In this document: positions 1 through 64,000 of the stretch, in pieces
How positions within the stretch are numbered: the first letter of the stretch is position 1
Layout: each line of letters opens with the position of its first letter
Assembly (NCBI GenBank): GCA_965207845.1
Contig: CBDBNU010000002.1
Coordinates: forward strand, 720,323-784,322
DNA length: 64,000 bases
DNA from: Dehalococcoidia bacterium
GTDB lineage: Bacteria; Chloroflexota; Dehalococcoidia; Lucifugimonadales; GCA-2712585
Direction of reading: 5' to 3'
Translations under genes and position numbers: made by a program
The notes under the pieces: model-generated
Told to the model about the DNA's origin: nothing
Databases searched by the model: none
The model's input: the letters and a program-made list of their open reading frames with translations, nothing else

Positions 1-796
1 TCCGCGCGTCCCCGTACAGGCCGGTGACGTATTCCCCCTCGGCGGTGTAGATCTGGACGCGGTTGTTGCCGCAATCGGCTACGTACACGTCCCCGTCCGG
101 GTCGACGGCCACGCCGCTGGGTCGCGTGAGGCCGCCCACCCCGGTGTCGGAAGCGCCGAAGATGTTCAGCAGTTCACCGTCCGGGGCGAACTTCTGCACC
201 CGGTCGTTGCCCCAATCGGCAACGTATACGTTGCCGTCGTTGTCCACGTGGATGCCGTAGGGCATATTCAGCTGACCGGGGCCGGAACCGGCTTCGCCCC
301 AGGTCTCCAGGTGGTTGCCGGACCTGTCGAAGCGCTGAATCCGGTTGTTGCGGCTCTCCGCGATGACAACATTTCCGTCGGGGTCGAAGCGCATTCCGCT
401 GGGTCCGTTCAGCTGACCCGGAGCCGAGCCGGGAGCGCCCCAGCTGCCCAGGTATTCGCCCTCGGTGGTGTAGGTGGAAACGCGGTTGCGCCATTCGTCG
501 GCCTGCAGGACCCGCCCGCCGGCCAGGTCGAGCACGAGGGCCGAGGGCCAGACGATTTCGCGTTCCCCGGTGTCCTCGGAGCGGACGTTGAGGATGAGGG
601 CGTCGTCTTCGAGATTCCACCGCACCCAGCCCTGACCCCTGCCGGGGCGGGCGCCGGGCTCGCTGGCGCGGCACGATACGAAGATCTGTCCCGGCTCTCC
701 CAGGGCCATGTCCACGGGGCCGGAAAAGGCGGTCAGCATGCCAACGTTGTGGCTGTAGCTGTAGGTCCGCTCAACGGCAATCTTTGTTAGGGCCAC
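1..796 (-). CDS. NHL-repeat beta-propeller protein (N-terminal part; gene runs off the left edge of the window)
   Basis: Own minus-strand translation (absent from the ORF track because it is truncated): ...GSWGAPGSAPGQLNGPSGMRFDPDGNVVIAESRNNRIQRFDRSGNHLETWGEAGSGPGQLNMPYGIHVDNDGNVYVADWGNDRVQKFAPDGELL... This is a repeated GxGQLxxPxGhxxDxxGNhhVADxxNxRhQ pattern typical of NHL repeats. In-frame GTG at 796 with GGAG about 8 nt upstream. Confidence 0.7.
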   Translation of the reverse strand, partial: MALTKIAVERTYSYSHNVGMLTAFSGPVDMALGEPGQIFVSCRASEPGARPGRGQGWVRWNLEDDALILNVRSEDTGEREIVWPSALVLDLAGGRVLQADEWRNRVSTYTTEGEYLGSWGAPGSAPGQLNGPSGMRFDPDGNVVIAESRNNRIQRFDRSGNHLETWGEAGSGPGQLNMPYGIHVDNDGNVYVADWGNDRVQKFAPDGELLNIFGASDTGVGGLTRPSGVAVDPDGDVYVADCGNNRVQIYTAEGEYVTGLYGDAR

Positions 797-851
797 TAGA
801 TTAACTCCATTGTTGAAAGATAGGCTCGGCTGATGCCACGTGATGCCACGG

Positions 852-2270
852 CTAGCAGAACTGGTACTCACGGGTGGCGGCGATCAGTTGCATCACCTCG
901 GCAACGCGCCGCCCGAAGGCTGCCCTGTCCTCTTCCGTGGAGCCGCGGGCGATTACCTGGTCCGTGCGGAAGTGGCTCATGATCTCATCCTTGGTGTTCT
1001 GCCCGAGTGTCACACAGCCAAGCAGCTCCAGGCAGGCGTCTACAAGGTCGCTGGGGGTGAAGGAATGCTTCCGGGCCAGCCGGTTGACGATGGCGTCTAT
1101 GCCCGGTGTGGAAACGTCGCTGAGGCTGTCCGCCATGAAGTTCACGCGACGGATGAGCGCACCGGTATCGATCCACTCCTGGCCGTAGTGCCAGCCCTCC
1201 ACGCTGGGCGGGTCGGTCAGCGCCTGCCCCTGGTAGCCGCACTCCAGCGCGAGACTCAGCATTCCCGGCCGCATCGTCTGGTATTCGCCGGTGAGACGCG
1301 CAGTGCTGGCGACGATCTCTGCCGGACTCTTCACGCGGGCGAACCAGGCGCTTTCGTCCTTGAAGAAGTCGGAGTTGAAGATGAACCGCAGAGTCGTGCG
1401 TATGTCGTAGCCGGAGTTGACGAAGGTCTCGGCAATGGCGTCGACAGCTGCCGGGTCTCGAGGCTCTTCGTCCTTCCATCTGGGCACCTGAATCTCGTCG
1501 GCAACGAAGAAGTTATAGAGATGACGCGCCACGAATCGGGCGGTGGCGGGCTGCTGGACGATGATGTCGATGATGTCCTCGCCGTTGAAGCGACCCGAAT
1601 GGCCCAGGAAGGTCTTCTCGCCGTTGTCGTGGTCTTGGGGGAGATAGAGGAACTCCCAGGTGTCCAGGCAGAGGAAGGGGTCCTTCGGCAGCTTGGGCTT
1701 GATGGTCCAGCCCGTGAACGCGCGGGAGGCCTCCCGAACGTCGTCCTCGGTATAATTGCCCTGACCCATCGAAAAGAGTTCCAGCAGTTCCCGGCCCCAG
1801 TTTTCGTTGACGGCGGTCTTGTGGTTCTCGTTGTTGTCGAGCCAGAAGATCATCGCCGGGTCCTTGGAAAGCTTCACCAGCAGCTCCTTGTAGCTGCCCA
1901 TGCCGTACTCGCGGAAGGTGTCCAGTTGGCCGGTCAGTTCGCGGGAGTTCTCCACCTTGGAGTTGCCCGTAGCGAAGATCATGTGCCACAGGAGAGTCAT
2001 CTTCTCCTCCAGCGGACGCCGGGTGGTCAACAGGTAGTACATGAAGGTGAGGGAGCTCTTTTCGGTGCTCGCCTCGGCCTCCGCCAGGGGGTGGTACCTG
2101 TTGAACATGTGAAGGTCCACTTCCGGGATGCCGTGGTCGTCCGGGTTGAGAAGCTCCTCCACGGTTGCTTCGTAGCCGTTGGCGGCGCGGGCTTCCAGCT
2201 CCTCGTAGGAAGCGCCGAAGCCTGCGCGGCGCATCAGGTGGGCCATCAGGGCTATGTCTTTGCTGGGCAT
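852..2270 (-). CDS. DUF1800 domain-containing protein
   Basis: ORF 852..2321. Sequence MPSKDIALMAHLMRRAGFGASYEELEARA... matches the DUF1800 N-terminal motif (RAGFGA). Start moved to the ATG at 2270, which has GGAGGA 8 nt upstream. Confidence 0.8.
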   Translation of the reverse strand: MPSKDIALMAHLMRRAGFGASYEELEARAANGYEATVEELLNPDDHGIPEVDLHMFNRYHPLAEAEASTEKSSLTFMYYLLTTRRPLEEKMTLLWHMIFATGNSKVENSRELTGQLDTFREYGMGSYKELLVKLSKDPAMIFWLDNNENHKTAVNENWGRELLELFSMGQGNYTEDDVREASRAFTGWTIKPKLPKDPFLCLDTWEFLYLPQDHDNGEKTFLGHSGRFNGEDIIDIIVQQPATARFVARHLYNFFVADEIQVPRWKDEEPRDPAAVDAIAETFVNSGYDIRTTLRFIFNSDFFKDESAWFARVKSPAEIVASTARLTGEYQTMRPGMLSLALECGYQGQALTDPPSVEGWHYGQEWIDTGALIRRVNFMADSLSDVSTPGIDAIVNRLARKHSFTPSDLVDACLELLGCVTLGQNTKDEIMSHFRTDQVIARGSTEEDRAAFGRRVAEVMQLIAATREYQFC

Positions 2271-2499
2271 TGCTGTATATCCTCCGGCCGGTGAGGTTAA
2301 TAATTGGTGGCGATTGGGCACACAATCAAGTTTTTAAACATGATAGCACAGAGTCCCAATCTCGTCACCAATGGGAGGGTGGAGAGGGTTATGACCGGCA
2401 TCGGGGTAGTCCGAGGAGATTCTTCTCTTCGGGCAGGACTCATTTGGTGGATGGGAGAAATGAGATTGGAGACTGGAATGCTGCGACTTAGTTGCTAAT

Positions 2500-2632
2500 A
2501 CGAGTGGCAAACGAGTAACTTGTTTCACTAAGATCAGGCGTGACTGAGACTCGTTAGCCAGAACGAGTATCGGGTTGTTTGTGGTCTTCCAGGCGTGGAA
2601 TTGCATGATTCGGGGGGAAATGACTCGTTTCA
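2500..2632. promoter_or_regulatory. Array of AACGAGT/ACTCGTT half-sites (candidate transcription-factor operator cluster)
   Basis: Sites: ACGAGT 2500-2505, AACGAGT 2510-2516, ACTCGTT 2549-2555, AACGAGT 2562-2568 (the last two form a perfect 7-bp inverted repeat with a 6-nt spacer), ACTCGTT 2623-2629. The related 11-mers ACTTGTTTCAC and ACTCGTTTCAC also occur. Lies in the 620-bp divergent intergenic region. Confidence 0.35.
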
Positions 2633-2814
2633 CCGAAAAAGCGGGAATTTTGGATGATCAAATGATAGGCAGTCGCAATATGTTAAGGAAATAGAGTGGA
2701 AGAGGCGTTGAAAGGGTTTGGCAAGCGGATTCATGGGAGAATGATAACGTGACGGGCGATTTCACGGCAACGGAATGTTGTCACAAGGGGAGAAGTGAAA
2801 AGTCGGGTCGTTCC

Positions 2815-2844
2815 TTGACACTGTTTTTGAGCGGGTGCTAGCAT
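2815..2844 (+). promoter_or_regulatory. Candidate sigma70-type promoter for the amidohydrolase gene
   Basis: TTGACA (2815-2820), 18-nt spacer, TAGCAT (2839-2844). About 95 nt upstream of the ATG at 2941. Confidence 0.35.
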
Positions 2845-2940
2845 GGCGTCTATCCCAACCTTGGAACAGATAATTTACCCAACGGAAATAGGGCGGCGAT
2901 GGGGGCTGAATCGGCGTCGCATCGCCAATAGGAGAAAACC

Positions 2941-4119
2941 ATGAACCTTCTCATCAGGAACGTGAGGCTTATTGACGGCAACGGCGGCGACCCCATCCCG
3001 TCGGTGAACGTGGTGGTGGAAAACGGGCTCATCAGCTGGATCGGCGAGGGCAACGTCACGCCTTCGTCCCACCCCCACTACGAGGACATCAACGGCGAGG
3101 ACCTGACCCTCATGCCCGGCACCTTCGACTGCCACGAGCATTTCGCCGGCGACGGCGGCCAGAACGGCGTGATGGCAATGAACGACGAGTCGGAGGAGGT
3201 GCTGCTGGTAAAAGCAGCGGCCAACGCCAAGCGCGCCCTGATGACGGGCCAGACCTCCGCCCGCGACGTTGGTTCCCCCTACGGCATCAGCATTACGCTG
3301 GCGCGGCAGGTGGCCACCGGCGCGCTTCCGGGGCCGCGCATAACCGCCGCGGGACAGTGGATTCAGCGGCCCACCACCTGGCCCTATTCCATGGTCCACA
3401 CCATAGAGACCGCCGAACAGATGCGACAGGTCGTAATGTCCCAGATCGCCCAGGGCGCGGGCCTCATCAAGGTCGGCGCGACGGGCGTCCGGGACGACGG
3501 CACAGACTACGCCACCCTGGGGCCGGAAATCGCCGGCCTCGTGGTGGACCTGGCCCACGTTGCGGGACTGAAGGTCGCCGCCCACTGCACCGGCTTCGTC
3601 GGAGCAACCGAGGCCGTGGAGGCAGGCATCGATTCCATTGAGCACTGCACCAACATCGACGCGCATACGGCGGGCTTGATGGCGGAAAAGGGGACCATTG
3701 CCGTGCCCACCATGTCCACCTGGGACTACCGGCTGGACGCCGCCGTGAGGTGGGGTCTGACCAAGGAGGAGGTCGACGAGTCCGAGTCCCGTAGGGAGGC
3801 CTCCAGGGCCAGCTTCCGCCACATGCTGGAAGCGGGCGTGAAGATTGCCGCCGGTACGGACGCTGGCGGCTCCCCCGTGCGCCACGGGACAATCGTTCAC
3901 GAGATGGAAGTGATGATCGAAGCGGGTTTGACCCCCATGCAGGCCATAATGTCCGCCACTAGCATCGCCGCGGACCTGACAGGGACGCTGGACGAAACGG
4001 GCACGGTGGAGGTCGGCAAGCTGGCGGATCTGATTCTCGTCGACGGCGACCCCCTCTCCGACGTGGGCGCCATCCGAAACGTGTGGGCAGTGTACCAGGG
4101 CGGCCGGAGGATTCGATAA
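2941..4119 (+). CDS. Amidohydrolase family protein (metal-dependent hydrolase)
   Basis: MNLLIRNVRLIDGNGG... then FDCHEHF (HxH metal motif) and AGTDAGG near the C-terminus. AGGAGA RBS 6 nt upstream of the ATG. Confidence 0.85.
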   Translation: MNLLIRNVRLIDGNGGDPIPSVNVVVENGLISWIGEGNVTPSSHPHYEDINGEDLTLMPGTFDCHEHFAGDGGQNGVMAMNDESEEVLLVKAAANAKRALMTGQTSARDVGSPYGISITLARQVATGALPGPRITAAGQWIQRPTTWPYSMVHTIETAEQMRQVVMSQIAQGAGLIKVGATGVRDDGTDYATLGPEIAGLVVDLAHVAGLKVAAHCTGFVGATEAVEAGIDSIEHCTNIDAHTAGLMAEKGTIAVPTMSTWDYRLDAAVRWGLTKEEVDESESRREASRASFRHMLEAGVKIAAGTDAGGSPVRHGTIVHEMEVMIEAGLTPMQAIMSATSIAADLTGTLDETGTVEVGKLADLILVDGDPLSDVGAIRNVWAVYQGGRRIR

Positions 4120-4158
4120 CCGGCGTCGACGAGGCTGCATGGCGAAGGCACGGGGTGG

Positions 4159-4467
4159 TTGACGGTGTCGACTGGGGGTAAATTGCCGAGGCCCTTCAAG
4201 CTGCCGTGGGGCAAGGGCATGGTGGTGGAAGAGGTGTCGGTGGCCCACGAACACTGGCAGCCGACCATTCAGCTGCTGGAGTACGAGGACGGCTCACTGG
4301 GGGTGCGCTTCTGCTTCTATTCGCCCACGGGCCGATTTCGTCGTTCGCCCGCCATCTGGATGGAGGAGGACTTCGACGCCTTCGCCGAAGTGTTGAAGGA
4401 AGCGCCCCGGCTTCAAGCCCTCGTCCAACGCATGGCGGGCGGACCTCAACCGACGGATGCCTGCTAG
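4159..4467 (+). CDS. Hypothetical small protein
   Basis: 102-aa ORF with a TTG start (internal ATG at 4219 is an alternative). Non-repetitive, mixed composition. No recognisable family. Confidence 0.4.
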   Translation: MTVSTGGKLPRPFKLPWGKGMVVEEVSVAHEHWQPTIQLLEYEDGSLGVRFCFYSPTGRFRRSPAIWMEEDFDAFAEVLKEAPRLQALVQRMAGGPQPTDAC

Positions 4468-4493
4468 ATTCTACCCAGGCTGACGAGGACGAC

Positions 4494-5351
4494 GTGGGTC
4501 AGTTGGCTGTTAAAGCGAAATCCGGCGCGGTTTACACCCGTACGCCGCTACGAAGGCTGACGGCTCGGAGCGGCCTCACTTTCCACCTGCGGGAAGCGGC
4601 GCTCATCCTCGGGCTCTGCCTCCTCTACGCCGCGGTCAGCATCCTTCCAAGGGACGGCATCGAACACGTCGCCCGGCAGAACGCCGAAACGCTGATTGCA
4701 TTCGAACGCGGCGTCGGCGTATTCCGGGAGGTGGGGTGGAATGGATGGGTGGCAGGCGTGGGGGGTTGGGTAGCCGCCGCCTTCAGCTGGCTGTACATCC
4801 TCACATTCATGGCGGTGATACCGCTGGCCGCCCTCGCCTACTACGTCGCCGACCGGGGCAGGTACTGCCAGCACAGGAACGTGGTTGTCATAAGCCTTCT
4901 CCTGGCCATCGTCGCCCACGCAATCTTTCCGGTGGCCCCGCCGCGAATGATGACGGAGTTCGGCTTCGTGGATACGATGAAATTCTTCGGCCCCGGCTGG
5001 TATGACATGCGCGACGTAGTCGGCTACTTCAACGCTCACGCCGCGATGCCCAGCCTCCACTTCGCCTGGGCGCTCTTCTTCGGGGTTCTCTTCGTCCGAC
5101 TACGTGGCAAGCTGTTGAAAGTGATGGGCATCGTGTACCCGGCGATTACCCTCGCTTCAATCGTCGTTACCGCCAACCACTACCTGCTGGACGCGGCGGC
5201 GGGAGCGCTGTTGATGGCGCTGGCTTACTGGATACATCACGCCATTGGCAAGACCGCCTCTCTCTCAAAGTGGCGTCCGTCCGTCATAAGGGATACAAAA
5301 GCCTTGCCGTCTCTGGTGAGACGCAGCGAGTCCGTCAAGTCGCGAGGCTGA
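4494..5351 (+). CDS. PAP2 superfamily integral membrane protein
   Basis: ORF 4206..5351, but its first 96 codons overlap ORF 4159..4467 and look non-coding. From the GTG at 4494 the product has multiple TM helices. The C-terminal PSLHFAWA...TANHYLLDAAAGA resembles PAP2_C/inositol-phosphorylceramide-synthase-like motifs. Confidence 0.6.
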   Translation: MGQLAVKAKSGAVYTRTPLRRLTARSGLTFHLREAALILGLCLLYAAVSILPRDGIEHVARQNAETLIAFERGVGVFREVGWNGWVAGVGGWVAAAFSWLYILTFMAVIPLAALAYYVADRGRYCQHRNVVVISLLLAIVAHAIFPVAPPRMMTEFGFVDTMKFFGPGWYDMRDVVGYFNAHAAMPSLHFAWALFFGVLFVRLRGKLLKVMGIVYPAITLASIVVTANHYLLDAAAGALLMALAYWIHHAIGKTASLSKWRPSVIRDTKALPSLVRRSESVKSRG

Positions 5352-5448
5352 CACGGCACTGGTCAGCTTGACACCAATTTCACCGGCTGATAGTTTCGGG
5401 CTGGCCCTTCGGCGCTGCCGCAGGGGTCAACTTTCAGGAGGATTGGGC

Positions 5449-5766
5449 ATGATCTACGACGTTCGGACCTACGATTTGAAGCATGGCAAGGTCAACGACT
5501 ACATGGACGCGGTGAGGGAGGTGGCGCTGCCCCTCCGCAAGGCCTACGGAGTGGAGCTGGCGGGCTGGTTCTACACGATAATCGGGCCCATAACGCAGAT
5601 AATCCACATCTGGCAGTATGAGAGCCTGGCGCACATGGAAGAGGTCAAGGCGAAGGTGGAGGCGGACCCCAAGTGGACCGACGAGTATCTCCCACGAGTG
5701 CAGCCGCTGCTGGTGACGGCCCGCGACCAGATCATGAAGGCGGCAGACTTCGCGCCTCAGGCGTGA
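5449..5766 (+). CDS. NIPSNAP family protein
   Basis: MIYDVRTYDLKHGKVNDYMDAV...IIHIWQYESLAHMEEVKAKVEADPKW is the typical NIPSNAP layout. AGGAGG 7 nt upstream of the ATG at 5449. Confidence 0.8.
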   Translation: MIYDVRTYDLKHGKVNDYMDAVREVALPLRKAYGVELAGWFYTIIGPITQIIHIWQYESLAHMEEVKAKVEADPKWTDEYLPRVQPLLVTARDQIMKAADFAPQA

Positions 5767-5828
5767 GCCGGGGTTAAAGTACGCTTAGCCGCCGCCCGGC
5801 GGTGGGTGGAAATCGCCTACGGTGTCGG

Positions 5829-6053
5829 CTATTTCCGGCGCTTCTTACGAAGCCAACGGTTATACACGAATCCGTAGGCTACGCCGAAAATCGTTCCGAA
5901 TATGAGCGTGTGGCGGACCACCCCGCCCATTGTCAGGTCGTCGCTCAACATGCCGTTGATCACCCCGCTGACAACCCCGGCCGCGAGTCCGACAGGGATG
6001 AACGTCAACAGATCGCGAATCAGCGGTACGCGCGGTTCTTCGTTCATGGCCAT
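5829..6053 (-). CDS. Small membrane protein (two predicted TM helices)
   Basis: 74-aa ORF with hydrophobic segments FIPVGLAAGVVSGVINGM and LIFGTIFGVAYGFVY and a basic tail RKKRRK. Confidence 0.5.
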   Translation of the reverse strand: MAMNEEPRVPLIRDLLTFIPVGLAAGVVSGVINGMLSDDLTMGGVVRHTLIFGTIFGVAYGFVYNRWLRKKRRK

Positions 6054-6059
6054 TGCCCC

Positions 6060-7001
6060 CTAAGCCAGCGGCATCACCCGCTGGGAGAATTCTTCCATCA
6101 CCGCCAACGTCTCCGAAACTTCGTCCCTGCGGAAATCGAAGACCAGGTGGCTCACGCCTGCCTCCGCGAACTCCGCCACGTCCTCCAGAATCTGCTCCGC
6201 AGTCCCCGTGAACGGCTGCGACCTGTCTTCGGCGCTGCCCAGCAAGTATCTCGGCGGCCTGTAGGACACGCCAATGGACGACGGGTCCCTGCCCGCCTTC
6301 TCGGCGTAGCGGGACAGCCGAACCGTCGACCGGCGCATCTGCTCCGCCGTAACCAGCGGAAACCGCGGATTGGAGCCGATGGGATGCCACACGTCGCCCA
6401 GCGCAGCCGCCCGACGCAGCGCCGGCCCGCTCTCTCCGCCTACCCATATTGGCGGATGCGGCTTCTGCACCGGCTTGGGCTCGAACCGGATGTTGGCGAA
6501 GCTGCAATACTTCCCCTGAAAGTTCGGGTCTTCCTGGGTCCACAGCTCCTTGAACGCCAAAAGGTATTCGTTGCCTACGGCGCCCCGTTCCGAAAACGGT
6601 GGAAGCCCCAGGGCTTCGAACTCCTCCCGCAGCCAACCGACGCCTACGCCCACTATCAAGCGCCCCTTCGAAAGCACGTCCATGGTGGCCAGAATCTTCG
6701 CCGTCACCACCGGGTTCCGATGCGGCAGGATGAGCACGCCGGTGCCCAGCCGGATCCGTTCCGTCTTTGCTCCGACGTAGGTGAGCACCGTGAGCTGGTC
6801 CAGCCACTCCCCCGACGCCGCGCCCGTGAATTCGCCCGTAGCGCTGTACGGGTACTCGGAAATGAACGAGTCGGGGATGACCACGTGGTCGCCGACGAAG
6901 GCCGAGTCGAAGCCCAACTCCTCCGCCCGCCGCGCAACCCTCGCCAGATTCTCCGGCGTGGATCCCGGCCCCCGGTTCTGCAAGCTGACGCCAAATTTCA
7001 T
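6060..7001 (-). CDS. LLM-class (luciferase-like) flavin/F420-dependent oxidoreductase
   Basis: MKFGVSLQNRGP...ELGFDSAFVGDHVV...RIRLGTGVLILPHRNPVVTAKILATMDVLSKGRLIVGVGVGW... is characteristic of the luciferase-like monooxygenase family. Confidence 0.85.
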   Translation of the reverse strand: MKFGVSLQNRGPGSTPENLARVARRAEELGFDSAFVGDHVVIPDSFISEYPYSATGEFTGAASGEWLDQLTVLTYVGAKTERIRLGTGVLILPHRNPVVTAKILATMDVLSKGRLIVGVGVGWLREEFEALGLPPFSERGAVGNEYLLAFKELWTQEDPNFQGKYCSFANIRFEPKPVQKPHPPIWVGGESGPALRRAAALGDVWHPIGSNPRFPLVTAEQMRRSTVRLSRYAEKAGRDPSSIGVSYRPPRYLLGSAEDRSQPFTGTAEQILEDVAEFAEAGVSHLVFDFRRDEVSETLAVMEEFSQRVMPLA

Positions 7002-7005
7002 AGTC

Positions 7006-7923
7006 CTAACCTCCCGGTCCCACCGACAGCAGCACTTCCACTCGCACTTCGTCCTCGATGCTCTGCACCGGCCCCACTACCGGCGGCGTAATCTGCAACT
7101 GTTGCCAGGTGAACGTCGTTCTGCCCAGGATGAACACCCGGTCCCCGTCGTCCCGCGCCTCCACGTCAAACACCAACGGCACATTGATCCCTCGAATCTC
7201 CAGGCTTCCTTCCACCTGTGCCGTCACCTCGTCCCCGTCCGCGAACCCGTCTGGCAGATCCGACACCGAAGGCACCGAGAACGTCGCAGTTGGGTAGTCC
7301 GCAAACATCCGCGACCTGACGTATCTGTCCCGGTTTCCCTGGTCACTGGTCATCGAGTGCAGATTGAGCTCTATCAACGTAGCGCCGCCGTCCAGCCGCA
7401 CCTCTCCCGCAAGCACGTCGGTACGCATAACTGCGTCGTTGGGCAGCGAAAGGCGGGCCAGCTTTTCCGTCACCGTAAACGTCGCCTCAGACCCCTCCGA
7501 CACCAGGAACACAATCCCGTCGTACTCACCAATCTGCCGCGACATACCCTCCGAGGTGTCGGCGGCGAGGGGAGTTGCCGTGGCCATGGGCGTGGCCGTC
7601 GCCATCGGTGTTGCCGCCATTGCCGTTGCTGTAGGCATTGGCGTCGCGGTAGCCATGGGGGTTGCGGCCATTGGGGTTGCCGTTGGAAGGGGAGTCGCGG
7701 TAGCCATGGGCGTGGCGGTCGGCACTGCGACAACCGTCTGCGGCGCGGATGGCGGCGGCGTTGCGAACCCCTCCGTGGAAGGCGTCCCGAAACCTTCGTT
7801 GTCGGACACGCCAAACCCCTCCTCCGTAGCCCCGGCGCAACCCGCAATCACCAGGGTCAAGGCCAGCGACGCCAGAATCAACATCGTCCAACCACTCCGC
7901 ATGAAACGCTGAAGTCTATTCAT
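7006..7923 (-). CDS. YceI-like lipoprotein with a Met/Thr/Pro/Ala-rich repeat linker
   Basis: C-terminal two thirds of ORF 7006..8502, starting at the ATG at 7923 (MNRLQRF...). Signal peptide plus lipobox (VIAGC). The C-terminal domain (...TFTVTEKLARLSLPNDAVMRTDVLAGEVRLD...SMTSDQGNRDRYVRSRMF...) resembles YceI. Confidence 0.7.
   Translation of the reverse strand: MNRLQRFMRSGWTMLILASLALTLVIAGCAGATEEGFGVSDNEGFGTPSTEGFATPPPSAPQTVVAVPTATPMATATPLPTATPMAATPMATATPMPTATAMAATPMATATPMATATPLAADTSEGMSRQIGEYDGIVFLVSEGSEATFTVTEKLARLSLPNDAVMRTDVLAGEVRLDGGATLIELNLHSMTSDQGNRDRYVRSRMFADYPTATFSVPSVSDLPDGFADGDEVTAQVEGSLEIRGINVPLVFDVEARDDGDRVFILGRTTFTWQQLQITPPVVGPVQSIEDEVRVEVLLSVGPGG
7564..7722 (-). repeat. Imperfect tandem coding repeat (ATPMAT-type hexapeptide units, about 9 copies)
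   Basis: Protein stretch PTATPMATATPLPTATPMAATPMATATPMPTATAMAATPMATATPMATATPLA. The underlying DNA is an imperfect repeat with an 18-nt period. Confidence 0.7.
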
Positions 7924-8480
7924 ACCGTGCCAACTCCCGTTACCTGAACTATCACAGAATTTCTTGGCGGAAGCTCCAACCGCCCGTCCTCCTGATCGCC
8001 CTGGCCCGCGAGGGCGAATCCCAGCGCGAGGGCGATGGCCGCCGTGGCGAAGGCCAGCCTCCAGGGCAGCGCCCGTCCCATTCGCATGAGGATGAGCGTC
8101 AGCAGCCACGTCACTCCCACGGCGAGGACCGCCAAGGGAAGGATGAAAGACACGGACCTCTCCAGATACGTCTCCAGGGCCAAAGCGGCTGCGATGATGA
8201 TGATGGAGAGGCCCCCCAAGACCACGTTGAAGAACACCAGCCGGCTGTGGCCGCACGCCGACAGCGCCATCCAAAGCAATCCCGCGGCGAACCCAAAGCC
8301 TATCGACGCCAGGGCCACCGACGCAGAGTTGAAGTAGGCGTCGCTCGGCGAAACGAGGGGAATGCTGAATGCAACGGCGACGATTGCCGCAACGGAACCG
8401 GCGAGCAGCCCCGCCGCCGCCGTTCCCGGCTCGTCCGCTAGTACGTCCCTGCGTCTCCCGAAAGGCCCCATTGCCACCAA
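7920..8480 (-). CDS. Integral membrane protein (hypothetical), translationally coupled to the YceI-like gene
   Basis: 186-aa ORF with 5-6 hydrophobic helices. Its stop overlaps the downstream start in an ATGA arrangement (7920-7923). Confidence 0.6.
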   Translation of the reverse strand: MVAMGPFGRRRDVLADEPGTAAAGLLAGSVAAIVAVAFSIPLVSPSDAYFNSASVALASIGFGFAAGLLWMALSACGHSRLVFFNVVLGGLSIIIIAAALALETYLERSVSFILPLAVLAVGVTWLLTLILMRMGRALPWRLAFATAAIALALGFALAGQGDQEDGRLELPPRNSVIVQVTGVGTV

Positions 8481-8601
8481 TTATAACCGCACGACGCCCC
8501 AAAAGGCATCGCCCCCTTTTGTCTGTCTCGCCACCCCCAACCCATACGTCATTGGTCTATACTTGTCGAATTCATTGCCGGTTGACGCCAGGAGGGTTGG
8601 A

Positions 8602-8853
8602 ATGGGCATAGCAGGAATAATCTTCGCCGTTTTGGGCCTGGCCCTAAGCATCATCCCGGCAATCGGGTGGATTCTCACAACCCTTTGCCTCGTGACGGGT
8701 ACGTCGCTTTCCACCGTTGGCCTTTTTATATATCGGAAGGGGACGCAGGACCACAGGACTGCCGTCCTTGGCATTGCGGTTAACGTTGCGATCATCGTCA
8801 TCATGCTCCTCTGGATTTTCGTGTTCCTTGAGTGGGAGGCGCAGGCTGTCTGA
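8602..8853 (+). CDS. Small membrane protein (hypothetical)
   Basis: Start moved to the ATG at 8602 within ORF 8362..8853 (AGGAGGG upstream). MGIAGIIFAVLGLALSIIPAIGWILTTLCLV... gives three hydrophobic helices. Confidence 0.5.
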   Translation: MGIAGIIFAVLGLALSIIPAIGWILTTLCLVTGTSLSTVGLFIYRKGTQDHRTAVLGIAVNVAIIVIMLLWIFVFLEWEAQAV

Positions 8854-8896
8854 CGGTAAGCGTTAGTCTGCGGAGGCTCGATGCATCAACCCAACT

Positions 8897-10270
8897 TCAC
8901 TCCTCCCCCTCGGCCTCAAGCCCCATCGGAATCTCAAACACGAACCGGCTCCCCCCTTCCGGCCTTCGCTCAGCGCGGATGGCCCCACCGTGGGCTTCAA
9001 CCATCTGCCTCGCAATCGTAAGTCCCAGTCCCGTGCCGCCCGTCGCCCTGCTCCGCGATGGGTCCACCCGGTAGAACCGGTCGAAGATCTGCGCAAGCTC
9101 CTCCTCCGGCACACCCTCCCCGGTGTCCGCAACCGACACACGCACCGAACCTTCCGTCTCTTCCACCGACACCGACACCTCACCCCCTTCCGGTGTGTGA
9201 CGCACCGCGTTGTCCAGCAGATTCCCCAGCGCCTGCGCTATCCGCGTCCGGTCCATCCGCGCTATCGGCAGTTCCGACGGCGCCTCAAGCGTCAACGCGA
9301 TCCCCTTCCTCTCCGCCGCCGGGCGGAACGCGGCTACCGACATTGTTGCCAGCTCGGCCATAGACGCTTCCTGGAAGTCCAGCGAGAGCGATCCCGCGTC
9401 CGCCTGGGCGATGAGGCCGAGGTCTTCCACCAGCCGCCCCAGGTGCAGCGCCTGCTGGTGCGCCACGTCGATGGCCGCGGGTGTGGGCGTCAGGACCCCG
9501 TCGCGCATAGCCTCCAGGTAGCCGCGCACGTTCGTCAGCGGCGTTCGCAGCTCGTGGGCCACGTCGGACATGAGCCTCACCCGCTGCTGCTCCGCCCGTT
9601 GCAGCCGGTCCGCCATATTGTTGAACGTCCGACCCAGCTGCCCCACCTCGTCCGATGACGAGACCTCCACCCGCTCCTCCAGGTTGCCCATGCCGAGCCT
9701 CGCCGCCGCGCCCGTCAGCGCCCGCACCGGGGAGAGTATGCGCCCCGAAAGCACCGTCACCAGCAGCACTCCGCCGAGCCAGGCCCCCAGCCCGGCCCAC
9801 ACCAGCGCCCAGTTCACCGACGACACCACCCGGGAGATCGCGGGCTCCGCCACCTCCGTCTCCACCTGGCCCGGGGCCAGCGACAGAAACCCTATCTCCT
9901 GGTTGCCTGTGCGAATGGGCCGGAATCTATCGGGACCCCGCCATGCAACGGGCAACCGGCCGAAGTCCGCTTGGGAGTCGGCAATCAGACGTCCCTGGGG
10001 GTCCCGCACCACTATCCGGCGGTCATACAGGTTGCCCGCCCGCTCCACGAGGGACTGAATGCCGCTCCAGTTTCGGTTTTGCGAGTACGCCAGGGAGATC
10101 ATCTCCTCCACCCGTGCGGCGCGCGCCTCCTCCAGCCGTTCGGAAAACTGGTCCACCTCCCTGTTGGCAGAATACCCGGTGTAGACCCCAACCGCAGCCA
10201 GGGCCAGACCCAGGGCCAGGGTGAAGCCCAGAATCAGTCGAAACTGGAGTCCCTGAAACCACCTAACCAT
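8897..10270 (-). CDS. Sensor histidine kinase (HAMP-HisKA-HATPase_c)
   Basis: H-box SDVAHELRTPLT, N-box LLDNAVRHTP, G-boxes DTGEGV and GGTGLGL. Two TM helices flank a periplasmic loop of about 150 aa. Start taken at the ATG at 10270 (MVRWFQ...), overlapping the response-regulator stop. Confidence 0.85.
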   Translation of the reverse strand: MVRWFQGLQFRLILGFTLALGLALAAVGVYTGYSANREVDQFSERLEEARAARVEEMISLAYSQNRNWSGIQSLVERAGNLYDRRIVVRDPQGRLIADSQADFGRLPVAWRGPDRFRPIRTGNQEIGFLSLAPGQVETEVAEPAISRVVSSVNWALVWAGLGAWLGGVLLVTVLSGRILSPVRALTGAAARLGMGNLEERVEVSSSDEVGQLGRTFNNMADRLQRAEQQRVRLMSDVAHELRTPLTNVRGYLEAMRDGVLTPTPAAIDVAHQQALHLGRLVEDLGLIAQADAGSLSLDFQEASMAELATMSVAAFRPAAERKGIALTLEAPSELPIARMDRTRIAQALGNLLDNAVRHTPEGGEVSVSVEETEGSVRVSVADTGEGVPEEELAQIFDRFYRVDPSRSRATGGTGLGLTIARQMVEAHGGAIRAERRPEGGSRFVFEIPMGLEAEGEE

Positions 10271-10958
10271 CTCCGAATCTGTAACCCACGCCGTAAACTG
10301 TCCGAATGAGACCCCTCTCCTTGCCGTCCCTCCTGTCCGAAATCCGCTTCCTGAGATTCGAAACGTGCACGTCGATGGTCCTGTCGAACCCGTCGAATTC
10401 GTACCCGAAGACACGGTCGATGATCTGGTCCCGCGTAAAGGTCCTGCCCGGCTCCTTCATGAACATGGCCAGAATCCTGAACTCCGTTGGTGTGACGGCG
10501 ACTTCCCTGCCCTGCACCCACAACTTCCGGCTTAGCAGGTCCAGCTTCAGCATGTTGGAATTCAGCGTCGAAGGCCCCGCCTCCGCCCGCTCCCGCGCCG
10601 TCCGACGCAGCACCGCCCGCACCCGTGCCGCCAGCTCCCGCGGACTGAAGGGTTTGGTCACGTAGTCGTCCGCCCCCATGTCCAACCCCTCCAGCCGGTA
10701 GGGCTCGTCCGCCCGCGCCGTCAGCATCACGATGGGCACGTCCGACTCCTCCCGGAGGATGCGGCAGACGCTTATCCCGTCCAGCCTTGGCAGCATCAGG
10801 TCCAACACAATGAGGTCCGGCTGCGCCTCCCGCGCCAGACGCAGACCGTCGATCCCATCTCCCGTGGAAAGCACCTCGTGGCCGTCACGCCCCAGGTAGA
10901 GGCGCAGGAGCTCCACCACGTGGTCGTCGTCCTCAACTATCAGTACCTTGCTTCCCAT
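10263..10958 (-). CDS. OmpR-family DNA-binding response regulator
   Basis: Receiver motifs VLIVEDDD, LIVLDLMLP and TKPF. C-terminal winged helix ...RTVYGVGYRF. Confidence 0.9.
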   Translation of the reverse strand: MGSKVLIVEDDDHVVELLRLYLGRDGHEVLSTGDGIDGLRLAREAQPDLIVLDLMLPRLDGISVCRILREESDVPIVMLTARADEPYRLEGLDMGADDYVTKPFSPRELAARVRAVLRRTARERAEAGPSTLNSNMLKLDLLSRKLWVQGREVAVTPTEFRILAMFMKEPGRTFTRDQIIDRVFGYEFDGFDRTIDVHVSNLRKRISDRRDGKERGLIRTVYGVGYRFGDG

Positions 10959-10989
10959 TCCTCCACCTTCTGATAACCTGCAACTCCCA

Positions 10990-11038
10990 ATCAGGGAAAG
11001 GAAAGGCGGGGAGACCAGGGGGTGATAGTCTCCCCGCC
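10990..11038 (-). terminator. Rho-independent terminator after the 11063..11617 gene
   Basis: Minus-strand stem GGCGGGGAGAC / GTCTCCCCGCC (11005-11015 and 11028-11038), 12-nt loop, followed by TTTCCTTTCCC. Confidence 0.6.
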
Positions 11039-11062
11039 CTTAGTATATCGTTCATCAGCGTC

Positions 11063-11617
11063 TTAGCGCCTAAACTTGCTTCTCCAGGAGGTCTCACTGT
11101 CGGCCCCACCCCGGTCGTCCTTCATTCGTCCTCGTTCCCCTCCCTTGCCCCCGTGACCCCAGCCGCCGAACCGCGGCCCTCCGAACCCTCGATTCATGAA
11201 TCCCGGCCGGCTTTCGAACCACTCGACGTACTCGTCGGCTTCATCCTGGGTTATGAGTTCCTTCTCCACCATTGCGTCCGCCCTGGCCTGCACCGCTTCG
11301 TTAGCCATGTCACCCTTGGCCTGGGCGAGAGCATCCTCCAGGGCCGATTCCTCTACTTCCAGGATTATGGCCACTTCGGCGATGAAGTCTGTGTCCGAGT
11401 CCCAATTCTCCTTGACCGTTGTGAAGGCGTCGGAAACGTCGCTCTCCTCCAGGTTGAGGATCTCCGCCACCCTGGCCGCCAGGCTCTGCCCGTCGGCGGT
11501 GGTCTTTCCGAATCCGCCGCCACCCTTCCCGCCGTGGGCGAGGATCACCCCTCCGCCGATACCCGCCACCATCAGCCCCGCCAGAATTGCCGCTACTATC
11601 CAACCTCTCTTTGACAC
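11063..11617 (-). CDS. Membrane-anchored hypothetical protein with Gly-rich ends
   Basis: N-terminal TM helix, GGKGGGGFG tract, two related acidic helical segments (ARVAEILNLEESDVSDAF and AEVAIILEVEESALEDAL), and a C-terminal GFGGPRFGGWGHGGKGG tract. Sits upstream of the two-component pair on the same strand. Confidence 0.55.
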   Translation of the reverse strand: MSKRGWIVAAILAGLMVAGIGGGVILAHGGKGGGGFGKTTADGQSLAARVAEILNLEESDVSDAFTTVKENWDSDTDFIAEVAIILEVEESALEDALAQAKGDMANEAVQARADAMVEKELITQDEADEYVEWFESRPGFMNRGFGGPRFGGWGHGGKGGERGRMKDDRGGADSETSWRSKFRR

Positions 11618-11764
11618 CTTGCTCCTCCTTGTCGTGTTGTGGGACTCCGCCCTACGGTTATGGAGGATACGATTTGACCTTTAAGAGATTGTGAAGGGCA
11701 TGGCGCCTCATTCCGGGGAAGCCCCGCGACGAAGAATTGCTCCGGCCATCTACGGCTGGGCCGG

Positions 11765-13183
11765 TCAGCTGACGGGCGGTCGCAGGTGCGACCAGGGGCG
11801 GGCTTCTTCAAAGGCCGCCGACGCCCGGAGCACCTTCGCCTCTTCACCTCTGCGCCCCACGATGTGCAGGCCGATGGGCATCCCGTCTTCCGTGAAGCCG
11901 CAGGGGATCGACGCCGCGGGCTGACCCGTCAGGTTGAACACCGGCGTATAGGGCATGTACCCAAGCCGGGGGTCCACTTCCTTGCCGTTGATCACCTTCG
12001 GATGCTGCCCCACCTGAAACGCGGGCACCGACATGGTCGGCGTCAGCAGCAGGTCGTAGTCCTGCATAACGTCGTCCGCCTGGCTCTGGAGCCGCTGATA
12101 GTCGTACATTGCCTTCACGAAGTCCACCCCGCTGGTGGACTCTCCCAAGGCCATGTTCCCGCGCACGTAGCTGGTAAGCAGGTTGCGCTTGTTCTCGTAC
12201 AGCTCCTTGTAGGAGACGTACGCGCCCGTGGAGAAGATGGTCATGAAGTACTCAATGGGATGCTGGAGCGAAATCGGGGGCATCCCCACGTCGCAACCGA
12301 GCTCCTCGAACACCCCGGCGCCCTGGTAGGCGACGTTCGCCACCTCCGGGTCCACGGCGGCATACCCGAGATCGGAGCTCCACGCCACCTTCAAGCCTTC
12401 CACCCCGTCGGCCAGTCCGGCGGAGAAGTCCGGCGGGGTTTCCCGCATCGCGTTGATGTCCCTGGCATCGTAGCCGGCGAGGGCCTGCAGGAGGGCGGCG
12501 GCGTCCCGAACGTTTCGCGCCATCGGACCCGATTGGGACGTGAAGTTTGGCGAGGGATTGCCCACGCCGCCGAACTTCGCCACGCGCCCCAGGGTGGGCT
12601 TGATTCCGTAAACGCCGCAGAAACTGGCGGGAATGCGTATGGACCCGCCACCGTCGCTGCCCGTAGCCAGGGTGCAGAGGCCCGCAACCAACGCCGCCGC
12701 CGCGCCGCCGCTGGAGCCGCCGCTGGTCCGGTCGACGTTCCACGGGTTGCGGCAGGCGTCTCCCAGCCGGTTCTCCGTGGTGCCCAGCAGCCCGAACTCC
12801 GGCGTGTTCGTCTTCCCCAGGATGATCGCGCCGGATTTCCGCACCCGCTCCGAGGTCAGGGAGTCAATCTTCGGCACGTGATTGCGATACACCAGGGAAC
12901 CCATCGTGCTGCGGATGCCCTTCGTCAACTCCAGGTCCTTGATGGAAATCGGAATTCCGAGGAGGGGCATGCCCTTCTCTCCCTTGCCGATCCGCTTGTC
13001 CGCCCGCCGCGCCGACTTCATCGCCTCATCGCCGCAGACCGTCAGGTACGCGTTGATGACGGGGTTAAACTCCTCAATTCGGCCCAGAAACATCTTGGTC
13101 AGCTCCACGGACGACACTTCCCGCGAGTCCAGAAGCTTCCTCAGTTCATATGCCGGAGCAAACGCCAATTCTCCACTGTCCAT
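11765..13183 (-). CDS. Amidase (amidase-signature family)
   Basis: GGSSGGAAAALVAG signature. 472 aa with GatA-like overall layout. Confidence 0.85.
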   Translation of the reverse strand: MDSGELAFAPAYELRKLLDSREVSSVELTKMFLGRIEEFNPVINAYLTVCGDEAMKSARRADKRIGKGEKGMPLLGIPISIKDLELTKGIRSTMGSLVYRNHVPKIDSLTSERVRKSGAIILGKTNTPEFGLLGTTENRLGDACRNPWNVDRTSGGSSGGAAAALVAGLCTLATGSDGGGSIRIPASFCGVYGIKPTLGRVAKFGGVGNPSPNFTSQSGPMARNVRDAAALLQALAGYDARDINAMRETPPDFSAGLADGVEGLKVAWSSDLGYAAVDPEVANVAYQGAGVFEELGCDVGMPPISLQHPIEYFMTIFSTGAYVSYKELYENKRNLLTSYVRGNMALGESTSGVDFVKAMYDYQRLQSQADDVMQDYDLLLTPTMSVPAFQVGQHPKVINGKEVDPRLGYMPYTPVFNLTGQPAASIPCGFTEDGMPIGLHIVGRRGEEAKVLRASAAFEEARPWSHLRPPVS

Positions 13184-13208
13184 TACGATCCCTCCAATTC
13201 AGATTTCC

Positions 13209-14027
13209 TCATCCGTAGACCTGGTGCTGCGCCAGCGGCGTCGACGTGACGGGCGTTGTAACGCTCAACCCGGCGTCCACCGGAATCACCACCCCCGTCA
13301 CCCACCGCGATTCGTCGCTGGCCAGGAACACCGCCGTCCATGCCACGTCCCACGCCGAACCCTCCGTCCCCAGCGGCGCCGATTCCATGCGAGTGCGACG
13401 GAGCGCGTCGTCCACCCGCGGCGCCACCATGGGCGTGAACACCAACCCCGGCGCGATGCAGTTGACGCGGATGTTGTCCCGTCCGTGATCGCCCGCCATG
13501 GAAAATGTCAGGCCGATGACCGCAGCCTTCGACGTGCTGTAGGGTGTGGTGCCGTTGGCCCTGAGTCCCGCGATGGACGAGATGTTGATGATGGACCCGC
13601 CGCCGCTCTCGATCATGGCCGGTATAGAGTAGCGGCTGGTAAGCATGATGCTCTTGACGTTCACTTCCATCACCCTGTCCCACTCCTCTTCCCTCACGTC
13701 CACCACCTTGGCCCGGTGGGATATTCCCACGTTGTTGTCGAGCACGTCCAGCCGCCCGAATTGTTCCACCGCCGCCTCCACCATCGTTCTGCAGTCGTGA
13801 GCAAGGGTAACATCCGCCTCGAAGACCGATGCGACGCCGCCCTCGTCCTGAATCAGCCGGAGCGTCTCCCGGGCGCGGGACGCCACGTTGTCCACAAGCA
13901 GCACCTTCGCCCCCTCCCGGGCGAACAAAATGGCGGTGGCTTTGCCGTTCCCAACCCCCGGCCCGCTGGAACCCGCGCCGGTAACGATGGCTACCTTGCC
14001 TGCCAGACGACCTCTACCCTGTGCCAT
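13209..14027 (-). CDS. SDR-family oxidoreductase
   Basis: Start at the ATG at 14027 (GGAGGAGCA upstream). TGAGSSGPGVGNG cofactor motif, NISS, and YSTSK (YxxxK). Confidence 0.85.
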   Translation of the reverse strand: MAQGRGRLAGKVAIVTGAGSSGPGVGNGKATAILFAREGAKVLLVDNVASRARETLRLIQDEGGVASVFEADVTLAHDCRTMVEAAVEQFGRLDVLDNNVGISHRAKVVDVREEEWDRVMEVNVKSIMLTSRYSIPAMIESGGGSIINISSIAGLRANGTTPYSTSKAAVIGLTFSMAGDHGRDNIRVNCIAPGLVFTPMVAPRVDDALRRTRMESAPLGTEGSAWDVAWTAVFLASDESRWVTGVVIPVDAGLSVTTPVTSTPLAQHQVYG

Positions 14028-14097
14028 TGCTCCTCCACCTGAATGATACGGACTCGCCCAAAATATACCAGCCAACCAACTCTCCCGTCACCCGTCC

Positions 14098-15501
14098 CTA
14101 CCCCACCGGCGGCTTGAATCTGTACCAACCCGTCTCCCGCTCGTAGGCGTGGGCCACCCGCAGCAGCAGTTCCTCCTCCCGGTGCCTGCCCATAATGTGC
14201 ATGCCGATGGGCAGCGGTCCCTCCCCGAATCCGCACGGCACAGAAATCGCCGGCGCCCCCACGTCGGACGCTATCGCCGTGCACGCCAGGCTCAGCGATC
14301 CTGCCGAGATCCGCTGCCCCCGCACATCCGTCACTCCCCGTGTTTCCGGCACCTTCAGCGCCGTCGTCAACGAGGTCGGCGACACCACCACGTCCACCTG
14401 CCGCATCACCCGCGCCACCGCCCGTTTCAGAAGCGCCAACCGCCGCTGCGCGTCCAGGTAGTCGGCCATCGGTATGGCGGCTCCCCGCTCCAGCCGTAGC
14501 TTCATGTCGTCGTCAATTTTCGCCATCCGCTCCGGAGGGAAGGCCTCCCGGTAGTAGACGGCAGACTCCGGCTCGACGATGGTGTTGTGGATGTCCGACA
14601 CCCCCGCCGCCCCTTCGATGGACACCTCATGTACCTCTGCGCCCAGGTCCGATAGCACCGCCACCGCCCGCCGCACCGCCTGCTCCACCTCCTCGGTGCA
14701 CCCTCCGCCAACGAACTCCTCCAGCACCCCCACCTTCACTCCTTCGATGCCGCCCTGCAGCGCCGCCCTGTAGTCCGGGAACGGCCCCCGCAGGCTGACC
14801 GGGTCCTCCGGGTCGTGCACCGCCAGCGACTGCAATGCCAGCGCCGTATCCTCCACCGTTTTGGCCAGGGGCCCCGCCTGGTCGAAGGACCAGGACGGGC
14901 CGAACAGGTTGTGCCTGCTGATGAGTCCGAAGGTTCCGCGCAGCCCCACCACCCCCGTCCACGCCGCCGGAATTCGCACGGACCCGCCCGTGTCCGACCC
15001 GATGGACACCAACCCCATGGACGACGCCACCGCCAGCCCGGACCCCGCGCTGGAGTGCCCCGGCGACCGGCTGACGTCCCACGGGTTGAAGCACGTCACC
15101 GCCACGTCACGCCGGAAGTGGCAGTTCACCTTCCCCACCAGAATCGCACCCGCCCGTTCCATCAGCTCGTGCACCCGCGCGCTGGTGGCGGGCACGTAGT
15201 CCGAGTGGCTCAGGTATCCATAGGTGGTGCGAATCCCCGCCGTGTCAATCAGGTCCTTCAGGGTGTAGGGAATGCCGTGCAGCGGCCCTCGGTATTCGCC
15301 CTTTCGTATCTCCTCTTCCGCCGTCTGCGCCCGCTCAAGGGCGTAGTCGGCGGTAACCGTCGTGAAGCCGTTCAAAGGCCCGTCCACCCTGTCGATGCGG
15401 TCCAGCGTTGCCCGCGTCAACTCCACGGGCGAAACCGCGCCCGACTCCAGCAACTCCGCAAATCCCGCAACCGTGCCATTCGCCAAATCCAGTTTGCTCA
15501 T
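14098..15501 (-). CDS. Amidase (amidase-signature family), second copy
   Basis: Start at the ATG at 15501 (MSKLDLANG...). GHSSAGSGLAVASS is a variant of the AS motif. Conserved C-terminal PLPIGMHIMGR region, similar to the first amidase. Confidence 0.85.
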   Translation of the reverse strand: MSKLDLANGTVAGFAELLESGAVSPVELTRATLDRIDRVDGPLNGFTTVTADYALERAQTAEEEIRKGEYRGPLHGIPYTLKDLIDTAGIRTTYGYLSHSDYVPATSARVHELMERAGAILVGKVNCHFRRDVAVTCFNPWDVSRSPGHSSAGSGLAVASSMGLVSIGSDTGGSVRIPAAWTGVVGLRGTFGLISRHNLFGPSWSFDQAGPLAKTVEDTALALQSLAVHDPEDPVSLRGPFPDYRAALQGGIEGVKVGVLEEFVGGGCTEEVEQAVRRAVAVLSDLGAEVHEVSIEGAAGVSDIHNTIVEPESAVYYREAFPPERMAKIDDDMKLRLERGAAIPMADYLDAQRRLALLKRAVARVMRQVDVVVSPTSLTTALKVPETRGVTDVRGQRISAGSLSLACTAIASDVGAPAISVPCGFGEGPLPIGMHIMGRHREEELLLRVAHAYERETGWYRFKPPVG

Positions 15502-15630
15502 GCCGTTTCCCCCGTTGTTGATAGTCCCTTTCAATAAGCTAGGGTGTGACGCCCATTCAGTCAACGTCGAGGCCGCGCAATTGACAACATTCCCGCTTTC
15601 GGGTGAAATTGCCTTGGAAGGAGGTGCTTC

Positions 15631-16005
15631 TTGGAGAGCGAGCGGAGAGAATACCAGGAAGAAGTCTATAAGGCCCTGACGTCAACCGTCACCGAAATTC
15701 AGCGAGACCACGTCAAGCTGAAGAAGTCTCTGGCCCGCATTGAGGAAGACCAACACCAGTTACGAGCGTTGATAGGCCAGGTGAAGCAGCTGCAGGAAGA
15801 GTTGCGGGAGACCATGTTCGGCGTTCACCAGGACCACACCAATGCCGCGGCGGGCGTGCTGGAACTGCAGAGGTACTGCGTGCGGGTCGATCAGAGGCTG
15901 CATCGTCTCGAGGAGCGACAGGAAGCCATGAAGATCTCGGTTGCCGCCCTGAGCCGGCACGAACCGGACGACGACGATCAGCCCAAGTGGAAGTTCTGGG
16001 CATAG
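15631..16005 (+). CDS. Coiled-coil hypothetical protein
   Basis: 124-aa ORF with a TTG start 6 nt after GGAGGTG. Heptad-like charged sequence (KLKKSLARIEEDQHQLRALIGQVKQLQEELRE). Confidence 0.5.
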   Translation: MESERREYQEEVYKALTSTVTEIQRDHVKLKKSLARIEEDQHQLRALIGQVKQLQEELRETMFGVHQDHTNAAAGVLELQRYCVRVDQRLHRLEERQEAMKISVAALSRHEPDDDDQPKWKFWA

Positions 16006-16035
16006 CCCGAACGCTCCACCGGTCCCCTTCCTTCC

Positions 16036-16824
16036 CTAAAGCACCTCTCTGGCAAAGGCCAGCATCGCCGCGTTGAACTTCTCCTTCTCCGTCCACGGCA
16101 GCAGGTGCCCGCTGTGCTCGAAGTACACCTCCCTCGAGTCCCTAAAGCTCCCAAGCAGCAGCCGCGCCGTCGGCTCGTCGATCACCCCGTACTTCGCCCA
16201 GAAGACCCGGCTGGGCGCTTCCATCCTCTTTAACACCGGACGAAAGTCGGCGAAGTAGGACTCCCACGCCGCCGCCCGGTGCGTCGCCGTCGGCGTCTTC
16301 ATGCACTCGTAGGACATCCAGTCAATCAGTTCGTCGGAGACGTTCGCCTCGGGCCCGAAGTAGTCCACCACCGCCTTGCGATGGTCCGGCAGCCGGTAGT
16401 TCTTGATGGCGTCCAGCTTCTCCAGCAGCCCGTCCAGACCCTGAAACCGGTACGGGCGCTGGTCCACGTCCGCGAACCCCGCCATCCGGTCCTCCCCGTA
16501 TAGCTCCACGTATCGCCAGAGAATGGCGCTGCCCATGGACCACCCCGCCGCCACCACCCGTTCCAGGCCCAGGCTCTCCAGCATGAAGCGGTAGTCGTGG
16601 GCGTATTGGGTCAGGGTGAGCCCCTGGTCCGTCTTGCCCGACTCGCCCCGGCCCCTCACGTCCATGGAGACCACGCGCACCTCCTTCGACATGGGGCCGA
16701 TGTTCTTCTGCCAGAACTTGGTGTTGAAAGGCTCGGCGTGTATGAGGAAGATGGCGGCGTTGTTCCTCGGCCCTTCGTCCTCATAATAGAGCGGCACTCC
16801 GTCCGGCGTTACCAGGTAGGGCAT
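16036..16824 (-). CDS. Alpha/beta-fold hydrolase
   Basis: Nucleophile elbow GWSMG and an HAEPFN oxyanion region. 262 aa. Confidence 0.8.
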   Translation of the reverse strand: MPYLVTPDGVPLYYEDEGPRNNAAIFLIHAEPFNTKFWQKNIGPMSKEVRVVSMDVRGRGESGKTDQGLTLTQYAHDYRFMLESLGLERVVAAGWSMGSAILWRYVELYGEDRMAGFADVDQRPYRFQGLDGLLEKLDAIKNYRLPDHRKAVVDYFGPEANVSDELIDWMSYECMKTPTATHRAAAWESYFADFRPVLKRMEAPSRVFWAKYGVIDEPTARLLLGSFRDSREVYFEHSGHLLPWTEKEKFNAAMLAFAREVL

Positions 16825-16867
16825 GGTGTTCCTCCTCCAAATTGCTTTCCCGCGAGAATATCAGACG

Positions 16868-17854
16868 TCAGTCTTCGTGTCCCCGCTCGATGGCCAGCTT
16901 CAACCGGCGGTACTCCGACGCGATCTCCGCACCCAGGATCAGGATGAAGGCGGAGAAGTAGGCCCACACCATCAGTACCACCACCGAAGCCACGCTGCCG
17001 TACAGTTCGCTGTAGTCTGCGAAGTTGTCCAGGTACCAGATGAAGAGGTGCTTTCCAGCCTCGAACAGGACGGCGGCAACTACGGCGCCCAGCCACAGGT
17101 ATTTCCAGTGGGTCCTGGTGTTGGGCAGGAACTTGTAGATGATCGCAAAGATGAGGAAGTTCACCAGCAGCACCGGAATTTCCATGAGTATCGCCATTCC
17201 CCATCCACCCAGATAGTCCTCCAGTGGGACGCCTCCAATGTTATAGGAAGTCGCCAATCGGAACAGCGAAGTCGTCCCGACGGAGATGAAGAACAGGAGC
17301 GACACGCCCGCTGCCATCAGGAGCTGCCTGGGCTTGTTCTTGTAGAAGGGTGGGTCCTTCTCCACGTCCCACGCCCGGTTGACCGCACGGGTTATGCCGC
17401 CGAAAACGGCGCTGCCAGCCCAGAGCAGGCTGAAGAAGGATACGACTCCGAAGGCGGCGTTGTACCTTGACAGGCTGTCCAGCGTGTCACGCACGAAGGC
17501 CTCCGAACCGGGCAGATAGTCGACGATGAACGCAATCACCTGGTCCTGTCGGTCGGGGGAGTTGGCCACGGTGCTGATGATGGTGCTCAGCCCCAGCACC
17601 AGGGGGAACAGGGAGAGCACGGCGTAGTAGCTGACGCTGGCCGCCATGTGAGTCGCGTCGTCGTCGCCGAGTTCCTGGACTACCCGCACCGTCAGCCGCG
17701 CCACCGTGCTTCTGCCCAGCCTGGTGGCCCCCAGCTCCCGCTTGAGCCTGTCGAGGCCCTGCCCGAAGATCGCAGCCATCAGCTGGAACCTCTGGACCAT
17801 GCGCAGGAACCGACTAGCGGCCGGAACGGATGCGATTTTCTTTCTGGGATTCAT
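16868..17854 (-). CDS. YihY/BrkB family membrane protein
   Basis: ...THMAASVSYYAVLSLFPLVLGL... with six TM helices, the typical YihY (formerly called RNase BN) layout. Confidence 0.8.
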   Translation of the reverse strand: MNPRKKIASVPAASRFLRMVQRFQLMAAIFGQGLDRLKRELGATRLGRSTVARLTVRVVQELGDDDATHMAASVSYYAVLSLFPLVLGLSTIISTVANSPDRQDQVIAFIVDYLPGSEAFVRDTLDSLSRYNAAFGVVSFFSLLWAGSAVFGGITRAVNRAWDVEKDPPFYKNKPRQLLMAAGVSLLFFISVGTTSLFRLATSYNIGGVPLEDYLGGWGMAILMEIPVLLVNFLIFAIIYKFLPNTRTHWKYLWLGAVVAAVLFEAGKHLFIWYLDNFADYSELYGSVASVVVLMVWAYFSAFILILGAEIASEYRRLKLAIERGHED

Positions 17855-18024
17855 ATGTCAATGCGCTCTTGGGGTTTCCGTGTCCACCCACCCAACCGGG
17901 CGTCAACCGCCGAAATCGGAGGCTGAATGCAAGGGGTCAGCCGCCAATTGTTGCTGCGACTGACCCCTGACTGTTTCCGTTTGTCGACGGACTTTCGCCC
18001 GAATCTACCGTGGTTGATGTAGGA

Positions 18025-19386
18025 CTAGCTGTTGCCGTCCTGGTTGAACGGGGCCTTCACCACCACGGCCACGCCGCCGATGGTGCCGGTGACGGCGTTC
18101 CGCACCGTGCGGCCTGCGGAATCGCTGATGGCGGCGGCCGCCTCAACGGTTCCGGTGGCAGCCGCGGATGCCGCATCTTCGACCTTGACGCTGACGGACT
18201 TGGCGCTGTCGATAGCGCCTTCCACCGCGCCACGGGCCGCTGCGCCCAGGTCCCCGCCGATGTCGGAGGTTCCCTGGATGACGCCCCGCGCGCTGTTGGA
18301 AACGGCCGAAGTGACACTTGCGCCGATCTCCTGCGCTCCGTTGGCGCTGCCGACTACGACCGACTTGGCCGTTGCTATCACGTCCGCGCCCACGTCGTGG
18401 GTTGCCTGGATGGCGCCACGGGCCACGCTGGACGCCGCGTCTTCCAGGCTTACGACCACCGACTTGGTGGCGCTGATTGCGCCCTCGGCGGCGCTGCGGG
18501 CCACGCCCGCCACGTCTCCGCCCACGTCGGACGCGCCCTTGATCAGTCCCTGGGCGCTATTACTGATGGCCGAAGTTGCGCTGCCGCCGATCTCCTCGGC
18601 GCCGCTAACGCTGCCGACCACCACGGACTTGGCCGTGCTGCCCAGGTCGCTTCCCACCTCGTGGGTGGCCCTGATGGCCCCGCTGGCGACCTCCTGGGCT
18701 GCGTCTTCCAGGCTTACGGTAAGCGTCTTGGTGGTGGTGATGGCGCCCTCGGCGGCGCTGCGGGCCACTATGGCCACGTCGCCGCCAACTTCCGACGTTC
18801 CCTTGATGAGGCCGCGGGCGCTGTTGGAAATGGCGGAAACGGCGCTGCCGCCAATCTCCTCGGCGCCGTTTACGCTGCCGACGACAACGGACTTGGCCGT
18901 GGTTGTCAGCTCGCTGCCAACCTCGTGGGCGCCGCGAATGGCCCCGCGAGAGACTTCCGTCGCCGCGTCCTCGAGGCTGACGGACAAGGTCTTGGTTGTG
19001 GTGATTGCGCCTTCCGCTGCTCCGCGTCCTGCTTCGGCCACGTCGCCGCCGACTTCGCGCGTGCCCTTGATGGCGGCCCTCACGGTGTCGCTCAGCGTCC
19101 CGGCGGTAACCGTGGTCACTTCGCCGACGCCCTGAATGGTGCCGATGACCGCGCCCTTAGCTGCGCCGCCAACGTCGCCGCCAACTTCTGCGACGCCCTG
19201 CACGACTCCGCCGATAACGTCGGTGATCGCGCCGGTTGCCTCGCCGCTGATGTCGCGGACGCCCTGCAGGGCCTTGACGGTGCTATCTCGCGTGGAATCG
19301 ATGGTTGCGCCAACTATGTCGCCGACGCCCCTGATTGTCCCTACAATACTATTCCTGATGCTGTTTCCAAGATTGCCTAGCGGCAT
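18025..19386 (-). CDS. Repeat protein of unknown function (nested 22-aa / 88-aa repeats, Gly/Ala/Val/Ser/Thr-rich, acidic)
   Basis: ATG at 19386 with GGAGGG 5 nt upstream. Three full 88-aa units and one partial unit (AEGAITTTKTL(S/T)VSLEDAA...), each built from four 22-aa subrepeats. The two long plus-strand ORFs here are composition shadows. Confidence 0.7.
   Translation of the reverse strand: MPLGNLGNSIRNSIVGTIRGVGDIVGATIDSTRDSTVKALQGVRDISGEATGAITDVIGGVVQGVAEVGGDVGGAAKGAVIGTIQGVGEVTTVTAGTLSDTVRAAIKGTREVGGDVAEAGRGAAEGAITTTKTLSVSLEDAATEVSRGAIRGAHEVGSELTTTAKSVVVGSVNGAEEIGGSAVSAISNSARGLIKGTSEVGGDVAIVARSAAEGAITTTKTLTVSLEDAAQEVASGAIRATHEVGSDLGSTAKSVVVGSVSGAEEIGGSATSAISNSAQGLIKGASDVGGDVAGVARSAAEGAISATKSVVVSLEDAASSVARGAIQATHDVGADVIATAKSVVVGSANGAQEIGASVTSAVSNSARGVIQGTSDIGGDLGAAARGAVEGAIDSAKSVSVKVEDAASAAATGTVEAAAAISDSAGRTVRNAVTGTIGGVAVVVKAPFNQDGNS
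18028..19017 (-). repeat. Tandem 264-nt coding repeat, about 3.7 units
   Basis: Units at 19017-18754, 18753-18490 and 18489-18226, with a partial unit at 18225-18028. Derived from protein residues 124-453. Confidence 0.75.
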
Positions 19387-19422
19387 TCTTCCCTCCTGTT
19401 TCGATGTGAGTCTGATATTACA

Positions 19423-19450
19423 ATCTTACCATAGGAAGTCCCATTATCAA
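19423..19450 (-). promoter_or_regulatory. Candidate promoter of the repeat-protein gene
   Basis: Minus strand: TTGATA (19450-19445), 16-nt spacer, TAAGAT (19428-19423). An alternative TAATAT lies at 19420-19415. Confidence 0.35.
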
Positions 19451-19470
19451 TTCTCGCGAAACTTCCTTTA

Positions 19471-20025
19471 CTACTGACCCGTCTTTCCTCCATGCTGCTT
19501 CAGCAGATCCCGGACCTTCGCCCGATTCTTGATGAACTCATCCGCATCCTCCCTGCCGATGAAGGGATTCTCCACGCTGGCCCCGACCAGCGGCGTGTTC
19601 CCCGTGGCGTCGGGGGCGTTTACGTCCGCGCCCTCCTCCAGGAGCAACTCCGCCATGTCGAACAGACCCCAATAGGCGGCCCACATGAGCGGCGTGCTCT
19701 CAAACTCGTCCTTCGCCTCAATCTCGATGTCCGCGCCGTTTTCCAACAGCAGCCGGACGATCTTCCCGTTCCTCTTCAACACCGCGTGGTGCAACGCCGA
19801 CGCTCCGGCGAAAGGGAAACCCTCCGGGATGTACACTTTGTTGGGGTCCGTCCCGTATTCCATGTGACGCCGCACCATTCCCACGTTCTCGAACTCAATT
19901 GATTGCAGCAGCGTGATGTCCGGCGGCGCCTTCTCATCAACGGGCGTAGGGGAGTCCGACCCGCCGCACGTCGCAACGCTCAACGCCGCAAACATCACAC
20001 ATGCCAGCAATGAAAATAGCTTCAA
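19471..20025 (-). CDS. Ankyrin-repeat lipoprotein
   Basis: Signal peptide with lipobox (SVATC). Ankyrin units SALHHAVLKRNGKIVRLLLENGADIE and TPLMWAAYWGLFDMAELLLEEGADVN. Confidence 0.8.
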   Translation of the reverse strand: MKLFSLLACVMFAALSVATCGGSDSPTPVDEKAPPDITLLQSIEFENVGMVRRHMEYGTDPNKVYIPEGFPFAGASALHHAVLKRNGKIVRLLLENGADIEIEAKDEFESTPLMWAAYWGLFDMAELLLEEGADVNAPDATGNTPLVGASVENPFIGREDADEFIKNRAKVRDLLKQHGGKTGQ

Positions 20026-20147
20026 ACTCTGCCCCTCTCCCGCTTAGTTTTCACGCTTCAGAGTATATCACCGCGCCCTCGCCAACCATTGAAAGACCAA
20101 CGGCCTCTCCCCTATCATCATCCCAAATCCTCTCACTGGTGAAGGCA

Positions 20148-21380
20148 ATGCCCCCAACTCTGACCAGAATTCTGCTTCTGACCTTAGCCGTCGGCATCGT
20201 CGTAGCTTGCGGCGGAGACTCCGAACCGGGCCAGGCCGATGACCACCTGAAAATCGGCCTTGTCCTGAACTTCACCGACTCTCCCGAGGCCTCCCAGGCC
20301 CGCCGGATGGCTTTCGACCTGGCCGTCAAACACCTGAACGAGGCCGGCGGCGTCCTCGACAGGGACGTTGAAGGCTTCACCGTGGACGCCACCAGCGATC
20401 CCGTCGTGGCCCTGGAACGCGTCCTCCTGCTCGTCGATGCTGCCCGCGTTCACGCCATCGTCGGCCCCAACGCCAGCTCCGCATCCCTCCCCGTTGCGAG
20501 ACAGGTCTCCGGCCCTCGGCAGGTGCCGACAATCAGCCCCTCCGCCACTTCGCCCCTCCTCTCCGCCGTGGAGGACGACGACTTCTTCTTCCGCACCGCC
20601 CTCTCCGACAGCGCCCAGGGGCCCGTGCTGGCCCAGGTCAACCGCGACCTGGGCTTCGACAACGTGGGCCTCATCTACCAGAACGACGCCTGGGGTCAGG
20701 GTCTCGCCGAGACATTCCAGGAATCCTGGACGGGCCGGGTGGCCGCCGTTTCCGTAGAGCTTGAGCAGGAATCCTTCCTGCCACAGCTGCGGGAAAGCGC
20801 CGCCAACAACCCCCAGTCCCTCGTAGTCATCGCCTCCGAGTCCGTCGCCCTGCCCCTCGTCAAGGAAGCCGTGGACAGCGGCCTCTACGATAACTTCACC
20901 TTTGGCGACGCCGCCAAGCGGTTCAGCCTGCTGGAGACCGTCGGCGCGGATAATCTCGCGGGCATGCTTGGCACCGCCGGGGAGCCTGCGCCCGAAAGCG
21001 AGGCCACTCGCGCCTGGGAGAGGACTTTCATCGACGAGTACGGAAACCTTCCCCACGTGCCCTACACCAAGGAGACCTACGACGCCGTAATCGCCATCGC
21101 CCTCGCTGCCCAGGCAGCCGGCGCCTTGGACGGAGCCGCCATTCGCGACCAACTTCGCGAAATCGGATCGCCGCCGGGCCAGATCGTGTCCGCCACGCCG
21201 GAGGGAATCAAGGAGGCCCTCGACCTTCTAAGAGACGGGGTAGAAATAGATTACGAAGGGGTCGCCGTATCCGCCGACTGGGACGCCAACGGGGACCTGA
21301 GTCGCGGCTACATCGGCGTCTGGCGCTTCACCGCCGACGGCGACATCGAAGACGTCAAGTCCGTCCTCTTCGAATACTAG
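20148..21380 (+). CDS. ABC transporter substrate-binding lipoprotein (Leu/Ile/Val-binding-protein-like fold)
   Basis: Start at the ATG at 20148 (MPPTLTRILLLTLAVGIVVACGG gives a lipobox). Periplasmic-binding-protein type I-like sequence. No permease or ATPase gene is adjacent. Confidence 0.75.
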   Translation: MPPTLTRILLLTLAVGIVVACGGDSEPGQADDHLKIGLVLNFTDSPEASQARRMAFDLAVKHLNEAGGVLDRDVEGFTVDATSDPVVALERVLLLVDAARVHAIVGPNASSASLPVARQVSGPRQVPTISPSATSPLLSAVEDDDFFFRTALSDSAQGPVLAQVNRDLGFDNVGLIYQNDAWGQGLAETFQESWTGRVAAVSVELEQESFLPQLRESAANNPQSLVVIASESVALPLVKEAVDSGLYDNFTFGDAAKRFSLLETVGADNLAGMLGTAGEPAPESEATRAWERTFIDEYGNLPHVPYTKETYDAVIAIALAAQAAGALDGAAIRDQLREIGSPPGQIVSATPEGIKEALDLLRDGVEIDYEGVAVSADWDANGDLSRGYIGVWRFTADGDIEDVKSVLFEY

Positions 21381-21865
21381 CCGCCGGACTTCTTCCTGCG
21401 CTTGGCCGCGGGCCGCCTCTTCCGTGGGCGGCGCGACGCTTCATATACGGCGATCCAGTCCTCCATCGGCATCTTCCCCACCGCTTCGCCGATGAGCTCC
21501 AGCGGCAGGTCGTCGAGCGTTTTGAAGCGTACGCAGGACTTCCCCATGTTCATCCGCTTCCCCGTCGCCTTGTAGCTGTCCACAAACCACTTCTGGGTCT
21601 CCTGGCTGGCGTAGATGTTCATCAGATGCACCGACACGTAGTTCTTCTCTGACGCTATCGCCGCGTACATCAGCGGGTGCCCGTTGTACGTCTTGGGAAC
21701 GACGGATAGAGGCACGACGTAGGCAATCATCCCGAAGTCCATCACCTCCTCGTACCCCTTGGGCAGGTTCGAAAGCACCACCTCCCGCACCGTCGTGACC
21801 GCCTCCCGACGGTCCTCGCTCAGTTCCTCCAGATACTCTTCAACAGTTGAAGCATTGCTCTTCAT
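21377..21865 (-). CDS. DUF1801 domain-containing protein
   Basis: Start at the ATG at 21865 (GGAGG upstream). ...STVEEYLEELSEDRREAVTTVREVV...NYVSVHLM... is typical of YdhG/DUF1801. Basic C-terminal tail. Confidence 0.7.
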   Translation of the reverse strand: MKSNASTVEEYLEELSEDRREAVTTVREVVLSNLPKGYEEVMDFGMIAYVVPLSVVPKTYNGHPLMYAAIASEKNYVSVHLMNIYASQETQKWFVDSYKATGKRMNMGKSCVRFKTLDDLPLELIGEAVGKMPMEDWIAVYEASRRPRKRRPAAKRRKKSGG

Positions 21866-21914
21866 AGCCAGACCTCCAGGAAATTTCAATCATCTATGTG
21901 TTGATGCCCCGCAA

Positions 21915-22316
21915 TCAGGAACGGGGCGGAACCACCATGCTGCAAGCCGGGCCGTAGGCGCGACTGAGCTTCCGGTCCAACGTCGCCAACGGGCAGTCCA
22001 ACGCCTCCGCCAGCGCGACGTACCATGCGTCGTAGCTGGTCAGGTTGGGCCGCAACTCCCACACACGCTCGGCGAAAGGCGCGAAAGGGAACAGTTCGAC
22101 GTCCAGCCGAAGTAAGCCAGCGTGGGCGAGGGTCGCCTCGATGCGAGAAATTTTCTGCTTATTCTCCAACTGCCGTAAGACATTGGTCGCCTCAACCAAT
22201 GCCAACTCAGGCGCGGCCAGACTGTCCTTGGCAATCATCGATTGCGCCCACAGACCATCGCTCTTGTGCTCCACCAGCGCCGCCACGAGTACGGACGCGT
22301 CGACAACAGTCGTCAC
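21915..22316 (-). CDS. vapC: Type II toxin, PIN-domain VapC family
   Basis: MTTVVDASVLVAAL... (N-terminal acidic D), ...SYDAWYVALAEAL..., ...LATLDRKL. The ATGA start overlaps the upstream antitoxin stop. Confidence 0.85.
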   Translation of the reverse strand: MTTVVDASVLVAALVEHKSDGLWAQSMIAKDSLAAPELALVEATNVLRQLENKQKISRIEATLAHAGLLRLDVELFPFAPFAERVWELRPNLTSYDAWYVALAEALDCPLATLDRKLSRAYGPACSMVVPPRS

Positions 22317-22549
22317 CTACGGCCTTCGTCGCGTGCCCGCAGTATATCCTCCGTCGTCACTTGTGAATTGAATAAGGCCTTACGCTCACGTACCTCTTTC
22401 AGCCACGCGTCTATGGAGGGTTTTGAAGCGATGCGCTCCAATTCCCCACGCAGGAACTCCTGCATGGACTGGCGCTGCCGCGCCGCAAGAGCGGCAAGCT
22501 CGTCCCGAACTCCCTCTGGAACGTTTCTTATGGTTATCTGCACAGCCAT
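22313..22549 (-). CDS. vapB: Type II antitoxin (ribbon-helix-helix, FitA/VapB-like)
   Basis: 78 aa. MAVQITIRNVPEGVRDELAALAARQRQSMQEFLR is an RHH-type N-terminus. 4-nt overlap with vapC. Confidence 0.75.
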   Translation of the reverse strand: MAVQITIRNVPEGVRDELAALAARQRQSMQEFLRGELERIASKPSIDAWLKEVRERKALFNSQVTTEDILRARDEGRR

Positions 22550-22592
22550 GACTGCATTATGCCAGCACAGCAGGCAATGTGCAATCCCACCA

Positions 22593-23063
22593 TCAGAACC
22601 CGTCCCAGCCGGGGATTGCCGCCGCCTGGCGCACCCAATCTTCCATCTGGGCTTCGTCGAGCTCTCCCTCGTAGATGTCCACCCAGCGGGCGTCCGGGTC
22701 CTTCCCGGAACCCGGCGGCTCCGGACTCAGCGACGCGCCTTTCAGGAACGTCACCTTCACGTATCGGGCGAACACGTGGTAGCTGACGAACCACCCCATC
22801 CCTTCCACACCGTACCAGGGGGAGTTCCACCTGACAGCCTTCCTGACGTTCGGCGCCGTCCGCGCAATCAAGTCGTCCAGGCGCTGTCCCAACTCCCGCT
22901 TCCACCCCAGCATCAGGCCGATGTAGGCCTGCACGAAAGCGTCACCGTCGCCCTTGGGAATCTGCGGGTTGCCCCCCGAAAGCAGTTTTGGGTTCTTTAC
23001 CGCCTGCTCCAGCAGTTCCTCCGGCGAGGTCTTGGTGGACCTCCTTGTCCTCCTGCGGGCCAT
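22593..23063 (-). CDS. DUF1801 domain-containing protein (second copy)
   Basis: Start at the ATG at 23063. ...RKAVRWNSPWYGVEGMGWFVSYHVFARYVKVTFLKGASL... follows the DUF1801 core pattern. Confidence 0.65.
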   Translation of the reverse strand: MARRRTRRSTKTSPEELLEQAVKNPKLLSGGNPQIPKGDGDAFVQAYIGLMLGWKRELGQRLDDLIARTAPNVRKAVRWNSPWYGVEGMGWFVSYHVFARYVKVTFLKGASLSPEPPGSGKDPDARWVDIYEGELDEAQMEDWVRQAAAIPGWDGF

Positions 23064-23605
23064 GACTCTCACCCCCACCTGACCTGCGCCTTTCAACTCA
23101 TGCAGGCGCAGTCGAAAACTTGGGTAAAGGATATCCGGCAAACGGGGCGAATGCCAGCCAACGACCGCCGGGTCGCTCGGCCCAGATCGACTCGCTGAGC
23201 CTTAACGCTAGTGCTCGTGGGGTGGTTGACTCCCGCCGGGAGCCTCAGCGTCTTCCACTCAACACCCCGGCTCCCCGATGTTCCCGCAGCACTGGCTCCT
23301 GCACCGAATCTTGATGGCCACGTTCCGGACCATCATCCCCAACCGAACGTGCAACGGCCCTGGATGCGTCCGCAGCATCTTCAGGGACCGAAACAGGCCC
23401 TTGATCATGTCAAGAAGCGTATAGAAGATCATGCCGAGAAGAGGATACACAAACGCAGACCGGCTTGTCTTGGGTGGGGTTGGGGGATCTTGGGGGCCGG
23501 GCGGTAGCAGGACACAGAGCTGATGGCTGATAGTGCCATTCCGGTTAAACCAACTTAGGTACAGTTGGTAGTATAATATGGTCAAAACAACTGGTTGGAG
23601 TTGTC

Positions 23606-23857
23606 ATGCGCGAAGTTCAAGCGACCGAAGCCAAGACGCGCTTGGCCGAACTGCTGAGAGCGGTCGAGAGCGGAGAGACTGTTGCCATCACTCGGCACGG
23701 AAGACCCGTTGCTCACCTGGTTCCCGCCCCGGCCCAAAGACGCGCTAACAGCGCTAAAGCGGTGGAGCGGTTCCGCCGACGCCGCGCCGGGTGGAAGCGC
23801 GTGACGTTCTCCACGGAGGAGATACTCGCTGCGCGGCATCAGGGTCATCGCTTATGA
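23606..23857 (+). CDS. Type II antitoxin, Phd/YefM family
   Basis: MREVQATEAKTRLAELLRAVESGETVAITRHGRPVAHLVP is a canonical Phd/YefM N-terminus. TATAAT and short inverted repeats (CCAACT/AGTTGG) lie just upstream. Confidence 0.8.
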   Translation: MREVQATEAKTRLAELLRAVESGETVAITRHGRPVAHLVPAPAQRRANSAKAVERFRRRRAGWKRVTFSTEEILAARHQGHRL

Positions 23858-24261
23858 GCGGGCTGGTTGTGGATGCGTCAGTAGTCATGGCGTGGCTCTT
23901 CGACGATGAGGAGGAGCCGCGGGCGGATAGGGTTCTAGAACTACTAGTAGAGGATGGGGCGATAGTGCCGCACCTGTGGCATCTTGAGACACGCAACACC
24001 CTCCTGGTCGCTGAGCGGAGCGGGCGTCTTTCCGCCGAAGGGGTACAGGAAAGGCTAGATGCTTTGATGGGTTTGCCCATCCAAACGGATCAGGTACCCA
24101 ATTTTCAGTCCGCCTTTGAACTAGCCAGGGTTCACAATCTGTCCTTCTACGACGCCCTATATCTGGAACTTGCCAAGCGGGAAAGTGCAGAACTAGCAAC
24201 GTTGGATCGAGCACTGAGCCGGGCAGCCGTTGCTGAAAGGGTGGGAGTGTCGATAGCGTAG
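23854..24261 (+). CDS. vapC: Type II toxin, PIN-domain VapC family
   Basis: Start at the ATG at 23854 (ATGA overlap with the antitoxin stop). MSGLVVDASVVMAWL..., ...SFYDALYLELA..., ...LATLDRAL. Confidence 0.85.
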   Translation: MSGLVVDASVVMAWLFDDEEEPRADRVLELLVEDGAIVPHLWHLETRNTLLVAERSGRLSAEGVQERLDALMGLPIQTDQVPNFQSAFELARVHNLSFYDALYLELAKRESAELATLDRALSRAAVAERVGVSIA

Positions 24262-24364
24262 CTTTCGGGTATATGACAGCGGGATTCTAAATAGCTGTTG
24301 TTGTCGGCCAGCAATACAGAGTTGGAGAGTCATCAATCCATCACCCCACATGGGCTCGCCTTCA

Positions 24365-24844
24365 CTACGGTAACCGCGTCCCTAAGATTGTCTTAGAGAT
24401 GCCATGAATCACATTGTTCGTAACTGTCTTTGACGAATCTGCCAATGCATCAAAACCGACAATCCTAATGTTGGGTCTGCTCTGATTCTCTCTTCGTAGC
24501 ACGTCCTTTTGCTTGGCGTTCAGTGAGGATTCTCTTCCAACTACCACCAATCCAGTTGATGTCTTAAATTGAGGGAAAGAACCTGATGCTTCCGCCAAGT
24601 GGGAGCTCAAATAATCTTGATATTCAAGAACTTGATCAATTGCATGTGTGGCATCAGCACTCAAATTGCCACGTCTGGTGACTAGCTTTTTGTCAGGAGT
24701 CTCAATTTCGGCTATCACATAATTGTCATCGTAGGTGCGGATGACGAAATCAGGCTCTAATTTGCCATGTAGGTCTGGCCTTCCCCAGACTTGGAATGCT
24801 CTTGAGTCAAGCAATAGTGGATGCTTCTCAAGAAATTTCTGCAA
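24365..24844 (-). CDS. Shedu SduA-like DUF4263 PD-(D/E)xK nuclease domain (C-terminal fragment; frame is open upstream to 25012 without a start codon)
   Basis: LQKFLEKHPLLLD...LEPDFVIRTYDDNYVIAEIETPDKKL...AIDQVLEYQDY...LVVVGRESSLNAKQKDVLRRENQSRPNIRIVGFDAL. The first usable start is the TTG at 24844. A+T-richer than its surroundings. Confidence 0.55.
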   Translation of the reverse strand: MQKFLEKHPLLLDSRAFQVWGRPDLHGKLEPDFVIRTYDDNYVIAEIETPDKKLVTRRGNLSADATHAIDQVLEYQDYLSSHLAEASGSFPQFKTSTGLVVVGRESSLNAKQKDVLRRENQSRPNIRIVGFDALADSSKTVTNNVIHGISKTILGTRLP

Positions 24845-24912
24845 GGCTGACTCCTTGTTTTCTGCTCCGGCTAGCAGTTCGTCGTATTGTGCTAGGACTT
24901 TGGGGCCAACGG

Positions 24913-25458
24913 CTATTGTTCTTTGAGCGAAGGCGTGGCTGAGATTCCCAATAGCACCGGGATCTTGGAGAGAGAGAGAATCATTAGTGATGTTGACACA
25001 TAGATGCCCGCCTCATTGTCGTCGTCAATACTTAGAATCAACTCATGCAGATGGCTACGAGCTGCTAATGATAGATCGCTCCAATTCCCAACGGCCTTCG
25101 ATACAGCTTGCCTCAATTCGGAATCTTTTACCGTTGATTCAATTGACTTGGGCCCATGTCCTGCAGATGTGCTAGAAAGCAATTGCATCGCCAATGAGAA
25201 GTTCGTAGAGGTTGGTTCATTGAAAGCGTTTTCGACTACTGCCTTGAGGCCATCCTGTCTCCATGCTAATAGGCAATAAAGGGCTGGTGCTTTCAAGAAC
25301 AAGCCGAATGCATTCCCACCATAGTCATTGCGAGCTAATAGTTGAACAGCCAACTTGCCTTCTAGGGTTCCAGATGCAACGCAATCAACTAAGAGAGTCG
25401 TAAGTTCTCTTGGATTGCCTCTTTCGACAAACTCGCGTGCTCGGTCAATCAAAGTCAT
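24913..25458 (-). CDS. Hypothetical helical protein; probable N-terminal module of the split Shedu-like gene
   Basis: 181-aa ORF immediately upstream, overlapping the open frame of the nuclease fragment by about 100 nt. No family recognised. Confidence 0.5.
   Translation of the reverse strand: MTLIDRAREFVERGNPRELTTLLVDCVASGTLEGKLAVQLLARNDYGGNAFGLFLKAPALYCLLAWRQDGLKAVVENAFNEPTSTNFSLAMQLLSSTSAGHGPKSIESTVKDSELRQAVSKAVGNWSDLSLAARSHLHELILSIDDDNEAGIYVSTSLMILSLSKIPVLLGISATPSLKEQ
24968..24979 (-). repeat. (TC)6 dinucleotide tract inside the overlap of the two Shedu-like ORFs
   Basis: Plus strand reads gagagagagaga. Removing one unit fuses the frame of 24913..25458 to the frame of 24365..25012. Confidence 0.9.
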
Positions 25459-25590
25459 CGAGTTATCCTGGCTAAGTTTGGGAGTGAACTACCTAATACT
25501 AGGAGTGGCTTCAAATGACTCCTAGCACCGCCGCGGAAACAGTTAGAATTCGCTACTGGGTCAATCTGGCACGTAAATTAACCAAAAACA

Positions 25591-25617
25591 GGCCCGGCAG
25601 GGTCCGAACCCACGACT
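25591..25617 (-). repeat. 27-nt copy of the 3' end of the tRNA-Met gene (att-like direct repeat)
   Basis: ggcccggcagggtCcgaaccCacgac here versus ggcccggcagggtTcgaaccTacgac at 27115-27141. Same orientation, 2 mismatches. The flanking sequence is not tRNA-like. Confidence 0.7.
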
Positions 25618-25696
25618 GATAACGCTGGTCCACCCGAACTGCGGAATGCGTTGCTTCCTCCTTGGAATCGCGGCCTACACCCGCGACCCCATCAAG

Positions 25697-26980
25697 CTAA
25701 CGGTCACGCGCTACCCAGAAGTCATCAGCCTTCTTGTCAAACTTTCCATTTCCTGCCCTATCGTCGAGCCACACCCAGAACTTGTTCAGCCACCTCCACC
25801 GGAAGTTTCGGATAACAAAACGAGGAATGGCGTATATCCTGCGGGGCGGCTTAGTCCATGCACACATGCGGACGCAGGTGCTGCAGGTAGTCCCGACGCG
25901 GTTCTGGAAGGTCATACACTTCTTTGCATCTACCTTCCAAGAAAGTACGCCGGTTGAATTGTGCTCGTTTAAGGCCTCCAAACTTCGGTTCCCGGTTGTG
26001 ATGGCTTTCGTTCCACACTTCGGGACGCATTTCAGACATGCGTTGCAGAACTCTGTGATACCGGAGTCCACCGCGCCTGCGAATTCCAGCGGAAGGTCGG
26101 TGAAGATCTTGGAAATGCGGCAGCGTGCCCCCACCTTTGGGTTGATTAAAAGGCCATGCCTCCCTAGCTGGCCGAGGCCAGCATCGACAGCCAGGGGAAT
26201 GCTTAAGGCAGTGTCATTAGCCGCGGGAATGGCGTTATACCCCATACCTCGTATGAACTCAGCCATCATCCATAGGGTCGGAGCCATCCGGGCATATGCT
26301 AGTGTGCTGAGTCCTTCAGTAAGGAGGGACGGCGCGTGCTCAGTGCCATCTATGTCCTTGCCCCACTCGTGGAGCATCACCACCACATATTTCATTTCCT
26401 TCGGTATGACCCGAGTCCCATCTCCCAGGCGAATGGGCTGGCTGTGCTCTTCATAACCGGGTTCGTCAGAGAACTTGATGGGGTAGTCCTTCTTCGTCTC
26501 CTCATCAAAGTAATGGGAATACACCCAGCGACGGTCCAACTCAGCGAAGCCTACCTGGTCCGCTCCAAGCACTTGGGCGGCCTTGCGCACAATCTGAGAA
26601 GCTTCTTTGGGCGAAAATTCCGGTCGACCAGTAGGCGCGGGCTCAACCTTGGTTTGCCATGCAGTAGCTCTGGAATCCGCCTGATTCTTTGAGAAGCCCA
26701 TAATCGATAGGAGGGAATCTGCTGCAGAGTCCAAGCCCCAGGCGGGGGCCTCGAAACCGGCGCGTCCCTTCTCCGAAAGCTGTCTCTGCTTGTCCTTTAA
26801 CTTCGCTCGTTCATTCTCGAGGTGAGCATCCCAAACCATCTGCGAGCCTATATGATCTTTCTGATTGAACCGCACGTACGAATCTTGCACTCTGTACATT
26901 TCGGCGGCCGTCACCCGCCCATTCGCGTTAGAATTCTTTTCCGACTGAGATTTGGCGTGACGCCTCAGCTTAAGTTTCAT
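25697..26980 (-). CDS. rdhA: Reductive dehalogenase homologue (RdhA-like), no Tat signal
   Basis: C-terminal Fe-S motifs FCNACLKCVPKCG (CxxCxxCxxxC) and C-x10-CSTCVRMCAW. The central region ...NAIPAANDTALSIPLAVDAGLGQLGRHGLLINPKVGARCRISKIFTDLPL is typical of RdhA. The N-terminus MKLKLRRHAKSQ lacks RRxFLK. Confidence 0.75.
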   Translation of the reverse strand: MKLKLRRHAKSQSEKNSNANGRVTAAEMYRVQDSYVRFNQKDHIGSQMVWDAHLENERAKLKDKQRQLSEKGRAGFEAPAWGLDSAADSLLSIMGFSKNQADSRATAWQTKVEPAPTGRPEFSPKEASQIVRKAAQVLGADQVGFAELDRRWVYSHYFDEETKKDYPIKFSDEPGYEEHSQPIRLGDGTRVIPKEMKYVVVMLHEWGKDIDGTEHAPSLLTEGLSTLAYARMAPTLWMMAEFIRGMGYNAIPAANDTALSIPLAVDAGLGQLGRHGLLINPKVGARCRISKIFTDLPLEFAGAVDSGITEFCNACLKCVPKCGTKAITTGNRSLEALNEHNSTGVLSWKVDAKKCMTFQNRVGTTCSTCVRMCAWTKPPRRIYAIPRFVIRNFRWRWLNKFWVWLDDRAGNGKFDKKADDFWVARDR

Positions 26981-27113
26981 GCCACGATTCCTCCTAGCAG
27001 TTAAGGCTTATCACATTCCGGGGTCTGTTCCGCTGTTTTGAAAGCATCCCGGCAACCAAGAATTCAGCCCCACGGTCCTTGAAGACAATTTGGCGTTTGC
27101 CAGCAGAATTTGA

Positions 27114-27185
27114 TGGGCCCGGCAGGGTTCGAACCTACGACCAACCGGTTATGAGCCGGCCGCTCTACCACTGAGCTACGGGCCC
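27114..27185 (-). tRNA. tRNA-Met (anticodon CAT; could alternatively be the lysidine-modified tRNA-Ile2)
   Basis: Minus strand: GGGCCCG TA GCTC AGTGGTA GAGC G GCCGG CTCATAA CCGGT TGGTC GTAGG TTCGAAC CCTGC CGGGCCC A. All four arms pair, the T-loop is TTCGAAC, and CCA is not encoded. The G1-C72 pair and the weak anticodon stem argue against an initiator. Confidence 0.85.
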
Positions 27186-27309
27186 CACCCTTCTAGCCTA
27201 AGCATCCCCTCTGCCACTGTCAACAAATCCCACCCCGCCGACGCCCCTCCCCTTTACACCCAACAACCCGCTTGCTACCCTCATTCCACCTTCAAAATCA
27301 GGAGTAATC

Positions 27310-28650
27310 GTGACTTCCACCTCCCAGTCCGTCACCATGGACAAGGTCCTCTCCCTCGCCAAGCGACGCGGCTTCCTGTTCCAGAGCAGCGAAATCTACG
27401 GCGGCCTCAACGCCACCTGGGACTACGGCCCCCTCGGCGCCCAGCTCAAGCGCAACGTCAAGGACGCCTGGTGGCGCTCCATCCTCCAACATCGTGACGA
27501 CGTGGTCCCCTTCGACGCCGCCATCCTCATGCACCCCGACACATGGCAGGCCAGCGGCCACCTGGGCAGCTTCACCGACCCCCTCGTCGAGTGCCGCTCC
27601 TGCCATCAGCGCTTCCGCGCCGACCATATAGACTCCGACAACTGCCCTAACTGCCAGGGCGAGCTCACCGACCCTCGCCAGTTCAACCTCATGTTCAAGA
27701 CCTTCATGGGCGCCGTCGAAGACACTGCCTCGGAGATCTATCTCCGGCCGGAGACCGCCCAGGGCATCTACGTCAACTTCAAGAACGTCCTCTACACATC
27801 TCGCCGCAAGCTCCCATTCGGCATCGCCCAGATCGGCAAGGCCTTCCGCAACGAAATCACCCCCGGCAACTCCACCTTCCGCACCCGCGAATTCGAAATC
27901 ATGGAGTTGGAGTTCTTCGTCAAGCCCGGCTCCGACGACGACTGGCTTCATTACTGGACCGAGCAGCGTATGGACTGGTTCGTCTCCCTCGGTGTCGACC
28001 GCGACAACCTCCGCCTCCGCAAGCACGAGTCCGACGAACTCGCCCACTACGCCAAGGAGGTCTACGACATCGAGTACCGCTTCCCCTGGGGCTGGGCCGA
28101 GCTGGAGGGCATCGCCAATCGCACCGACTATGACCTGCGGCAGCACGCCGACCACAGCGGCCAGGACCTGACCTACTTCGACGACCAGGCGAAGGAGCGC
28201 TACTACCCATACGTCATCGAACCCTCCTGCGGCGCGGACCGGGCCGCCCTCGTCTTTCTCATCGACGCCTACCGGGAAGAAAAAATTCCTCCCAAGAAGC
28301 CCGGCGGCAAGATCGAGACCCGCAGCGTGTTGAAACTCGACCGCTCCCTCGCTCCTGTCACCGTCGCCGTGCTGCCCCTAAGCCGCAACGAGCGACTCGT
28401 CCCCACCGCCCGTCGCGTCCACGAGATTCTCCGCCAGCGCTTCAACACGATGTTCGACGACGCCCAGAGCATCGGACGCCGCTATCGTCGCCAGGACGAG
28501 ATCGGCACCCCCTTCTGCGTCACTGTGGACTTCGACACCATTGACGACGAACAGGTCACCCTGCGCGACCGGGACACCATGGCCCAGCTTCGCATCCCGG
28601 TCAGCCAGATAGTCGACGCCATAGAAGACAAGCTCCGCCACGGCTGGTAG
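27310..28650 (+). CDS. glyQS: Glycine--tRNA ligase (alpha2 dimeric type)
   Basis: ...MDKVLSLAKRRGFLFQSSEIYGGLNATWDYGPLGAQLKRNVKDAWW... is canonical GlyQS. GTG start 7 nt after AGGAG. Confidence 0.9.
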   Translation: MTSTSQSVTMDKVLSLAKRRGFLFQSSEIYGGLNATWDYGPLGAQLKRNVKDAWWRSILQHRDDVVPFDAAILMHPDTWQASGHLGSFTDPLVECRSCHQRFRADHIDSDNCPNCQGELTDPRQFNLMFKTFMGAVEDTASEIYLRPETAQGIYVNFKNVLYTSRRKLPFGIAQIGKAFRNEITPGNSTFRTREFEIMELEFFVKPGSDDDWLHYWTEQRMDWFVSLGVDRDNLRLRKHESDELAHYAKEVYDIEYRFPWGWAELEGIANRTDYDLRQHADHSGQDLTYFDDQAKERYYPYVIEPSCGADRAALVFLIDAYREEKIPPKKPGGKIETRSVLKLDRSLAPVTVAVLPLSRNERLVPTARRVHEILRQRFNTMFDDAQSIGRRYRRQDEIGTPFCVTVDFDTIDDEQVTLRDRDTMAQLRIPVSQIVDAIEDKLRHGW

Positions 28651-28741
28651 CCCATGCGCGTCATCCACTCGCATGTCATTCTGAGTGCAGCGAAGAATCC
28701 CGCTTCGCTTTGCGGTACGTAGCCCATGCGCGTTATCCACT
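28647..28741 (+). mobile_element. 72-bp mini-insertion at the glyQS/sbcD junction: 49-bp hairpin element flanked by a 23-bp direct duplication
   Basis: gtagcccatgcgcgtCatccact at 28647-28669 and gtagcccatgcgcgtTatccact at 28719-28741. The core between them, cgcatgtcattctgagtgcagcgaagaatcccgcttcgctttgcggtac, contains the GCGAAG/CTTCGC stem. Confidence 0.55.
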
Positions 28742-30006
28742 TTGCCGACCTCCACATAGGCGTCGAGAACTACAGCCGTACCGACCCTGAGACGGGCCTC
28801 TCCACCCGCCTGTTGGATTTCCTCAACGCCCTGGACCAGCTTGTCGAATACGCGTTAACCTACAAGGCCGACCTGGTCCTTCTTGCGGGCGACGCCTACA
28901 AGAGCCGTGACCCCAACCAGACCCAGCAGCGGGAGTTCGCCCGACGTCTTTCGAGACTCTCAGCCGCGGGCATCCCCGTCTTCCTCCTCGTCGGCAACCA
29001 CGACCTCCCCAATGCCATGGGCCGCGCCACCGCCATTGATATCTTCAACACCCTGGATGTCCCCCGCATCTACGTGGGCGACGAAATCAGTAACTATCTC
29101 ATCGATACACCATCCGGCCAGCTTCAGATAACCGCCCTGCCCTGGCCGAAGCGCAGCGCCCTTCTGACCCGCGACGATACCCGCGGCCTCTCCATCGAAA
29201 AGGTCAACGAACGACTCCAGGCCATCCTCACCCGGAAGATCCGCAGCCTTTCAGAAACGCTGAACCCCAACATACCTGCCATCCTTGCCGGTCACGTCAC
29301 GATAAACGGCGCGAAGCTTGGCTCTGAGCGAGCGATGATGCTGGGCCAGGACCACGCCCTCCGCCCCAGCGATCTTCACCTTCCCGCCTACGACTACATC
29401 GCCCTCGGCCACATCCACAAGCACCAGGTGGTGCGCGACAACCCCCTCATGGTCTACGCCGGCAGCCTCCAGCGCGTCGACTTCGGCGAGGAGAACGACG
29501 AAAAGGGCTTCTGCGTCATCGACTTCGACTCCCAACGTCCGCAGGGCCGCCGGGTTGCCTATTTCCGGTTCGAAGAGGTGGCCGCCCGCGTCTTCACCAC
29601 CATCGACGTCAACATGCCCGATGCAACCCCCAACCCCACCGGCGAAGTCCTGCGCGCCATCCGGCGAAGTCCCATCGCCGACGCCATCGTGCGTCTCCGC
29701 ATCACCCTCACCGCCGACCAGTCCGTTCAGCTGCGGATGGGCGAAATCCGGGAAGCGTTGGAACCCGCCCACCATCTGGCGTCCATCCAGACCCAGGTTT
29801 CCGACGAACGTCGCGCCCGCCTACCCGCCGACGCCGCCCGCACCCTCGACACCATCTCCGCCCTCACCCGCTACCTGGAAAGCCGCAACACGGACGCCCC
29901 CCGACGGGAGAAGCTCATCGCCTACGCCAAGGGCCTGATGGGGGACGATGTAGCCGATCGCATTCCCGACCGAGCCTCTTCCCTCCGGCCGGACGATGAG
30001 CCTTAA
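28726..30006 (+). CDS. sbcD: SbcD/Mre11-family DNA repair exonuclease (metallophosphoesterase)
   Basis: MRVIHFADLHIG, LLAGDAYKS, LVGNHDLP and ALGHIHKHQ are the calcineurin-like phosphoesterase motifs in SbcD order. Confidence 0.8.
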   Translation: MRVIHFADLHIGVENYSRTDPETGLSTRLLDFLNALDQLVEYALTYKADLVLLAGDAYKSRDPNQTQQREFARRLSRLSAAGIPVFLLVGNHDLPNAMGRATAIDIFNTLDVPRIYVGDEISNYLIDTPSGQLQITALPWPKRSALLTRDDTRGLSIEKVNERLQAILTRKIRSLSETLNPNIPAILAGHVTINGAKLGSERAMMLGQDHALRPSDLHLPAYDYIALGHIHKHQVVRDNPLMVYAGSLQRVDFGEENDEKGFCVIDFDSQRPQGRRVAYFRFEEVAARVFTTIDVNMPDATPNPTGEVLRAIRRSPIADAIVRLRITLTADQSVQLRMGEIREALEPAHHLASIQTQVSDERRARLPADAARTLDTISALTRYLESRNTDAPRREKLIAYAKGLMGDDVADRIPDRASSLRPDDEP

Positions 30007-30457
30007 CGACGTTCTTTTCCTCGTCATGCGTTGGCTGCACAACCTTGCCGCAGTGGCGTGGGTCGGCGGCGGCATCTACTATCTGCTCATCCTGCGCCCG
30101 CGCCTCCGCCGCTCCCCCGACGACACACCCAACCCAGGCCGCGACTACCTTTCGCTTGTCAACACCGCTTTTGGCGTCCTGCTGGTGACCGGCATCGTCC
30201 TCACCTTCCACCGCGTCACCTCCGGCTTCATCGGCGTTCCCTACGTCGTGGTGCTGGCTGTGAAAGTCCTCCTCGCTTTCAGCATGTTCTACCTGGTGAG
30301 GTTCCTCCCAAACCGCCAGCGTAAAGGCGCGGGACCCCCATCCCGCCGCTGGCTCCCCACCGTCTCCAACGCCACGTCCGTCGTCATTCTCGGGGTCATC
30401 GTCCTCCTCCTCGCCGACGTGCTAAGCTCCCTGTTCGAGCAGGGCCTCAGGGGCTGA
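29996..30457 (+). CDS. Integral membrane protein (hypothetical, 4 TM)
   Basis: 153-aa ORF overlapping the sbcD end by 11 nt. Hydrophobic helices WLHNLAAVAWVGGGIYYLLIL, AFGVLLVTGIVLTF and so on. Confidence 0.55.
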   Translation: MSLNDVLFLVMRWLHNLAAVAWVGGGIYYLLILRPRLRRSPDDTPNPGRDYLSLVNTAFGVLLVTGIVLTFHRVTSGFIGVPYVVVLAVKVLLAFSMFYLVRFLPNRQRKGAGPPSRRWLPTVSNATSVVILGVIVLLLADVLSSLFEQGLRG

Positions 30458-30500
30458 CCGCCACAATGACGCTGCTTCAGTTGGGGCCACTTCATCTTCG

Positions 30501-30539
30501 CCCTTCCCCCTTGATGGGGGAAGGTTCGGATGGGGGTGA
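30501..30539 (+). repeat. REP-like element, family B (copy 1)
   Basis: cccttccccc ttga tgggggaagg ttcggatgggggtga: a 9-bp hairpin plus a G-rich tail. Confidence 0.8.
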
Positions 30540-30575
30540 AGGACGAAAATCCACAAATCCCGAAGGGCAGACAAA

Positions 30576-30761
30576 ATGAGAAGAGAAATCATGGACATCC
30601 TCGCCTGCCCCCAGTGCAAGGGCCGGTTGGATCTGACGGTGGAAGAAGAGCGAGACGAGCGCATCATCACCGGCTCGCTGGAGTGCTCCGTCTGCCCCGA
30701 GACCTACCCCATCCGCGACGCCATCCCCAACCTCCTCCCTCCCCACCTGCGCGCTCTCTAG
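30576..30761 (+). CDS. Trm112 family protein
   Basis: MDILACPQCKGRLD...LECSVCPETYPIRDAIPNLL is the Trm112/UPF0434 zinc-ribbon-like pattern. Confidence 0.75.
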   Translation: MRREIMDILACPQCKGRLDLTVEEERDERIITGSLECSVCPETYPIRDAIPNLLPPHLRAL

Positions 30762-31297
30762 CCCCGGCTCTCTCCCGCCCCGGCCAAGTCCGGCGGCGGT
30801 GCGAACACCCGCACCCCTTCCCACCCCTGCACCCGCTCAGTGAGCTTCGTCATCGTCATCCCCAGCAGCGGATGCTCGAAGTCCGGCGCAATCTGCGCCA
30901 TAGGTATAAGCACAAAGGCCCGCTGCGGTATCCGGGGATGAGGCACAGTCAGATGCGGCAGGTTTACGATGCGACGCCCGTAGAAAAGCAAGTCCGCGTC
31001 GAACACCCGCGGCCCCCATTCAAAGGTAGCCCGCCGCCCCACCCTCTGCTCCGACTCTTTCAGAATCTCCAGCACCCCCTCCGGCGACTCCGACGTTTTT
31101 CCCTCGACGACGCAGTTCAGGAAAGCCGGCTGGTCCTCGAAACCCCACGGCTCAGTCTCATAGATAGACGATGACTGCACCAGCTCCAGACTCTCCCCCA
31201 AGACCCCCAGTCCCCGCTCCAGGTTCTCCATCCTGTCGCCCAGGTTGGATCCCAGACCCAGAAAGATCCTTACCCCACCCAACCCTGCGGCCTCCAT
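30758..31297 (-). CDS. folK: 2-amino-4-hydroxy-6-hydroxymethyldihydropteridine diphosphokinase
   Basis: ...IFLGLGSNLGDR...SSIYETEPWG...QPAFLN...GPRVFDADLL...LTVPHPR...RAFVLIPM are HPPK motifs. The start overlaps the folP end. Confidence 0.85.
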   Translation of the reverse strand: MEAAGLGGVRIFLGLGSNLGDRMENLERGLGVLGESLELVQSSSIYETEPWGFEDQPAFLNCVVEGKTSESPEGVLEILKESEQRVGRRATFEWGPRVFDADLLFYGRRIVNLPHLTVPHPRIPQRAFVLIPMAQIAPDFEHPLLGMTMTKLTERVQGWEGVRVFAPPPDLAGAGESRG

Positions 31298-32100
31298 CCC
31301 CGGACAATTGCGTCGCTCATCCGCGCCACCCGGACCATCTCCCGGACGTCGTGCACCCGCACAATGTCCGCGCCGCCCGCGATGGCGAGGGCCACCGTTG
31401 CCGCCGTACCCTCCAGCCGCTGCTTAACCGGAAGGTCCAGCACCAGACCTATCGTAGATTTTCGCGAAGTGCCCACCAGCAGCGGATACCCCAGCGCCTT
31501 CAATTCCCCCAGCCGGTTCAAAATCTGAAGGTTGTGGTCTGCCGTTTTTCCAAACCCGATACCAGGGTCAAGAATGATTTTTTCCCTCTGCACCCCCGCC
31601 GCCATCGCCGTCTCCGCGGACTGTCGCAGGCTGCTGATAACGTCCGGCACTACGTCGCTGTACTCCGTTCCTAACTGGTTGTGCATCAGCACCAACGGCA
31701 GGCATGACTCTGCCGCCACGTAAGCGATACCCTCGCCCACCCTTGGCCCCCAAACGTCGTTGAGCATCGCCGCTCCGAATTCCACCGCTCGGCGCGCCAC
31801 CTCGGGCTTGTAGGTGTCCGCACTCACCGGAATCGAAACGGCCTCGACTATCCCCTCCAACACCGGCAGCAGCCGCGACAGCTCCTCCTCCACCAACACC
31901 GGCGCGTGCCCCGGCCTCGTCGACTCCGCCCCCACGTCGATGATGTCCGCGCCCTCCGCCTCGAAGGCCAAAGCTTGCTCCACCGCGTCTCGCGTACGCC
32001 CCGCCAGCCCGTCGCCGGAGAACGAGTCCGGCGTCACGTTCACCACCCCCATCACATAGGTGCGGCTGCCCCATCGGAACTCCCGCCCCCCGCAAATCAT
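31270..32100 (-). CDS. folP: Dihydropteroate synthase
   Basis: Start at the ATG at 32100. ...YVMGVVNVTPDSFSGDG...GADIIDVGAESTRPG...LNDVWG...PGIGFGKT...LLVGTSRKS are canonical DHPS motifs. Confidence 0.85.
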   Translation of the reverse strand: MICGGREFRWGSRTYVMGVVNVTPDSFSGDGLAGRTRDAVEQALAFEAEGADIIDVGAESTRPGHAPVLVEEELSRLLPVLEGIVEAVSIPVSADTYKPEVARRAVEFGAAMLNDVWGPRVGEGIAYVAAESCLPLVLMHNQLGTEYSDVVPDVISSLRQSAETAMAAGVQREKIILDPGIGFGKTADHNLQILNRLGELKALGYPLLVGTSRKSTIGLVLDLPVKQRLEGTAATVALAIAGGADIVRVHDVREMVRVARMSDAIVRGWRPQGWVG

Positions 32101-32276
32101 GGCTGCCTTCGTACCTGTAGACTGTTCGCCCAAGTATGCTCTCCAATTCCTGCAATTCTTCCCGCCTGCTGTGTTAGACTTTCCCGCACGCAGGCCCCCG
32201 GCCAGTGTAGCACCCCGGCTGATTTTCTTGCACCACCCAACCCCATCTGATAGCATTCCCCAACCGAGAGACGCAC

Positions 32277-33839
32277 ATGGCCATTGAACACAAATCAGAC
32301 CAGCGGCTCAAGAAACTGGATGAGCTTCGCCACCAGTCCCGCCTTGGCGGCGGACGGCGACGCATCCAGGCCCAGCACGCCAAGGGCAAACTCACCGCCC
32401 GCGAGCGGCTGGAGCTGCTCTTCGACCCCGGCACCTTCGAAGAAGTCGACCCCTTCGCAACCCATCGCACCACCAGCTTCGGCCTGGACAAGAACCGCCC
32501 CCCCGGCGACGCTGTAGTCGCTGGCCACGGCAAAGTAAACGGCCGCCTCGTTTTCTCCTACGCCCAGGACTTCACCGTTCTCGGCGGTTCCGTCTCCGAG
32601 ACCGTCGGCAAGAAGATCTGCAAGGTCATGGACCTGGCCATGAAGGTCGGCGCGCCCGTCATCGGCATCAATGATTCCGGCGGCGCGCGCATCCAGGAGG
32701 GCGTCCTCAGCCTCGCGGCTTACGGCGACATCTTCCTCCGCAACACCATGGCCTCGGGCGTCGTTCCCCAGATATCCGTCATTCTCGGCCCCAGCGCGGG
32801 AGGCGCGGTCTACTCCCCCGGCATCACCGACTTCGTTTTCATGGTGCAGGGCGTGGGCCAGATGTACATCACCGGCCCCGACGTTATCCGGGCGGTCATG
32901 GGCGAAGAGGTCACCCACGAGGAGCTTGGCGGCGCGTCCGCCCACGCCGTTCAGAGCGGCGTGGCCCACTTCGTCTACGAGACCGAAGAGGAGTGCATGC
33001 TGGAGCTTCGACGCCTTCTCTCCTTCCTGCCAAGCAACAACATGGACGATCCCCCATACGGCGAAGCCTTCGATCCCGCTGACCGCACCGATCCGGGCAT
33101 CCTCGACGTTGTGCCCACTGAACCCAACAAGGCCTACGATGTTCGCGAGATCATGGCCCGCGTGGTGGATGATGGCGACCTCATGGAAGTCCACCAGAAC
33201 TTCGCTCCGAACATCGTCGTCGGGTTCGCCCGGATGGCGGGGAAGCCCGTCGGCCTCGTCGGCAACCAGCCCTCCCACCTCGCCGGGGTGCTGGACATCA
33301 ACGCCTCCGTCAAGGCCGCGCGCTTCATCCGCTTCTGCGACGCCTTCAACATCCCCATCGTCACCTTTATCGACGTTCCCGGCTTCCTTCCCGGCACCGA
33401 CCAGGAGCATGGCGGCATCATCCGCCACGGCGCGAAGCTCCTCTACGCCTACGCCGAGGCCACCGTGCCCAAGGTCAGCGTCATGATCCGCAAGGCCTAC
33501 GGCGGCGCCTACATCGTCATGAGCAGCAAGCATCTCCGAGGCGACATTAACCTTGCCTGGCCCACGGTCCAGATCGCCGTCATGGGGCCGGACGGAGCCG
33601 TCAACATCATCTTCCGGGAGGCCATCGCCAACGCCGCGGACCCCGAGAAGGCCAGGGCCGAATTCATCAAGGAGTACGAGGAAGAACTGGCGAATCCGTA
33701 CGTGGCGGCCGGTTTCGGGTTCCTGGACGACGTTATAGACCCCGCCGAGACCCGCCCCCGCATCATCGCTGCCCTGGAGATGCTGAAGGACAAGAAGGAC
33801 ACCCTCCCGCCGAAGAAACACGGGAACATCCCCCTCTGA
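32277..33839 (+). CDS. Acyl-CoA carboxylase carboxyltransferase (beta) subunit, propionyl-/methylmalonyl-CoA type
   Basis: ...[20 protein letters not shown]...[14 protein letters not shown]...DFTVLGGS...[13 protein letters not shown]... 520 aa, the PccB/AccD5/12S family layout. Confidence 0.9.
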
Positions 33840-33867
33840 CCCTTGCATAGCCGTCTTCTCCGCCCCT

Positions 33868-33911
33868 CTTGCCTCCTCTCCCGTCCTGGGAGAGGATTGA
33901 GGTGAGGGTGA
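33868..33911 (+). repeat. REP-like element, family A (copy 1)
   Basis: cttgcctcctctccc gtcc tgggagagg attgaggtgagggtga. Confidence 0.8.
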
Positions 33912-33951
33912 TTTGGGTGGTGGTGGGGCTGAACGGCGGGTTGTCCAAAGG

Positions 33952-33984
33952 TCTCCTTGAGGGAGAGGATTTAGGTGAGGGTGA
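33952..33984 (+). repeat. REP-like element, family A (degenerate half copy)
   Basis: tctccttgagggagaggatttaggtgagggtga. Confidence 0.6.
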
Positions 33985-34184
33985 AAGCACTCCCAACGCA
34001 ATCTACTGGACACCACCGGGCCCCTCTGAAATCCCGTCTTCACAGCAATAACCAAGTTACGCAAAGGTTTCAATAATGGGGGAAGGGGAAATAGGGGTGA
34101 TCCTCTCTTAACACTCACTCCCGGAGAATCCACCGGCCCGCCCCCTGCGTATCACTACCAGAATCTCCAAACAGGCGGAGGATT

Positions 34185-35441
34185 ATGACTAAAACCCCTA
34201 TCTCGACGGCTGCCCTGATCTTCGCTGCTTCCCTACTTGGCCTTACGCTCCTTCTCGTTGCCGCCTGCACGTCAGAGCGCCCCGACACCCCGGCGGCTAC
34301 GTCTGCCGCCGCTCCCATCGCCACGCCCACGGCAGCGCCCGCCCCCGCCACCCCAGTCCCCAACCCCGCGACTCCCGCCCCGACACCAACGCCGCCCCCG
34401 CCCACGGGCCCCATCGCCCCCGAACTGGTCGGCACCCAGGAGTGGGTCAACTCTGCCCCCCTCACCATCGAGAGTCTGCGGGGCAAAGTAGTCCTCATCG
34501 ACTTCTGGACCTACACCTGCGTCAACTGCATCCGCACCCTCCCCTACCTGAAAGTCTGGCACTCCAAGTACGCCGACGACGGACTTGTCATAATCGGCGT
34601 CCACACCCCGGAGTTCAGGTTCGAGCACGACATAGACAACGTCCGGCAGGCCGTCGCCGACTACAGCCTCACCTATCCCGTAGTTCAGGACAACAACTTC
34701 GATACGTGGGACGCCTTCGAAAACCGCTACTGGCCTGCCAAGTACCTCATCGACCAGAACGGGGTCATCCGCTACCAACACTACGGCGAGGGCGCCTACG
34801 ACGAGACCGAGGCGATGATTCGTGAACTGCTGGAGGAAACGGGCGTCAACGTCTCCTCCATCACCCCCCTCAAGGCCCCCGATCAGGACCTGGACTTCGC
34901 CTTCAAGAACTCTATCGGAGCCGAGATAACCGCAGAGCTTTACGGCGGCTACGAGCGTAGCTGCAGCCTCTTCAGCCTGTACTCCAACAGCTACATCGCC
35001 GCCCAGGATTACTGCAAGTCCAGGGACCAGGTAATCGAGTATACCGACGACGGCGCCCGCAAGGACCACGCCCTCTACCTGCAGGGCCCCTGGCTTGGGG
35101 AAAGGGAGAGCCTGAAGCACGCCCGTGAGACCGGCAATTACGAAGACTACATGGCGCTCCGATTTGCCGCCAAGAGCGTGAACGTTGTGCTCACCCCCGA
35201 ACGTGGCGATCCTTTCAAGGTCATGGTCAAGCTCGACGGCGAGTACCTAAACGAATTCAACAAGGGCGAGGACGTGGTCATCGAAGACGATGGCAGGAGC
35301 TTCCTCATCGTAGACCAGCCCCGTCTCTACGCCGTGGTGGAGGCTCCCGAATACGGCACCTACGAACTCGAACTCAGCTCCAACTCCTCCGACTTCGCAC
35401 TCTTCGCCTTCACCTTCGGCGTCTACACCGAGGGCATATAA
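34185..35441 (+). CDS. Thioredoxin-fold (redoxin/DipZ C-terminal-like) lipoprotein
   Basis: Lipobox LLVAAC, then a Pro/Thr/Ala linker, then GKVVLIDFWTYTCVNCIRTLPYL (CxxC) ...GVHTPEF...YPVVQDN...WPAKYLID. Confidence 0.75.
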   Translation: MTKTPISTAALIFAASLLGLTLLLVAACTSERPDTPAATSAAAPIATPTAAPAPATPVPNPATPAPTPTPPPPTGPIAPELVGTQEWVNSAPLTIESLRGKVVLIDFWTYTCVNCIRTLPYLKVWHSKYADDGLVIIGVHTPEFRFEHDIDNVRQAVADYSLTYPVVQDNNFDTWDAFENRYWPAKYLIDQNGVIRYQHYGEGAYDETEAMIRELLEETGVNVSSITPLKAPDQDLDFAFKNSIGAEITAELYGGYERSCSLFSLYSNSYIAAQDYCKSRDQVIEYTDDGARKDHALYLQGPWLGERESLKHARETGNYEDYMALRFAAKSVNVVLTPERGDPFKVMVKLDGEYLNEFNKGEDVVIEDDGRSFLIVDQPRLYAVVEAPEYGTYELELSSNSSDFALFAFTFGVYTEGI

Positions 35442-35447
35442 CTACTC

Positions 35448-35485
35448 CCTTCCCCCTTGATGGGGGAAGGTCAGGATGGGGGTGT
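35448..35485 (+). repeat. REP-like element, family B (copy 2)
   Basis: cccttccccc ttga tgggggaagg tcaggatgggggtg. Confidence 0.8.
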
Positions 35486-35578
35486 GTCCCCTCATCGGCG
35501 CTAAAACCCACTCTTTGAAAGTTACAATACGCCGTGCCCGCCCCTTTACAACCTGAACTGACACGGCATAATGGGGCC

Positions 35579-36592
35579 ATGATATACAAGGCCCTTCTCC
35601 GGCCGCTGCTCTGGTCCCTTCCTCCCGAGCGTGCCCACGCCCTGGGAGAGTGGGCGTTACGCCGAAAGCTCCTCTGGAAGTTTCTTTCCCCACTTTACCG
35701 CACCCGCGATCCCGCCCTGGGCACGAGCCTAGCCGGGATACCTATCGCCAACCCCCTGGGCGTCGCGGCAGGCTCCGACAAGGACTGCGCCTACCTGGAT
35801 TCCCTCATGGGCCTCGGCTTCGGCTACGCGGTGGGCGGCACCGTCACCCTGCACCCCCGTCCCGGGAATCCCCGCCCCCGGCTCCTGCGTCGCCCCCGGC
35901 AGAGCGCCCTCGTCAACGCCCTCGGTTTCCCCAGCCTGGGCATCGACGTCGTCGAATCCAATCTCCGGCGAAGTTCAGTTCGGCCCCTGGTCCTCAGCGT
36001 CTCCGGCCTCACCGTAGACGAGTTCAGTGCATGCTACCGGAGGGCCGCCCCTCTCGCCCGGGGCATCGAGCTGAACGTCAGCTCCCCGAACACCGCCGGA
36101 CTGCGCGTATTCCACGATCCTCCCGCCTTCCGGAAGCTTCTCGAAAGCGTTAACCATCGCCGCACCACTCCCCTGTTCGTCAAGATCCCTCCCTACCACG
36201 GTCCTCGCCAGCAGGAAGAAGTGTTGACCCTGGTCCGCATCGCCCGCGAACTTGGTGTGGACGGCATTACCGCCGCCAACACCCGGCCCGTGGAGGAGCC
36301 CGCCGTGAAGATGGGTCGGGGCGGCCTCAGCGGCAAGCCCCTCCTCCCCGACACCCTCCGCATCGTCGCCGACGTTAGCAGGGAGGTGGGCGAAGCCATG
36401 ACCATCAACGCCTGTGGGGGAATCTCCACCGCCGACGACGTGGTCCAAGCGCTGAAGAGCGGCGCCGACACTGTCCAGGTATACACCGCCCTCGTCTACG
36501 AAGGGCCGGGGCTGGCCAGAAAAATCAATCGGGACCTCAGCCGTCTCCTCCGCCAGCACGCCCTCCCCACCATCCACCGCCTGAAGTCCTGA
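35579..36592 (+). CDS. pyrD: Dihydroorotate dehydrogenase (quinone), class 2
   Basis: Start at the ATG at 35579. MIYKALLRPLL...ERAH...NPLGVAAGSDKD...GFGYAVGGTVT...NALGFPS...NVSSPNT...GGLSG...NACGGI. Confidence 0.85.
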   Translation: MIYKALLRPLLWSLPPERAHALGEWALRRKLLWKFLSPLYRTRDPALGTSLAGIPIANPLGVAAGSDKDCAYLDSLMGLGFGYAVGGTVTLHPRPGNPRPRLLRRPRQSALVNALGFPSLGIDVVESNLRRSSVRPLVLSVSGLTVDEFSACYRRAAPLARGIELNVSSPNTAGLRVFHDPPAFRKLLESVNHRRTTPLFVKIPPYHGPRQQEEVLTLVRIARELGVDGITAANTRPVEEPAVKMGRGGLSGKPLLPDTLRIVADVSREVGEAMTINACGGISTADDVVQALKSGADTVQVYTALVYEGPGLARKINRDLSRLLRQHALPTIHRLKS

Positions 36593-36763
36593 TGCCCCTC
36601 CTCCGAACACCCTTCCGTGCTATCATAAACAAAATCGCTGAAAGGCATACGCTTGTCGTTTCTCAAAGCCGCAATCAGAACCGTCAGACGTACCTTCATC
36701 AACCTTTCAGCTTCCTTGCCCATATCGGAAAAACTGAGACTGTCCATAAAAAACTATTCCATC

Positions 36764-36856
36764 AAGATATTTCGGCTCAGCTGGTGCTGCGGCAACCACG
36801 GCCAGCCTGGATGTTGACGGCCCTCAGACACCTCGCCCGGTCCGGGTGAGCATAAC
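36764..36856 (+). repeat. Diverged direct repeat, copy 1 (two predicted hairpins)
   Basis: aagatatttcgg...gtgctgcggcaaccacggccagcctggatgttga...cctcgcccggtccgggtgagc. Hairpin at 36832-36850 (7 bp, loop GGTCC). Confidence 0.6.
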
Positions 36857-37120
36857 CACTAGAGAATTCTCTCTCTTCGCGAGCCTGCCAGTCCTTCTGG
36901 GCCCAGTGCAGTGAATTCGAAGAATCTCGTCGTCCTACCATCACTCCACATTTCCACAACTCCACGACGTGCCGTGCTATGATTAGGCAACCACTCCGAA
37001 AGGCGCTCCTAAGTTGGAAACTCAAGAACCAAAGAGAAGCCTGAGACAAGCCTTCAAAAACCTGCTGGTCTCCCTACCGCTTCGGCTGAAATCCCGCCTC
37101 TTCGTGGCCAACAACTCCAC

Positions 37121-37213
37121 GAAGATTTTCGGACGCCAATTGTGCTGCGGCAACAACGGCCAGCCCGGTTGTTGAATGCCCCCCGACTCTTCGTCCGGTT
37201 CGGGCGAACACCA
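37121..37213 (+). repeat. Diverged direct repeat, copy 2 (two predicted hairpins)
   Basis: aagattttcgg...gtgctgcggcaacaacggccagcccggttgttga...cttcgtccggttcgggcgaac. Hairpins at 37151-37174 (CAACAAC/GTTGTTG) and 37190-37208 (loop GGTTC). Confidence 0.6.
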
Positions 37214-37347
37214 CCAAAATCACCCCCACCAGCACTGACGACGCGGGTAGAATCCCCCCGCAATCGCGTCCTGATAGGCACCCGGCGAACGCCTCCCAAG
37301 CCTCATGCACTTCGGATCGCCAACTCCAATGTTACCCTTCTTGACTA

Positions 37348-38310
37348 ATGCTGGCTCGAATTAGAAGCGCGCACCTGCGCCGGCCCTGGCTGGCCATCCT
37401 GGTCCTTTCCGTCGCCCTCGCCGCCGCCGTTTCCGCCTGGCTCCTCCTGGACGACCCCGACGCAACCCTGGGCGAAATCCCCCAGTACAATTCCTTCCAC
37501 GGCGCCAGCGAGTTCGTCATGGGCGAGAACCGGTTCCCCTTCGCCCTCGCCTCTTTCGAGGGCGAACCCCTCGCCGACGCGGACGTTTCCGTCAGCTTCT
37601 ACTACCTGAGAGACTCCGAGTGGGAATTCAGATTCCGCCGCGAGGCCGACTACCGCGAGGTCGAAGGAGTCACCCCCCACCTCCACGACGACGGCTTCCT
37701 TCACAAGCACCTGGACGTACGCGGACAGTATGTGGCGAAGGTCAACTTCCAGAGCACGGGCGTCTGGCAGGCTCGGTTCTCGCTTTCCGTTGACGAGGAA
37801 TCAGCCCCAACCGTCGGCGACCTCGCCTTCAACGTCTTAACCGAACCCACCGCGCCCGGCGTGGGAGAACCCGCGCCCCCTATAGAAACTCCTACGATTC
37901 ACGACGTTGCCAGCATCGACGAGATAGAGACCAGAGACCCCCCCGACGACATGCACGACCTCTCCGTAGCCCAAGCTCTCAAGCAGGAAAAGCCGTTCGT
38001 AGTTGTCTGGAGCGCGCCCATGTTTTGCACCAGCGCCATCTGCGGCCCCGTCCTAGACTCCGCCGTTCGGGTTCAGGAGAAGCTCGGCGACAGGGTTAAC
38101 TTCATACACATAGAGCCTTGGGACCTGAAAATCGCCCGCGAGGAAGGCCGCCTGATTCCGATACGCGAGTTCACGGAGTGGGGATTGACAACCGAGCCGT
38201 GGATATTCGTTGTTGACGCGAGGGGGATCGTGTTTGAACGGTTTGAAGGGCTGGTTACCGACGGGGAGTTGGGAAAGGCGGTGATGGGGGTCCTGACGAC
38301 CGCTTCCTAG
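37348..38310 (+). CDS. Membrane-anchored thioredoxin-fold protein (TlpA/SCO-like, hypothetical)
   Basis: N-terminal TM anchor. C-terminal ...KPFVVVWSAPMFCTSAICGPVLD...FIHIEPW... resembles a thioredoxin-like fold with a paired-Cys motif. Confidence 0.55.
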   Translation: MLARIRSAHLRRPWLAILVLSVALAAAVSAWLLLDDPDATLGEIPQYNSFHGASEFVMGENRFPFALASFEGEPLADADVSVSFYYLRDSEWEFRFRREADYREVEGVTPHLHDDGFLHKHLDVRGQYVAKVNFQSTGVWQARFSLSVDEESAPTVGDLAFNVLTEPTAPGVGEPAPPIETPTIHDVASIDEIETRDPPDDMHDLSVAQALKQEKPFVVVWSAPMFCTSAICGPVLDSAVRVQEKLGDRVNFIHIEPWDLKIAREEGRLIPIREFTEWGLTTEPWIFVVDARGIVFERFEGLVTDGELGKAVMGVLTTAS

Positions 38311-39935
38311 ATATCCAGCTGCGCCAGCGCCTCCAGTGATTCGGCGTTTATCTCGCCCAGATGCACGTGCGCCACCCGCCGGTCGATTCCCCGAAGCGCC
38401 CGGTAGTCCGCCAGCGCCTGCGCTTCCAACAAATTCCCGAAGGAATAGTCCCCACCGGGAATTTCCAGGTCCCTTGGACTGTCGCACGTTATCTGAATAA
38501 ACAGTCCTTCGTCGGGCCCGCCCTTGTGCATCTGCCCCGTCGAATGAAGAATCCGCGGCCCGTAGCCCACCGTGACCGGCAAACTGTAGCTCTCGGTGAT
38601 TCTGCGCCTCAGGACGGACAGCGCCTCGTCCATTTGCGGCGTCTTGTGCGCGTACGCCATCACCGCCACGTAGTTGCCCGGCCCAGCCCCGGCCAGCAGC
38701 TGTTCAATGGCAACGCCGGGTTGCCGCGCAGGCAGACTTCCTGCGGCGCGGAAATCCTCCAGCACCGCGTCCGTCATGTCCTTCGCCAGCTGCACGTTGG
38801 GCTGGTCGAAGGGATGAATCCCCATGACGGCTCCCGCAACCGCCGTTGCGAACTGCCACCGGTAGAACTCCGCCCCGATGTCGTAGACGCTGTCGACGAT
38901 TAGCCGCACCCACGGATGCCCCGACCTCTCCACCGTCCTCATCGTCTCGTGCAACGGCGAATCGTAGTCGTCGCGCAGCTGGAGGAACACGAAGAACCTG
39001 TCGTCGCCGTACTTCTCCGGCGGGAGCGGCGGCTCGCCCCTCACCGGAACGATGGCCTTGCCATCTTTCCCTGTACTCTCCGCCAGCATCTGCTCCGCCC
39101 ACAGCCCGAAAGTCTCCAACTCCGGCGACGTCGCCAGCGTCAGCTTGTCCCGCCCCTGTTCCGCCATCACCGCCATCACCGCGCCTAGCCACGCGCCGGC
39201 GTTTTCGTCGATGCTGATTCCGGGCCTGCACTGTTCCGCCATCTCTCCGGCCCCTTCGACGATGCGGGGTACGTCCATGCCCGACAACACCGCAGGCGTC
39301 AGACCAAGCGCAGACAGGACGGAATAGCGGCTTCCCACGTCCTCCGGGTTGTAGATAACCTCCCGGAATCCCTCCTCCCGCGCCAGCAGGTCCAGCGGGG
39401 TACCCGGAGTTGTGATGGCGACGAAGCTGTCGTGGGCCGGAACCACGCCGCTATCCTCGGCCAGCTTTCGGAAGTACCTGTAGAAGCACATCGTCTCCAG
39501 GGTGGAACCGGACTTGGACGAGATGACAAACAGCGTTTTCGTCGGGTCTATCTCCTCCACAATCCCGTTAATCCAGTCGGGGCAGGTGGAGTCGAGGACA
39601 ATCAGCTCAGGATATCCTTCTGTAGCACCCAGAAGCTCTCGCAGCACCACGGACCCCACGATGCTGCCCCCCATGCCGGCCAGCACAATGTGGCGGTACC
39701 CCTCGTCCCGGACATCCTCCGCCAGCCGCTGAAGCTCCGGCAGTTCACGCCTCATCCGGTCCGGGGCGTGAAGCCAGCCCAGCCTGTCCGTTATCTCCGT
39801 GGGGTCAGGACTCCAGACGGTGTGGTCCTTCGCCCACATGCGCGAGACCACGTCCGACGCCTGCATCTTCCGGATAGCAGCTTCTATGGCGGGCGCGTAT
39901 TGACCCAGGTTCGCTCTGTATCCTACTTGCAGCAA
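38307..39935 (-). CDS. pgi: Glucose-6-phosphate isomerase
   Basis: ...HIVLAGMGGS...TLFVISSKSGSTLET... (SKSG[ST]TxE phosphate-binding motif). 542 aa, resembling the PGI half of Tal-Pgi-type enzymes. Confidence 0.8.
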   Translation of the reverse strand: MLQVGYRANLGQYAPAIEAAIRKMQASDVVSRMWAKDHTVWSPDPTEITDRLGWLHAPDRMRRELPELQRLAEDVRDEGYRHIVLAGMGGSIVGSVVLRELLGATEGYPELIVLDSTCPDWINGIVEEIDPTKTLFVISSKSGSTLETMCFYRYFRKLAEDSGVVPAHDSFVAITTPGTPLDLLAREEGFREVIYNPEDVGSRYSVLSALGLTPAVLSGMDVPRIVEGAGEMAEQCRPGISIDENAGAWLGAVMAVMAEQGRDKLTLATSPELETFGLWAEQMLAESTGKDGKAIVPVRGEPPLPPEKYGDDRFFVFLQLRDDYDSPLHETMRTVERSGHPWVRLIVDSVYDIGAEFYRWQFATAVAGAVMGIHPFDQPNVQLAKDMTDAVLEDFRAAGSLPARQPGVAIEQLLAGAGPGNYVAVMAYAHKTPQMDEALSVLRRRITESYSLPVTVGYGPRILHSTGQMHKGGPDEGLFIQITCDSPRDLEIPGGDYSFGNLLEAQALADYRALRGIDRRVAHVHLGEINAESLEALAQLDI

Positions 39936-39963
39936 GGACTCTTCGCCTCCTGGCTCTTGTCTT

Positions 39964-41100
39964 CTAGCTGGGCAGATTATAGAGCCTTACGCAGTTGTCC
40001 CACAATATCTTTTGCTTCGTTTCCCTGCTGAACCCTTCCATGGCCAGAAACTCGTCCAGCGCGTGCGGATACGCCGAATCGTGATGCGGATAGTCCGTCG
40101 AAAGCACCAGATTGTTCGGCCCGAGCTGCTCCACCGTATGCGCGCCGAGGTATTCGTCCACGTCGATAGATGCGAAACCCTGCCGCTGGAAATACTCCGT
40201 CGGCGTCAGATCAAGGTCAGCCGCCTCCCACGGACCGAAAATCTCCCGCTCCTCGTCCAGCCGCCACAGCCACCAGGGCAGCCAACTGCAGTTCCCCTCC
40301 AGGAACCCCACACGCAGGTTAGGATGACGGTCCATCACCCCGCCGCAGATGACCCCGGCCAGGTCAAGCATCAGCTCCATCGGGTGCGTCGCCGCGTGGG
40401 CCACGACGAATGAGTCCAGGAAGCGGTTGCCGATGTGCTGCTGGTACGCGCCGTGAATGCCGTGGAAGCAAACGGGCACGTTCAACTCCTCGGCGGCGGC
40501 CCACAACGGCTCGTAGTAGGGGTGGTACCAGGGCCGCCGGTTGACGGGATTGGACGGCAGCACCAGCGCCACCGCACCCAGGTCCGCAACCGACCGGCGT
40601 GCTTCCGCCACCGCCAGTTCCACGTCCTGCAGCGGCATCTGGGCCGTGCCCTTCAGACGGGCCCGGTCCACGCTGCAGAAGTCGTACAGCCAGTCGTTGA
40701 ATGCGCGGCAGATGGCGGACGCCAGGTCCCCGTCCATTCCGTCGAGGGCTATTACGTGGGCGCCGAATGTCCGAAACAGCACCGCCACGTCGATCCCCTC
40801 TACCTCCAGCGCCTTGAGCTGCGACGGTGCGTCGAAGCGCTTTGCGCGGGCCTCGGCGAACCTGTCCGTGATATTCTCGTGCCGGCCCGCCAGGCTTCCG
40901 GTTCGAGCCTTCGTCTCCGAGTGGGCGGGAAACACCTTCCCCTCCACGTGCCAGCGATTCTGAAACCCCTGGCTCAGCGCGTCCCCCCGAAACTCCGGCG
41001 CTCGCTCCCTGAAGGCGGGGTCAATATAGTTCTGCCACAGGTCGTGCGGCTCCATCACGTGCATGTCGCTGTCCACAACCCTGAATCCGTCCTTTGCCAT
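39964..41100 (-). CDS. Amidohydrolase-2 family protein (ACMSD-like metal-dependent hydrolase/decarboxylase)
   Basis: Start at the ATG at 41100. MAKDGFRVVDSDMHVMEP... (DxH), ...CFHG..., ...STDYPHHD. Confidence 0.8.
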   Translation of the reverse strand: MAKDGFRVVDSDMHVMEPHDLWQNYIDPAFRERAPEFRGDALSQGFQNRWHVEGKVFPAHSETKARTGSLAGRHENITDRFAEARAKRFDAPSQLKALEVEGIDVAVLFRTFGAHVIALDGMDGDLASAICRAFNDWLYDFCSVDRARLKGTAQMPLQDVELAVAEARRSVADLGAVALVLPSNPVNRRPWYHPYYEPLWAAAEELNVPVCFHGIHGAYQQHIGNRFLDSFVVAHAATHPMELMLDLAGVICGGVMDRHPNLRVGFLEGNCSWLPWWLWRLDEEREIFGPWEAADLDLTPTEYFQRQGFASIDVDEYLGAHTVEQLGPNNLVLSTDYPHHDSAYPHALDEFLAMEGFSRETKQKILWDNCVRLYNLPS

Positions 41101-41331
41101 AGGGTTCAATCCACCTTTCTTGCGTTCCCTGCTCTGCTCGGAAATCACCGGCCACAGCCAACAAGGCCACAACCGGCAACCTCCCCATACATTCTATGCC
41201 CTTTCCCGGTCAATTGGCACTGTGGGTTATAGATTTTGCATGTCCATCACTCTTTGCCTCCAACCGCACACTGGCACTTCCCTTCAACCTTCGCGCATAA
41301 TGTCATCGTCGGATCAGAAAGGACTTGGCGC

Positions 41332-42066
41332 ATGCCCCCCTTCAAAACCATCATCTACGAAAAAAGCGACGCTGTCGCCCACATATGTCTCAACCGCCCC
41401 CGCGTCCACAACGCCTACAACACTGCTATGCGGGATGACCTCTTCCAAGCCCTTGAAGCCTCCCGCGACGACCCCGAAGTGGGCGCCGTCCTCCTCTCCG
41501 CCAGGGGCAAGAACTTCTGCGCCGGCGCGGACCTGACCGAATTCGGCTCCGCCCCATCTGTCGTTGCCGCGCGTGACGCCCGATGGAGCCGGGACCTCTG
41601 GGGCCTATTCCTCGACGTTCACAAACCTATCATCGCCGCCATCCACGGTCACTGCATCGGCTCCGGCCTGGAGATGTCCCTCCTCTGCGACATCCGCATA
41701 GCCTCCGCCGACGCCTCTTTCGCCATGCCGGAAGCCCGCCTCGGCCTGATTCCCGCCGCCGGTGGCACCCAGACGCTGCCCCGCATTCTCGGCCCCTCCA
41801 AAGCTCTCCACCTCCTCCTGACGGGCGAACCTATCTCCGCGCAACAAGCCCTCGATAACGGCCTCGTCACCCGGCTCACCTCCCCAACCACGCTGCACAA
41901 GGATGCTCTAACCCTGGCTGGCCGCCTCGCATCCCTCGACTCTCACGCCGTAAAGGCCCTGAAGCAGTCCCTCAACCGCGGCGGCGACCTGCCCCTTCGC
42001 CAAGCCCTTGATCTGGAATCCCGCCTCGCCGCCAAACTCGCCTTAGCCCAGAGCCGTCTTCAATGA
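41332..42066 (+). CDS. Enoyl-CoA hydratase/isomerase (crotonase) family protein
   Basis: Start at the ATG at 41332. ...HICLNRPRVHNAYN...FCAGADL...PIIAAIHGHCIGSGLEMSLLCDIRIAS...MPEARLGLIPAAGGTQ. Confidence 0.85.
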   Translation: MPPFKTIIYEKSDAVAHICLNRPRVHNAYNTAMRDDLFQALEASRDDPEVGAVLLSARGKNFCAGADLTEFGSAPSVVAARDARWSRDLWGLFLDVHKPIIAAIHGHCIGSGLEMSLLCDIRIASADASFAMPEARLGLIPAAGGTQTLPRILGPSKALHLLLTGEPISAQQALDNGLVTRLTSPTTLHKDALTLAGRLASLDSHAVKALKQSLNRGGDLPLRQALDLESRLAAKLALAQSRLQ

Positions 42067-42186
42067 CGTTCCGGCTTGCGGGCGAACAATAGATTTCCGA
42101 CCATCTTCGAAACATGCTATCCTGTTGGATATGCCGGAACGTAAACGGACGGTTGAAATTACAAGATTGATTAGGACAGACTGAGT

Positions 42187-43098
42187 TTGGATAGCGTAAT
42201 TCAAACAGAGAAGATCACCAAGCTCTTCGGCGATGTTGAAGCGGTGGTGGACGTGGACCTGGAGGTTCTGCCGGGAGAGATTTTCGGCTATCTCGGGCCG
42301 AACGGCTCCGGCAAGTCGACCACCATCCGGATGCTGCTGGACCACATCCGGCCCACGCGGGGAAAGGGTTCGATTTTCGGGCTGGACATCCGCAACGACA
42401 GCCGGGAAATCCGGCGAAACATCGGCTACCTCCCTGGCGAATTCGCCCTCTACGACAACATGAACGGACAGGCGATGCTGCAGTATTTCGCGAACCTGCG
42501 CGGAGGCGTCGATTGGAAGTACGTGACCCGCCTGGCGGAGCGCCTCGACGTTAATCTGGACCGGCGATTCTCTCACCTTTCCCGTGGCAACAAGCAGAAA
42601 ATCGGTCTGCTGCAGGCCATGATGCACAAACCGAAGCTCATCATTCTGGACGAGCCTACCGGCGGCCTCGATCCCCTGGTGCAGCACGAGTTCTACGAAC
42701 TCCTCGATGAGGTGAAGTCCGAGGGCCGGACGGTGTTCTTCTCATCCCACGTGCTGCCCGCGGTCCAGCAGGTTTCGGACCGGGTAGGCATTATCAGGAA
42801 TGGCCGTCTCGTAGCTGTCGAAACCGTGGACACCCTCATCAATCGCTCGGCCCTTCAGCGCTTCGAGATAGAGTTCGCGACCGAGGTCGGAGAGTCCGAC
42901 TTCGGACACGTCGAAGGGGCGACGGAGCTTAGCATTGAGGGACGGAAGCTGACGGTGTCTATCACTGGCAGCCCCGACGCCCTCATCAAGGCGGCTGCGG
43001 AGCACGAAATCGTTCGACTTGTGACCCACGAGGCCTCCCTGGACGACATCTTCCTGACTTTCTACAGCGACGACGAGGGGGACGCCGGTGCTCCGTAA
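42187..43098 (+). CDS. ABC transporter ATP-binding protein (ABC-2 exporter type)
   Basis: Walker A GPNGSGKST, signature LSRGNKQK, Walker B LIILDEPT. Confidence 0.9.
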   Translation: MDSVIQTEKITKLFGDVEAVVDVDLEVLPGEIFGYLGPNGSGKSTTIRMLLDHIRPTRGKGSIFGLDIRNDSREIRRNIGYLPGEFALYDNMNGQAMLQYFANLRGGVDWKYVTRLAERLDVNLDRRFSHLSRGNKQKIGLLQAMMHKPKLIILDEPTGGLDPLVQHEFYELLDEVKSEGRTVFFSSHVLPAVQQVSDRVGIIRNGRLVAVETVDTLINRSALQRFEIEFATEVGESDFGHVEGATELSIEGRKLTVSITGSPDALIKAAAEHEIVRLVTHEASLDDIFLTFYSDDEGDAGAP

Positions 43099-43885
43099 CG
43101 TCTATCTCAAGTCGGTCCGAGACCTGCGGCGGCCCATCATCTGGTGGTCGCTCGGACTGTTCCTGTACGCTCTTGTAATTACCCTGTTCTACCCAAGCGT
43201 CCAGGACATCCCGGAACTCAACGAATTCCTGGGAGACGACGATTCGCTCATCCGGGCGTTCACAGGCAACATCGAAGACTTCTCCTCCCCGGAAGGGTTT
43301 CTGACCGCGGAGATGCTGACGTTCACCTTCCCCATGCTCCTCATCGTCTTTAACCTGTGGCTTGGGACAACCTGGTTGGCCGGAGAGGAGCGGCGCGGCT
43401 CTCTCGAAGTGCTGCTCTCGCACCCTGTGCGCCGGTCATCGGTGCTGCTGCAGAAGTTCGCGGCCATAGCAACGGGCTCGGCGGCCCTGTTCCTGGTGAT
43501 ATTTCTTGGGACCCTGACGGGCATATTCGCGATGGACATCGACATCAGCCTGCTGAACGTGGCCCAAGCCTACGTCGCCCTCGCCCTATTCGGCATCCTC
43601 TTTGGCGCTCTTGGCCTCTTCGCCGGAGCGTGGACGGGCAGACCTGGCGTGTCGATAGCCGTCGGCGGCGCTGTAGGAATCATCGGATTTGTTGCGAACT
43701 CCTTCGGCCCCATCGTGGACGGCCTGGAGTGGGCAAAGTACGCCTCTCCCTTCTACTACCTCATCGGCGGCAACCCCATGCTGAACGGCCTCAGCATTGC
43801 CCACGCTTCCGTACTTATCGGGACGACACTGGCGCTCCTTGCAGCGGGCTGCTACCTCTTTGAGCGCCGTGACCTGGCGGTGTGA
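43088..43885 (+). CDS. ABC-2 type transporter permease
   Basis: GTG start overlapping the ATPase end by 11 nt. Six hydrophobic helices. Confidence 0.75.
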   Translation: MLRNVYLKSVRDLRRPIIWWSLGLFLYALVITLFYPSVQDIPELNEFLGDDDSLIRAFTGNIEDFSSPEGFLTAEMLTFTFPMLLIVFNLWLGTTWLAGEERRGSLEVLLSHPVRRSSVLLQKFAAIATGSAALFLVIFLGTLTGIFAMDIDISLLNVAQAYVALALFGILFGALGLFAGAWTGRPGVSIAVGGAVGIIGFVANSFGPIVDGLEWAKYASPFYYLIGGNPMLNGLSIAHASVLIGTTLALLAAGCYLFERRDLAV

Positions 43886-43977
43886 AGACACGTCCGGCTT
43901 CCTAACTGGGAAGGTACAATGGACGGCTTCGAAACCACCCTCAAACACTCGCAATTCAATACTGGAGAAAAACCGAC

Positions 43978-44376
43978 ATGCCCACCGCCCGCGGCAACTT
44001 CAACGTCGAAATCAACCCCGACCCTCCTTACCTGGACGAAGGCGGCATCAAGCTCAACCGCAACCTGGTAACAAAGGAGTACTTTGGCGACATGGTCGGC
44101 TCCGCAGAGGCCCGGATGCTGGCTGCCTACACTTCCACCCCCGGTTCCGCTGGCTACGTGGCCATCGAACGATTCATCGGCTCCCTTGGTGATAGACAAG
44201 GCTCCTTCGTGCTCCAGCACAACGGGGTCATGAACAGGGGCGACGGCCAGCTTTCGGTCGTCATCGTACCCGACTCCGGCACGGGCGAACTCGAAGGCAT
44301 CACCGGCGCTCTGCAGATCGACGTCGAAGAGGGCCAGCACCTCTACACCCTCGAATACGAGTGCCCCGACGGTTAA
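43978..44376 (+). CDS. DUF3224 domain-containing protein
   Basis: ...FGDMVGSAEARMLAAYT...GSAGYVAIERFIGSLGDRQGSFVLQHNG...GTGELEGITG... is the typical DUF3224 layout. Confidence 0.7.
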   Translation: MPTARGNFNVEINPDPPYLDEGGIKLNRNLVTKEYFGDMVGSAEARMLAAYTSTPGSAGYVAIERFIGSLGDRQGSFVLQHNGVMNRGDGQLSVVIVPDSGTGELEGITGALQIDVEEGQHLYTLEYECPDG

Positions 44377-44600
44377 TCAGGACGTTATAGCCCACAAATA
44401 AATTGGCCAGCGCCGGCCTCCTTGTCTCGGGAGACCCGCCTGGCCATGCTACGTCACCCCACAAGGGGATGTGAATCTATAATCGCATTTCACTCCGAAT
44501 CTGTCAATTCCCCATACCCTAATCTTCCCCCGAGATGAAGCGAATATTCTCCCTACCCCCAAATCAGTCTCCAAACCGCTATAATACCCCGCGCAGCGCC

Positions 44601-46181
44601 ATGAACACCCTGGAATACCTCATCATCGCCAGCGCCATCGTCCCGGACCGTCCGGCCATCGTTTTCGAAGGCCGCCGCATCGCCTTTGGAGAGCTGCAGC
44701 AGCGGGTCAACCGCCTGGCCAACTCCCTCTCAGGCTTGGGTTTGCAGCCGGGCCAGCGCGTCGCCTTCATGGACGTCAACACCCCCGAACTCATCCAGAC
44801 CTACCTCGCCTGCGCCCAGCTGGACGCCATTTTTGTCCCCCTCAACTACCGCGCCCGTCCCCAGGAAATCTCCCAGATGCTCCAAAGCTGCCAGCCCTCC
44901 CTGCTGATGGTCGGCAGCAGATACCAGGACATCGTCGCTTCCATTATCGACGGCGTGCCCTCCCTCCGCCACATCATCGCTATGGAGCAGCGCTCCGACA
45001 ACGACTGGCTCTTCTTCGACGACCTGATTGCCGCCGCCACCGACGACGAGCTCCACTTCCCCACCACCGATGACGCCGACACAACGCTGCTCCTGTTCAC
45101 CTCCGGCACCACGTCGACCCCCAAGGCAGTGAAGCTCACCCACGACAGCTTCAGTTCCTACATGCTCTCCAGCATCCCGCCCGCCGACCCTGATGTCGAA
45201 GAGCGGAACCTCCTCTCCCTGCCCATGTATCACGTCGCCGGCATGCAGTCTGCCCTGGCCGCCATCTATGGCGGACGCACCCTGCTTCTGGCCCGCCAGT
45301 TCGAAGCCCAGCAGTGGATGGAACTCGTCCAAAGCGAAAAAGCCCACCGTGCCGGTATGGTACCCACCATGCTCAAGCAGGTCCTCGACCACCCCCAATT
45401 CCCTGACTATGACCTCTCCAGCCTGCGGATTATCAGCTACGGCGCCGCTCCCATGCCCCTGGAGGTGGTCCGGAAGGCCATCGATCTCCTCCCCCACGCC
45501 CGCTTCATCAACGCCTTCGGCCAGACCGAGACCGCCTCCACAATCACCATGCTCTCCCCGGAGGACCATGTACTCGAGGGCGACCCCGACGAAATCGAAA
45601 AACGTCTCCGCCGCCTGACCTCCGTCGGCAAACCCCTTGACGACGTGGAAATCGCCATTCTGTACGATGACGGCTCCCCCCTAACCACGGGACAGGATGG
45701 CGAAGTCGCGGCCCGCGGCCCCCGCCTCATGTCCGGCTATTGGGGCGACGAAAGCGCCACCCGTGACGCCTTTCATGACGGTTGGCTCCTCACCGGCGAT
45801 CGCGGCTATCTGGACGACGACGGCTATCTCTTCCTGACCGGGCGCTCCAAGGACTTCATCAAGCGCGGCGGCGAAATGATCTCCCCCCAGGAGGTGGAAG
45901 ACATCCTCCTCTCCCATCCCGCCGTCCAGGAGGTCGCCGTCATCGGCGTACCCGACGTCCAGTGGGGCGAGCGCGTCCGCGCCCTCGTCGTACCCGCTCC
46001 CGCCGGTCGCGCCACCCCTGAGGACCTCATCGAGCACTGCCGCCACCGCCTCGCCGGCTTCAAGCGTCCTGAGTCGGTCGTATTCGTTGCGAATATCCCC
46101 AAGAACCCGATGGGCAAAGTCCTGAAGCGCGTCCTTCGAGACGAATACGGCTCCCCCATAGATGGTCCGGGTTCCGAATGA
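44601..46181 (+). CDS. AMP-dependent acyl-CoA synthetase/ligase
   Basis: Start at the ATG at 44601. AMP-binding motif LLFTSGTTSTPKAV, then ...GQTE..., ...GDRGYLDDDGYLFLTGRSKDFIKRGGE.... Confidence 0.85.
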   Translation: MNTLEYLIIASAIVPDRPAIVFEGRRIAFGELQQRVNRLANSLSGLGLQPGQRVAFMDVNTPELIQTYLACAQLDAIFVPLNYRARPQEISQMLQSCQPSLLMVGSRYQDIVASIIDGVPSLRHIIAMEQRSDNDWLFFDDLIAAATDDELHFPTTDDADTTLLLFTSGTTSTPKAVKLTHDSFSSYMLSSIPPADPDVEERNLLSLPMYHVAGMQSALAAIYGGRTLLLARQFEAQQWMELVQSEKAHRAGMVPTMLKQVLDHPQFPDYDLSSLRIISYGAAPMPLEVVRKAIDLLPHARFINAFGQTETASTITMLSPEDHVLEGDPDEIEKRLRRLTSVGKPLDDVEIAILYDDGSPLTTGQDGEVAARGPRLMSGYWGDESATRDAFHDGWLLTGDRGYLDDDGYLFLTGRSKDFIKRGGEMISPQEVEDILLSHPAVQEVAVIGVPDVQWGERVRALVVPAPAGRATPEDLIEHCRHRLAGFKRPESVVFVANIPKNPMGKVLKRVLRDEYGSPIDGPGSE

Positions 46182-46317
46182 CCGCAGTGTCTCCATCCAA
46201 CGATTCGCACCCGCCTGTCATCCCAATGATTTCCGCAAATCTTTCCGTTGACAGGGCTTGGCGACCTGTCTAAACTCACAAACCGCAATCACAGGCAATG
46301 TTAGGAGTGTTCCGCTA

Positions 46318-46998
46318 GTGCCCGTCACGAACATACTCGCCGAGAGCCCCACGACTTTCCCCTCAGCCCTATTTGAACCTTCCAAACCCACCAAGTCCCT
46401 CATCATCCTGCTCGCCGGCGTCCCGGGCACGGGCAAGACCACCCTTGGCAACGCCCTGCTCGGGCATCTCGGCCTTACCCACCACATCAGCACCGGCTTC
46501 CTGCGCGCCGCCATCGACCCCTATCTCCCAACGCACCAGTCCCGCCTGCTCCGTCGTCACGCTTTCGACGCCTACGAACTTCTGGACCCCTCTACGTTGC
46601 GTCCCGACGACTACGTAATCCAGGGCGCCATCGCTCAAACCGACCTGCTCCGCCGCGTCATATGCACCTGCCTCGCCCGCGCCCGCAGAGAGGGGATCGG
46701 ACTCATCATGGAGGGCAGCCACTTCATACCCGGCATCATCGACCCCAAGGAATTTGGCGCCGACCTCCTCTGCGTCCTGGACGTCCCCAACCGCAACGAT
46801 CTGAAAGCCCGCGCCCTCAGCCCGAACCATCAGAACCGCCACCTGTCGACGTGGGACCTGGAGCGGCTGGTAGTTCTTCAGGATCAGCTTCTATCGATGG
46901 CCCGCCGCCACGACCACCCCATCGTCGCCAACGTCGACCTCGATCGCGCCGTGAAGGAAGTGACAAACCTGGCGCTCAACAACAACGTCTCCGACTAA
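46318..46998 (+). CDS. P-loop kinase-like protein (2-phosphoglycerate-kinase-like)
   Basis: Walker A LLAGVPGTGKTT followed by ...HHISTGFLRAAI... and ...GLIMEGSHFIPG. The ORF opens at 46258; the GTG at 46318 follows AGGAG. Start uncertain. Confidence 0.55.
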   Translation: MPVTNILAESPTTFPSALFEPSKPTKSLIILLAGVPGTGKTTLGNALLGHLGLTHHISTGFLRAAIDPYLPTHQSRLLRRHAFDAYELLDPSTLRPDDYVIQGAIAQTDLLRRVICTCLARARREGIGLIMEGSHFIPGIIDPKEFGADLLCVLDVPNRNDLKARALSPNHQNRHLSTWDLERLVVLQDQLLSMARRHDHPIVANVDLDRAVKEVTNLALNNNVSD

Positions 46999-47114
46999 CC
47001 GCCCCCACCCTCGGTCAAGGGGCTCGCACTGGAATCTCTTGCCGCAAGCGTATCCATGTGCTAAACTAATGCTCGAATCAAAAATCCACTAGTTTATGTT
47101 GGAGGAAAGCAACT

Positions 47115-47870
47115 ATGGGAAACCCGGTAGTGCACTTCGAAATCGCGGGCCCGGATGGACCTGCTCTGCAGCAGTTCTATCGTGATCTGTTTGGATGGAA
47201 TATCGACGTGCTGGGCAAAGAGATGCTCAACTACGGACTGGTGCAGGCAAACGAAGGCGGCATCGGTGGCGGCCTGTTTCCTACACCCGACGATATGGAG
47301 CCTCGCAGCTACGTTACCTTCTATGTGCAGGTTGACGATCTTCAGGCAGCGCTGGATAAGCTGGCCGGAATGGGCGGGACTCCCATCATGCAACCCACCG
47401 AGATAGCCCCGGGCATGGGCTCGGTTGCCATGTTCGTAGACCCCGGCGGCAACACCATCGGGCTGTATTCGCTCCCCGCGGAATCGGACGTGGAGTCGTC
47501 CCCAAAGGGCGACGCTCCCCCGGTGGTGCACTTCGAAGTTGGGTCTAGCGACGGAGCCGCGCTTACCGAGTTCTACACCGGAATGTTCGGCTGGGAAGTG
47601 ATGCTTCATGAGGAGATGAACTACCGTCTTGTCCAGCAAGAGTCCGGCGGGATCGGCGGCGGCATCTTCGAGCACACGGAGGGTATGCCGCCCAATCATC
47701 CGTCCGTCGCCGTGATGGTCGACGACCTGCAAGCCTATCTTGACAGGGCTGTAACTCTGGGCGGCCAGATCATGATGCAGCCTACGGAAATCCCCGGCGG
47801 ATTTGGTTCCTTTGCCCTGTTCACTGACATCGCCGGCAACCGCATCTCGCTCTTCAAGAATCCCCGGTAA
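47115..47870 (+). CDS. VOC (glyoxalase/bleomycin-resistance/dioxygenase) family protein, two-domain
   Basis: Duplicated module VVHFEI(A/V)G...FY...FGW... ...PGG..IGL. GGAGGAAA RBS. Confidence 0.85.
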   Translation: MGNPVVHFEIAGPDGPALQQFYRDLFGWNIDVLGKEMLNYGLVQANEGGIGGGLFPTPDDMEPRSYVTFYVQVDDLQAALDKLAGMGGTPIMQPTEIAPGMGSVAMFVDPGGNTIGLYSLPAESDVESSPKGDAPPVVHFEVGSSDGAALTEFYTGMFGWEVMLHEEMNYRLVQQESGGIGGGIFEHTEGMPPNHPSVAVMVDDLQAYLDRAVTLGGQIMMQPTEIPGGFGSFALFTDIAGNRISLFKNPR

Positions 47871-47982
47871 GGGTCGCAACGTTCCCAGGCTCGGAACCAA
47901 CGCAGACTCGCCGCAGAGGAGGCTGGCGAGAAGTTCGACGAACCTCCCCCCTCCCTCAACAACCTCTCCTGACCCACGATCC

Positions 47983-49680
47983 CTACACCGTCGGCCGCTT
48001 GTCCTTCAACACGTCCGCAGCCCGCGCCGGGTACGGCAGCTCGTCCGGGTCCACCGGAATCTCGATCAGCGTCGGCCCGCCCGACGCCAACGCCTCCGAC
48101 ATGGCCTCCGTCAGTTCTCGTTCGTCCGACGCGTAGAACCCCTTGCCCCCAAACAGGTCCATCAGCTTGTCCAGCCGTGGGTTGGTGATATCCGCCTCGA
48201 TGTACCGCTCCCCGTAGAAGAACTTCTGGTACGCCTTCTCGGACCCCCACGAGTTGTTGTTCATCACAATCGCCACCACCGGAATGTTCCACCGCACCGC
48301 CGTCTCCATCTCCTGCACGTTCATCAGGAAACCCCCGTCGCCGTTGATGCTTATCACCGGCCTGTCGGGACACCCCATCTTCACCCCCAACGCCATCGGA
48401 TAGCTGATTCCGATGCACCCCAGGTCCAGCGGGCTGGTCAGGCTGTACGGACGATTGAAGTCCAGCCTGTCGTAGGCGTATCCCGAAGCCGCTCCCGCCT
48501 CGATAACCGTCAGCGCGTCAGCGGGATAGACTCGACGCAGCACGTGATAGACCTCCTGCGGCTTCAGTATCTTCCCGGCCCGAGGCCGTTCCCCATCCAG
48601 CCGATCTCGCCGCTGCCGCCGAAGCTTCGACGCCACGCCCAAGCGCGCCTCTCCGCCCGGCGGCGCTCCCAACTCCCCCACCAACTCCAACAGCGCCCGC
48701 GACGCCGCCCCCACGTCCCCCAGAATCCCCACCTCAACAGGATGATTCCTGCCAAGCTCCTCCTCGTCTATCTCCACCTGCACAATCTTCGCTTCCCGCG
48801 GTATGAACCTGTTGTCGTAGAACGTCGTGAAGTGCGATAGCCGCGTCCCCAGCGCCAGCACCACGTCCGCCTGCTGCACCAGTTCCGCCGCCTCCGGCGC
48901 CCCCGCCCGACCCAGCATCCCCACGTACAACCTCTCGTCGTTGGGCATCGAGTCCACCCGCCCGTAGGACGCCACCATCGGCGCGGCCAGCGCCTCCGCC
49001 AATGCGACGACCTCCTCGTGGGCTCGGCTCCATTTCACTCCCCCACCCACCACAATTACAGGAAACTTCGCGTCCCGCAACACCTCGGCCGCCCGACGCA
49101 GCAACGCCGGGTCTCCAGCCGATGCCTGCGCCTGACGCACTGGCCCCAGCATCCCCTCGTCCGCCTCCACCGCCGTCTCATTCTGAATGTCCCGCGGAAT
49201 GTCCACCACCACCGGCCCCATTTTCCCCGACTTCGCAACCCGAAACGCATGCAGCAGCGTGTCCGGTATCCGCCCCGCGTTCGGAGCCATCACCGACGCT
49301 TTCGCCACCGGACGAAACACCCCCACGTGGTCCACCTCCTGAAACGACCCGCGCCCCATGTGCTCCGTCGAAATCCCGCCAATCATCGCCACCATCGGCG
49401 CGTGGGTCACCTGCGCCCCCGCCACCGGCGTCACCAGGTTCGTCGCCCCAGGCCCGTTCGTCACCAGGCACACCCCCGGTTTGCCCGTCGCGTGGGCGTA
49501 CCCCAGCGCCATAAACCCCGCCCCCTGCTCGTGACGCGTCCCTACGTACTGAATGTCCTCCAACCCGTACATCGCGTCCATAATCTCCAGAAAAGCCGAG
49601 CCCACGACTCCGTAAACGTAGCGCACCCCCTGAGACCGCAGCACCTCCACCACCCACTGACCCGCCGACATCTTGACCAT
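47983..49680 (-). CDS. Thiamine-diphosphate-dependent enzyme (acetolactate-synthase-like large subunit family)
   Basis: Start at the ATG at 49680 (GGAGGGAGCAAAG upstream). ThDP motif GDGGFLMN-x22-NNN. N-terminal pyrimidine-binding domain ...GTRHEQGAGFMALGYA.... Confidence 0.85.
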   Translation of the reverse strand: MVKMSAGQWVVEVLRSQGVRYVYGVVGSAFLEIMDAMYGLEDIQYVGTRHEQGAGFMALGYAHATGKPGVCLVTNGPGATNLVTPVAGAQVTHAPMVAMIGGISTEHMGRGSFQEVDHVGVFRPVAKASVMAPNAGRIPDTLLHAFRVAKSGKMGPVVVDIPRDIQNETAVEADEGMLGPVRQAQASAGDPALLRRAAEVLRDAKFPVIVVGGGVKWSRAHEEVVALAEALAAPMVASYGRVDSMPNDERLYVGMLGRAGAPEAAELVQQADVVLALGTRLSHFTTFYDNRFIPREAKIVQVEIDEEELGRNHPVEVGILGDVGAASRALLELVGELGAPPGGEARLGVASKLRRQRRDRLDGERPRAGKILKPQEVYHVLRRVYPADALTVIEAGAASGYAYDRLDFNRPYSLTSPLDLGCIGISYPMALGVKMGCPDRPVISINGDGGFLMNVQEMETAVRWNIPVVAIVMNNNSWGSEKAYQKFFYGERYIEADITNPRLDKLMDLFGGKGFYASDERELTEAMSEALASGGPTLIEIPVDPDELPYPARAADVLKDKRPTV

Positions 49681-49822
49681 CTTTGCTCCCTCCATCACTC
49701 TTCGCTCTCTTGGTTCTACAACATACCGAGGGGAACCTCAAGAGGAAATCAAGAATCATCTGCATCGAGGCCGACTTTGGACTAGCCGCGCCAGCCCCAA
49801 CACCGCGGCACCATGAACCAGA

Positions 49823-52312
49823 TTACTCTTCTGGACTACAGCGCAGCAGGCCTGTTTTTCTTACCCAAATCTCCGGGAGTTCCTGCGCAATACAGCCCGT
49901 GAAATGATTCCCGTTTAGCCATAACGTCTCCAGCTTGGTAAGGCTGGCTAGTTCCGCAGGAATATCTCCACTTAGTTGGTTGCCCTGGAGCATCAATGTT
50001 GAAAGTTTCGTGAGGTTGCCAAGCTCCGCAGGTATCTCTCCCGTTAGCTGGTTATTGCCCAGATTCAATGTCACGAGCTCAGTCAGGTTTCCCAGCTCTG
50101 ACGGTATCTCCCCAGTCAGCCGATTCAAACGCAGGACCAATTGATCGAGATTGGTGAGATTGCCTAGCTCCGCAGGTATCTCTCCGGTCAATTCATTCTC
50201 TCGCAAAATCAGTCCAATTAGGCTGGAGAGGTTTCCTAATTCCGATGGAATGGGGCCTGCGAGAGCGTTCTCGGCGAGCTCCACCCCGGTAACCTGGCCC
50301 ATCGTGTTAGTAAACACCCCGTGCCATGCACCCAACGGCACGGCGCTGACCCAGTCTCTGTTGTTTACCCAATTCTCTCCCCCGGTGGCGTTGTAAAGCG
50401 CGACCAACGGGGGCAAGTCCGGCGAATCCTCTAGTACCCGGTCGATTAAGGGACTGCCGTGATATCGACGCCAGGCCGAGTCAAATTCCACTTCTCTTCC
50501 AGGTGGCACGTTGGAATTAAACGCATGAAATACGCTGTCGTGGTTTGGATTCTCAAAAATCAGTCCCTGCGCATGAAGATCTCTCATGGCCGCAGCCGCT
50601 GCCTCTGGTCCCAACGCCTCATACATTCCCAGCATAAACCTTTCGCCAAGCCTGTAATCGCAAATCCCTCCCCTGTAGGGATTTACATGTTCCCAGATGT
50701 TCTCCGCGCATCCCCCGGTGGATTCTAGTCCCTCTAACCGATCTTCCAGCTCTTCTCCGCCGGATTGGGCCTTAGTGTAGGCCTCCAGGAAATTTGCTGT
50801 TCCCTCCGTTAGCCATCTCGATCCTGCCTGAATATAGTAGTGGCCGAGTTCGTGAAAGAGCGTACCCACGGGAGGGCCCGTCTCCCGGTTTTCTACCAGA
50901 ATTATCGATGTCAAATAGCACGGATCCACGTTGCCCCCGCCCGCGCAAAACAAACGGTTCTCCCCACTGCCCGAAATCTCCCAGAATTCCGGCTCAACTA
51001 GAAGAACTATTACATCGCTTAGCGGCAACTCCGCCCCCATGAAGTCTTCCATTACTCGTATCCCATGCGCCAACGCCGACAGCGCATAATCGTCAGGAGG
51101 GAACGGAGTATGCCTGACCACGCTAATTCCCACGTCTCCCGACAAAGGGAGGGTAACGAACGCCGACGCTACATGGTTGGTCTCAATCAGGGCTTGTTGA
51201 AATTCGTCATCGGTATCGCCTATCGCGTGCAACAGCGCCGCTTCATCATCATCCAAACCGTCTTGGAACCATGGTTGACTGACAACCCGAGACAAGACTT
51301 CTGAATCTCCTTCGTACAAGCTCCAACCTGTGCTGGAGTCTTCATCGGGGCCAACTATATTTGCCGGCGGGCCTGACAGAGACCAAAGATACAATGATTC
51401 CAGCGCATACTCGTCTCTCTGTCGAAATGGCGACTCGACCACATGCCACGCAAATTCCAGGTTGCTTTCGGATAAATCTCGAACAGCCACCAGGGATTTG
51501 AGCTTTGCCTCTGTTATTCCGTCCCCAACCCACGAATATCCTAGCACTCGCTGGAACAAATCAGGGTCCACATACTGTATTTCTGCTAAGACTCCAATGG
51601 CCTCCAACTCAAGAACGGCTGGTTCGCTGTCCTCAATCCAGGGAACACTCATCAGCAACGCCGTAGACTCCTCATCAGTTACGGATATGTTCCAAAGCCC
51701 CTGCGCGGCATATTTCTCAATTTCTGTGACCCCGTCCGCCATCCACGGCAGCGCTTCCACTGCCTCCCGGCTCCCAGGCCCCGGCGTCGGCTCAGGAGTT
51801 GGTTCCGGCATTGGCATCGGCGTGGGTGCGGGCGTAGGCGAAGGCTCAGGCGTTGGCGCCACGGCAATGGAAGCCGTATGCTTTGGAGTAGGGGCGGGCG
51901 CTGCCTCCGGACTTGGCGTTTGCGTGGCTGTTGGTGCAGGCGCGGGCGTAGGGGTTGGCGTCGATACAGGCATCGGGGTGGCTTGCGACGAAGGGTCAGG
52001 CGTAGGTGTAAGTGTAGGTGTTGCCTGTGGAGTAGGCTCAGGCGTCGACTCGGACGGAGAAGCAGGTGTCGGCTCCGCCGTGGGCGGTGCCGTAGGTGCC
52101 GGAGTGGGCCCCGGGATTTGCTCCGGCATCTCCATCTGTATGGGAATTGGTGTCGAGGTCGATACTAGGTCTGAATTGGATGTGTCTCTCGGTACAACAG
52201 TACCTGTGGGTGGGAGATCATTCTCGCAGGCTGCAAATACAATCAATGCCAACAATTGCAACAAACAAACAACAACTATATGCGGAATACGCCTTCTCAT
52301 GCCAATTAACAT
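49823..52312 (-). CDS. Lipoprotein: Pro/Thr-rich linker + peptidase-MA-like (HExxH) core + C-terminal plant-type leucine-rich repeats (copy B, HExxH intact)
   Basis: Signal peptide plus lipobox (LIVFAAC). About 130 aa of PTPEP-type linker. TLFHELGHYY...WLTEGTANFLE (gluzincin-like). Then six or more 24-aa LRRs of the form LxxLxxLxLxxNxLTGEIPxELGN. Confidence 0.75.
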   Translation of the reverse strand: MLIGMRRRIPHIVVVCLLQLLALIVFAACENDLPPTGTVVPRDTSNSDLVSTSTPIPIQMEMPEQIPGPTPAPTAPPTAEPTPASPSESTPEPTPQATPTLTPTPDPSSQATPMPVSTPTPTPAPAPTATQTPSPEAAPAPTPKHTASIAVAPTPEPSPTPAPTPMPMPEPTPEPTPGPGSREAVEALPWMADGVTEIEKYAAQGLWNISVTDEESTALLMSVPWIEDSEPAVLELEAIGVLAEIQYVDPDLFQRVLGYSWVGDGITEAKLKSLVAVRDLSESNLEFAWHVVESPFRQRDEYALESLYLWSLSGPPANIVGPDEDSSTGWSLYEGDSEVLSRVVSQPWFQDGLDDDEAALLHAIGDTDDEFQQALIETNHVASAFVTLPLSGDVGISVVRHTPFPPDDYALSALAHGIRVMEDFMGAELPLSDVIVLLVEPEFWEISGSGENRLFCAGGGNVDPCYLTSIILVENRETGPPVGTLFHELGHYYIQAGSRWLTEGTANFLEAYTKAQSGGEELEDRLEGLESTGGCAENIWEHVNPYRGGICDYRLGERFMLGMYEALGPEAAAAAMRDLHAQGLIFENPNHDSVFHAFNSNVPPGREVEFDSAWRRYHGSPLIDRVLEDSPDLPPLVALYNATGGENWVNNRDWVSAVPLGAWHGVFTNTMGQVTGVELAENALAGPIPSELGNLSSLIGLILRENELTGEIPAELGNLTNLDQLVLRLNRLTGEIPSELGNLTELVTLNLGNNQLTGEIPAELGNLTKLSTLMLQGNQLSGDIPAELASLTKLETLWLNGNHFTGCIAQELPEIWVRKTGLLRCSPEE

Positions 52313-52364
52313 ACATCATCCACGTACAGTGAAAGAACCCCTCTCCCTCCCCCAAAGACCCTTC

Positions 52365-52901
52365 TTACAACGCCGGCGGCACCACTTCCGAACCCCTCAT
52401 CACCTCATCCCGCGTTAACAGCGGTACGTCATGCACAACGCTCGTCGCCGCGATTATCTCACCCGCCGGGCTCCCCCTGAAATCCAGACGCGTCGACGCC
52501 ACCGACACCGCAAGATCAATAGGCCACACCTGAATTCGACCCAACACGCGCACCACCTCCTGAAACGACCCTCTACCCATGTGTTCCGTCGAAATCTCGC
52601 CAATCATCGCCACCATCGGCGCGTGGGTCACCTGCGCCCCCGCCACCGGCGTCACCAGGTTCGTCGCCCCCGGCCTGTTCGTCACCAGGCACACCCCCGG
52701 CCTGCCGGTCGCGTGGGCGTACCCCAGCGCCATAAACCCCGCCCCCTGCTCGTGACGCGTCCCCACGTACTGAATGTCCTCCAACCCGTACATCGCGTCC
52801 ATAATCTCCAGAAACGCAGACCCCACGACCCCGTAAACGTAGCGCACCCCCTGAGACCGCAGCACCTCCACCACCCACTGACCCGCCGACATCTTAACCA
52901 T
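52365..52901 (-). pseudogene. Chimeric ORF created by tandem duplication: first 115 codons of the ThDP enzyme fused to the last about 63 codons of a PIN/VapC gene
   Basis: MVKMSAGQ...GRGSFQEV differs from the intact gene at 49680 at 3 of 115 residues. It is joined to VRVLGRIQVWPIDLAVS...VVPPAL, near-identical to 55472..55659. Junction at CCACC, 52553-52557. Confidence 0.75.
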
Positions 52902-53025
52902 CTTTGCTCTCCTTAACCTTGCCGTTTTCAGCCACGCCAAACCGGCTATTTCCCAAAATACCCTCGCCAAACGGACTTGCTGGGAGAGACTATGGATGAG
53001 GTGCCTTATTCGGAGCAACTAATGC

Positions 53026-55419
53026 CTATGAGCCTGCCTCGGCTTCTGTTGTGCATCGTGCCAAGCGCGATTTCTCGACCCATATTTCGGGAAGCTCTTC
53101 CGCAATGCAGCCAGTGAATTCGTTAACCCCAAGATCCAAGCTTCTGAGATTCACCAGATTGGCAAGCTCTGATGGTATCTCGCCGCTAAAGAAATTCCCC
53201 GAGACATCCAACTTCCTGAGCTTCACCAAGTTTCCCAGTTCGGCCGGTATCTCGCCGGTGAGGTCGTTACCCTGAAGTTCCAATATCTCCAATTTCACCA
53301 ATCGGCCGAACTGAGGAGGTATCTCCCCCACCAGACGATTTGCTCTCAAGTCCAAATCCAACAGGCTTGTGAGATTGCCCAACTCAGGGGGAATGGTTCC
53401 AGTCAATCTATTGCTCCCGAGACTCAATTTCGTTAAGTGGGCGAGGCCCCCCAATTCCGGCGGGATATCACCTGCAAGACCGCTGGCAAAGAGTTCTACC
53501 TGTACAGCCCTCCCAAAGGCATCCGTGGACACTCCGTACCAGGCCCCCGGTGGCGCGTCGCTGGCCCAGTTCCTGCTATATAGCCAGTTCTCTCCAAGAG
53601 TGGCGTCGTAGAGCGCTAAGAGCGGTGGCAAATCCGGTGAGTTTGCCCAGTCTTGGTCAGCAATAGGCCCGCCATGATACTGTCGATAGACAGCACGGAA
53701 TTCTTCCTCGTTCCCCTCCGGGACATTCTTCAAAAACGCATAGAAGATGTGGTCCTCACTATGGTCCAGGAACAAATACCTCTGACCATACAATTCCCGC
53801 AATCCCCCGGATACTGCCCCCGCTCCCAGGACAGAATTTATCCCCAGCAGGAATCGTTCCCCCAGCAATTGGTCGCAGTCCCTGCCGCCAAACAAGGAAA
53901 TGTGAAGCCAGAGACTCTCCCCACATACTCCGTCGGATTCGATGCTTGCCAATCGCTCTTCAAGTGATTCTCCACCCATTTCAGCTTCAACGTGCGCTTT
54001 CAGAAATCTCGCTGTCGCCGTATTGAGCCACCATGGTTCCGGAACTGCGTAGTATTCCCCAATCACCTCCAAGAGTGCCTCCCTCGAAGGTCCCTCTTCA
54101 GGATTCTCCGCCCACAAAATCGACCTTAGATAGCATTGGTCCAATCTGCTGCCGCTACATGAACTATCATTAAACGCCGCGTGTCTGGCATTCCAGAATT
54201 CCGGCTCGACTAGGAGGAGAATCACGTCGCCAAGGGGCAGCGGCACTTCCATAAATCCTTCCATCGCTCGCAACCCTTCATCTAGAGTCGCCAACGTGTC
54301 GTCGTCCGAGAGAATTGGAGTCTGACTGACAACGGCAAGTCCCACTGAGCCGGACAAGGGAAGCTCAATAGTAGTGGATACAACGTAGTGTTCCTCAACC
54401 AGCGCCATGGTAAATGCACCTAGACCCCTGCTTTCGTGAATTGCATATATCAGCGCCGCTTCTAGATCATCCAAACCATCCTCAAACCACGCCTGGTTGT
54501 TCAATTTGTCCAATAATTCAGCATCTTCCTGCTGGCCGGATAGATGCATGATATGCAGAGAATTCAAAGCATCCGCATCTCTTTGCATAAACGGCGCATC
54601 CATGAAAGGTGACCTCACTACATGCCAGGTCAATACCATGTCATACTGGGCAAGACGCTCAATACTACCTATCGCCCTGGACTCTGCCGCCGTAATCCCA
54701 TCCAGGGCCCACGAGAAGCCTAGAACTGCCTGCGCCAACTCCGGGTCATGGTTCCATAACCTTGGTATCGTGGCAATCACGGATAATTCACTATTCGAAA
54801 TCTCGGCATTGTCTACCCACGGAAAACTCAGTACTAATGATGTTAGTTCCATGTCGATATACCATAAGGCAGTTAGCGCCTCGACGGGATATGCTTCTTC
54901 AACGGTTATCCCATCTGCAACCCAGGGCAACGCATATACTGCAGCCGGACTCCCAGGTTCCGGGGTCGGCTCAGGAGTCGGTTCCGGCGTCGGCTCTGGC
55001 GTGGGCTCAGGTGTTGGTGCTGGTGCCGGCTCAGGCGTCGGCTCTGGCGTGGGCTCAGGTGTTGGTGCTGGTGCCGGCTCAGGCGTCGGCGTAGGCTCAG
55101 GAGTTGATTCCGGTGTCGGCTCCGGCGTAGGCTCAGGCGTAGGTGTCGGCGTTGATTCCGGTGTCGGCTCAGTCGTCGGCTCCGCCGTGGGCGGTGCCGT
55201 TGGTGCCGGCGTAGACTCCGGGGTTTGCTCCGGCATCTCCATCAGTATGGGAGATGGTGTCGAGGTCGATACTAGGTCTGAATTGGATGAGTCTCTCGGT
55301 ACAACAGTACCGGTGGGTGGGAGATCATTCTCGCAGGCTGCAAATACAATCAATGCCAACAATTGCAACAAACAAACAACAACTATATGCGGAATACGCC
55401 TTCTCATGCCAATTAACAT
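53026..55419 (-). CDS. Lipoprotein paralogue: Pro/Thr/Glu linker + degenerate peptidase-MA-like core + plant-type LRRs (copy A, HExxH lost)
   Basis: The first 80 aa or so are nearly identical to copy B, after which the two diverge strongly. The position equivalent to FHELGHYY reads LEVIGEYY, and WLTEGTA reads WLNTATA. C-terminal LRRs of the form NxLTG(T/E)IPPELGN. Confidence 0.75.
54989..55084 (-). repeat. Perfect 48-nt tandem duplication inside the Pro/Thr/Glu linker of copy A
   Basis: The unit gtcggctctggcgtgggctcaggtgttggtgctggtgccggctcaggc occurs twice (54989-55036 and 55037-55084). It encodes repeated [16 protein letters not shown]. Confidence 0.8.
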
Positions 55420-55471
55420 ACATCATCCACGTACAGTGAAAGAACCCCTCTCCCTCCCCCAAAGACCCTTC

Positions 55472-55839
55472 TTACAACGCCGGCGGCACCACCTCCGAAC
55501 CCCTCATCACCTCATCCCGCGTTAACAGCGGTACGTCATGCACAACGCTCGTCGCCGCGATGATCTCGTCCGCTGGATCTCCCCTGAAATCCAGACGCGT
55601 CGACGCCACCGACACCGCAAGATCAATAGGCCACACCTGAATTCGACCCAACACGCGCACCACCACCCGATCATCCAGGTCTAATTCCACCCGACCCAAC
55701 TCACCAGCTTCGCCAATTCCCACAAGACTATCGACGATACCGACCATCTCCTCCGAGACAATAGACTCCGTTCCTTCAGCCTCAATTCGTCCCTCAATGC
55801 GAATAGGAGGATGTGCGTGTCAAGATTGATCATGCGCAT
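55472..55839 (-). pseudogene. vapC: PIN-domain VapC toxin gene interrupted by a 1-nt frameshift
   Basis: The N-terminal frame from the ATG at 55839 or 55833 reads (MR)MINLDTHILLFALRDELRLKERSLLS...IVLWELAKLVS and stops at 55681-55683. The C-terminal frame is ORF 55472..55747 (...ELGRVELDLDD...PIDLAVSVASTRL...PADEIIAATSVVHDVPLLTRDE). The frames meet near 55700. Confidence 0.65.
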
Positions 55840-56044
55840 CCCAACTTAGACCCGTCGAGAAAACATCCCCTCTCACCCTCAGCTTGTCCCGCAGACTCCC
55901 AATAAGGTCCGCCTCCCCGCTATCGTACGGAAGGACTCTGGCCACCGGCTTGCCCCGCTTGGTGACCACTAGGCCATCGGCGTCCAGTTGGTCCAGCAAC
56001 GCCAGGCAATGCTCCTTGAACTTCGCTGCTCCAATCCTTCTCAT
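55820..56044 (-). CDS. Type II antitoxin, Phd/YefM-like
   Basis: 74 aa. MRRIGAAKFKEHCLALLDQLDADGLVVTKRGKPVARVLP. Its end overlaps the 5' end of the vapC pseudogene. Confidence 0.7.
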   Translation of the reverse strand: MRRIGAAKFKEHCLALLDQLDADGLVVTKRGKPVARVLPYDSGEADLIGSLRDKLRVRGDVFSTGLSWDAHDQS

Positions 56045-56332
56045 GCGTGCGCCCCTCTACTTATATATGGACATATCGAATGACTGGTTGCTTTTCTAGT
56101 CCATAATTTGCTTCAAAGTATTCCAGCCCCTGTCACCTTCATCGGTTATTCCAATGACGACAAGAGTCCAATACTTCTCTCCCCCATCATCAAGCTGAGA
56201 ACCCCCCACACCCCAAACTGCCATTTTGCCCCTTCCCCATATCCCTCTCCTATGCTACCCTCCCTCCATGCAATTAACAGAACGTTTGCGTCAACAAATG
56301 CCCTCCCCAAAATCTTCCCTGCGGCCAACATT

Positions 56333-56374
56333 TCCCATCCAATATTTTTCCAATCCCATCCAATATTTTTCCAA
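56333..56374 (+). repeat. Perfect 21-bp tandem duplication in a G-poor non-coding region
   Basis: tcccatccaatatttttccaa occurs twice, at 56333-56353 and 56354-56374. Confidence 0.85.
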
Positions 56375-56622
56375 ACAATTCAATTCTCCATTTCACCCTT
56401 TCTCAGGCGTGAAATCCACCAAAAGCAACCCGAATTGTTTCCAAAACAATTTCCTCTCAGGCACGGACTCCGGGAATCAATTCCGAATCAACTACGCGCA
56501 ATCCCCCATTGATTTCGAGACAATCCCCACTACCCACCCATACCCCATTCCCCCTATAATGTCCCCAATCACCCCGTAGGGGCCTCCCCTTAACCTCTTC
56601 CCCCTCTATGAGGCAAGCCGTT

Positions 56623-56666
56623 CTTGCCTCCTCTCCCATCGTGGGAGAGGATTGAGGTGAGGGTGA
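56623..56666 (+). repeat. REP-like element, family A (copy 2)
   Basis: cttgcctcctctccc atcg tgggagagg attgaggtgagggtga. Confidence 0.8.
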
Positions 56667-56706
56667 GATCCCACCATCAACCCACCCACACAAAGGAGCA
56701 TAAGAT

Positions 56707-57444
56707 ATGCGACTCAAAGGCAAAGTCGCCCTCATATCCGGCGCCGCCCGCGGCATGGGCGCCACCGAAGCCCGTCTCTTCGCCAGCGAAGGCGCCCAAG
56801 TCGTCCTCGGCGACGTCCTCCACCAGCAAGCCCAGGCCGTCGCCGACGAAATCAACAATTCCGGCGGCCAGGCCCTCTTTGTACCCCTCGACGTTACCAG
56901 CGAGGACAGCTGGCGCGAGGCCGTCAACGCCGCCGAGCAGCACTTCGGCAACATCAGCGTCCTCGTCAACAACGCGGGCATCCTCGTCCGCGAGGAACTC
57001 GAAGAGGGCACCGACCCCGGCTGGGACAGCACCATGAATGTCAACGCCAAGGGCGTCTACCTCGGCATGAAGCAGGCCGTCCCCTCCATGCTCCGGGCCG
57101 GCGCCGGCTCCATCATCAATATCTCCAGCATCTCCGGCATCGTCTCCCTCGGCTACCCCGCCTACAACGCCTCCAAGGGCGCCGTCCGCATCGTCACCAA
57201 GACCGTGGCCATGGAATATGCCGACAAAAACATCCGTGTGAACTCCATCCACCCCGGCGTCATCAACACGGACATGATGGGCGGCGACACCCGCGCCGCC
57301 GAGGATTGGGACCGTCTTATCCCCCTGGGCCGTTTTGCCGAACCCATCGAGGTCGCCTATGGCGCCCTCTTCCTCGCCTCCGACGAATCATCCTTCATGA
57401 CCGGCTCAGAACTCGTAATCGACGGCGGCTTCACCGCCCAATAA
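56707..57444 (+). CDS. SDR-family oxidoreductase (classical, glucose/3-oxoacyl-reductase-like)
   Basis: ISGAARGMG (TGxxxGxG variant), NNAG, SSISG, YNASK. AAAGGAG RBS. Confidence 0.9.
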   Translation: MRLKGKVALISGAARGMGATEARLFASEGAQVVLGDVLHQQAQAVADEINNSGGQALFVPLDVTSEDSWREAVNAAEQHFGNISVLVNNAGILVREELEEGTDPGWDSTMNVNAKGVYLGMKQAVPSMLRAGAGSIINISSISGIVSLGYPAYNASKGAVRIVTKTVAMEYADKNIRVNSIHPGVINTDMMGGDTRAAEDWDRLIPLGRFAEPIEVAYGALFLASDESSFMTGSELVIDGGFTAQ

Positions 57445-57457
57445 CCCATTCCCCTCT

Positions 57458-57501
57458 CTTGCCTCCTCTCCCGTCGTGGGAGAGGATTGAGGTGAGGGTG
57501 A
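57458..57501 (+). repeat. REP-like element, family A (copy 3)
   Basis: cttgcctcctctccc gtcg tgggagagg attgaggtgagggtga. Confidence 0.8.
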
Positions 57502-57514
57502 ATCCCTTCTTGTC

Positions 57515-57552
57515 TCTTCCCCCTCGATGGGGGAAGATTAAGATGGGGGTGA
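57515..57552 (+). repeat. REP-like element, family B (copy 3)
   Basis: tcttccccc tcga tgggggaaga ttaagatgggggtga, directly following a family A copy. Confidence 0.8.
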
Positions 57553-57595
57553 CTCCCCAGCACCAACAACCAACCACCGCACCCAAAGGAGAAAA

Positions 57596-58336
57596 ATGCG
57601 ACTCCAAGACAAGGTAGCCATCATCACCGGCGCCGCCCGCGGCATGGGCGCCGCCGAAGCCCGTCTCTTCGCCAAAGAGGGCGCTAAGGTCGTCGTCGCC
57701 GACGTTCAGGTCGAAGACGGCCGGAGCGTCACCAACGAAATCAACGACGCCGGCGGCACGGCAGTCTTCGTGGAAATGGACGTCAGCAGCCAGGCCGACT
57801 GGGACCGCACCATCGACGCCGCCATCTCCAACTTCGGCAAGATCAACGTCCTCGTCAACAACGCCGGCATCATCGAGCGTGAAACCCTGGAGGAGACCTC
57901 CGAGGAGACCTGGGACGGCATCATGGCCGTCAACGCCAAGGGCGTCTTCCTCGGCACCAAGGCCGTCATTCCCCACATGAAGGCTGCTGGCGGCGGATCC
58001 ATCGTCAACATCTCCAGCATCTCCGGCATGATCTCCGTCGGCTACCCCGCCTACAACGCCTCCAAGGGCGCCATCCGCGTCTTCACCAAGAGCGCCGCGG
58101 TGGAATTCGCCCGCGACAACATTCGCGTCAATTCCATCCATCCCGGCACCATCTGGACCTCCATGTCCACCTACAAGCGGGCCTTCACCCGCGAGGAGAG
58201 GGCCCAGACCATCCCCATGAAGAGGGTCGCCGAGCCCATCGAAATCGCCTACCCCGCCCTCTTCCTAGCCTCCGACGAGTCCTCCTACATGACGGGCAGC
58301 GAAGTCGTCATCGATGGCGGCGTTACCGCGGAATAA
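57596..58336 (+). CDS. SDR-family oxidoreductase, tandem paralogue
   Basis: ITGAARGMG, NNAG, SSISG, YNASK. By eye roughly 60 percent identical to the upstream SDR. Confidence 0.9.
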   Translation: MRLQDKVAIITGAARGMGAAEARLFAKEGAKVVVADVQVEDGRSVTNEINDAGGTAVFVEMDVSSQADWDRTIDAAISNFGKINVLVNNAGIIERETLEETSEETWDGIMAVNAKGVFLGTKAVIPHMKAAGGGSIVNISSISGMISVGYPAYNASKGAIRVFTKSAAVEFARDNIRVNSIHPGTIWTSMSTYKRAFTREERAQTIPMKRVAEPIEIAYPALFLASDESSYMTGSEVVIDGGVTAE

Positions 58337-58337
58337 C

Positions 58338-58501
58338 CCATGCCCACCCCTGAATCCACTATCCCGTTCCCTCGCGAACGCGGGGGCCCACTCTTCTCCC
58401 TCTAACCAAATGTCATTCTGAGGAGGCTCCGCGACGAAGAATCTCGCTCCCATTCCGCCCCATCCCAACCCACAGGATAATCAACCATGCCCACCCCTGA
58501 A
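58338..58501 (+). mobile_element. 147-bp insertion at the SDR/methyltransferase junction flanked by a perfect 17-bp duplication that includes the downstream start codon
   Basis: ccatgcccacccctgaa at 58338-58354 and again at 58485-58501. The insert carries the same core as at 28670-28718: atgtcattctgagg...cgaagaatctcgct (about 58410-58450). Confidence 0.55.
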
Positions 58502-59311
58502 ACTGCCCAGGAATGGCTCGCCATGATCCGCGCCGAACACGCCCAGACCGAACGCCTCCGTGACCAACCCAACCCCCACGACGACCACTGGCACGGCATG
58601 ACCGTCAGCTTCCGGTCCGACCCCCATCGCACCGACGACGCCCTCCTGAATCGCCTCCTGCATCTGGTGAACCCCGGCCACACAATTATGGACGTTGGCG
58701 CAGGCCCCGGCCGCCTCGCCCTCCCCCTCGCCCTGCGGTGCAGTCACCTCACTGCCGTCGAACCCTCCCCCGCCATGGCCCAGGCCTTCCGGGAGGAAGC
58801 AGACAATCACGACATCCGTAACGTCACCCTCGTCGAGTCCACCTGGGAAGACGCCGAAGTCGAACCCGCCGACATAGTTCTCTGCTCTCACGTCGTCTAC
58901 ACCGCCCGCCGCATAGACACATTCCTCCAGAAGCTCACCGACCACGCCAGGGAATGCGTCCTCGTCATCCTCCACTGGGACCCACCCCAGCACCGCGCCT
59001 ACCCCCTCTGGCCCTATATCCACGGCGAAACCCGCCTCCCCCTGCCCGCGGGTCCCCAACTCCTTGAAGTGCTGGACGAAATGAACATCTCCTACACCCT
59101 CGAAGACCTCCCGACGCCGGAGCTCCACGGCTTCCAGACCCCCGACGAAGCGTGGCAGCAGACAAGGGGGATGCTCTTCCTCACCGAAGGCAGCGAAAAG
59201 GATAACCTCCTCCGGTCCACCATCGAAGACCACCTGGAACAGCGAGACGGCGAACTCTACCTCAAAGACGCCAAACCCATGCGCCCCGTCCTAATCACCT
59301 GGCGCCCCTAG
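58487..59311 (+). CDS. Class I SAM-dependent methyltransferase
   Basis: Motif I IMDVGAGPGRLALPLA and post-I LTAVEPS. Confidence 0.8.
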   Translation: MPTPETAQEWLAMIRAEHAQTERLRDQPNPHDDHWHGMTVSFRSDPHRTDDALLNRLLHLVNPGHTIMDVGAGPGRLALPLALRCSHLTAVEPSPAMAQAFREEADNHDIRNVTLVESTWEDAEVEPADIVLCSHVVYTARRIDTFLQKLTDHARECVLVILHWDPPQHRAYPLWPYIHGETRLPLPAGPQLLEVLDEMNISYTLEDLPTPELHGFQTPDEAWQQTRGMLFLTEGSEKDNLLRSTIEDHLEQRDGELYLKDAKPMRPVLITWRP

Positions 59312-59314
59312 TAT

Positions 59315-59376
59315 CCCTTCCCCCTTGATGGGGGAAGGTTAGGCCTGTCCTGAGCCTGCCGAAGGGATGGGGGTGA
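59315..59376 (+). repeat. REP-like element, family B (copy 4, with a 22-nt internal insertion)
   Basis: cccttccccc ttga tgggggaagg ttagg [cctgtcctgagcctgccgaagg] gatgggggtga. Confidence 0.75.
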
Positions 59377-59382
59377 TTTCCC

Positions 59383-60849
59383 CTAAACCGCCGCCTCAGC
59401 CTCCGCCCGCTCCTTAATCCCCCGCATCATCCGGTAGATGAAGAACGCCCCCATGCAGAAAGCCACCGCACATATCAGCAGCATCACGTAGTACCCCGAA
59501 TGCTGCTGTATGCCGTTCAGAAAGTCCACCAGCGGGCCCCCCAGCCGAGAAGCCGCCAGTCCCCCCACCAGCGCGAAGTTCGCCAGCCCCATCTGCAGCG
59601 CCGCCCGGTTCTCCGAAACCATGTCCGTTATCAACGCTCGCCCCGCCGAGAAGAACAGCCCCGCCGCCACCCCCAGCACTATCCCAATCAGCACCACGTG
59701 CACCAGGTTCTGGGCCAGGTAGAATACCAGCGTACCCCCGGCTCCCAGCACCGACGACACGTACAACAGCGGCGCTCTCCCCACCCTGTCCGCCAGCACT
59801 CCCGCCGGCCACAGCGTCAGAATGATGGCCAGCCCCGCCGTCGCTGCCAGCCACGACATCCCGGAGGCCGGCTTCTCCAGCGCCACCACGTCCTGCAGGA
59901 AGTAAAACGTGTACGCCATCAGAATGCCGCCCGCCAGCGTGTAGGAGAATGCCGCCGAAAGCATTGTCATATTGCGCCTTGTGACGCCCAACGCCGTAAT
60001 GGCAGACCGGAGTCTTCCCCCCGCGACGGGCGTCCCCTCCGAGGCCTTGCTGGCAGCCGATTTTGCCCTCTCTTCTTCTTCAGCCTTTCTCGCCGCAGCC
60101 CTCTGTTCAGTCGTTGGCTGCCTGTCCCTGACCAACAACAACGTCCAGACCGCCGTAATTGCCAGCACCCCCGTAGGCAGCCCCAGCGAAATCCACAGCC
60201 ACACGTCCCGGCTTCCCTTTACGTGGTGGTCCATGATGAAGCCCGTGATAAGCAGCAACAGCACCGCACCCGCCGCTCCGGCGATGGCCCGAACCGACGC
60301 CATCTTCCCCCGCTGATTGTGCGGCACCTGGTCCTTCAGCATCGCGTCGTAGGGCGTCTGCGAAACGTTTATGAAGAACTGCACCAGCACCGCCGATATG
60401 AGCAGTCCGACGAAGTTTACCGCCGCCCCAACTCCGACCATCAGCCCCGTCGCGACCAACGACCCCACGGCAATGTATGGCCGACGCCTCCCCCATCCCC
60501 ACGTGGTTTTGTCGCTCAGATACCCCACCACCGGCTGAATCAGCATCGCGCCGCCCATGCCGATGAATGTGAGTATCCCCAGGTAGGTGTTCTTCAAAGA
60601 CTCCGGCGCCACGTCCAATACGCGCAGCGGCAGAATGATGTACCCCAGGCTGGTGGAAATAGCCGCGATGCCGAAGGCCAGAGTGCTGAAGTTCACATAA
60701 CCCACAACCCCCGAGATACCCTTGCCGTCCGGTCCCTCCGCTTCCCCGTTCCCCGCCTCCCCAACGCTGCCTTTGCGAGAGGCAGCATCGTTCCCCGTCT
60801 CTATGGTGTCCACCGACGGTTTGCTATCTCCTAGGGTGCTATCGTCCAT
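59383..60849 (-). CDS. MFS transporter
   Basis: 488 aa, 12 hydrophobic helices with a long central loop, MFS-like DRVGR motif. Confidence 0.85.
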   Translation of the reverse strand: MDDSTLGDSKPSVDTIETGNDAASRKGSVGEAGNGEAEGPDGKGISGVVGYVNFSTLAFGIAAISTSLGYIILPLRVLDVAPESLKNTYLGILTFIGMGGAMLIQPVVGYLSDKTTWGWGRRRPYIAVGSLVATGLMVGVGAAVNFVGLLISAVLVQFFINVSQTPYDAMLKDQVPHNQRGKMASVRAIAGAAGAVLLLLITGFIMDHHVKGSRDVWLWISLGLPTGVLAITAVWTLLLVRDRQPTTEQRAAARKAEEEERAKSAASKASEGTPVAGGRLRSAITALGVTRRNMTMLSAAFSYTLAGGILMAYTFYFLQDVVALEKPASGMSWLAATAGLAIILTLWPAGVLADRVGRAPLLYVSSVLGAGGTLVFYLAQNLVHVVLIGIVLGVAAGLFFSAGRALITDMVSENRAALQMGLANFALVGGLAASRLGGPLVDFLNGIQQHSGYYVMLLICAVAFCMGAFFIYRMMRGIKERAEAEAAV

Positions 60850-60944
60850 GCCCCGTCCAACTCATCCTTCGCCCGTTCTACATACCCGGGATCGCCCCAA
60901 TGAATCTAAGTGAATCCGCTCCCAGATGCAAGCCAACCCCCCTC

Positions 60945-60993
60945 GTGACACGTTTGACGTGCCAACCGGCCCCTTCTCCCCTATAATAGCCCC
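60945..60993 (+). repeat. 49-bp direct repeat, left copy (carries a promoter-like sequence)
   Basis: gtgacacgtttgacgtgccaaccGgccccttctcccctataatagcccc. It differs at one position from the copy at 61912-61960. Confidence 0.85.
60959..60987 (+). promoter_or_regulatory. Candidate promoter inside the left repeat (drives the PLD-like gene)
   Basis: Perfect TATAAT at 60982-60987. GTGCCA lies 17 nt upstream (4/6 to TTGACA). A better TTGACG at 60954-60959 is 22 nt away. The ATG is 42 nt downstream. Confidence 0.4.
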
Positions 60994-61028
60994 ATCCTCG
61001 GGACCTCAACCCAATTACTGGAGAAATC

Positions 61029-61889
61029 ATGGCAGAATTCCTTACTACGTCCGGCGTATCGGACTGGCTTGAGAGAATAATAAAAGAAGCCAATAGTCGG
61101 TTAATACTAATCAGCCCTTATCTCCAAGTGAACCCGAAGATCAAAAAGCTTTTGCAAGCCAAGAACCATGAAATCCAAACCATGGAGGAGTCGCGTTTTT
61201 CTAAAGCAATTTCGATTTTCAAGGGCGGAGATACTACATCGAAAATGCAAGTCCAAATCATTCATCGGAGAGACGCAGTTAGGGCTAATGAAATATCTTG
61301 GTTGCAAGATCTCAGTTCAATAGAAGCCATATCATTGGAAAACTTGCACGCCAAATGCTACCTGAACGAGAACCATGCACTAATTACCTCAATGAATCTA
61401 TATCAACACTCGCAAGTACATAACTATGAGATGGGCATCTTGGCAACCCGGAGCGGAGGCTGGGGCGATGGTGGTAGTGAACTCTACAAAGCAATAGTGA
61501 AACATGCCGAGGAATTGATTACGCATGCCAAGATGGAAAATCCAATAGTCGGCCCAGTTAGGCCATCCCCTGAATCTCAAGCAAACAGTGTGACCGTGTC
61601 AGCAGAGTCTAACGCTCCAAAGCGTTCCGTTGGCCGCAACAGAAAAGCGTCCACAGCAACTCTGGAACGTCCATCAACCGGCTACTGCATCCGTTGCGGC
61701 GAGTCAATCCCAGAGTCCGCAGAATCCAAGCCGTTCTGCGCGAAAGACTGGCGCACGTGGAACCGGTTCAAGAGAGATGATTTTGCAGAGAAATTCTGCC
61801 ATTTCTGCGGTCAACCGTCCGAGACCTCGAAAGGCAAGCCGCTCTGCTTGGACTGCTTCCGCAAGTTTAAGAGCATTCTGAATTTCTAA
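61029..61889 (+). CDS. PLD/HKD-superfamily (Nuc-like) protein with a C-terminal double zinc ribbon
   Basis: A single HKD-type motif LHAKCYLNENHALITSMN (HxK-x4-[D/E]-x6-[G/T]SxN). The C-terminus has CIRCG-x13-C and CHFCG-x11-CLDC. The gene is clearly A+T-richer than its neighbours. GGAGAAATC RBS. Confidence 0.7.
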   Translation: MAEFLTTSGVSDWLERIIKEANSRLILISPYLQVNPKIKKLLQAKNHEIQTMEESRFSKAISIFKGGDTTSKMQVQIIHRRDAVRANEISWLQDLSSIEAISLENLHAKCYLNENHALITSMNLYQHSQVHNYEMGILATRSGGWGDGGSELYKAIVKHAEELITHAKMENPIVGPVRPSPESQANSVTVSAESNAPKRSVGRNRKASTATLERPSTGYCIRCGESIPESAESKPFCAKDWRTWNRFKRDDFAEKFCHFCGQPSETSKGKPLCLDCFRKFKSILNF

Positions 61890-61911
61890 GCCTGTCCCTC
61901 GTCTCCCCCTT

Positions 61912-61960
61912 GTGACACGTTTGACGTGCCAACCCGCCCCTTCTCCCCTATAATAGCCCC
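61912..61960 (+). repeat. 49-bp direct repeat, right copy
   Basis: gtgacacgtttgacgtgccaaccCgccccttctcccctataatagcccc, 967 bp from the left copy. Confidence 0.85.
61926..61954 (+). promoter_or_regulatory. Candidate promoter inside the right repeat (drives the hydantoinase gene)
   Basis: TATAAT at 61949-61954, 34 nt upstream of the ATG at 61988. Confidence 0.4.
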
Positions 61961-61987
61961 CACATCATGAACCACGGGAGGCGCACT

Positions 61988-63406
61988 ATGGCAGACATTC
62001 GAGTGGACACAATCATTGCAGGCGGTAAGGTCGTCACCTCCTCCGACGTTTTCGACGCCGCCATTGCCATTTCAGGCGACAAGATTGCCGCCATCGGCCC
62101 CGAGCATCTCCTCCCACCCGCCGACCGCTACATCGACGCCTCTGGCAAGTTCATCCTTCCCGGCCTTATCGATTGCCACGTCCACCTCGACCGCTGCGAC
62201 TCCTACGAGCTTGGCTCCGTCGCCGCCGCCCACTCCGGTCTCACCACCCTGCTGCCCTTCGGCACCTACGACGTCGAAGCCGAAGAGACCCTCCCTTCCG
62301 CAATCAATCGACATCGCGAAGAAATCGAATCAACCGCCGTCGTCGATTTCGCCTTCCACTACATCTTGAACAACCGACCCTACATCCTGAAGAGCCTCCC
62401 CCAGGCCCTCGAAATGGGCGTCACCTCGTTCAAGATGTTCATGTCCTACAAGAAGAACCAGGTCCGCATGTGCACCGACGACTTTATCTGCCAGGTCATG
62501 GAGACCGTGTCCAAGGCCGGTGGCATCGTCCAGCTTCACTGCGAAAGCGGGAACATCATCGACTACCTGGAAAATCAGCTCATCGACCAGGGCTGCGTCC
62601 ACCCCACCGATTTCCCCTCCGCCTGTCCCGACTGGGCCGAAGAAGAAGCAATCAACCGCGCCATCAAGATGGGCGGCGTCACCAACTGCCCCGTCTACGT
62701 CGTCCACCTAAGCACCCACGTCGGCATGGAGCGGATCAAGCAGGCTCAGGCCGAGGGACAGCGTGTCTGGACCGAGACCTGTCCCCAGTACCTCCTCCTG
62801 TCCGACGAGGAGATGGCCAAGGTGGGACCCCTCGCCAAAATCGGCCCGCCCCTTCGTCCCAAGGACGGCCCCGACCAGCCCGCCATGTGGAAGGGACTGG
62901 AGCTTGGCTACATCTCCACCCTCGGCAGCGACCACGCCCCTCACTTCAAACACCTCAAGGCCCCCGGCTGGAAAAACATTTTCGTAAACCCGGATGGTAG
63001 CCCCGTCCCCTTCGGCTCTCCCGGCGTCGAGACCATCGCCCCCCTTGCCTTCAGCGAAGGCGTCCTGGGACGGGACCTCCCCGTCACCTGGCTCGCCCGC
63101 ATCATGTCGGAAAACCCCGCCCGCATCTTCGGCATCTACCCTGAGAAGGGTTCCCTCCAGGTGGGCACCGACGCCGACATCACGATTCTCGACCCCGAGG
63201 GCGAAACCATAGTCCGCGCGGAGGACCATCACGGCAACTCCGGCTTCACCCTCTACGAGGGCTGGAAGGTGAACGGCAAGCCGTGGATGACATTCCTTCG
63301 AGGTCAGGTCCTCTTTAACCAGGGTCGTCTCGAGCAGAAACCCGGCTACGGACGCTTCCTCAAAAGCGGCAGCCCCACTCCGCCCCTTGGCGGCCCCGTC
63401 CGCTAA
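61988..63406 (+). CDS. Dihydropyrimidinase/hydantoinase-type cyclic amidohydrolase
   Basis: Start at the ATG at 61988 (GGGAGG upstream). GLIDCHVHL (HxH), FKMFMSYK (carboxylated-Lys region), VQLHCE, VYVVHLS, GSDHAP. Confidence 0.85.
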   Translation: MADIRVDTIIAGGKVVTSSDVFDAAIAISGDKIAAIGPEHLLPPADRYIDASGKFILPGLIDCHVHLDRCDSYELGSVAAAHSGLTTLLPFGTYDVEAEETLPSAINRHREEIESTAVVDFAFHYILNNRPYILKSLPQALEMGVTSFKMFMSYKKNQVRMCTDDFICQVMETVSKAGGIVQLHCESGNIIDYLENQLIDQGCVHPTDFPSACPDWAEEEAINRAIKMGGVTNCPVYVVHLSTHVGMERIKQAQAEGQRVWTETCPQYLLLSDEEMAKVGPLAKIGPPLRPKDGPDQPAMWKGLELGYISTLGSDHAPHFKHLKAPGWKNIFVNPDGSPVPFGSPGVETIAPLAFSEGVLGRDLPVTWLARIMSENPARIFGIYPEKGSLQVGTDADITILDPEGETIVRAEDHHGNSGFTLYEGWKVNGKPWMTFLRGQVLFNQGRLEQKPGYGRFLKSGSPTPPLGGPVR

Positions 63407-63417
63407 CTGCTCACTGC
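63355..63417 (+). repeat. About 63-bp direct repeat, left copy (the last 16 codons and stop of the hydantoinase gene)
   Basis: cttcctcaaaagcggcagccccactccgCCCCtTggcggccccgtccgctaactgctcactg. It recurs exactly 480 bp downstream with about 5 mismatches. Confidence 0.85.
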
Positions 63418-63482
63418 AACTGTTGCACTGAGAAGCCAGCGTGCGATACAATTGTTTTGCAATTGTAAAGGAGCGTGGGTTT

Positions 63483-63668
63483 ATGGCGACTGTTGAGGAA
63501 CGGCTGAGTAGACTGGAAGGGGCTTACGAGCACTTGGCTACCAAATCGGACATAGCCAACCTGGACGTCAAGATTGCGACTCTCAAGGCTGATCTCATCA
63601 AGTGGATGGTCGGTACACTGCTGGTCGGTATCGTCGCCACGGCAACCATCGTCAGAACCATAAGTTAG
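63483..63668 (+). CDS. Small coiled-coil protein with a C-terminal TM anchor (DUF1640-like, hypothetical)
   Basis: Start at the ATG at 63483 (AAGGAG upstream). MATVEERLSRLEGAYEHLATKSDIANLDVKIATLKADLIKWMVGTLLVGIVATATIV. An 8-bp inverted repeat TACAATTG/CAATTGTA lies at 63447-63467, just upstream. Confidence 0.5.
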   Translation: MATVEERLSRLEGAYEHLATKSDIANLDVKIATLKADLIKWMVGTLLVGIVATATIVRTIS

Positions 63669-63698
63669 AAACTGAGTATTCACTGAATCCGACAACGG

Positions 63699-63725
63699 CG
63701 GGCCAATTGGCCCGTCATTCCTTTC
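63699..63725 (+). terminator. Candidate terminator hairpin after the small gene
   Basis: CGGGCC AATT GGCCCG (63699-63714) followed by tcattcctttcc. Confidence 0.4.
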
Positions 63726-63834
63726 CTGATATCTCTCCGACGGTGAAAGGGAACTCACGTGAAATGGCAAGAATTCTGGTCAAAGACCGCTTCATTGACA
63801 AGACCAGGTCAGGAAGGGTTCGAGGGCTCCTAGC

Positions 63835-63897
63835 CTTCCTCAAAAGCGGCAGCCCCACTCCGACTCTCGGCGGCCCCGTCCGCTAACTGCTCACTGG
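63835..63897 (+). repeat. About 63-bp direct repeat, right copy
   Basis: cttcctcaaaagcggcagccccactccgACTCtCggcggccccgtccgctaactgctcactg. Weaker similarity continues for about 10 nt. Confidence 0.85.
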
Positions 63898-64000
63898 AAA
63901 TGTTGACAGCCGGCAGGCAAAACTGGGAAAATCCCGTGAGTCTCTTTTGAGATTCAATCGCAATCTTTGGCTCATCGGCTGAAACACTGTGACGGCCGTT

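What the first reader, a model, noticed from the sequence alone, without database searches (positions are those of the whole stretch)
24365..25458. Shedu-like (DUF4263 PD-(D/E)xK nuclease) defence gene split by a frameshift that coincides with a (TC)6 tract
The downstream ORF (24365..24844, TTG start) reads LQKFLEKHPLLLD...LEPDFVIRTYDDNYVIAEIETPDKKL...AIDQVLEYQDY...VVVGRESSLNAKQKDVLRRENQSRPNIRIVGFDAL. This matches the SduA C-terminal nuclease layout as I remember it: FLExxPxLL, a PDF aspartate, a hydrophobic-strand E-x-[K/E], QxxxY, and a GR...L tail.

Its frame stays open for another 56 codons upstream, to a TGA at 25013-25015, without any ATG, GTG or TTG. That extension (...VGPKVLAQYDELLAGAENKESA-LQKF...) reads like genuine domain sequence. 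It overlaps the last 33 codons of the upstream 181-aa ORF (24913..25458).

Deleting one TC unit from tctctctctctc (24968-24979) joins the frames: ...STSLMILSL-QDPGAIGNLSHAFAQRTIAVGPKVLAQYDELL... The result is one protein of about 363 aa with a variable N-domain plus a C-terminal nuclease, the expected Shedu architecture.

Possible explanations are a slipped-strand ON/OFF switch on a defence nuclease, a recently inactivated gene, or an assembly indel. I see no canonical X-XXY-YYZ slippery heptamer for -1 ribosomal frameshifting in the overlap.
Basis: partly seen in the sequence, partly recalled or inferred. Interest (0 to 1): 0.72.

Follow-up and report, generated by a model that had tools for sequence, protein, structure and literature searches.

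The report
Shedu defence gene broken by TC-repeat slip
A single-gene anti-phage nuclease (Shedu/SduA) is split into two reading frames by one extra TC unit in a short TC repeat; this is most likely an ordinary recent inactivating mutation (or a sequencing indel), not a purpose-built on/off switch.

Summary
On the minus strand, a 181-aa ORF (25458..24913) and an overlapping frame (25012..24365) are two pieces of one 363-codon Shedu (SduA) gene.

- **Family:** the downstream frame hits Pfam SduA_C (67 bits, cut-off 27) and PADLOC SduA (E=1e-23).
- **Ancestral form:** about 85 uninterrupted relatives, mostly 361-365 aa and 55-79% identical, cover the conceptual fusion end to end without gaps.
- **The lesion:** the closest relative's DNA (82.6% identical) differs by exactly one indel, 2 nt inside the (TC)6 tract at 24968-24979.
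- **No decay:** dN/dS is about 0.2 throughout, including the stretch the shift leaves untranslated. The break is therefore very recent, or not real.
- **Not a conserved switch:** the tract is specific to this lineage. Relatives with the same Leu-Ser-Leu peptide use other codons and have no dinucleotide run of 4 or more units. It is also short (5 units ON, 6 OFF).
- **Downstream fragment:** the TTG-started 159-aa piece lacks the invariant motif I glutamate (E202), so it is probably not an active nuclease.

Best reading: a recent slipped-strand +TC mutation in a mobile, low-GC Shedu gene. The main rival is an assembly indel, which only reads can exclude. A real phase switch is possible but unsupported. 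This is a new member of a known kind, of modest interest.

The parts
24365..25458 (-). Whole disrupted Shedu (SduA) gene. It has 363 codons once one TC unit is removed. It sits in a low-GC island (46% GC in a 61% GC window).
   Evidence: About 85 intact homologues, mostly 361-365 aa, cover 100% of the repaired product. The gene is 46.2% GC against 61.0% for the window.
24913..25458 (-). Upstream ORF (181 aa). Residues 1-160 are the real all-helical N-terminal sensor/regulatory domain. The last ~21 residues (SKIPVLLGISATPSLKEQ...) are an out-of-frame tail.
   Evidence: There is no Pfam or PADLOC hit for this part. An exhaustive phmmer search finds this domain only in ~360-aa proteins or in shorter sequences, presumably fragments.
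24968..24979 (-). (TC)6 microsatellite carrying the +2 nt (one unit) insertion. The inferred ancestral state is ATT CTC TCT CTC CAA = I-L-S-L-Q with (TC)5.
   Evidence: This is the only indel against locus L001. Relatives read CTC TCC CTC, CTC TCG CTT, CTC TCA CTT or CTT TCG CTC at this position.
24365..25012 (-). Downstream open frame (215 codons plus stop). It holds the linker helices and the SduA_C PD-(D/E)xK nuclease domain. Homology to relatives starts at the tract.
24842..24856 (-). AAGGAG (24856-24851), a 6-nt spacer, then TTG (24844-24842). This is the first possible restart site after the shift. It was created by two substitutions specific to this lineage (AAC>AAG and TTT>TTG relative to L001). 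The public record calls a 159-aa gene from it.
24851..24853 (-). Codon of E202, the invariant motif I glutamate (aligns with B. cereus Shedu E204). It lies upstream of the TTG, so it is missing from the 159-aa product.
24749..24751 (-). Codon of D236, the motif II aspartate in 'PDF'.
24701..24709 (-). Motif III, E250-I-E252. The position of the canonical lysine is Glu in this whole clade. A conserved K256 (24689-24691) follows in 'TPxK'.
24632..24634 (-). Codon of Q275, the motif IV glutamine in 'QVxxY'.
25588..25613 (-). Terminator-like hairpin plus T-run between the upstream reductive-dehalogenase-like gene and the Shedu start. It suggests that Shedu is its own transcription unit.
   Evidence: This is a consensus match only.

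Best explanation
The locus is a single-gene Type 1 Shedu anti-phage system. The protein has an N-terminal all-helical (ARM/HEAT-like) sensor domain and a C-terminal DUF4263/SduA_C PD-(D/E)xK nuclease.

In this lineage, substitutions turned the Ile-Leu-Ser-Leu codons into a perfect (TC)5 run. Replication slippage then added one TC unit. That +2 nt shift ends translation after 181 aa: a 160-aa real N-domain plus a junk tail. The nuclease domain is left without its natural start.

The likely result is loss of Shedu function, that is, a very young pseudogene. It could revert by losing one unit, but it is not an evolved switch.

Shown: family membership, the ancestral 363-codon form, the exact position and size of the indel, the lack of other decay, and the lineage-specific origin of the tract.

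Inferred: that the indel exists in the DNA rather than only in the consensus, that it arose by slippage, and that function is lost.
For: - **Family:** SduA_C and PADLOC SduA hits. The model's C-terminal half matches B. cereus Shedu 8TI9 (TM 0.67 normalised to the target), E. coli SduA 8PS5 and EndoMS.
- **Ancestral form:** about 85 intact relatives, mostly 361-365 aa, aligned without gaps across the junction.
- **Indel:** one 2-nt indel inside the tract is the only length difference from the closest relative over 1092 nt.
- **No decay:** dN/dS against that relative is 0.21 overall and 0.14 for codons 161-204, which the shift makes untranslatable. There are no other stops. The lesion is therefore young.
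- **Tract not conserved:** absent from all 14 relatives' genes examined at DNA level.
- **Downstream fragment probably inactive:** motif I E202 and the invariant R179 lie upstream of the only restart codon.
- **Precedent in the family:** an orthologue in the isolate genome of Phormidium tenue FACHB-886 has an in-frame W>stop.
- **Assembly looks clean:** about 60 other genes tile the window without split frames, and both C7 homopolymers lie inside intact ORFs.
Against: - There are no reads and no second assembly of this strain. The two fragments occur on one 917-kb public contig only.
- Related contigs in the same public sources look like low-coverage long-read assemblies and carry probable indel errors.
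- A 2-nt indel in a dinucleotide run is also what a consensus error would look like.
- The complete absence of further decay is equally expected from an artefact, or from a switch that is regularly ON.
Confidence: 0.55

Rival explanations
1. Assembly or consensus artefact. The organism has (TC)5 and an intact 363-aa Shedu gene, and the extra TC was introduced by read errors or polishing at a short tandem repeat.
For: - The gene shows no other sign of decay.
- The source is a single 917-kb contig held by NCBI and ENA.
- Relatives come from metagenome chromosomes and from contigs named with 1x-21x coverage. Two of those contigs carry frameshifts, one in a T5 homopolymer at 7x and one at 1x coverage.
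- One indel in 64 kb is compatible with roughly Q48-50 consensus accuracy.
Against: - No other split gene is visible among about 60 genes.
- The two C7 homopolymers, normally more error-prone than a 12-nt dinucleotide run, are in frame.
- A 917-kb contig implies reasonable coverage (inference).
- Real inactivation of this family occurs in an isolate genome.
Confidence: 0.28
2. Evolved contingency locus. The TC tract is a slipped-strand ON/OFF switch (5 or 8 units ON, 6 or 7 OFF). It would let the population hedge between phage defence and the cost or autoimmunity of a nuclease, as in phase-variable restriction-modification genes.
For: - The SSR sits inside the ORF and sets the frame.
- Six dinucleotide units meets the PhasomeIt cut-off used for Campylobacter (PMC6321876).
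- It is the only such tract in the window and is unlikely by chance (0.09 expected).
- The gene is otherwise under purifying selection.
- SSR phase variation of defence (R-M) genes is well established (titles).
Against: - The tract is not conserved. The closest relative has an interrupted CTCTCCCTC, and all others lack any dinucleotide run of 4 or more units there.
- It is short. The same paper warns that tracts at its cut-offs may mutate at below 1e-5 and be inefficient switches.
- The window shows no repertoire of other SSR-bearing genes.
- No length polymorphism could be observed.
Confidence: 0.1
3. Functional split. The N-domain (181 aa) and a separately initiated nuclease domain (159 aa from AAGGAG-N6-TTG) work as two polypeptides or as a free nuclease. 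This would resemble Type 2 Shedu or the two-component KELShedu system.
For: - A strong Shine-Dalgarno motif with 6-nt spacing precedes the TTG. It was created by two lineage-specific substitutions.
- Host genes in the window use AGGAGG-type sites.
- Two-component and domain-only Shedu systems exist.
Against: - The 159-aa product lacks the invariant motif I E202, R179 and the two linker helices.
- None of about 85 relatives is split there.
- Internal in-frame SD-plus-start sites occur by chance in at least three other genes of the window.
- N-terminal truncation of B. cereus Shedu makes it toxic (Gu et al.), which argues against tolerated expression of an active fragment.
Confidence: 0.04
4. 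Recoding. Ribosomes (+2/-1 slip of tRNA-Leu or tRNA-Ser on the CUC-UCU-CUC repeat) or RNA polymerase slippage restore the frame in a fraction of products.
For: A 2-nt shift on a (CU)n run re-pairs identical codons, and the frame change needed is -1/+2.
Against: - There is no X XXY YYZ heptamer and no notable downstream structure (MFE only -14.5 to -24 kcal/mol for 68-118 nt).
- There is no conservation of tract or shift in any relative.
- To my knowledge, transcriptional slippage needs long homopolymers.
Confidence: 0.02

Closest known systems
Bacillus cereus B4264 Shedu (SduA; PDB 8TI8/8TI9; Gu et al., bioRxiv 10.1101/2023.08.10.552793)
   Same: - C-terminal DUF4263 PD-(D/E)xK nuclease fold. 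Foldseek to 8TI9 gives E=1e-4 and TM 0.67 on the target; the profile hit gives E=9e-8.
- Motifs I (E), II (D), III (first E) and IV (Q) are all present.
- N-terminal regulatory domain plus helical linker plus nuclease, that is, the Type 1 architecture.
- A single-gene system.
   Different: - Only 16-19% identity.
- The N-domain is all-helical and ARM/HEAT-like, not sPC4/Whirly.
- The motif III lysine position is Glu (E-I-E-T-P-x-K).
- The gene here is frameshifted.
Escherichia coli SduA (PDB 8PS5; Loeff et al., bioRxiv 10.1101/2023.08.10.552762)
   Same: Shedu nuclease core (Foldseek E=2e-4). [quoted passage not shown]
   Different: The N-terminal fold is different (overall rmsd 13.5 A). Whether the helical N-domain here senses DNA ends is unknown.
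SSR-driven phase-variable restriction-modification genes (phasevarions; e.g. Type III mod genes, PMC5909438) and Campylobacter phasome loci (PMC6321876)
   Same: A simple-sequence repeat inside the ORF of a defence-related gene. Its unit number decides whether the frame is open.
   Different: In those systems the tracts are longer, are conserved across strains, vary in length between isolates, and occur in genomes with many such loci. None of this is seen here.
KELShedu two-component system (PMC12577705) and Type 2 (domain-only) Shedu
   Same: A DUF4263 nuclease encoded as a separate polypeptide from its partner or sensor.
   Different: Those are native architectures. Here the separation is a one-off frameshift within a family that is otherwise always fused, and the separate nuclease piece lacks motif I.

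Membership tests
Shedu (SduA) anti-phage nuclease | DUF4263 / SduA_C domain above the curated threshold | tested here: met
   PF14082 scores 65.6-67.4 bits against a cut-off of 27. The best PADLOC SduA model gives E=1e-23.
Shedu (SduA) anti-phage nuclease | PD-(D/E)xK fold resembling solved Shedu structures | tested here: met
   The AF2 model (pLDDT 88.8) has 8TI9, 8PS5 and 8TI8 as its top PDB hits, followed by EndoMS.
Shedu (SduA) anti-phage nuclease | Catalytic motifs I (E), II (D), III (E-x-K) and IV (Q), as defined for B. cereus Shedu | tested here: inconclusive
   E202, D236, E250 and Q275 are present and invariant. The motif III lysine position is E252 in this whole clade, with a conserved K256 nearby. 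From my own knowledge, an E-x-E variant exists in BamHI. Activity was not tested.
Shedu (SduA) anti-phage nuclease | Type 1 architecture: variable N-terminal domain fused to the nuclease in one polypeptide | tested here: not met
In the window as given, the ORF is split by a +2 nt shift.
Shedu (SduA) anti-phage nuclease | Stand-alone, mobile defence gene in varying or defence-island contexts | tested here: met
   There is no synteny between the window's flanks and any relative's flanks. The gene is 5-13 GC points below its flanks in every locus. Neighbours elsewhere include an AAA_15/AAA_21/DUF3696 ATPase, an M78 peptidase and a serine recombinase. Here the neighbours are two PIN toxin-antitoxin pairs.
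Shedu (SduA) anti-phage nuclease | Homotetramer and protection against phage | not testable with these tools
   This needs biochemistry and plaque assays.
SSR contingency (phase-variable) locus | A repeat inside the ORF whose unit number sets the reading frame | tested here: met
   (TC)6 gives the OFF frame and (TC)5 gives an intact 363-aa ORF.
SSR contingency (phase-variable) locus | Tract long enough for high-rate switching | tested here: inconclusive
   Six units equals the lowest PhasomeIt cut-off, and the ON allele would have five. The authors note that such tracts may switch at below 1e-5.
SSR contingency (phase-variable) locus | Tract conserved in orthologues or related strains | tested here: not met
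   None of 14 relatives' genes has a dinucleotide run of 4 or more units at the site. The closest relative has CTC TCC CTC.
SSR contingency (phase-variable) locus | Observed length polymorphism within a population or between isolates | not testable with these tools
   No reads are available. The two fragments occur on one contig only. No near-identical sequence was found in JGI metagenomes.
Programmed ribosomal frameshift | Slippery heptamer plus a stimulatory element, conserved in relatives | tested here: not met
   There is no heptamer in the overlap and only weak downstream folding. Relatives are unshifted.

The most novel reading that the evidence does not exclude
The TC tract is a working contingency locus that toggles a Shedu nuclease OFF and ON in an environmental or symbiotic high-GC bacterium (relatives are mostly Chloroflexota). 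In my literature searches this would be the first SSR phase-variable Shedu. In the OFF phase, the SD-TTG restart might still yield a motif-I-less nuclease-domain fragment with a regulatory or dominant-negative role.
Probability: 0.08. Interest if true: 0.6.

Novelty: new member of a known kind. Interest (0 to 1): 0.25.

Why it matters
If real, this is a clean snapshot of how defence genes die or pause. A microsatellite is born by point substitutions in Leu-Ser-Leu codons, and a one-unit slip follows before any other decay. That fits the general picture of rapid turnover of costly defence genes.

It also documents a compact Shedu subfamily of about 363 aa. The subfamily has an all-helical N-domain and an E-x-E motif III. 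It is found mainly in Chloroflexota metagenome genomes, with more distant members in cyanobacteria, Planctomycetota and proteobacteria.

In practice, annotation pipelines call two hypothetical genes here, and defence finders would miss or mis-size the system. It would become really interesting only if reads showed tract-length heterogeneity.

Tried and rejected
- **Source assembly or sister strains.** Exact-product look-ups for the 181-aa, 159-aa and neighbouring 427-aa proteins found nothing in the contig index. A JGI metagenome scan with the fusion gave only two distant hits at 28-29% identity. The cluster look-up showed a single 917-kb contig with masked accessions. Tract-length variation therefore could not be examined.
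- **Other split genes as an assembly-quality control.** The one suspicious overlapping pair (8897-10456 and 10263-11039) is an ordinary histidine kinase plus response regulator. GC3-based tiling showed no other break.
- **Conserved context or insertion scars.** No synteny with any relative. No flanking direct or inverted repeats. No sigma-70-like promoter match.
- **Naming.** NCBIfam gave no hit for the fusion. A single-sequence PDB search with the C-terminal half gave nothing. Only profiles reached 8TI8.
- **Truncated homologues as possible recurrent frameshifts.** P0079 breaks in a T5 homopolymer on a 7x contig and P0077 on a 1x contig. These are probably read errors, so I do not count them as biology.
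- **Frameshift-stimulating RNA structure.** I considered one downstream of the tract, but the folds are weak.

Full report
**1. The observation**

On the minus strand, an ATG at 25458 opens a 181-codon ORF that ends at TAG 24915-24913. A second frame, offset by +2/-1, is open from just after TGA 25015-25013 down to TAG 24367-24365. Its first possible start is a TTG at 24844, after 56 codons with no ATG, GTG or TTG. The two frames overlap by 100 nt. Inside the overlap lies tctctctctctc, (TC)6, at 24979-24968.

The tract is the only dinucleotide run of 5 or more units in the window. A first-order Markov model of the window expects 0.09 runs of 6 or more units.

**2. What the gene is**

- The downstream frame matches Pfam SduA_C (PF14082, 67.4 bits against a cut-off of 27). 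The match starts five residues upstream of the TTG.
- It also matches 15 PADLOC SduA models. The best (E=1e-23) starts 29 residues upstream of the TTG. The start-less extension is therefore real domain sequence.
- The upstream ORF has no Pfam, PADLOC or NCBIfam hit.
- A database search with the fusion returned 90 proteins. About 85 are full-length relatives, most of them 361-365 aa, at 55-79% identity and 100% coverage. The fusion aligns with them without a gap across the junction.
- An AlphaFold2 model built on that alignment is confident (pLDDT 88.8, pTM 0.85). It has eleven helices in residues 1-196 and then an alpha/beta domain. The junction (residues 160-161) sits inside helix 147-164.
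- Foldseek places the C-terminal half on B. cereus Shedu (8TI9, TM 0.67 on the target), E. coli SduA (8PS5) and EndoMS. The N-terminal half gives only weak ARM/HEAT-repeat similarities.
- An exhaustive phmmer search with the 181-aa ORF found the N-domain only in ~360-aa proteins or in shorter sequences, presumably fragments. The domain therefore belongs to this Shedu subfamily.

**3. Catalytic residues**

Gu et al. define Shedu motifs I (E204), II (D249), III (E264, K266) and IV (Q295). In an alignment reaching down to 21% identity, the invariant columns include E202, D236, E250, E252 and Q275.

Profile alignments to 8TI8/8TI9 put E250-I-E252 on B. cereus E-I-K. A weak segment also puts E202 on the 'SEKFWQ' glutamate, which is E204 after correcting for a two-residue numbering offset. 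The clade thus carries E-x-E instead of E-x-K, with a conserved K256 four residues on. This is a variation, not a disproof. From my own knowledge, BamHI uses E-x-E. Activity is untested.

**4. The lesion**

The closest relative's gene (locus L001, 79% aa and 82.6% nt identity) aligns over 1092 nt with a single gap of 2 nt inside the tract. Upstream-frame homology runs through Ile-Leu-Ser-Leu, and downstream-frame homology begins at Leu-Ser-Leu-Gln-Asp. The indel must therefore lie within the repeat.

Deleting 2 nt gives the family's modal length of 363. Inserting 1 nt would give 364, with an extra residue that no relative has. The window therefore carries +TC, and the ancestral state was ATT CTC TCT CTC CAA, (TC)5.

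Relatives that share the Leu-Ser-Leu peptide encode it as CTC TCC CTC, CTC TCG CTT, CTC TCA CTT or CTT TCG CTC. None of the 14 relatives' genes examined has a dinucleotide run of 4 or more units at the site. The microsatellite is a lineage-specific accident of synonymous and neighbouring substitutions.

**5. Age of the lesion**

Nei-Gojobori dN/dS against L001 is 0.21 overall. It is 0.25 for the N-part, 0.19 for the C-part, and 0.14 for codons 161-204, which the shift leaves untranslatable. There is no second stop or indel. The break is either much younger than the divergence from L001, or reversible, or not real.

**6. Can the pieces work separately?**

Two window-specific substitutions, AAC>AAG and TTT>TTG, create AAGGAG-N6-TTG at 24856-24842. 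Host genes in the window use AGGAGG-type sites, so the 159-aa ORF could be translated.

That product, however, lacks motif I E202 (whose GAG codon is part of the AAGGAG), the invariant R179 and the two linker helices. [quoted passage not shown] Internal in-frame SD-plus-start sites also occur by chance in at least three other genes here. I rate a functional split as unlikely.

**7. Context**

- The gene is 46% GC in a 61% GC window, and the dip spans about 24.2-25.6 kb.
- In every relative's locus, the gene is likewise 5-13 points below its flanks.
- No flank synteny exists with the window.
- Neighbours in the window are two PIN toxin-antitoxin pairs (RHH-PIN and Phd-PIN), two DUF1801 genes, a reductive-dehalogenase-like gene and glycyl-tRNA synthetase.
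- Neighbours elsewhere include an AAA_15/AAA_21/DUF3696 ATPase, an M78 peptidase and a serine recombinase.
- Named relatives at 56-62% identity are from Dehalococcoidia, Tepidiformaceae and other Chloroflexota metagenome genomes. More distant relatives are from cyanobacteria, Gemmataceae and proteobacteria.

This is the behaviour of a mobile single-gene defence island.

**8. Real mutation, artefact or switch?**

*Evidence for a real mutation.* About 60 other genes tile the window without a split frame. The one suspicious pair is a normal two-component system. Both C7 homopolymers are in frame. An orthologue in the isolate genome of Phormidium tenue FACHB-886 carries an independent W>stop, so inactivation does happen in this family.

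*Evidence for an artefact.* The fragments exist on a single 917-kb contig. Related public contigs are named with 1x-21x coverage, and two of them have probable indel errors. One indel in 64 kb is within the range of a good but imperfect consensus.

*Evidence on an evolved switch.* The tract just meets the 6-unit dinucleotide cut-off used by PhasomeIt. Its authors warn that such tracts may mutate at below 1e-5. The tract is not conserved. The window has no other candidate SSR loci apart from two (AACA)3 runs in paralogous LRR genes.

*Recoding.* It lacks a slippery site, a stimulatory structure and conservation.

My estimates are:

| Explanation | Probability |
|---|---|
| Real recent slippage mutation (nascent pseudogene) | about 0.55 |
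| Assembly indel | about 0.28 |
| Evolved phase switch | about 0.10 |
| Functional split | about 0.04 |
| Recoding | about 0.02 |

**9. Comparison and novelty**

By domain, fold and four of five catalytic positions, the repaired protein is a Type 1 Shedu. It differs in its uncharacterised helical N-domain and its E-x-E motif III. In the window as given, it fails the one-polypeptide criterion.

Frameshifts at short repeats in defence genes are a known kind of event. My literature searches turned up SSR phase variation for restriction-modification and surface genes, but nothing for Shedu. That reading would be new, but it is not supported here.

This is a new member of a known kind, with interest of about 0.25.

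Noticed in passing
L011:5001-6089 (Phormidium tenue FACHB-886, JACXWX010000059.1): An orthologue of the same Shedu subfamily has an in-frame nonsense codon (AFNV*AQPDF; Trp in relatives) at codon 220 of an otherwise intact frame. This is an independent inactivation in an isolate genome.
   Followed up: partly
L019:3001-4091 and L020:2802-3885: Two further homologues are frameshifted. One breaks at a T5 run (CGTTTTTCGAG) on a contig labelled 7x, the other on a contig labelled 1x. These are probably read-level errors in low-coverage long-read assemblies. They show that indel errors occur in the public sources that hold this family.
   Followed up: partly
window 24701-24709 (and alignments A1, A2): The whole clade, including distant members annotated as SduA by NCBI, has E-I-E-T-P-x-K where B. 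cereus Shedu has E-I-K. The canonical PD-(D/E)xK lysine position is Glu, and a conserved Lys lies four residues downstream.
   Followed up: partly
window 24842-24856: Two substitutions specific to this lineage (N>K AAC>AAG and F>L TTT>TTG at an otherwise aromatic position) jointly create a perfect AAGGAG-N6-TTG initiation site. It sits exactly at the start of the nuclease domain, downstream of the frameshift.
   Followed up: partly
window 49823-52312 and 53026-55419 (minus strand); repeats at 52260-52271 and 55367-55378: Two large paralogous leucine-rich-repeat proteins (829 and 797 aa) have low GC3 (0.55-0.56). Each carries an identical (AACA)3 run, (TGTT)3 on the coding strand, about 15 codons from its start. 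With the ankyrin-repeat protein at 19471-20025, these are eukaryote-like repeat proteins.
   Followed up: partly
window 21377-24261: A cluster of accessory genes lies next to the Shedu island. It holds two type II toxin-antitoxin pairs (FitA-like RHH 22313-22549 with PIN 21915-22316; Phd/YefM 23606-23857 with PIN 23791-24261) and two DUF1801 proteins (21377-21889, 22593-23141).
   Followed up: partly
window 25697-26980 (minus strand): A reductive-dehalogenase-like protein (PF13486 plus a 4Fe-4S double-cluster domain) lies immediately upstream of the Shedu gene. Its GC3 is intermediate (0.63), so it may also be horizontally acquired.
   Followed up: no
window 61029-61889: A low-GC3 (0.53) ORF gives a weak PLD-like nuclease/phospholipase domain hit (PF13091, 25.1 bits, just below the cut-off of 27). 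It may be another acquired or defence-type gene.
   Followed up: no
L021:1-3722 and L023:1-7632: Relatives of the Shedu gene sit beside defence- or mobile-type genes. These include an AAA_15/AAA_21/DUF3696 ATPase with two unknown ORFs (L021), and an M78 peptidase, an aGPT-Pplase3/ADDT protein and a serine recombinase (L023).
   Followed up: no

Follow-up and report, generated by a model that had tools for sequence, protein, structure and literature searches.

The closest known system to the locus described here is that of the ssrA genomic islands of Dehalococcoides, integrase-less members included. These islands sit in tandem downstream of a small stable-RNA gene and are bounded by direct repeats of its 3′-end; insertion occurs in the T-loop region, rdhA is a frequent cargo, and GC content is low (PMC3146451). 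Their serine recombinase DsiB, about 540 amino acids long, is encoded beside the RNA gene and has been compared with the staphylococcal Ccr recombinases, and the integration module is absent from about half of 31 ssrA islands, leading the authors to suggest cis-mobilisable or fixed elements (PMC3146451). The locus that we analyzed comes from a sponge-associated SAR202 bacterium (Dehalococcoidia bacterium, assembly GCA_965207845.1) and lies within positions 720,323 to 784,322, forward strand, of contig CBDBNU010000002.1, a stretch of 64,000 nt that we refer to as the window. It resembles the ssrA islands in coming from the same bacterial class, in its tandem arrangement beyond an RNA gene, in its repeats of the RNA-gene 3′-end with insertion in the T-loop region, in its rdhA cargo, in its low GC content, and in a Ccr-like recombinase, found here in a relative (L163). 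It differs in that the target is tRNA(CAU) instead of ssrA, although the rdhA cassette does lie at the tmRNA gene in one SAR202 genome (L134), in that the repeats measure 26 to 35 nt instead of 20 bp, and in that a single-gene unit of 1.5 kb takes the place of islands of about 12 kb. Moreover, the RdhA homologue has neither a Tat signal nor an rdhB partner, the host is an aerobic-type marine/sponge SAR202 bacterium and not an organohalide respirer, and the DsiB-type module beside attL is absent from the window.

Several other systems share parts of this architecture. Cis-mobilisable elements (CIMEs; cited in PMC3146451), which are att-flanked islands without integrase or transfer genes, have been described beside ICEs of Streptococcus thermophilus, and the islet is like them in its attL/attR-type repeats of the target 3′-end, its lack of recombinase and transfer genes, and its tandem accretion with other islets; however, the window contains no cognate integrase-bearing element, and the distal site of the islet carries two mismatches. 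Work by the Rodriguez-Valera group on Alteromonas and Pseudoalteromonas reportedly describes tRNA-linked "additive" flexible genomic islands, in which small cassettes, often for defence, have tRNA-derived repeats between them. The tRNA-side hotspot and the strains of one population that differ by small cassettes are alike in both cases, but the additive islands are usually integrase-bearing with larger cassettes, whereas the islets at this tRNA in the close clade are all without a recombinase. SCCmec/Ccr elements likewise insert at the 3′-end of a gene that is conserved and present once, have short direct repeats, and form composite or tandem cassettes, and the L163 enzyme matches best to CcrB; nevertheless, the target there is rlmH and not a tRNA, the L163 recombinase gene overlaps its target, and a second, CcrA-like partner was not seen.

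The islet is a real feature of this familiar genome-island kind. With a probability of about three in four, we read the repeat as a scar that arose when DNA integrated site-specifically in the 3′-part of the tRNA(CAU) gene, which left a 1.5-kb islet without a recombinase and an edge that later served as a hotspot. Observed directly are the repeat, the empty/occupied pair of sites, the alternative cargo at the same site, the position of the breakpoints, and a window devoid of recombinase genes. Further support comes from the deviant composition of rdhA, its patchy presence, its lower synonymous divergence than in neighboring genes, the occurrence of its cassette behind other RNA genes, the recombinase genes on this tRNA in relatives, and the precedent of integrase-less, repeat-bounded rdhA islands in the same class (PMC3146451).

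The tRNA gene, its distal copy, and the enclosed islet

The putative integration target is a tRNA gene with anticodon CAT (27114-27185, reverse strand), found by ARAGORN and by Rfam RF00005 at 72.8 bits. It is called tRNA-Met, possibly being tRNA-Ile2 instead. In this clade, the tRNA(CAU) gene has TCA in place of an encoded 3′ CCA, and the exact 72-nt sequence was found in six further Dehalococcoidia genomes. The conserved host flank on its 5′-side is glyQS, encoding glycyl-tRNA synthetase (27310-28650, forward strand; Pfam), and this synteny with the tRNA holds in all close relatives. Within the tRNA, the end of the variable loop, the T arm, and the 3′ strand of the acceptor (27116-27141, reverse strand) make up a proximal, attL-type identity block, and a distal, attR-type copy of 26 nt with two mismatches lies 1.5 kb away in the same orientation (25591-25616, reverse strand), corresponding to positions 45 to 70 of the 72 in the tRNA. 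An earlier note, made from the letters of this DNA, had described a 27-nt repeat with two mismatches; the repeat is real, but its extent is 26 nt, and it had been placed one base out of register. Dinucleotide shuffling of the window gave a 26-nt match with two mismatches in 0 of 100 cases, and elsewhere in the 64 kb there is no further copy at up to five mismatches. The final two bases differ, with the copy ending in GGGCCTG and the tRNA in GGGCCCA. One mismatch in the copy turns the T-loop into TTCGGAC and thereby alters the invariant A58, so the copy is no working part of a tRNA. The sequence beyond the copy is not tRNA-like, as had been claimed: ARAGORN is empty there, and Rfam at E≤10 returns only the real tRNA and a match to Plastid-ycf2 that is sub-threshold and on the strand opposite to the tRNA. 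No second tRNA-like gene that would include the copy was found, ARAGORN and Rfam both calling just one tRNA.

Between the tRNA and the copy lie only a 133-nt leader, the gene for a 427-aa RdhA homologue, and an 80-nt trailer, which agrees with the earlier reading that the enclosed segment holds nothing but the rdhA homologue. This single credible gene (25697-26980, reverse strand) has Pfam Dehalogenase and Fer4 matches. Its product scores 172.4 bits against NCBIfam TIGR02486, above the curated cutoff of 160.35, and matches PceA (4uqu) at E=1.7e-49; the translation contains two Fe-S motifs, CNACLKCVPKC and C-x12-CSTCVRMC. The N-terminus, MKLKLRRHAKSQSEKNSNANG..., contains neither a twin-arginine signal nor a hydrophobic region, and neither rdhB nor a small membrane ORF is adjacent to the gene. 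Judged by its sequence, the protein appears to be a cytoplasmic-type homologue and not one of the respiratory type, for which a Tat signal and an adjacent rdhB would be expected. It is 80 to 96% identical across about 70 SAR202 loci. The non-coding leader (26981-27113, reverse strand) begins with the first base beyond the tRNA and runs up to and including a conserved ribosome-binding site, AGGAGG; its sequence is conserved across loci with differing upstream RNA genes. A riboswitch or other structured RNA was considered for the leader and rejected, there being no Rfam match, no conserved structure (−1.85 kcal/mol), and no covariation. The trailer (25617-25696, reverse strand) runs from the rdhA stop codon to the distal copy, and alignments across stop, trailer, and copy are 95% identical to L087 and 88% identical to L088.

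The islet is compositionally lighter than the genome, and the Shedu-like locus beyond the copy is even richer in A+T, both as the earlier note had put it. The GC content of rdhA is 54.5% versus 62.5% in the flanks, with a GC3 of 0.63 versus about 0.75 to 0.90 in neighboring host genes, and the Shedu-like locus has a GC content of about 46% and a GC3 of 0.44 to 0.45. By GC content and by codon third positions, the islet deviates from the host.

The copy may have acquired a function of its own. Together with a T-run at 25578-25587, it forms a terminator-like hairpin on the rdhA strand (25613-25588, then TTTTT), 80 nt past the stop codon, and the T-run is found in L088/L161 as well. The distal copy, whatever its origin, could on these grounds have been retained as the rdhA transcription terminator, an exapted tRNA 3′-end joined to a T-run. 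We find this doubtful, in that a terminator scan gave 3 such sites versus 3.3 expected by chance in the region, the 3′ region folds with ordinary stability (z = −0.94), L087 is without the T-run, and L089 has kept rdhA with most of the copy gone.

Empty, occupied, and alternatively occupied sites

Close relatives were retrieved with the exact tRNA pattern and with rdhA and SbcD queries. A search based on GlyRS gave a best match of 70% identity among the matches listed, of which only L001 and L002 showed the tRNA synteny, and exact-protein look-ups returned no database record with a protein identical to the rdhA product or to GlyRS. The proposal that the partial copy is an att footprint of site-specific integration is supported in the relatives by an empty/occupied pair and by alternative cargo. 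The flank that lies beyond the distal copy in L160 comes immediately after the tRNA in L159 and L083, which are thus empty sites of the kind that the note had suggested looking for; L081, L086, and L163 have further unoccupied tRNAs. The rdhA islet is present with its repeat in L160 and L161, with a decayed copy in L157, and with no recognizable copy in L158. The repeat measures 31 nt with one mismatch in L087/L160 and 35 nt with one mismatch in L088/L161. Alternative cargo, likewise anticipated, consists of a GmrSD-type nuclease in L162 and an NgoMIV-type restriction-modification pair in L201 and L159, and unknown ORFs are also part of the variable content of the locus. In L162, the one GmrSD-type nuclease gene lies between the tRNA and a 58-nt repeat of the tRNA 3′-part; since repeats of 26 to 35 nt accompany rdhA and one of 58 nt accompanies GmrSD, different types of element or different recombinases may have been at work.

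These relatives also bear on whether the copy could be a local partial duplication of the tRNA, produced by slippage or unequal exchange and unrelated to integration, with rdhA a native gene in between. Such an origin is already disfavored, and we regard it as highly improbable: a window without a recombinase and an islet that occurs in several species would fit, but the empty/occupied pair has an identical flank, the tRNA and repeat enclose unrelated genes in L162, the cassette lies behind other RNA genes and has a tmRNA repeat in L134, the composition of the islet is deviant, and three genomes nested inside the clade (L159, L162, and L201) have no rdhA at the site.

Under site-specific integration, the 1.5-kb unit of leader, rdhA, and trailer would have entered when the chromosomal tRNA recombined with a tRNA-like segment of the incoming DNA. 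This incoming copy would have completed the tRNA, and the original 3′-end would have been displaced to the far side as the 26-nt copy. Because it encodes no recombinase, the islet is unable to move by itself; it may be decayed or at most cis-mobilisable, and would afterwards have been inherited vertically and recombined among related sponge-associated SAR202 lineages. The distal copy may no longer be a substrate because of its two mismatches, one of which is in the T-loop. The rdhA islet, repeat included, also occurs in three or more further genomes of species rank and in several strains from sponges and is therefore old, not a recent arrival. The population data are assembled contigs of public runs (X1, X2, X9, and X16) at a depth of 4 to 25, from which rare variants are dropped; no excision joint was present in these contigs, and no empty-site contig was present for the source sample, assembled at a depth of about 4 to 6.

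The outer edge and the recombinase

Immediately outside the copy lies a strain-specific Shedu islet (24351-25590, reverse strand), in which sduA is split into two ORFs (24913-25458 and 24365-24844; Pfam SduA_C, 3e-17; PADLOC SduA, 3.3e-19). The ORFs are in different frames and, from reading the frames, can be joined through one frameshift within 24916-25012; a (GA)n run occurs in sduA at about 24968-24980. The frameshift may be a low-depth assembly error (depth 3.8 to 6.4). The Shedu segment is confined to the source sample (X1/X2), with zero depth in X3, X6, X9, X11, and X16, and is absent from L089. Homology with this Shedu-less relative resumes at 24299-24345 (blastn, 47 nt, 74%), which marks the outer boundary of the slot. 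Beyond it, the conserved outer flank is a toxin-antitoxin pair of a Phd/YefM antitoxin and a PIN (VapC-type) toxin (23606-24261, forward strand; Pfam), which also adjoins the slot in L089/L157, L088/L161, and L201.

Homology between the window and four other strains ends at the outer edge of the copy, with end points among strains at 25581, 25591, and 25593, and the breakpoints in L160 and L161 and in the sponge strains X6, X9, and X11 lie no more than about 10 nt from this edge. The earlier suggestion of serial accretion at the same tRNA is in keeping with this pattern: the segment outside the copy is variable, it starts at that edge in these five relatives, and Shedu fills it in the source sample alone. 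This edge is a hotspot for the gain and loss of small islets. In the scheme proposed above, the edge of the displaced copy would have stayed a hotspot at which islets of one or two genes, mostly for defence, are added or swapped, the one here being Shedu, now frameshifted. A junction of the form GGGCCCA/TTTTT(T)G is shared by other single-gene islets at the tRNA or its copy, in L162, L158, L161, and the window. The earlier note had found no third repeat near 24262-24364, and none is statistically supported. The candidate at 24344-24376 was rejected, its best alignment to the 3′-part of the tRNA scoring lower than shuffles and real-sequence controls do on average, for which reason a GAGCCCA at 24351-24357, by the homology boundary, amounts to a coincidence-level hint only.

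The islet was said to have no integrase, and we concur: it consists of one ORF, and the whole 64-kb window gives 0 tyrosine or serine recombinase matches. Two candidates were discarded, one being an amidohydrolase (2932-4116) and the other being without a recombinase domain (37345-38307), and none of the other low-GC3 ORFs in the window is a recombinase. A tblastn search of the window with the L163 enzyme matched only the tRNA stretch itself. As the 64-kb window contains no recombinase gene or fragment, we infer the agent from relatives only. In L163 and L241, a large serine recombinase gene is convergent with tRNA(CAU) and overlaps its 3′-end. The best model for the L163 recombinase is CcrB, at 139 bits versus a family cutoff of 900, which is far under the cutoff, and the enzyme is therefore not a Ccr orthologue. 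In L083, L086, L159, and L162, what comes after the tRNA or its copy includes remnants of the C-terminus of this recombinase, about 12 to 25 codons past the tRNA overlap, and the homologous flank sequence is present in L160 and L093. The enzyme class acting on tRNA(CAU) in relatives would be a CcrB-like large serine recombinase with a gene that overlaps the 3′-end of the tRNA. It is from such comparisons that we infer which recombinase inserted the islet, in what order the events took place, and whether any site is active at present. A scan of metagenome contigs yielded 21 tRNA(CAU) loci, with rdhA in 0 and a recombinase in 1 (L241), and two metagenome contigs (L237 and L253) have partial copies beside a small HNH-like protein. 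The 29-nt att core had no match in viral contigs.

The lack of a recombinase in the window, together with a copy that is degenerate in the window and decayed in L089, raises the possibility that the repeat is an inert ancient scar and that the locus varies by homologous recombination between its glyQS-tRNA and toxin-antitoxin/DUF1801 flanks, as in a replacement-type flexible genomic island. The presence of rdhA is patchy over the two subclades that the glyQS+sbcD tree shows, each subclade includes genomes in the rdhA state and genomes in the restriction-modification state, with divergence like that of housekeeping genes, and synonymous divergence climbs gradually from rdhA to glyQS to sbcD (0.09, 0.27, and 0.60 between the window and L160; 0.21, 0.44, and 0.64 between the window and L161). 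This stepwise divergence fits homologous recombination with the flanks at least as well as site-specific transfer. We nonetheless hold an inert scar to be somewhat unlikely, if still worth serious attention, because the five independent relatives break at the edge of the copy and are not scattered over the flanks, because the near-perfect 58-nt repeat around a different gene in L162 implies a recent site-specific event at this tRNA, and because L163 and L241 carry intact serine recombinase genes on this tRNA.

The rdhA cassette behind other RNA genes

The unit of leader and rdhA is also found directly after tRNA-Ala(UGC) (L093), tRNA-Ile(GAU) (L114), and tmRNA (L134), and in L109 it lies behind a tRNA-Ala-like 3′ fragment. 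Counting tRNA(CAU), there are four intact RNA genes with a 3′-end only a few bases from the start of the cassette, always in the same orientation, and the distance from the RNA gene 3′-end to the rdhA start codon is 126 to 151 nt. In L134, the tmRNA-linked cassette has a 27-nt repeat with five mismatches after the tmRNA gene. The cassette in L093 has tRNA-Ala at its left boundary and, at its right boundary, sequence resembling the tRNA(CAU) end and its flank; these mixed boundaries count against our preferred explanation in that a single simple integration cannot account for them.

Such findings raise the question of whether leader and rdhA form a true gene cassette mobilized in trans by a recombinase encoded elsewhere, one that recognizes the T arm and acceptor of tRNA-like 3′-ends with a terminal CCA, in an integron-like manner. 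The same unit abuts four RNA genes and a tRNA-Ala-like fragment, its protein is highly conserved and yet, over 62 loci, the genes upstream make up about 38 different contexts, other single-gene islets share the junction described above, and 11 of the 62 loci have a recombinase gene or pseudogene in the vicinity of rdhA. Small tyrosine recombinases lie near rdhA in L109 and L127. As with integron cassettes, and by analogy only, single-gene units gather at one site with the recombinase outside the cassette; in contrast to them, there is no attC-type hairpin, IntI, or attI here, the unit has its own leader/promoter, and its boundaries are tRNA-derived. Mobilization in trans nevertheless seems to us distinctly unlikely, given that neither a circular form, an excision joint, nor a trans-acting enzyme was found, that a downstream repeat is detectable only at tRNA(CAU) and tmRNA and at neither tRNA-Ala nor tRNA-Ile, and that most loci have no tRNA or fragment beside the cassette. 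Known serine and tyrosine integrases are sequence specific, so several enzymes would be needed, and the adjacency is equally explicable if several unrelated islands often carry rdhA at the end nearest the tRNA. We speculate, as an outside chance, that the rdhA unit and perhaps other single-gene islets are promoter-bearing cassettes captured behind many tRNA and tmRNA 3′-ends by trans-acting recombinases. If this were true, SAR202 bacteria would have an integron-like shuffling of catabolic and defence genes, with the ends of stable-RNA genes as docking sites.

Taken as a site-specific integration, the islet extends the Dehalococcoides pattern, in which rdhA is carried on small islands docked at stable-RNA genes and many of them are integrase-less, to the distant marine/sponge SAR202 bacteria. 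It also gives a name to a concrete hotspot, the tRNA(CAU) beside glyQS, at which closely related strains of the symbiont carry different defence islets of one gene each (Shedu, GmrSD, NgoMIV-type restriction-modification, and unknown ORFs) and which is useful for strain typing and for the study of phage pressure in sponge microbiomes. Finally, one conserved rdhA cassette that abuts several RNA genes provides a testable handle on the exchange of catabolic genes in abundant uncultured bacteria.

The tRNA gene, the partial copy of its 3′ end, and the islet between them

The one tRNA gene of the window, with anticodon CAT, on the minus strand at 27114-27185 (ARAGORN; Rfam tRNA, 72.8 bits), shares an identity block, 27116-27141 or tRNA positions 45-70 of 72, with a distal copy of 26 nt in the same orientation at 25591-25616 that carries two mismatches and extends from the last part of the variable loop through the T arm to the 3′ strand of the acceptor. 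None of 100 dinucleotide-preserving shuffles gave as good a match, and no further copy of the tRNA 3′ part with up to five mismatches is present in the 64 kb. The earlier note had described a 27-nt copy with two mismatches; the repeat and its mismatches are borne out, and the length has to be corrected to 26 nt and the coordinates by one base of register. The final two tRNA bases are absent from the repeat (the copy reads GGGCCTG, the tRNA GGGCCCA), and one mismatch changes the T-loop of the copy to TTCGGAC. ARAGORN and Rfam find nothing tRNA-like upstream of the copy, as the note had it, and the match is therefore not part of a second tRNA-like gene. Together with a T-run, the copy forms a terminator-like hairpin and may also serve to end rdhA transcription, but such sites occur at chance frequency in this region and the fold is unremarkable. 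The tRNA itself has C4-G69, C5-G68, and G27-U43 pairs, features typical of lysidine-modified tRNA-Ile2, and this "tRNA-Met" may decode AUA rather than AUG. Its acceptor stem, GGGCCCG/CGGGCCC, is identical to that of a tRNA-Ile(GAT) in the related locus L114 (9789-9865).

Between tRNA and copy lie a 133-nt leader, a single ORF of 427 aa (25697-26980, minus strand), and an 80-nt trailer. Its product is homologous to reductive dehalogenases: it has the Pfam domains Dehalogenase and Fer4, scores 172 bits with NCBIfam TIGR02486 (cutoff 160), and matches PceA 4uqu at E=1.7e-49. It carries two Fe-S motifs and no Tat signal, and the locus has no rdhB neighbor. The content proposed for the islet, an rdhA homologue alone, is thus what is found, and so is its light composition: rdhA has a GC content of 54.5% and a GC3 of 0.63, compared with 62.5% and 0.75-0.90 for flanks and host genes, and the segment left of the copy is A+T-richer still (GC about 46%, GC3 0.44-0.45). 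The gene is about 6-8 GC points under its flanks in the window clade and equal to them in many other genomes. The islet was also said to have no integrase, and the whole window yielded no recombinase, either in phmmer searches that used XerD, gamma-delta resolvase, and two fragments of SAR202 tyrosine recombinases or with profiles refined by iteration across 3.8 Mb of related loci; two weak matches proved to be an amidohydrolase and an unrelated protein, and none of the window's low-GC3 ORFs is a recombinase.

To the right of the tRNA are glyQS and an sbcD-like gene, where a 23-nt direct repeat (22/23 identical; 28647-28669 and 28719-28741, 72 nt apart) takes in the stop codon of glyQS and the start of sbcD. 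The region between the two genes therefore holds a second copy of the sbcD 5′ end; it is only about 47-55% identical to close relatives, and the genes on either side are conserved. Two large leucine-rich-repeat proteins of 829 and 797 aa (49823-52312 and 53026-55419, both minus strand) have a low GC3 of 0.55-0.56; they belong to the eukaryote-like repeat proteins that have been reported from sponge symbionts, and are probably another foreign segment. Additional small islets of foreign origin may be the low-GC3 ORFs (0.47-0.53) at 56108-56512, 61029-61889, and 63411-63770, one of which shows weak similarity to a PLD-like nuclease domain.

Occupied, empty, and differently occupied sites in relatives

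Loci of relatives, which are SAR202-type Dehalococcoidia MAGs, were gathered with rdhA and SbcD queries and 10-kb flanks; the exact 72-nt tRNA was found in six genomes, and public runs containing window sequence include sponge and viral metagenomes, the source sample being X1/X2. rdhA lies directly 3′ of tRNA(CAU) in L087/L160 (31-nt repeat, one mismatch), L088/L161 (35-nt repeat, one mismatch), and L089/L157 (decayed repeat), and is separated from it by an additional 1.3 kb in L142/L158. It is missing from the site in L159, L201, and L162, though these are equally close (GlyRS 88-92% identical): L159 and L201 hold an NgoMIV-type restriction-modification pair, and in L162 a lone GmrSD-type gene is bracketed by the tRNA and a 58-nt repeat of the tRNA 3′ part (two mismatches). 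In L083, L086, L081, and L163, the encoded CCA closes the tRNA and unrelated sequence follows; CCA is kept at unoccupied sites and lost in rdhA-occupied genomes (TCA, TTA, CTT). The decisive comparison is that of L159 and L083 with L160, which form an empty/occupied pair: the flank (A)ACTGGA(C/T)AAAAT(C/T)AAGAAC..TCAC..TGAGG stands directly 3′ of the tRNA in the former and after the distal copy in the latter, so that the inserted unit consists of tRNA-like repeat, leader, rdhA, and trailer. Both empty sites and alternative cargo, which the note had proposed looking for, thus exist at this tRNA, and the pair supports its reading of the partial copy as an att footprint of integration.

The same tRNA stands, in relatives (L163 5794-7461, L241 3587-5176), convergent to a gene for a large serine recombinase (529-555 aa; Resolvase, Recombinase, and Zn_ribbon_recom domains), whose best NCBIfam match, CcrB, is far under the family cutoff. 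The final ~19 codons of this gene (GGPGRVRTYDQPVMSRPLCH, then stop) correspond in reverse complement to tRNA positions 15-72, with the stop codon in the D arm. Remnants of the recombinase C terminus, 12-25 codons past the tRNA overlap, are found after the tRNA or the distal copy in L083, L086, L159, and L162, with homologous flank sequence in L160 and L093, showing that this tRNA has repeatedly hosted serine-recombinase elements. The 58-nt repeat of L162 begins exactly after the position of the recombinase stop codon, as would be expected if an attP lay within the 3′ end of a recombinase gene of this kind. The same class of recombinase may also have inserted the rdhA unit, whose repeat begins at tRNA position 44-45, not 15. 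Tyrosine recombinase matches lie within 2.5 kb of rdhA in four of seven cases in the 3.8 Mb of related loci; truncated or frameshifted small genes of this type adjoin rdhA in L147 (11310-11528, minus), L127 (9210-9735, plus), and L109 (8926-9612, minus). Separately, a 45-nt partial copy of the window's tRNA (anticodon loop to 3′ end) outside any tRNA in metagenome contigs L237 (1208-1236) and L253 (212-240) adjoins a 124-aa Cys-rich HNH-like protein and may be the att site of another element type.

Gene flow and probable accretion

In a GlyRS+SbcD tree, the rdhA-occupied genomes do not form a single clade: rdhA is present in L161, its 95%-identical sister L159 has the restriction-modification pair, and L158 and L201 differ likewise. 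Synonymous divergence from the window is lower for rdhA than for its neighbors (0.09, with 0.27 for glyQS and 0.60 for sbcD, in L160; 0.21, 0.44, and 0.64 in L161), so that the common ancestor of the islet is more recent than that of the sequence around it, which means gene flow. Because divergence climbs stepwise with distance from rdhA, homologous recombination with the flanks explains the recent spread as well as site-specific transfer does. The NgoMIV-type enzyme and N6/N4 DNA methyltransferase (L201 5744-7953; L159 5982-8242) occur in genomes from different subclades, and their restriction enzymes are very similar by eye, which suggests an old polymorphism or whole-locus exchange.

Beyond the copy, content differs among relatives: a Shedu pseudogene in the window, an unrelated 201-aa ORF in L088/L161, purC-like and HAD genes in L087/L160, and nothing in L089, where rdhA and a decayed copy are followed by VapC. 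Contigs from three other sponge samples match the islet and copy at 96-97.5% identity, and homology ends at 25581 (X6), 25593 (X11), and 25591 (X9); of all runs, only X1/X2 give any depth over the Shedu segment. Homology with L089 resumes at about 24299-24345, delimiting a strain-specific segment of about 24351-25590. These observations fit the serial accretion that the note had envisaged. The note could not find a third repeat near 24262-24364, and none is supported here either: at the outer edge of the segment, even the highest-scoring match to the 3′ part of the tRNA falls below the shuffle mean. A junction GGGCCCA/TTTTT(T)G common to the window copy/Shedu, L161 copy, L162 tRNA/GmrSD, and L158 tRNA/two-ORF boundaries hints at one type of incoming element. 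The two minus-strand ORFs of the segment (24913-25458 and 24365-24844) are halves of one sduA gene, the C-terminal half matching SduA_C/DUF4263 (Pfam 3e-17; PADLOC 3e-19). The gene is broken as assembled and joinable by a single frameshift somewhere in 24916-25012, a stretch that contains a (GA)n run; at depth 4-6 the break may be an assembly error. Farther left, in block 21377-24261 (GC 58-62%, slightly under host), a Phd/PIN pair (23606-24261) and an RHH/PIN pair (21915-22549) are interleaved with two DUF1801 paralogues; the block differs in copy number and order among relatives, L160 having an extra DUF1801 gene and a PIN fragment.

A cassette behind several RNA genes, and the nearest described system

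The rdhA homologue is 80-96% identical across about 70 SAR202 loci and occurs in about 38 upstream and 25 downstream gene contexts (62 complete loci). A leader of roughly 135 nt with an invariant AGGAGG is conserved in sequence at many of them; it matches no Rfam family, shows no conserved secondary structure, and looks like a promoter/5′-UTR. Wherever an RNA gene is present, it is co-oriented and ends 126-151 nt before the rdhA start codon, and the leader begins within a few bases of this end. The RNA gene is tRNA(CAU) in the window clade, tRNA-Ala(UGC) in L093, tRNA-Ile(GAU) in L114, and tmRNA in L134; L109 has a tRNA-Ala(GGC) 3′ end (25/28) with the rest of the tRNA absent, and L090, L094, and L099 have shorter CCA-ending vestiges below the 21/28 level that exceeds shuffles. 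Downstream copies are found for tRNA(CAU) and tmRNA (L134 22/28, L125 21/28, and L131 20/28, the last equaling the shuffle maximum), and none is detectable for the tRNA-Ala and tRNA-Ile cases. L093 ends on the right in GGCCCACCA and a flank typical of the same genome's tRNA(CAU) site (L083); no single integration explains these ends, which suggests rearrangement between att-bearing sites. A hairpin repeat, GTCATTCCCGCGAAAGCGGGAATC (variants such as TCGTTCCCGCGAAGGCGGGAAC), flanks rdhA in L100 (about 9795-9828 and 11357-11390), lies downstream of it in L106, L121, and L092, and has the look of a SAR202 element of the REP/MITE type.

The pattern of one cassette behind many RNA genes is the only aspect of the case that might prove to be more than a known kind of island, which we consider unlikely. 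The nearest described system, which follows the same logic in a member of the same bacterial class, is the tandem ssrA islands of Dehalococcoides. These have ssrA and 20-bp repeats of the ssrA 3′ end as their boundaries, insert in the T-loop, carry rdhA cargo, and have a serine recombinase of 540 aa beside attL; many are without an integration module, and the authors discuss these as cis-mobilizable or fixed (PMC3146451). The window islet differs in its target (a tRNA), its one-gene unit, its cargo (a non-respiratory RdhA and defense genes), and its host (sponge-associated SAR202). Having no integrase, it is not a self-sufficient integrative element, and as far as tested here it fits the description of a cis-mobilizable element (CIME). 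We put the joint picture of integration origin and accretion at roughly three in four. The unit would have entered the tRNA 3′ part by site-specific recombination, with a recombinase that it later lost or never carried, and would persist as an integrase-less islet now spreading mainly with its flanks, while newer small islets would dock at or beside the tRNA-like copy.

Follow-up and report, generated by a model that had tools for sequence, protein, structure and literature searches.

Two diverged lipoprotein alleles, probably captured in tandem, at a variable islet of a Dehalococcoidia genome

What kind of history leaves two neighbouring gene copies nearly identical at both ends and only about half identical in between? 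The question is raised by a 64,000-nucleotide stretch of a Dehalococcoidia contig (hereafter the window), in which two units, each with a large lipoprotein gene (lipo1 and lipo2), lie side by side (Table 1). The answer that we favour, and consider reasonably probable, is that deeply diverged alleles recombine at a variable islet of the replacement type and that two of them were captured in tandem here.

Table 1 Features of the tandem locus and its flanks, in positions of the window
Feature	Position	Strand	Description
Unit 1	49332-52557	minus	head to tail with unit 2
Unit 2	52553-55664	minus	head to tail with unit 1
Duplication join	52553-52557	minus	5-nt microhomology GGTGG, from a three-way alignment of junction, ThDP and vapC
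Left edge of variable interval	56508-56570		final segment still matching L118 and L121, past the SDR pair
ThDP enzyme gene, full length	47983-49698	minus	Pfam TPP_enzyme_N, M and C; core gene bounding the islet
Spacer type A	49681-49822	minus	lipo1 stop to ThDP start
lipo1, 829 aa	49823-52312	minus	lipo2-like architecture; intact HELGH...WLTEG; tail RCSPEE-stop
Near-identical 5' block, unit 1	52060-52557	minus	'vapC relic, 52-nt intergenic region and lipoprotein codons 1 to ~80; partner 55170-55664
'vapC relic	52365-52557	minus	last 62 vapC codons; downstream half of the fusion ORF
ThDP' relic, codons 1-118	52553-52901	minus	Pfam TPP_enzyme_N, E 2.5e-37; within fusion ORF 52365-53018
Spacer type B	52902-53025	minus	lipo2 stop to ThDP fragment start
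lipo2, 797 aa	53026-55419	minus	EVIGE...WLNTA, active site lost; tail EAEAGS-stop
vapC (PIN) toxin gene	55472-55839	minus	disrupted by a 1-nt deletion near 55704
vapB/phd-type antitoxin gene, 74 aa	55820-56044	minus	Pfam PhdYeFM_antitox, E 1.4e-6; first islet gene here

All genes across both units are on the minus strand, and either unit holds, in this order, the 3' part of vapC, a lipoprotein gene and the 5' part of a gene for a thiamine diphosphate (ThDP) enzyme. Gapped BLASTN aligned 49324-52563 with 52545-55670, in agreement with the two head-to-tail units that a first-pass annotation of this DNA had described, and the boundary proved to be exact at GGTGG. These five bases are common to ThDP codon ~118 (49332-49336) and to vapC (55660-55664). 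Specifically, unit 1 ends downstream with the first 118 codons of the ThDP gene (49332-49680), unit 2 begins upstream with the last 62 codons of vapC (55472-55664), and at the join ThDP codon 118 is fused in frame to those 62 vapC codons. This new adjacency of the right and left ends of a unit, with few bases in common, is that of a tandem duplication. A fresh duplication would also be expected to show identity over the whole length of its copies; ours were alike only at their ends, with the middle ~55% identical in DNA, so that the pattern calls for either a further event or a heterologous partner.

The identity profile, from a 60-nt sliding window on a global alignment of both units, was not uniform. 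It reached 88–100% in the ThDP 5' part (49330-49690 vs 52551-52911) and 87–100% in the 5' block, which includes an exact 180-nt repeat (52206-52385 and 55313-55492), and fell to 35–72%, mostly 50–60%, in the spacer and lipoprotein body (49690-52040 vs 52911-55150). Over this middle of ~2.4 kb, protein identity was 47%. The finer observations of the first-pass annotation also held: the first ~80 lipoprotein codons are near-identical (one nucleotide differs in codons 1–40 and 10 in codons 41–80, and 0 of 52 in the intergenic region before them), the remainder is about half identical (BLASTP, 47% over 656 aligned positions), and the two spacers are unrelated (52% identity, the level of shuffled sequence).

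Such a pattern could be produced by an assembler that stitched two co-occurring single-copy strains into a false tandem. The source is apparently a metagenome assembly, the relatives are all metagenome-assembled genomes (MAGs) or metagenome contigs, and the units have their flanks in common, including the 180-nt repeat. Nonetheless, we regard an artefact as highly unlikely, because the adjacency of ThDP codon 118 and vapC shares 5 nt, far below the k-mer or overlap length of an assembler, and the join is in frame. The relics also carry substitutions of their own (K69R, G78R and G104E in ThDP'; one conserved Asp to Ser and another to Gly in 'vapC) that neither the resident copies nor six outgroups show, as expected of real, ageing DNA. 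The contig is 917 kb long, and the window contains zero N.

The ends and the bodies of the units differ greatly in apparent age. Synonymous divergence (dS) was 0.15 between ThDP' and the resident ThDP gene, 0.13 between the 'vapC relic and vapC, and 0.02 between the units in lipoprotein codons 1–65, whereas the bodies of lipo1 and lipo2 have saturated synonymous sites (pS 0.765) and a dN of 0.445. This bears out the earlier claim that the bodies did not diverge in place, which the dS of 0.02–0.15 in the ends rules out. That the duplication is recent, as the same annotation concluded, is true only in relative terms: the ThDP' value is about one third of the 0.43–0.48 that separates the ThDP gene of the window from those of L001 and L002, the nearest sampled relatives, and judged by these distances the duplication is not very recent. 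Between lipo1 and its orthologues, dS was 0.86–1.05 and dN 0.17–0.21.

The ThDP' relic is an imperfect clock. It had been described as differing at 3 of 115 codons (~97% identity) and as evolving neutrally; the three amino-acid differences stand (of 118 codons), but DNA identity is 95.5% (16 of 354 nt differ), and the neutral reading in its simple form does not. The differences (12 synonymous and four non-synonymous) are mostly synonymous and partly clustered, so no simple neutral clock applies. A pooled binomial test suggesting too few non-synonymous changes for a neutral ThDP' (P = 0.003) was not relied on, given the clustering. On the relic's own branch, polarised with six outgroups, there were three non-synonymous and two synonymous changes, which is consistent with neutral decay. 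Its nearest sequence is the resident gene (16 differences, against 27–42 to six other lineages), and this would be consistent with duplication in place or with import from a near relative.

It is possible that the duplication is instead as old as the split of lipo1 and lipo2, with its ends kept alike by gene conversion and its middles free to diverge. Several features of the profile would suit such a history: the steps from >90% to ~50% identity are sharp; the ends are uneven, with one difference in 172 nt (intergenic region and codons 1–40) and 4.5–8% on either side; and differences are clustered (ThDP sites 72–87 and 327–330, vapC codons 27–33), with five of the 16 in ThDP' lying in the 50 nt beside the join, where conversion would be least efficient. 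Mosaic divergence of tandem paralogues by conversion is modelled in a preprint (bioRxiv 10.1101/2025.10.29.685298). The single-copy relatives bear on the choice between this history and exchange of alleles.

Comparisons with these relatives point to two haplotypes. Spacer B of unit 2 is 76% identical to the L002 spacer and spacer A of unit 1 is 71% identical to that of L001, while type A and type B spacers are 49–52% identical to each other, no more than shuffled sequences (best of 200 shuffles 55%). The match to L002 is contiguous from the lipoprotein gene into the ThDP fragment (L002 3675-4243 to window 53118-52553; 85% identity). The protein tails sort likewise, with RCSPEE before the stop in lipo1 and L001 and EAEAGS or EGEAGS in lipo2 and L002. 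By these sequence matches both haplotypes belong to this locus, type A with L001 and type B with L002. Furthermore, the middle of lipo1 is closer to L001 (72–88% identity) than to L002 (45–72%), and its leucine-rich repeat (LRR) part is closer to L002 (83–94%) than to L001 (60–83%). A recombination test, which the first-pass annotation had proposed, gave maximum chi-square breakpoints in lipo1 that were matched in 0 of 500 permutations, and by this measure lipo1 is a mosaic of L001-like (middle) and L002-like (LRR) segments.

The haplotypes weigh against an old, converted tandem, which we consider unlikely. The lipo2 tail and spacer B have their homologues in the single-copy L002, on which divergence in place would not converge, and an unequal crossover between the two window copies would be expected to combine the 5' part of lipo2 with the 3' part of lipo1 and spacer A, the reverse of the L002 arrangement. 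Neither tandem nor join occurs in the DNA of L001, L002 and L118–L121, contigs that extend to the upstream side of ThDP, and the gene list of the P0159 contig has neither a lipoprotein gene nor a second ThDP fragment. Conversion would also have had to maintain non-functional relics for long enough to saturate synonymous sites. The earlier annotation had left allele replacement and homogenisation of the ends side by side; our evidence favours exchange.

Phylogenetically, lipo2 is basal to the clade of lipo1, P0002 and P0003, which comprises lipo1, its two orthologues and nine further members in the tree, and it is 41–50% identical to every family member. Long-branch attraction may exaggerate this basal position, catalytic constraint having been lost. 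Since a search of 5.8 billion proteins yielded no close relative for the lipo2 body (best match 48% identical), the donor haplotype is read from the tail and spacer only. Exact-sequence look-ups with lipo1, lipo2, P0001 (the gene caller's version), vapB and ThDP returned no match. Could lipo2 simply have diverged in place after a recent duplication, very fast once its catalytic site was lost? It is the only member without the HExxH motif and the third zinc ligand, and its branch is long. We find this barely conceivable, however, because synonymous sites are saturated against a dS of 0.13–0.15 in the flanking relics, because the identity of lipo2 to lipo1 (44%) does not exceed that to P0004 (50%) or P0006 (48%), and because its non-coding spacer is also of the other type, common with L002. 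Alternatively, a distant paralogue at another place in the genome, of which only 64 kb was read, might have served as the gene-conversion template for the lipo2 body; some Dehalococcoidia genomes do have more than one family member (L097/L111 and L100/L117). This too seems very improbable, since the divergence continues past the stop codon and across the entire spacer to the ThDP start, the tail and spacer match the L002 locus contiguously with ThDP (a distant paralogue would have no ThDP-adjacent spacer), and the window holds no further paralogue.

Recombination among alleles fits what the related contigs show of this site. The first-pass annotation had called it an exchangeable cassette site, and the wider comparison extends this: the interval from the vapC stop to the ThDP start holds at least five alternative cargos across eight related contigs. 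The slot carries the lipoprotein gene in the window, L001 and L002, a 959-aa N6_Mtase-like gene in L119, MNT and PDDEXK_4 in L120 and the P0159 contig (702 kb, compared by its called-gene list and not by DNA), unknown genes with HepT/MNT in L118, and almost nothing in L121. L001 and L002 each have a single lipoprotein copy. Most alternative cargos are toxin-antitoxin, methyltransferase-like or nuclease-type genes, and the surface cargo is that of the window, L001 and L002. Synteny of the flanks holds throughout, and L118, L121, L120 and the P0159 contig have in common the order SDR-SDR...ThDP...AAA_33-AMP-binding. On the ThDP side, homology resumes at window 49681-49693, the ThDP start, in every locus compared by DNA; on the other side, L118 6558-6609 matches window 56570-56519 and L121 5512-5575 matches 56570-56508. 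Identity of the lipoprotein core to relatives was 63–73% for lipo1 and 43–44% for lipo2, and that of the flanks in the same comparison was 92–96% for ThDP and vapB and 88% for vapC. A scan of JGI and other public metagenome contigs with ThDP found relatives of at most 50% identity, none with a lipoprotein neighbour.

The ThDP enzyme is 87–93% identical in relatives at the amino-acid level, and its more distant homologues (53–72% identical) carry the source labels acetolactate synthase large subunit or sulfoacetaldehyde acetyltransferase. The antitoxin is 96% identical to its L002 homologue. The VapBC pair is intact in L002, L119 and L121; in the window the antitoxin is there and the PIN gene is split relative to L002, into two overlapping ORFs that each match one half of the PIN model. 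In L002 this gene is intact and encodes 131 aa, and aligning the two places the deletion (CTGGTG-AGTTGG vs CTGGTGCAGCTGG). In the 'vapC relic, two conserved PIN aspartates are changed (DPAD to SPAG), and eight of its nine nucleotide differences fall within seven codons. A promoter and terminator scan found sites no commoner than in shuffled sequence.

We arrive at no single pathway but at a common outline. The vapBC-to-ThDP interval would be a replacement-type variable islet of SAR202-like Dehalococcoidia, with the lipoprotein gene as one of its cargos, and in the population this gene would exist as deeply diverged modular alleles reshuffled by homologous recombination. A single illegitimate join at the 5-nt microhomology, between ThDP codon 118 and the last 62 vapC codons, would have created the tandem. 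Between lipoprotein codon ~80 and the ThDP start, unit 1 would derive from a type A haplotype and unit 2 from type B, and the units would differ there because they represent two haplotypes of one locus. The order of events that we infer could follow either of two routes. In the first, the locus duplicated where it stood and an incoming allele then took the place of one copy, with crossovers in the conserved ends; in the second, the other haplotype entered directly as an insertion, either through homology-facilitated illegitimate recombination or as a circularised fragment that integrated in the Campbell manner.

The products of the two genes belong to a family with an unusual architecture: a lipoprotein signal with lipobox cysteine, a Pro/Thr linker (made of 12/48-nt tandem repeats in lipo2, 54965-55209), helical PWxxDG repeats, a peptidase-like domain and a plant-type LRR domain. 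Judged by eye with a PROSITE-type lipobox rule, lipo1 and lipo2 have the basic n-region, hydrophobic core and lipobox cysteine, and the L002 lipobox reads LLPGC. The motif HExxH-x11-E, with the glutamate within WLxEG, occurs in 41 of 42 aligned family members, including the HELGH of lipo1; besides lipo2, the exception is one fragment without alignment over the motif. In lipo2 all four catalytic or zinc-binding positions are replaced. The family-conserved glutamate in WLTEG of lipo1, 12 residues past the second histidine, is a putative third zinc ligand by analogy with the WLNEG motif of M1 enzymes.

Because the LRR domain dominated the full-length fold search, the central domain was modelled separately (pLDDT 88). 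For ~250 residues around the motif, the top 16 Foldseek matches were all M1 peptidases, though weak (E 9e-5 to 1e-3, 12% identity), and the best was the M1 zinc peptidase 6a8z (E 9e-5, TM ~0.4). This two-domain enzyme of Deinococcus radiodurans likewise has HExxH followed by a glutamate within WLxEG, but in the present family the domain is joined to helical PWxxDG repeats and a plant-type LRR on a lipoprotein. Strict membership of peptidase family M1 is not indicated: Pfam had no match for the isolated domain at E up to 10, the spacing is x11 instead of x18, and no GAMEN/GxMEN motif was seen on reading. The model thus suggests a remote M1-like zinc-peptidase domain. The LRR domain matched Pfam LRR_1, LRR_4, LRR_8 and LRR_14; with its 24-residue LxxLxLxxNxLxGxIPxxLGxL repeats and N-terminal cap it is of the plant type. 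A profile search of PDB sequences matched plant receptor ectodomains, and Foldseek gave a target-normalised TM of ~0.8 to SERK and BIR ectodomains. Across the searches of this analysis, the family was found almost only in Dehalococcoidia/Chloroflexota assemblies. Two of these, L084 (APA_bin_48) and L103 (SB0662_bin_5), belong to MAG series named in sponge-symbiont papers. Eukaryote-like LRR proteins are known from sponge symbionts (PMC6306507, PMC11706023), and our family resembles these in having plant-type LRR domains in Chloroflexota, which does not imply a host role here.

Since the two genes have the same upstream region and signal peptide and uninterrupted frames, both lipoproteins are probably made, and they would be exposed on the cell surface. 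From its replaced residues, lipo2 is most likely a binding-only pseudo-peptidase. It is tempting to suppose that selection keeps the pair, an active peptidase-LRR lipoprotein with a dead, diverged partner serving as binding-only decoy or receptor, but we give this idea only a small chance. If true, two old alleles would be present here in a state of fixed heterozygosity, and the target of the decoy or receptor would be a host or phage, possibly in a sponge symbiont.

The underlying processes, namely microhomology-mediated duplication, allele exchange in islets and pseudoenzymes, are already well known, and the locus is a clear but familiar case of recombination-driven surface-protein variation. 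Its value is that of an unusually legible record of such diversification in an uncultured lineage, with the join, the relics and both haplotypes preserved and the single-copy states visible in related contigs. It also points to an uncharacterised family that combines an M1-like zinc-peptidase domain, for which Pfam has no model, with a plant-type LRR on a lipoprotein. An active and an inactive version in one genome would, if both are expressed, provide a contrast between the contributions of peptidase activity and of the LRR.

Compared with known systems, the join resembles the products of RecA-independent duplication at microhomology and of homology-facilitated illegitimate recombination in DNA uptake, reportedly described by Reams and Roth, de Vries and Wackernagel, and Prudhomme et al.: the units are head to tail, the join has 5 nt of microhomology, and one side could be homology-anchored. 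The standard outcome of such events is a set of identical copies or a foreign insert, whereas our copies are identical only at their ends, and no experiment ties this lineage to natural transformation. Helicobacter babA/babB and the streptococcal emm-like genes have conserved ends and variable middles, exchanged by gene conversion. Our pair is like them in its same 5' regions and signal peptides, diverged middles and recombination between copies, but no ongoing switching is evident and only one genome is known with the pair. A programmed antigenic-variation cassette system of the pilE/pilS or vlsE type, in which one expression site is accompanied by several silent, promoterless partial cassettes, was considered and rejected, as the locus has two copies and no more, each a full ORF whose upstream region and signal peptide are identical to those of the other. 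Differences at ~45% of all positions, spacer included, are also unlike the variable region of a diversity-generating retroelement.

Another parallel for the arrangement is pspC of Streptococcus pneumoniae, a locus that in most strains has one copy of a mosaic and highly polymorphic gene (PMC10383233). Two tandem pspC variants of different anchoring types are described from one pneumococcal genome (PMC10383233; Iannelli et al. 2002 cited therein), and both cases place two very different surface-protein variants side by side. In contrast to the BM6001 copies, which are split by IS1167 (PMC10383233), there is no mobile element here, the microhomology join leaves in-frame relics of both flanking genes, and the protein family and phylum differ. 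With regard to the islet, replacement flexible genomic islands of aquatic prokaryotes are swapped through homologous recombination within the core genes on either side (Lopez-Perez et al. 2014, PMC4033161), and a peak of mostly synonymous substitutions marks their boundaries (PMC4033161). Our interval shares with these islands (PMC4033161) the same position between core genes in relatives, a content that is different or deeply diverged, sharp core-gene boundaries and boundary differences that are mostly synonymous (12 of 16 in ThDP'). Across seven lineages, however, no divergence peak was seen at the ThDP 5' end, so the boundary signature is not clearly present, and this lack of a population-wide SNP peak is one departure from the described islands (PMC4033161). 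The present interval is also small (~1.4–7 kb) with alternative cargo that is often of toxin-antitoxin or nuclease type and not made up of cell-surface genes, and, unlike in those islands, where one version takes the place of another, two are kept together here.

All genes of the region are carried on the minus strand, in the order that a tandem duplication would produce if the duplicated segment comprised the vapC 3' part, a lipoprotein gene and the 5' part of a ThDP enzyme gene. The two head-to-tail copies are referred to here as unit 1 (49332-52557, with lipoprotein gene lipo1) and unit 2 (52553-55664, with lipo2). At the join (52553-52557), GGTGG is the only sequence that ThDP and vapC have in common. 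The fusion ORF remains open over all of its codons, behind a spacer of the type called B below, and, if transcribed and translated, would yield a chimeric peptide. When compared with the intact orthologue on the related contig L002, vapC carries a 1-nt deletion on the minus strand within 55690-55720 (CTGGTG-AGTTGG vs. CTGGTGCAGCTGG), so the toxin gene preceding the tandem has become a pseudogene unless the deletion is a sequencing error; the antitoxin gene is intact.

Genes of the tandem region and their positions in the window.
Feature	Position	Strand	Source
phd/vapB-type antitoxin gene	56044-55820	minus	Pfam
vapC (PIN) gene, frameshift-split	55839-55472	minus	Pfam
lipo2, 797 aa	55419-53026	minus	Pfam
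ThDP'::'vapC fusion ORF, 217 codons (ThDP codons 1-118 joined in frame to the last 62 vapC codons)	53018-52365	minus	Pfam
lipo1, 829 aa	52312-49823	minus	Pfam
Full ThDP enzyme gene	49698-47983	minus	Pfam

The first-pass annotation had described two units with near-identical ends and strongly diverged middles, and our BLASTN, sliding-window, protein and spacer comparisons showed this layout to be accurate. Specifically, 49324-52563 aligned with 52545-55670 (gapped BLASTN), and a sliding window on the global alignment of the units gave 88–100% identity in the ThDP 5' part, 87–100% from the vapC 3' part through the intergenic region to lipoprotein codon ~80, and mostly 50–60% in the spacer and lipoprotein body. 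The longest exact repeat between the units was 180 nt. Across 656 aligned positions the lipo1 and lipo2 proteins shared 47% identity, rising to 95% within residues 1-65, and the two spacers (lipoprotein stop to ThDP start) were 52% identical, which is the level of shuffled sequence. The sole correction concerns the ThDP relic (the fragment in the fusion ORF), which had been given as 97% identical to the full gene; its DNA identity is 95.5% (16 differences in 354 nt). No further paralogue was found within the window. With regard to base composition, the lipoprotein genes (49800-52000 and 53000-55000) had a G+C of 0.51–0.60 (mostly 0.52–0.55, with the 0.60 peak at the Pro/Thr-linker stretch) and the flanking core genes a higher one (0.61–0.68).

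By protein search and contig look-up, eight related contigs were identified. In L002 the locus is single-copy, with phd followed by an intact PIN gene, a lipoprotein gene and ThDP, and L001 carries a lipoprotein gene followed by ThDP. Between the window and L002, the vapB and vapC proteins were 96% and 88% identical; for ThDP, identity was 92.6% with L002 and 93.4% with L001, and the lipoprotein cores of these two contigs were 63–73% identical to lipo1 and 43–44% to lipo2. In five further contigs, ThDP was 87–92% identical and the flanks were syntenic (two short-chain dehydrogenase (SDR) genes upstream; AAA_33, AMP-binding, and ECH genes downstream). The cargo that these contigs hold upstream of ThDP, bounded on the other side by vapBC or the SDR pair, consists of unknown genes plus a HepT/MNT pair (L118), MNT with PDDEXK_4 (L120 and the P0159 contig) or an N6_Mtase-like gene of 959 aa (L119); almost none is present in L121. 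The earlier proposal of an exchangeable cassette site is supported by this differing cargo between syntenic flanks. In every locus whose DNA was compared, homology to the window ends at the vapC stop (55473-55478; 55410 in L002) and restarts at the ThDP start (49681-49693); the divergent block therefore has a right-hand edge (~49690 / 52911) that coincides with that of a population-level variable islet.

Other parts of the neighborhood vary or repeat as well. The interval downstream of ThDP differs among contigs (window 47115-47870; L118 11945-13412): the window, L121 and the terminal part of L001 have a two-domain glyoxalase-like gene, in place of which L118, L119, and L120 carry an SDR gene and small ORFs. 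In L119, gene calling split ThDP (3884-5582) into pieces of 406 and 174 aa, pointing to a frameshift or sequencing error in this low-coverage contig. Upstream, the tandem SDR paralogues of the window (56707-57444 and 57596-58336) share 74–77% DNA identity, and since the pair is kept in L118, L121, and the P0159 contig, this neighboring duplication is old. A ~45-nt repeat with an internal palindrome (CCTCTCCCRTCGTGGGAGAGG then ATTGAGGTGAGGGTGA) occurs upstream of and between the SDR genes (56622-56666, 57457-57501, 57508-57552) and once 23 kb away (33875-33911), where chance would give none; it resembles dispersed intergenic elements of the REP type. A 21-nt tandem repeat (2–2.3 copies, 56333-56384) lies in an A+T-rich non-coding stretch (G+C 0.47) between the core boundary and vapB.

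The spacers fall into two types, of which type A is common to unit 1 and L001 (71% identity) and type B to unit 2 and L002 (76%), with cross-type comparisons at 49–52% (best of 200 shuffles, 55%). Unit 2 and L002 match continuously over the final 90 nt of the lipoprotein gene, across the spacer and on into ThDP (L002 3675-4243 / window 53118-52553, 85%). The protein tails before the stop agree with the spacer types (RCSPEE in lipo1 and L001; EAEAGS/EGEAGS in lipo2 and L002). Judging from these sequences, both lipoprotein versions belong to this locus. The lipo2 body could instead have come from a paralogue at another site in the genome, but the type-B spacer, which adjoins ThDP, argues against such a donor.

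In addition, lipo1 is itself a mosaic: its middle is 72–88% identical to L001 and only 45–72% to L002, and its LRR part is 83–94% identical to L002 and 60–83% to L001. Recombination breakpoint tests had been proposed for the lipoprotein genes, and maximum chi-square on lipo1 vs. L001/L002 supported breakpoints near window 50510 and, for L002, at the lipoprotein stop (observed values reached in 0 of 500 permutations). This mosaicism indicates that the gene circulates as modules recombining among lineages, the modules being the N-terminus with the linker, the helical repeats with the peptidase domain, the LRR domain, and the tail with the spacer.

Nei-Gojobori estimates differed strongly between the parts of the units. 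The ThDP relic (dS 0.15, dN 0.015), the vapC relic (dS 0.13, dN 0.022; 8 of 9 differences inside 7 codons), the intergenic region (no differences in 52 nt) and lipoprotein codons 1-65 (dS 0.02, dN 0.03) contrast with the lipoprotein body, where dS was saturated (pS 0.765) and dN was 0.445. ThDP of the window genome vs. its two nearest sampled relatives gave dS 0.43–0.48, and lipo1 vs. its orthologues gave dS 0.86–1.05 and dN 0.17–0.21; with this calibration, a copy diverging in place since the relic split should show dS ~0.3, not saturation. In a neighbor-joining tree of the conserved core, lipo2 formed a long branch, possibly lengthened by lost catalytic constraint, outside the clade of lipo1, its two orthologues and nine others (P0004-P0011, P0122), and its identity was 44% to lipo1 vs. 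50% to P0004. Saturation of the body and the tree position of lipo2 together exclude divergence in place by point mutation, as the first-pass annotation had argued.

The ThDP relic is nearest to the resident gene (16 differences vs. 27–42 to six other lineages). Polarization with six outgroup lineages showed seven of the 16 to be derived in the resident copy (all synonymous) and five in the relic, three of which alter conserved residues (K69R, G78R, G104E); the remaining four lie at population-polymorphic sites. In the vapC relic, both conserved PIN aspartates are lost. Such relic-specific changes fit a real, ageing duplication. They also make it unlikely that the tandem is an assembly chimera, given that the novel adjacency has just five shared bases and that the contig is 917 kb long, with no N in the window. 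Possibly the tandem is ancient and its ends have stayed similar through gene conversion, but this must account for spacer B matching a single-copy relative, and unequal crossover between the window copies would yield a hybrid opposite to L002. Moreover, related contigs with readable DNA covering the upstream side of ThDP show no tandem or join, and the gene list of the P0159 contig (genes only) has neither a lipoprotein gene nor a second ThDP fragment. We consider the finding real and its interpretation as a mosaic tandem duplication with cassette replacement supported. Duplication of the locus may have come first, an incoming haplotype then replacing one of the copies; alternatively, in a scenario of our own, a single event may have inserted a second haplotype derived from a close relative, by homology-facilitated illegitimate recombination or by integration of a fragment circularized at GGTGG. 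The relic data are compatible with either order of events. A pooled test that seemingly favored import was unreliable because the differences were clustered.

Both lipoproteins start with an identical signal peptide and lipobox (…LALIVFAAC), followed by a Pro/Thr linker that in lipo2 consists of 12/48-nt tandem repeats. A plant-type LRR domain makes up the C-terminal part (Pfam; profile search of PDB sequences), with a target-normalised TM of ~0.8 to SERK and BIR ectodomains (Foldseek). No Pfam model matched the central 460 residues, for which an AlphaFold model (43 sequences) reached a pLDDT of 88; in this predicted structure, the half around the family motif resembles M1 zinc peptidases (best 6a8z, E 9e-5, TM ~0.4, 12% identity). 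Strict M1 membership was rejected, considering the lack of a model hit, the x11 spacing and the missing GAMEN motif. Of the 42 aligned members besides lipo2, 41 carry the motif (HExxH-x11-E within WLxEG), the exception (P0143) being a fragment that is unaligned in the motif region. In lipo2 the motif reads EVIGE…WLNTA, with all four motif positions replaced. Nonetheless, lipo2 keeps an open frame of 797 codons and >100 invariant structural positions common to the family, which indicates selection for most of its history, and it is best described as a putative pseudo-peptidase retaining the LRR domain. Some family members (P0004 and P0011) hold two peptidase-like modules per polypeptide (P0004: HELAHTYW… and HELGHYY…), and the numbers of N-terminal PWxxDG helical repeats and LRR units vary, so modules have been duplicated within genes too. 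In the searches run, the family occurred almost only in Dehalococcoidia or Chloroflexota assemblies, and more distant ThDP homologues carried the SAR202 label. Two family members come from MAG series named in sponge-symbiont papers; LRR proteins of sponge symbionts have been discussed as eukaryote-like host-interaction factors (PMC6306507, PMC11706023).

A programmed antigenic-variation system was rejected for this locus, which has just two copies, both complete. Its closest precedents are microhomology-mediated tandem duplication, a known process, together with tandem pspC variants and replacement flexible genomic islands. Two tandem pspC variants of different types are described for pneumococcal genomes in PMC10383233 (citing Iannelli et al. 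2002), and replacement flexible genomic islands are exchanged by homologous recombination in their flanks (PMC4033161). As a new and well-preserved case of a known kind of process, the locus comes from a lineage about which little is known and involves an uncharacterised family of proteins.
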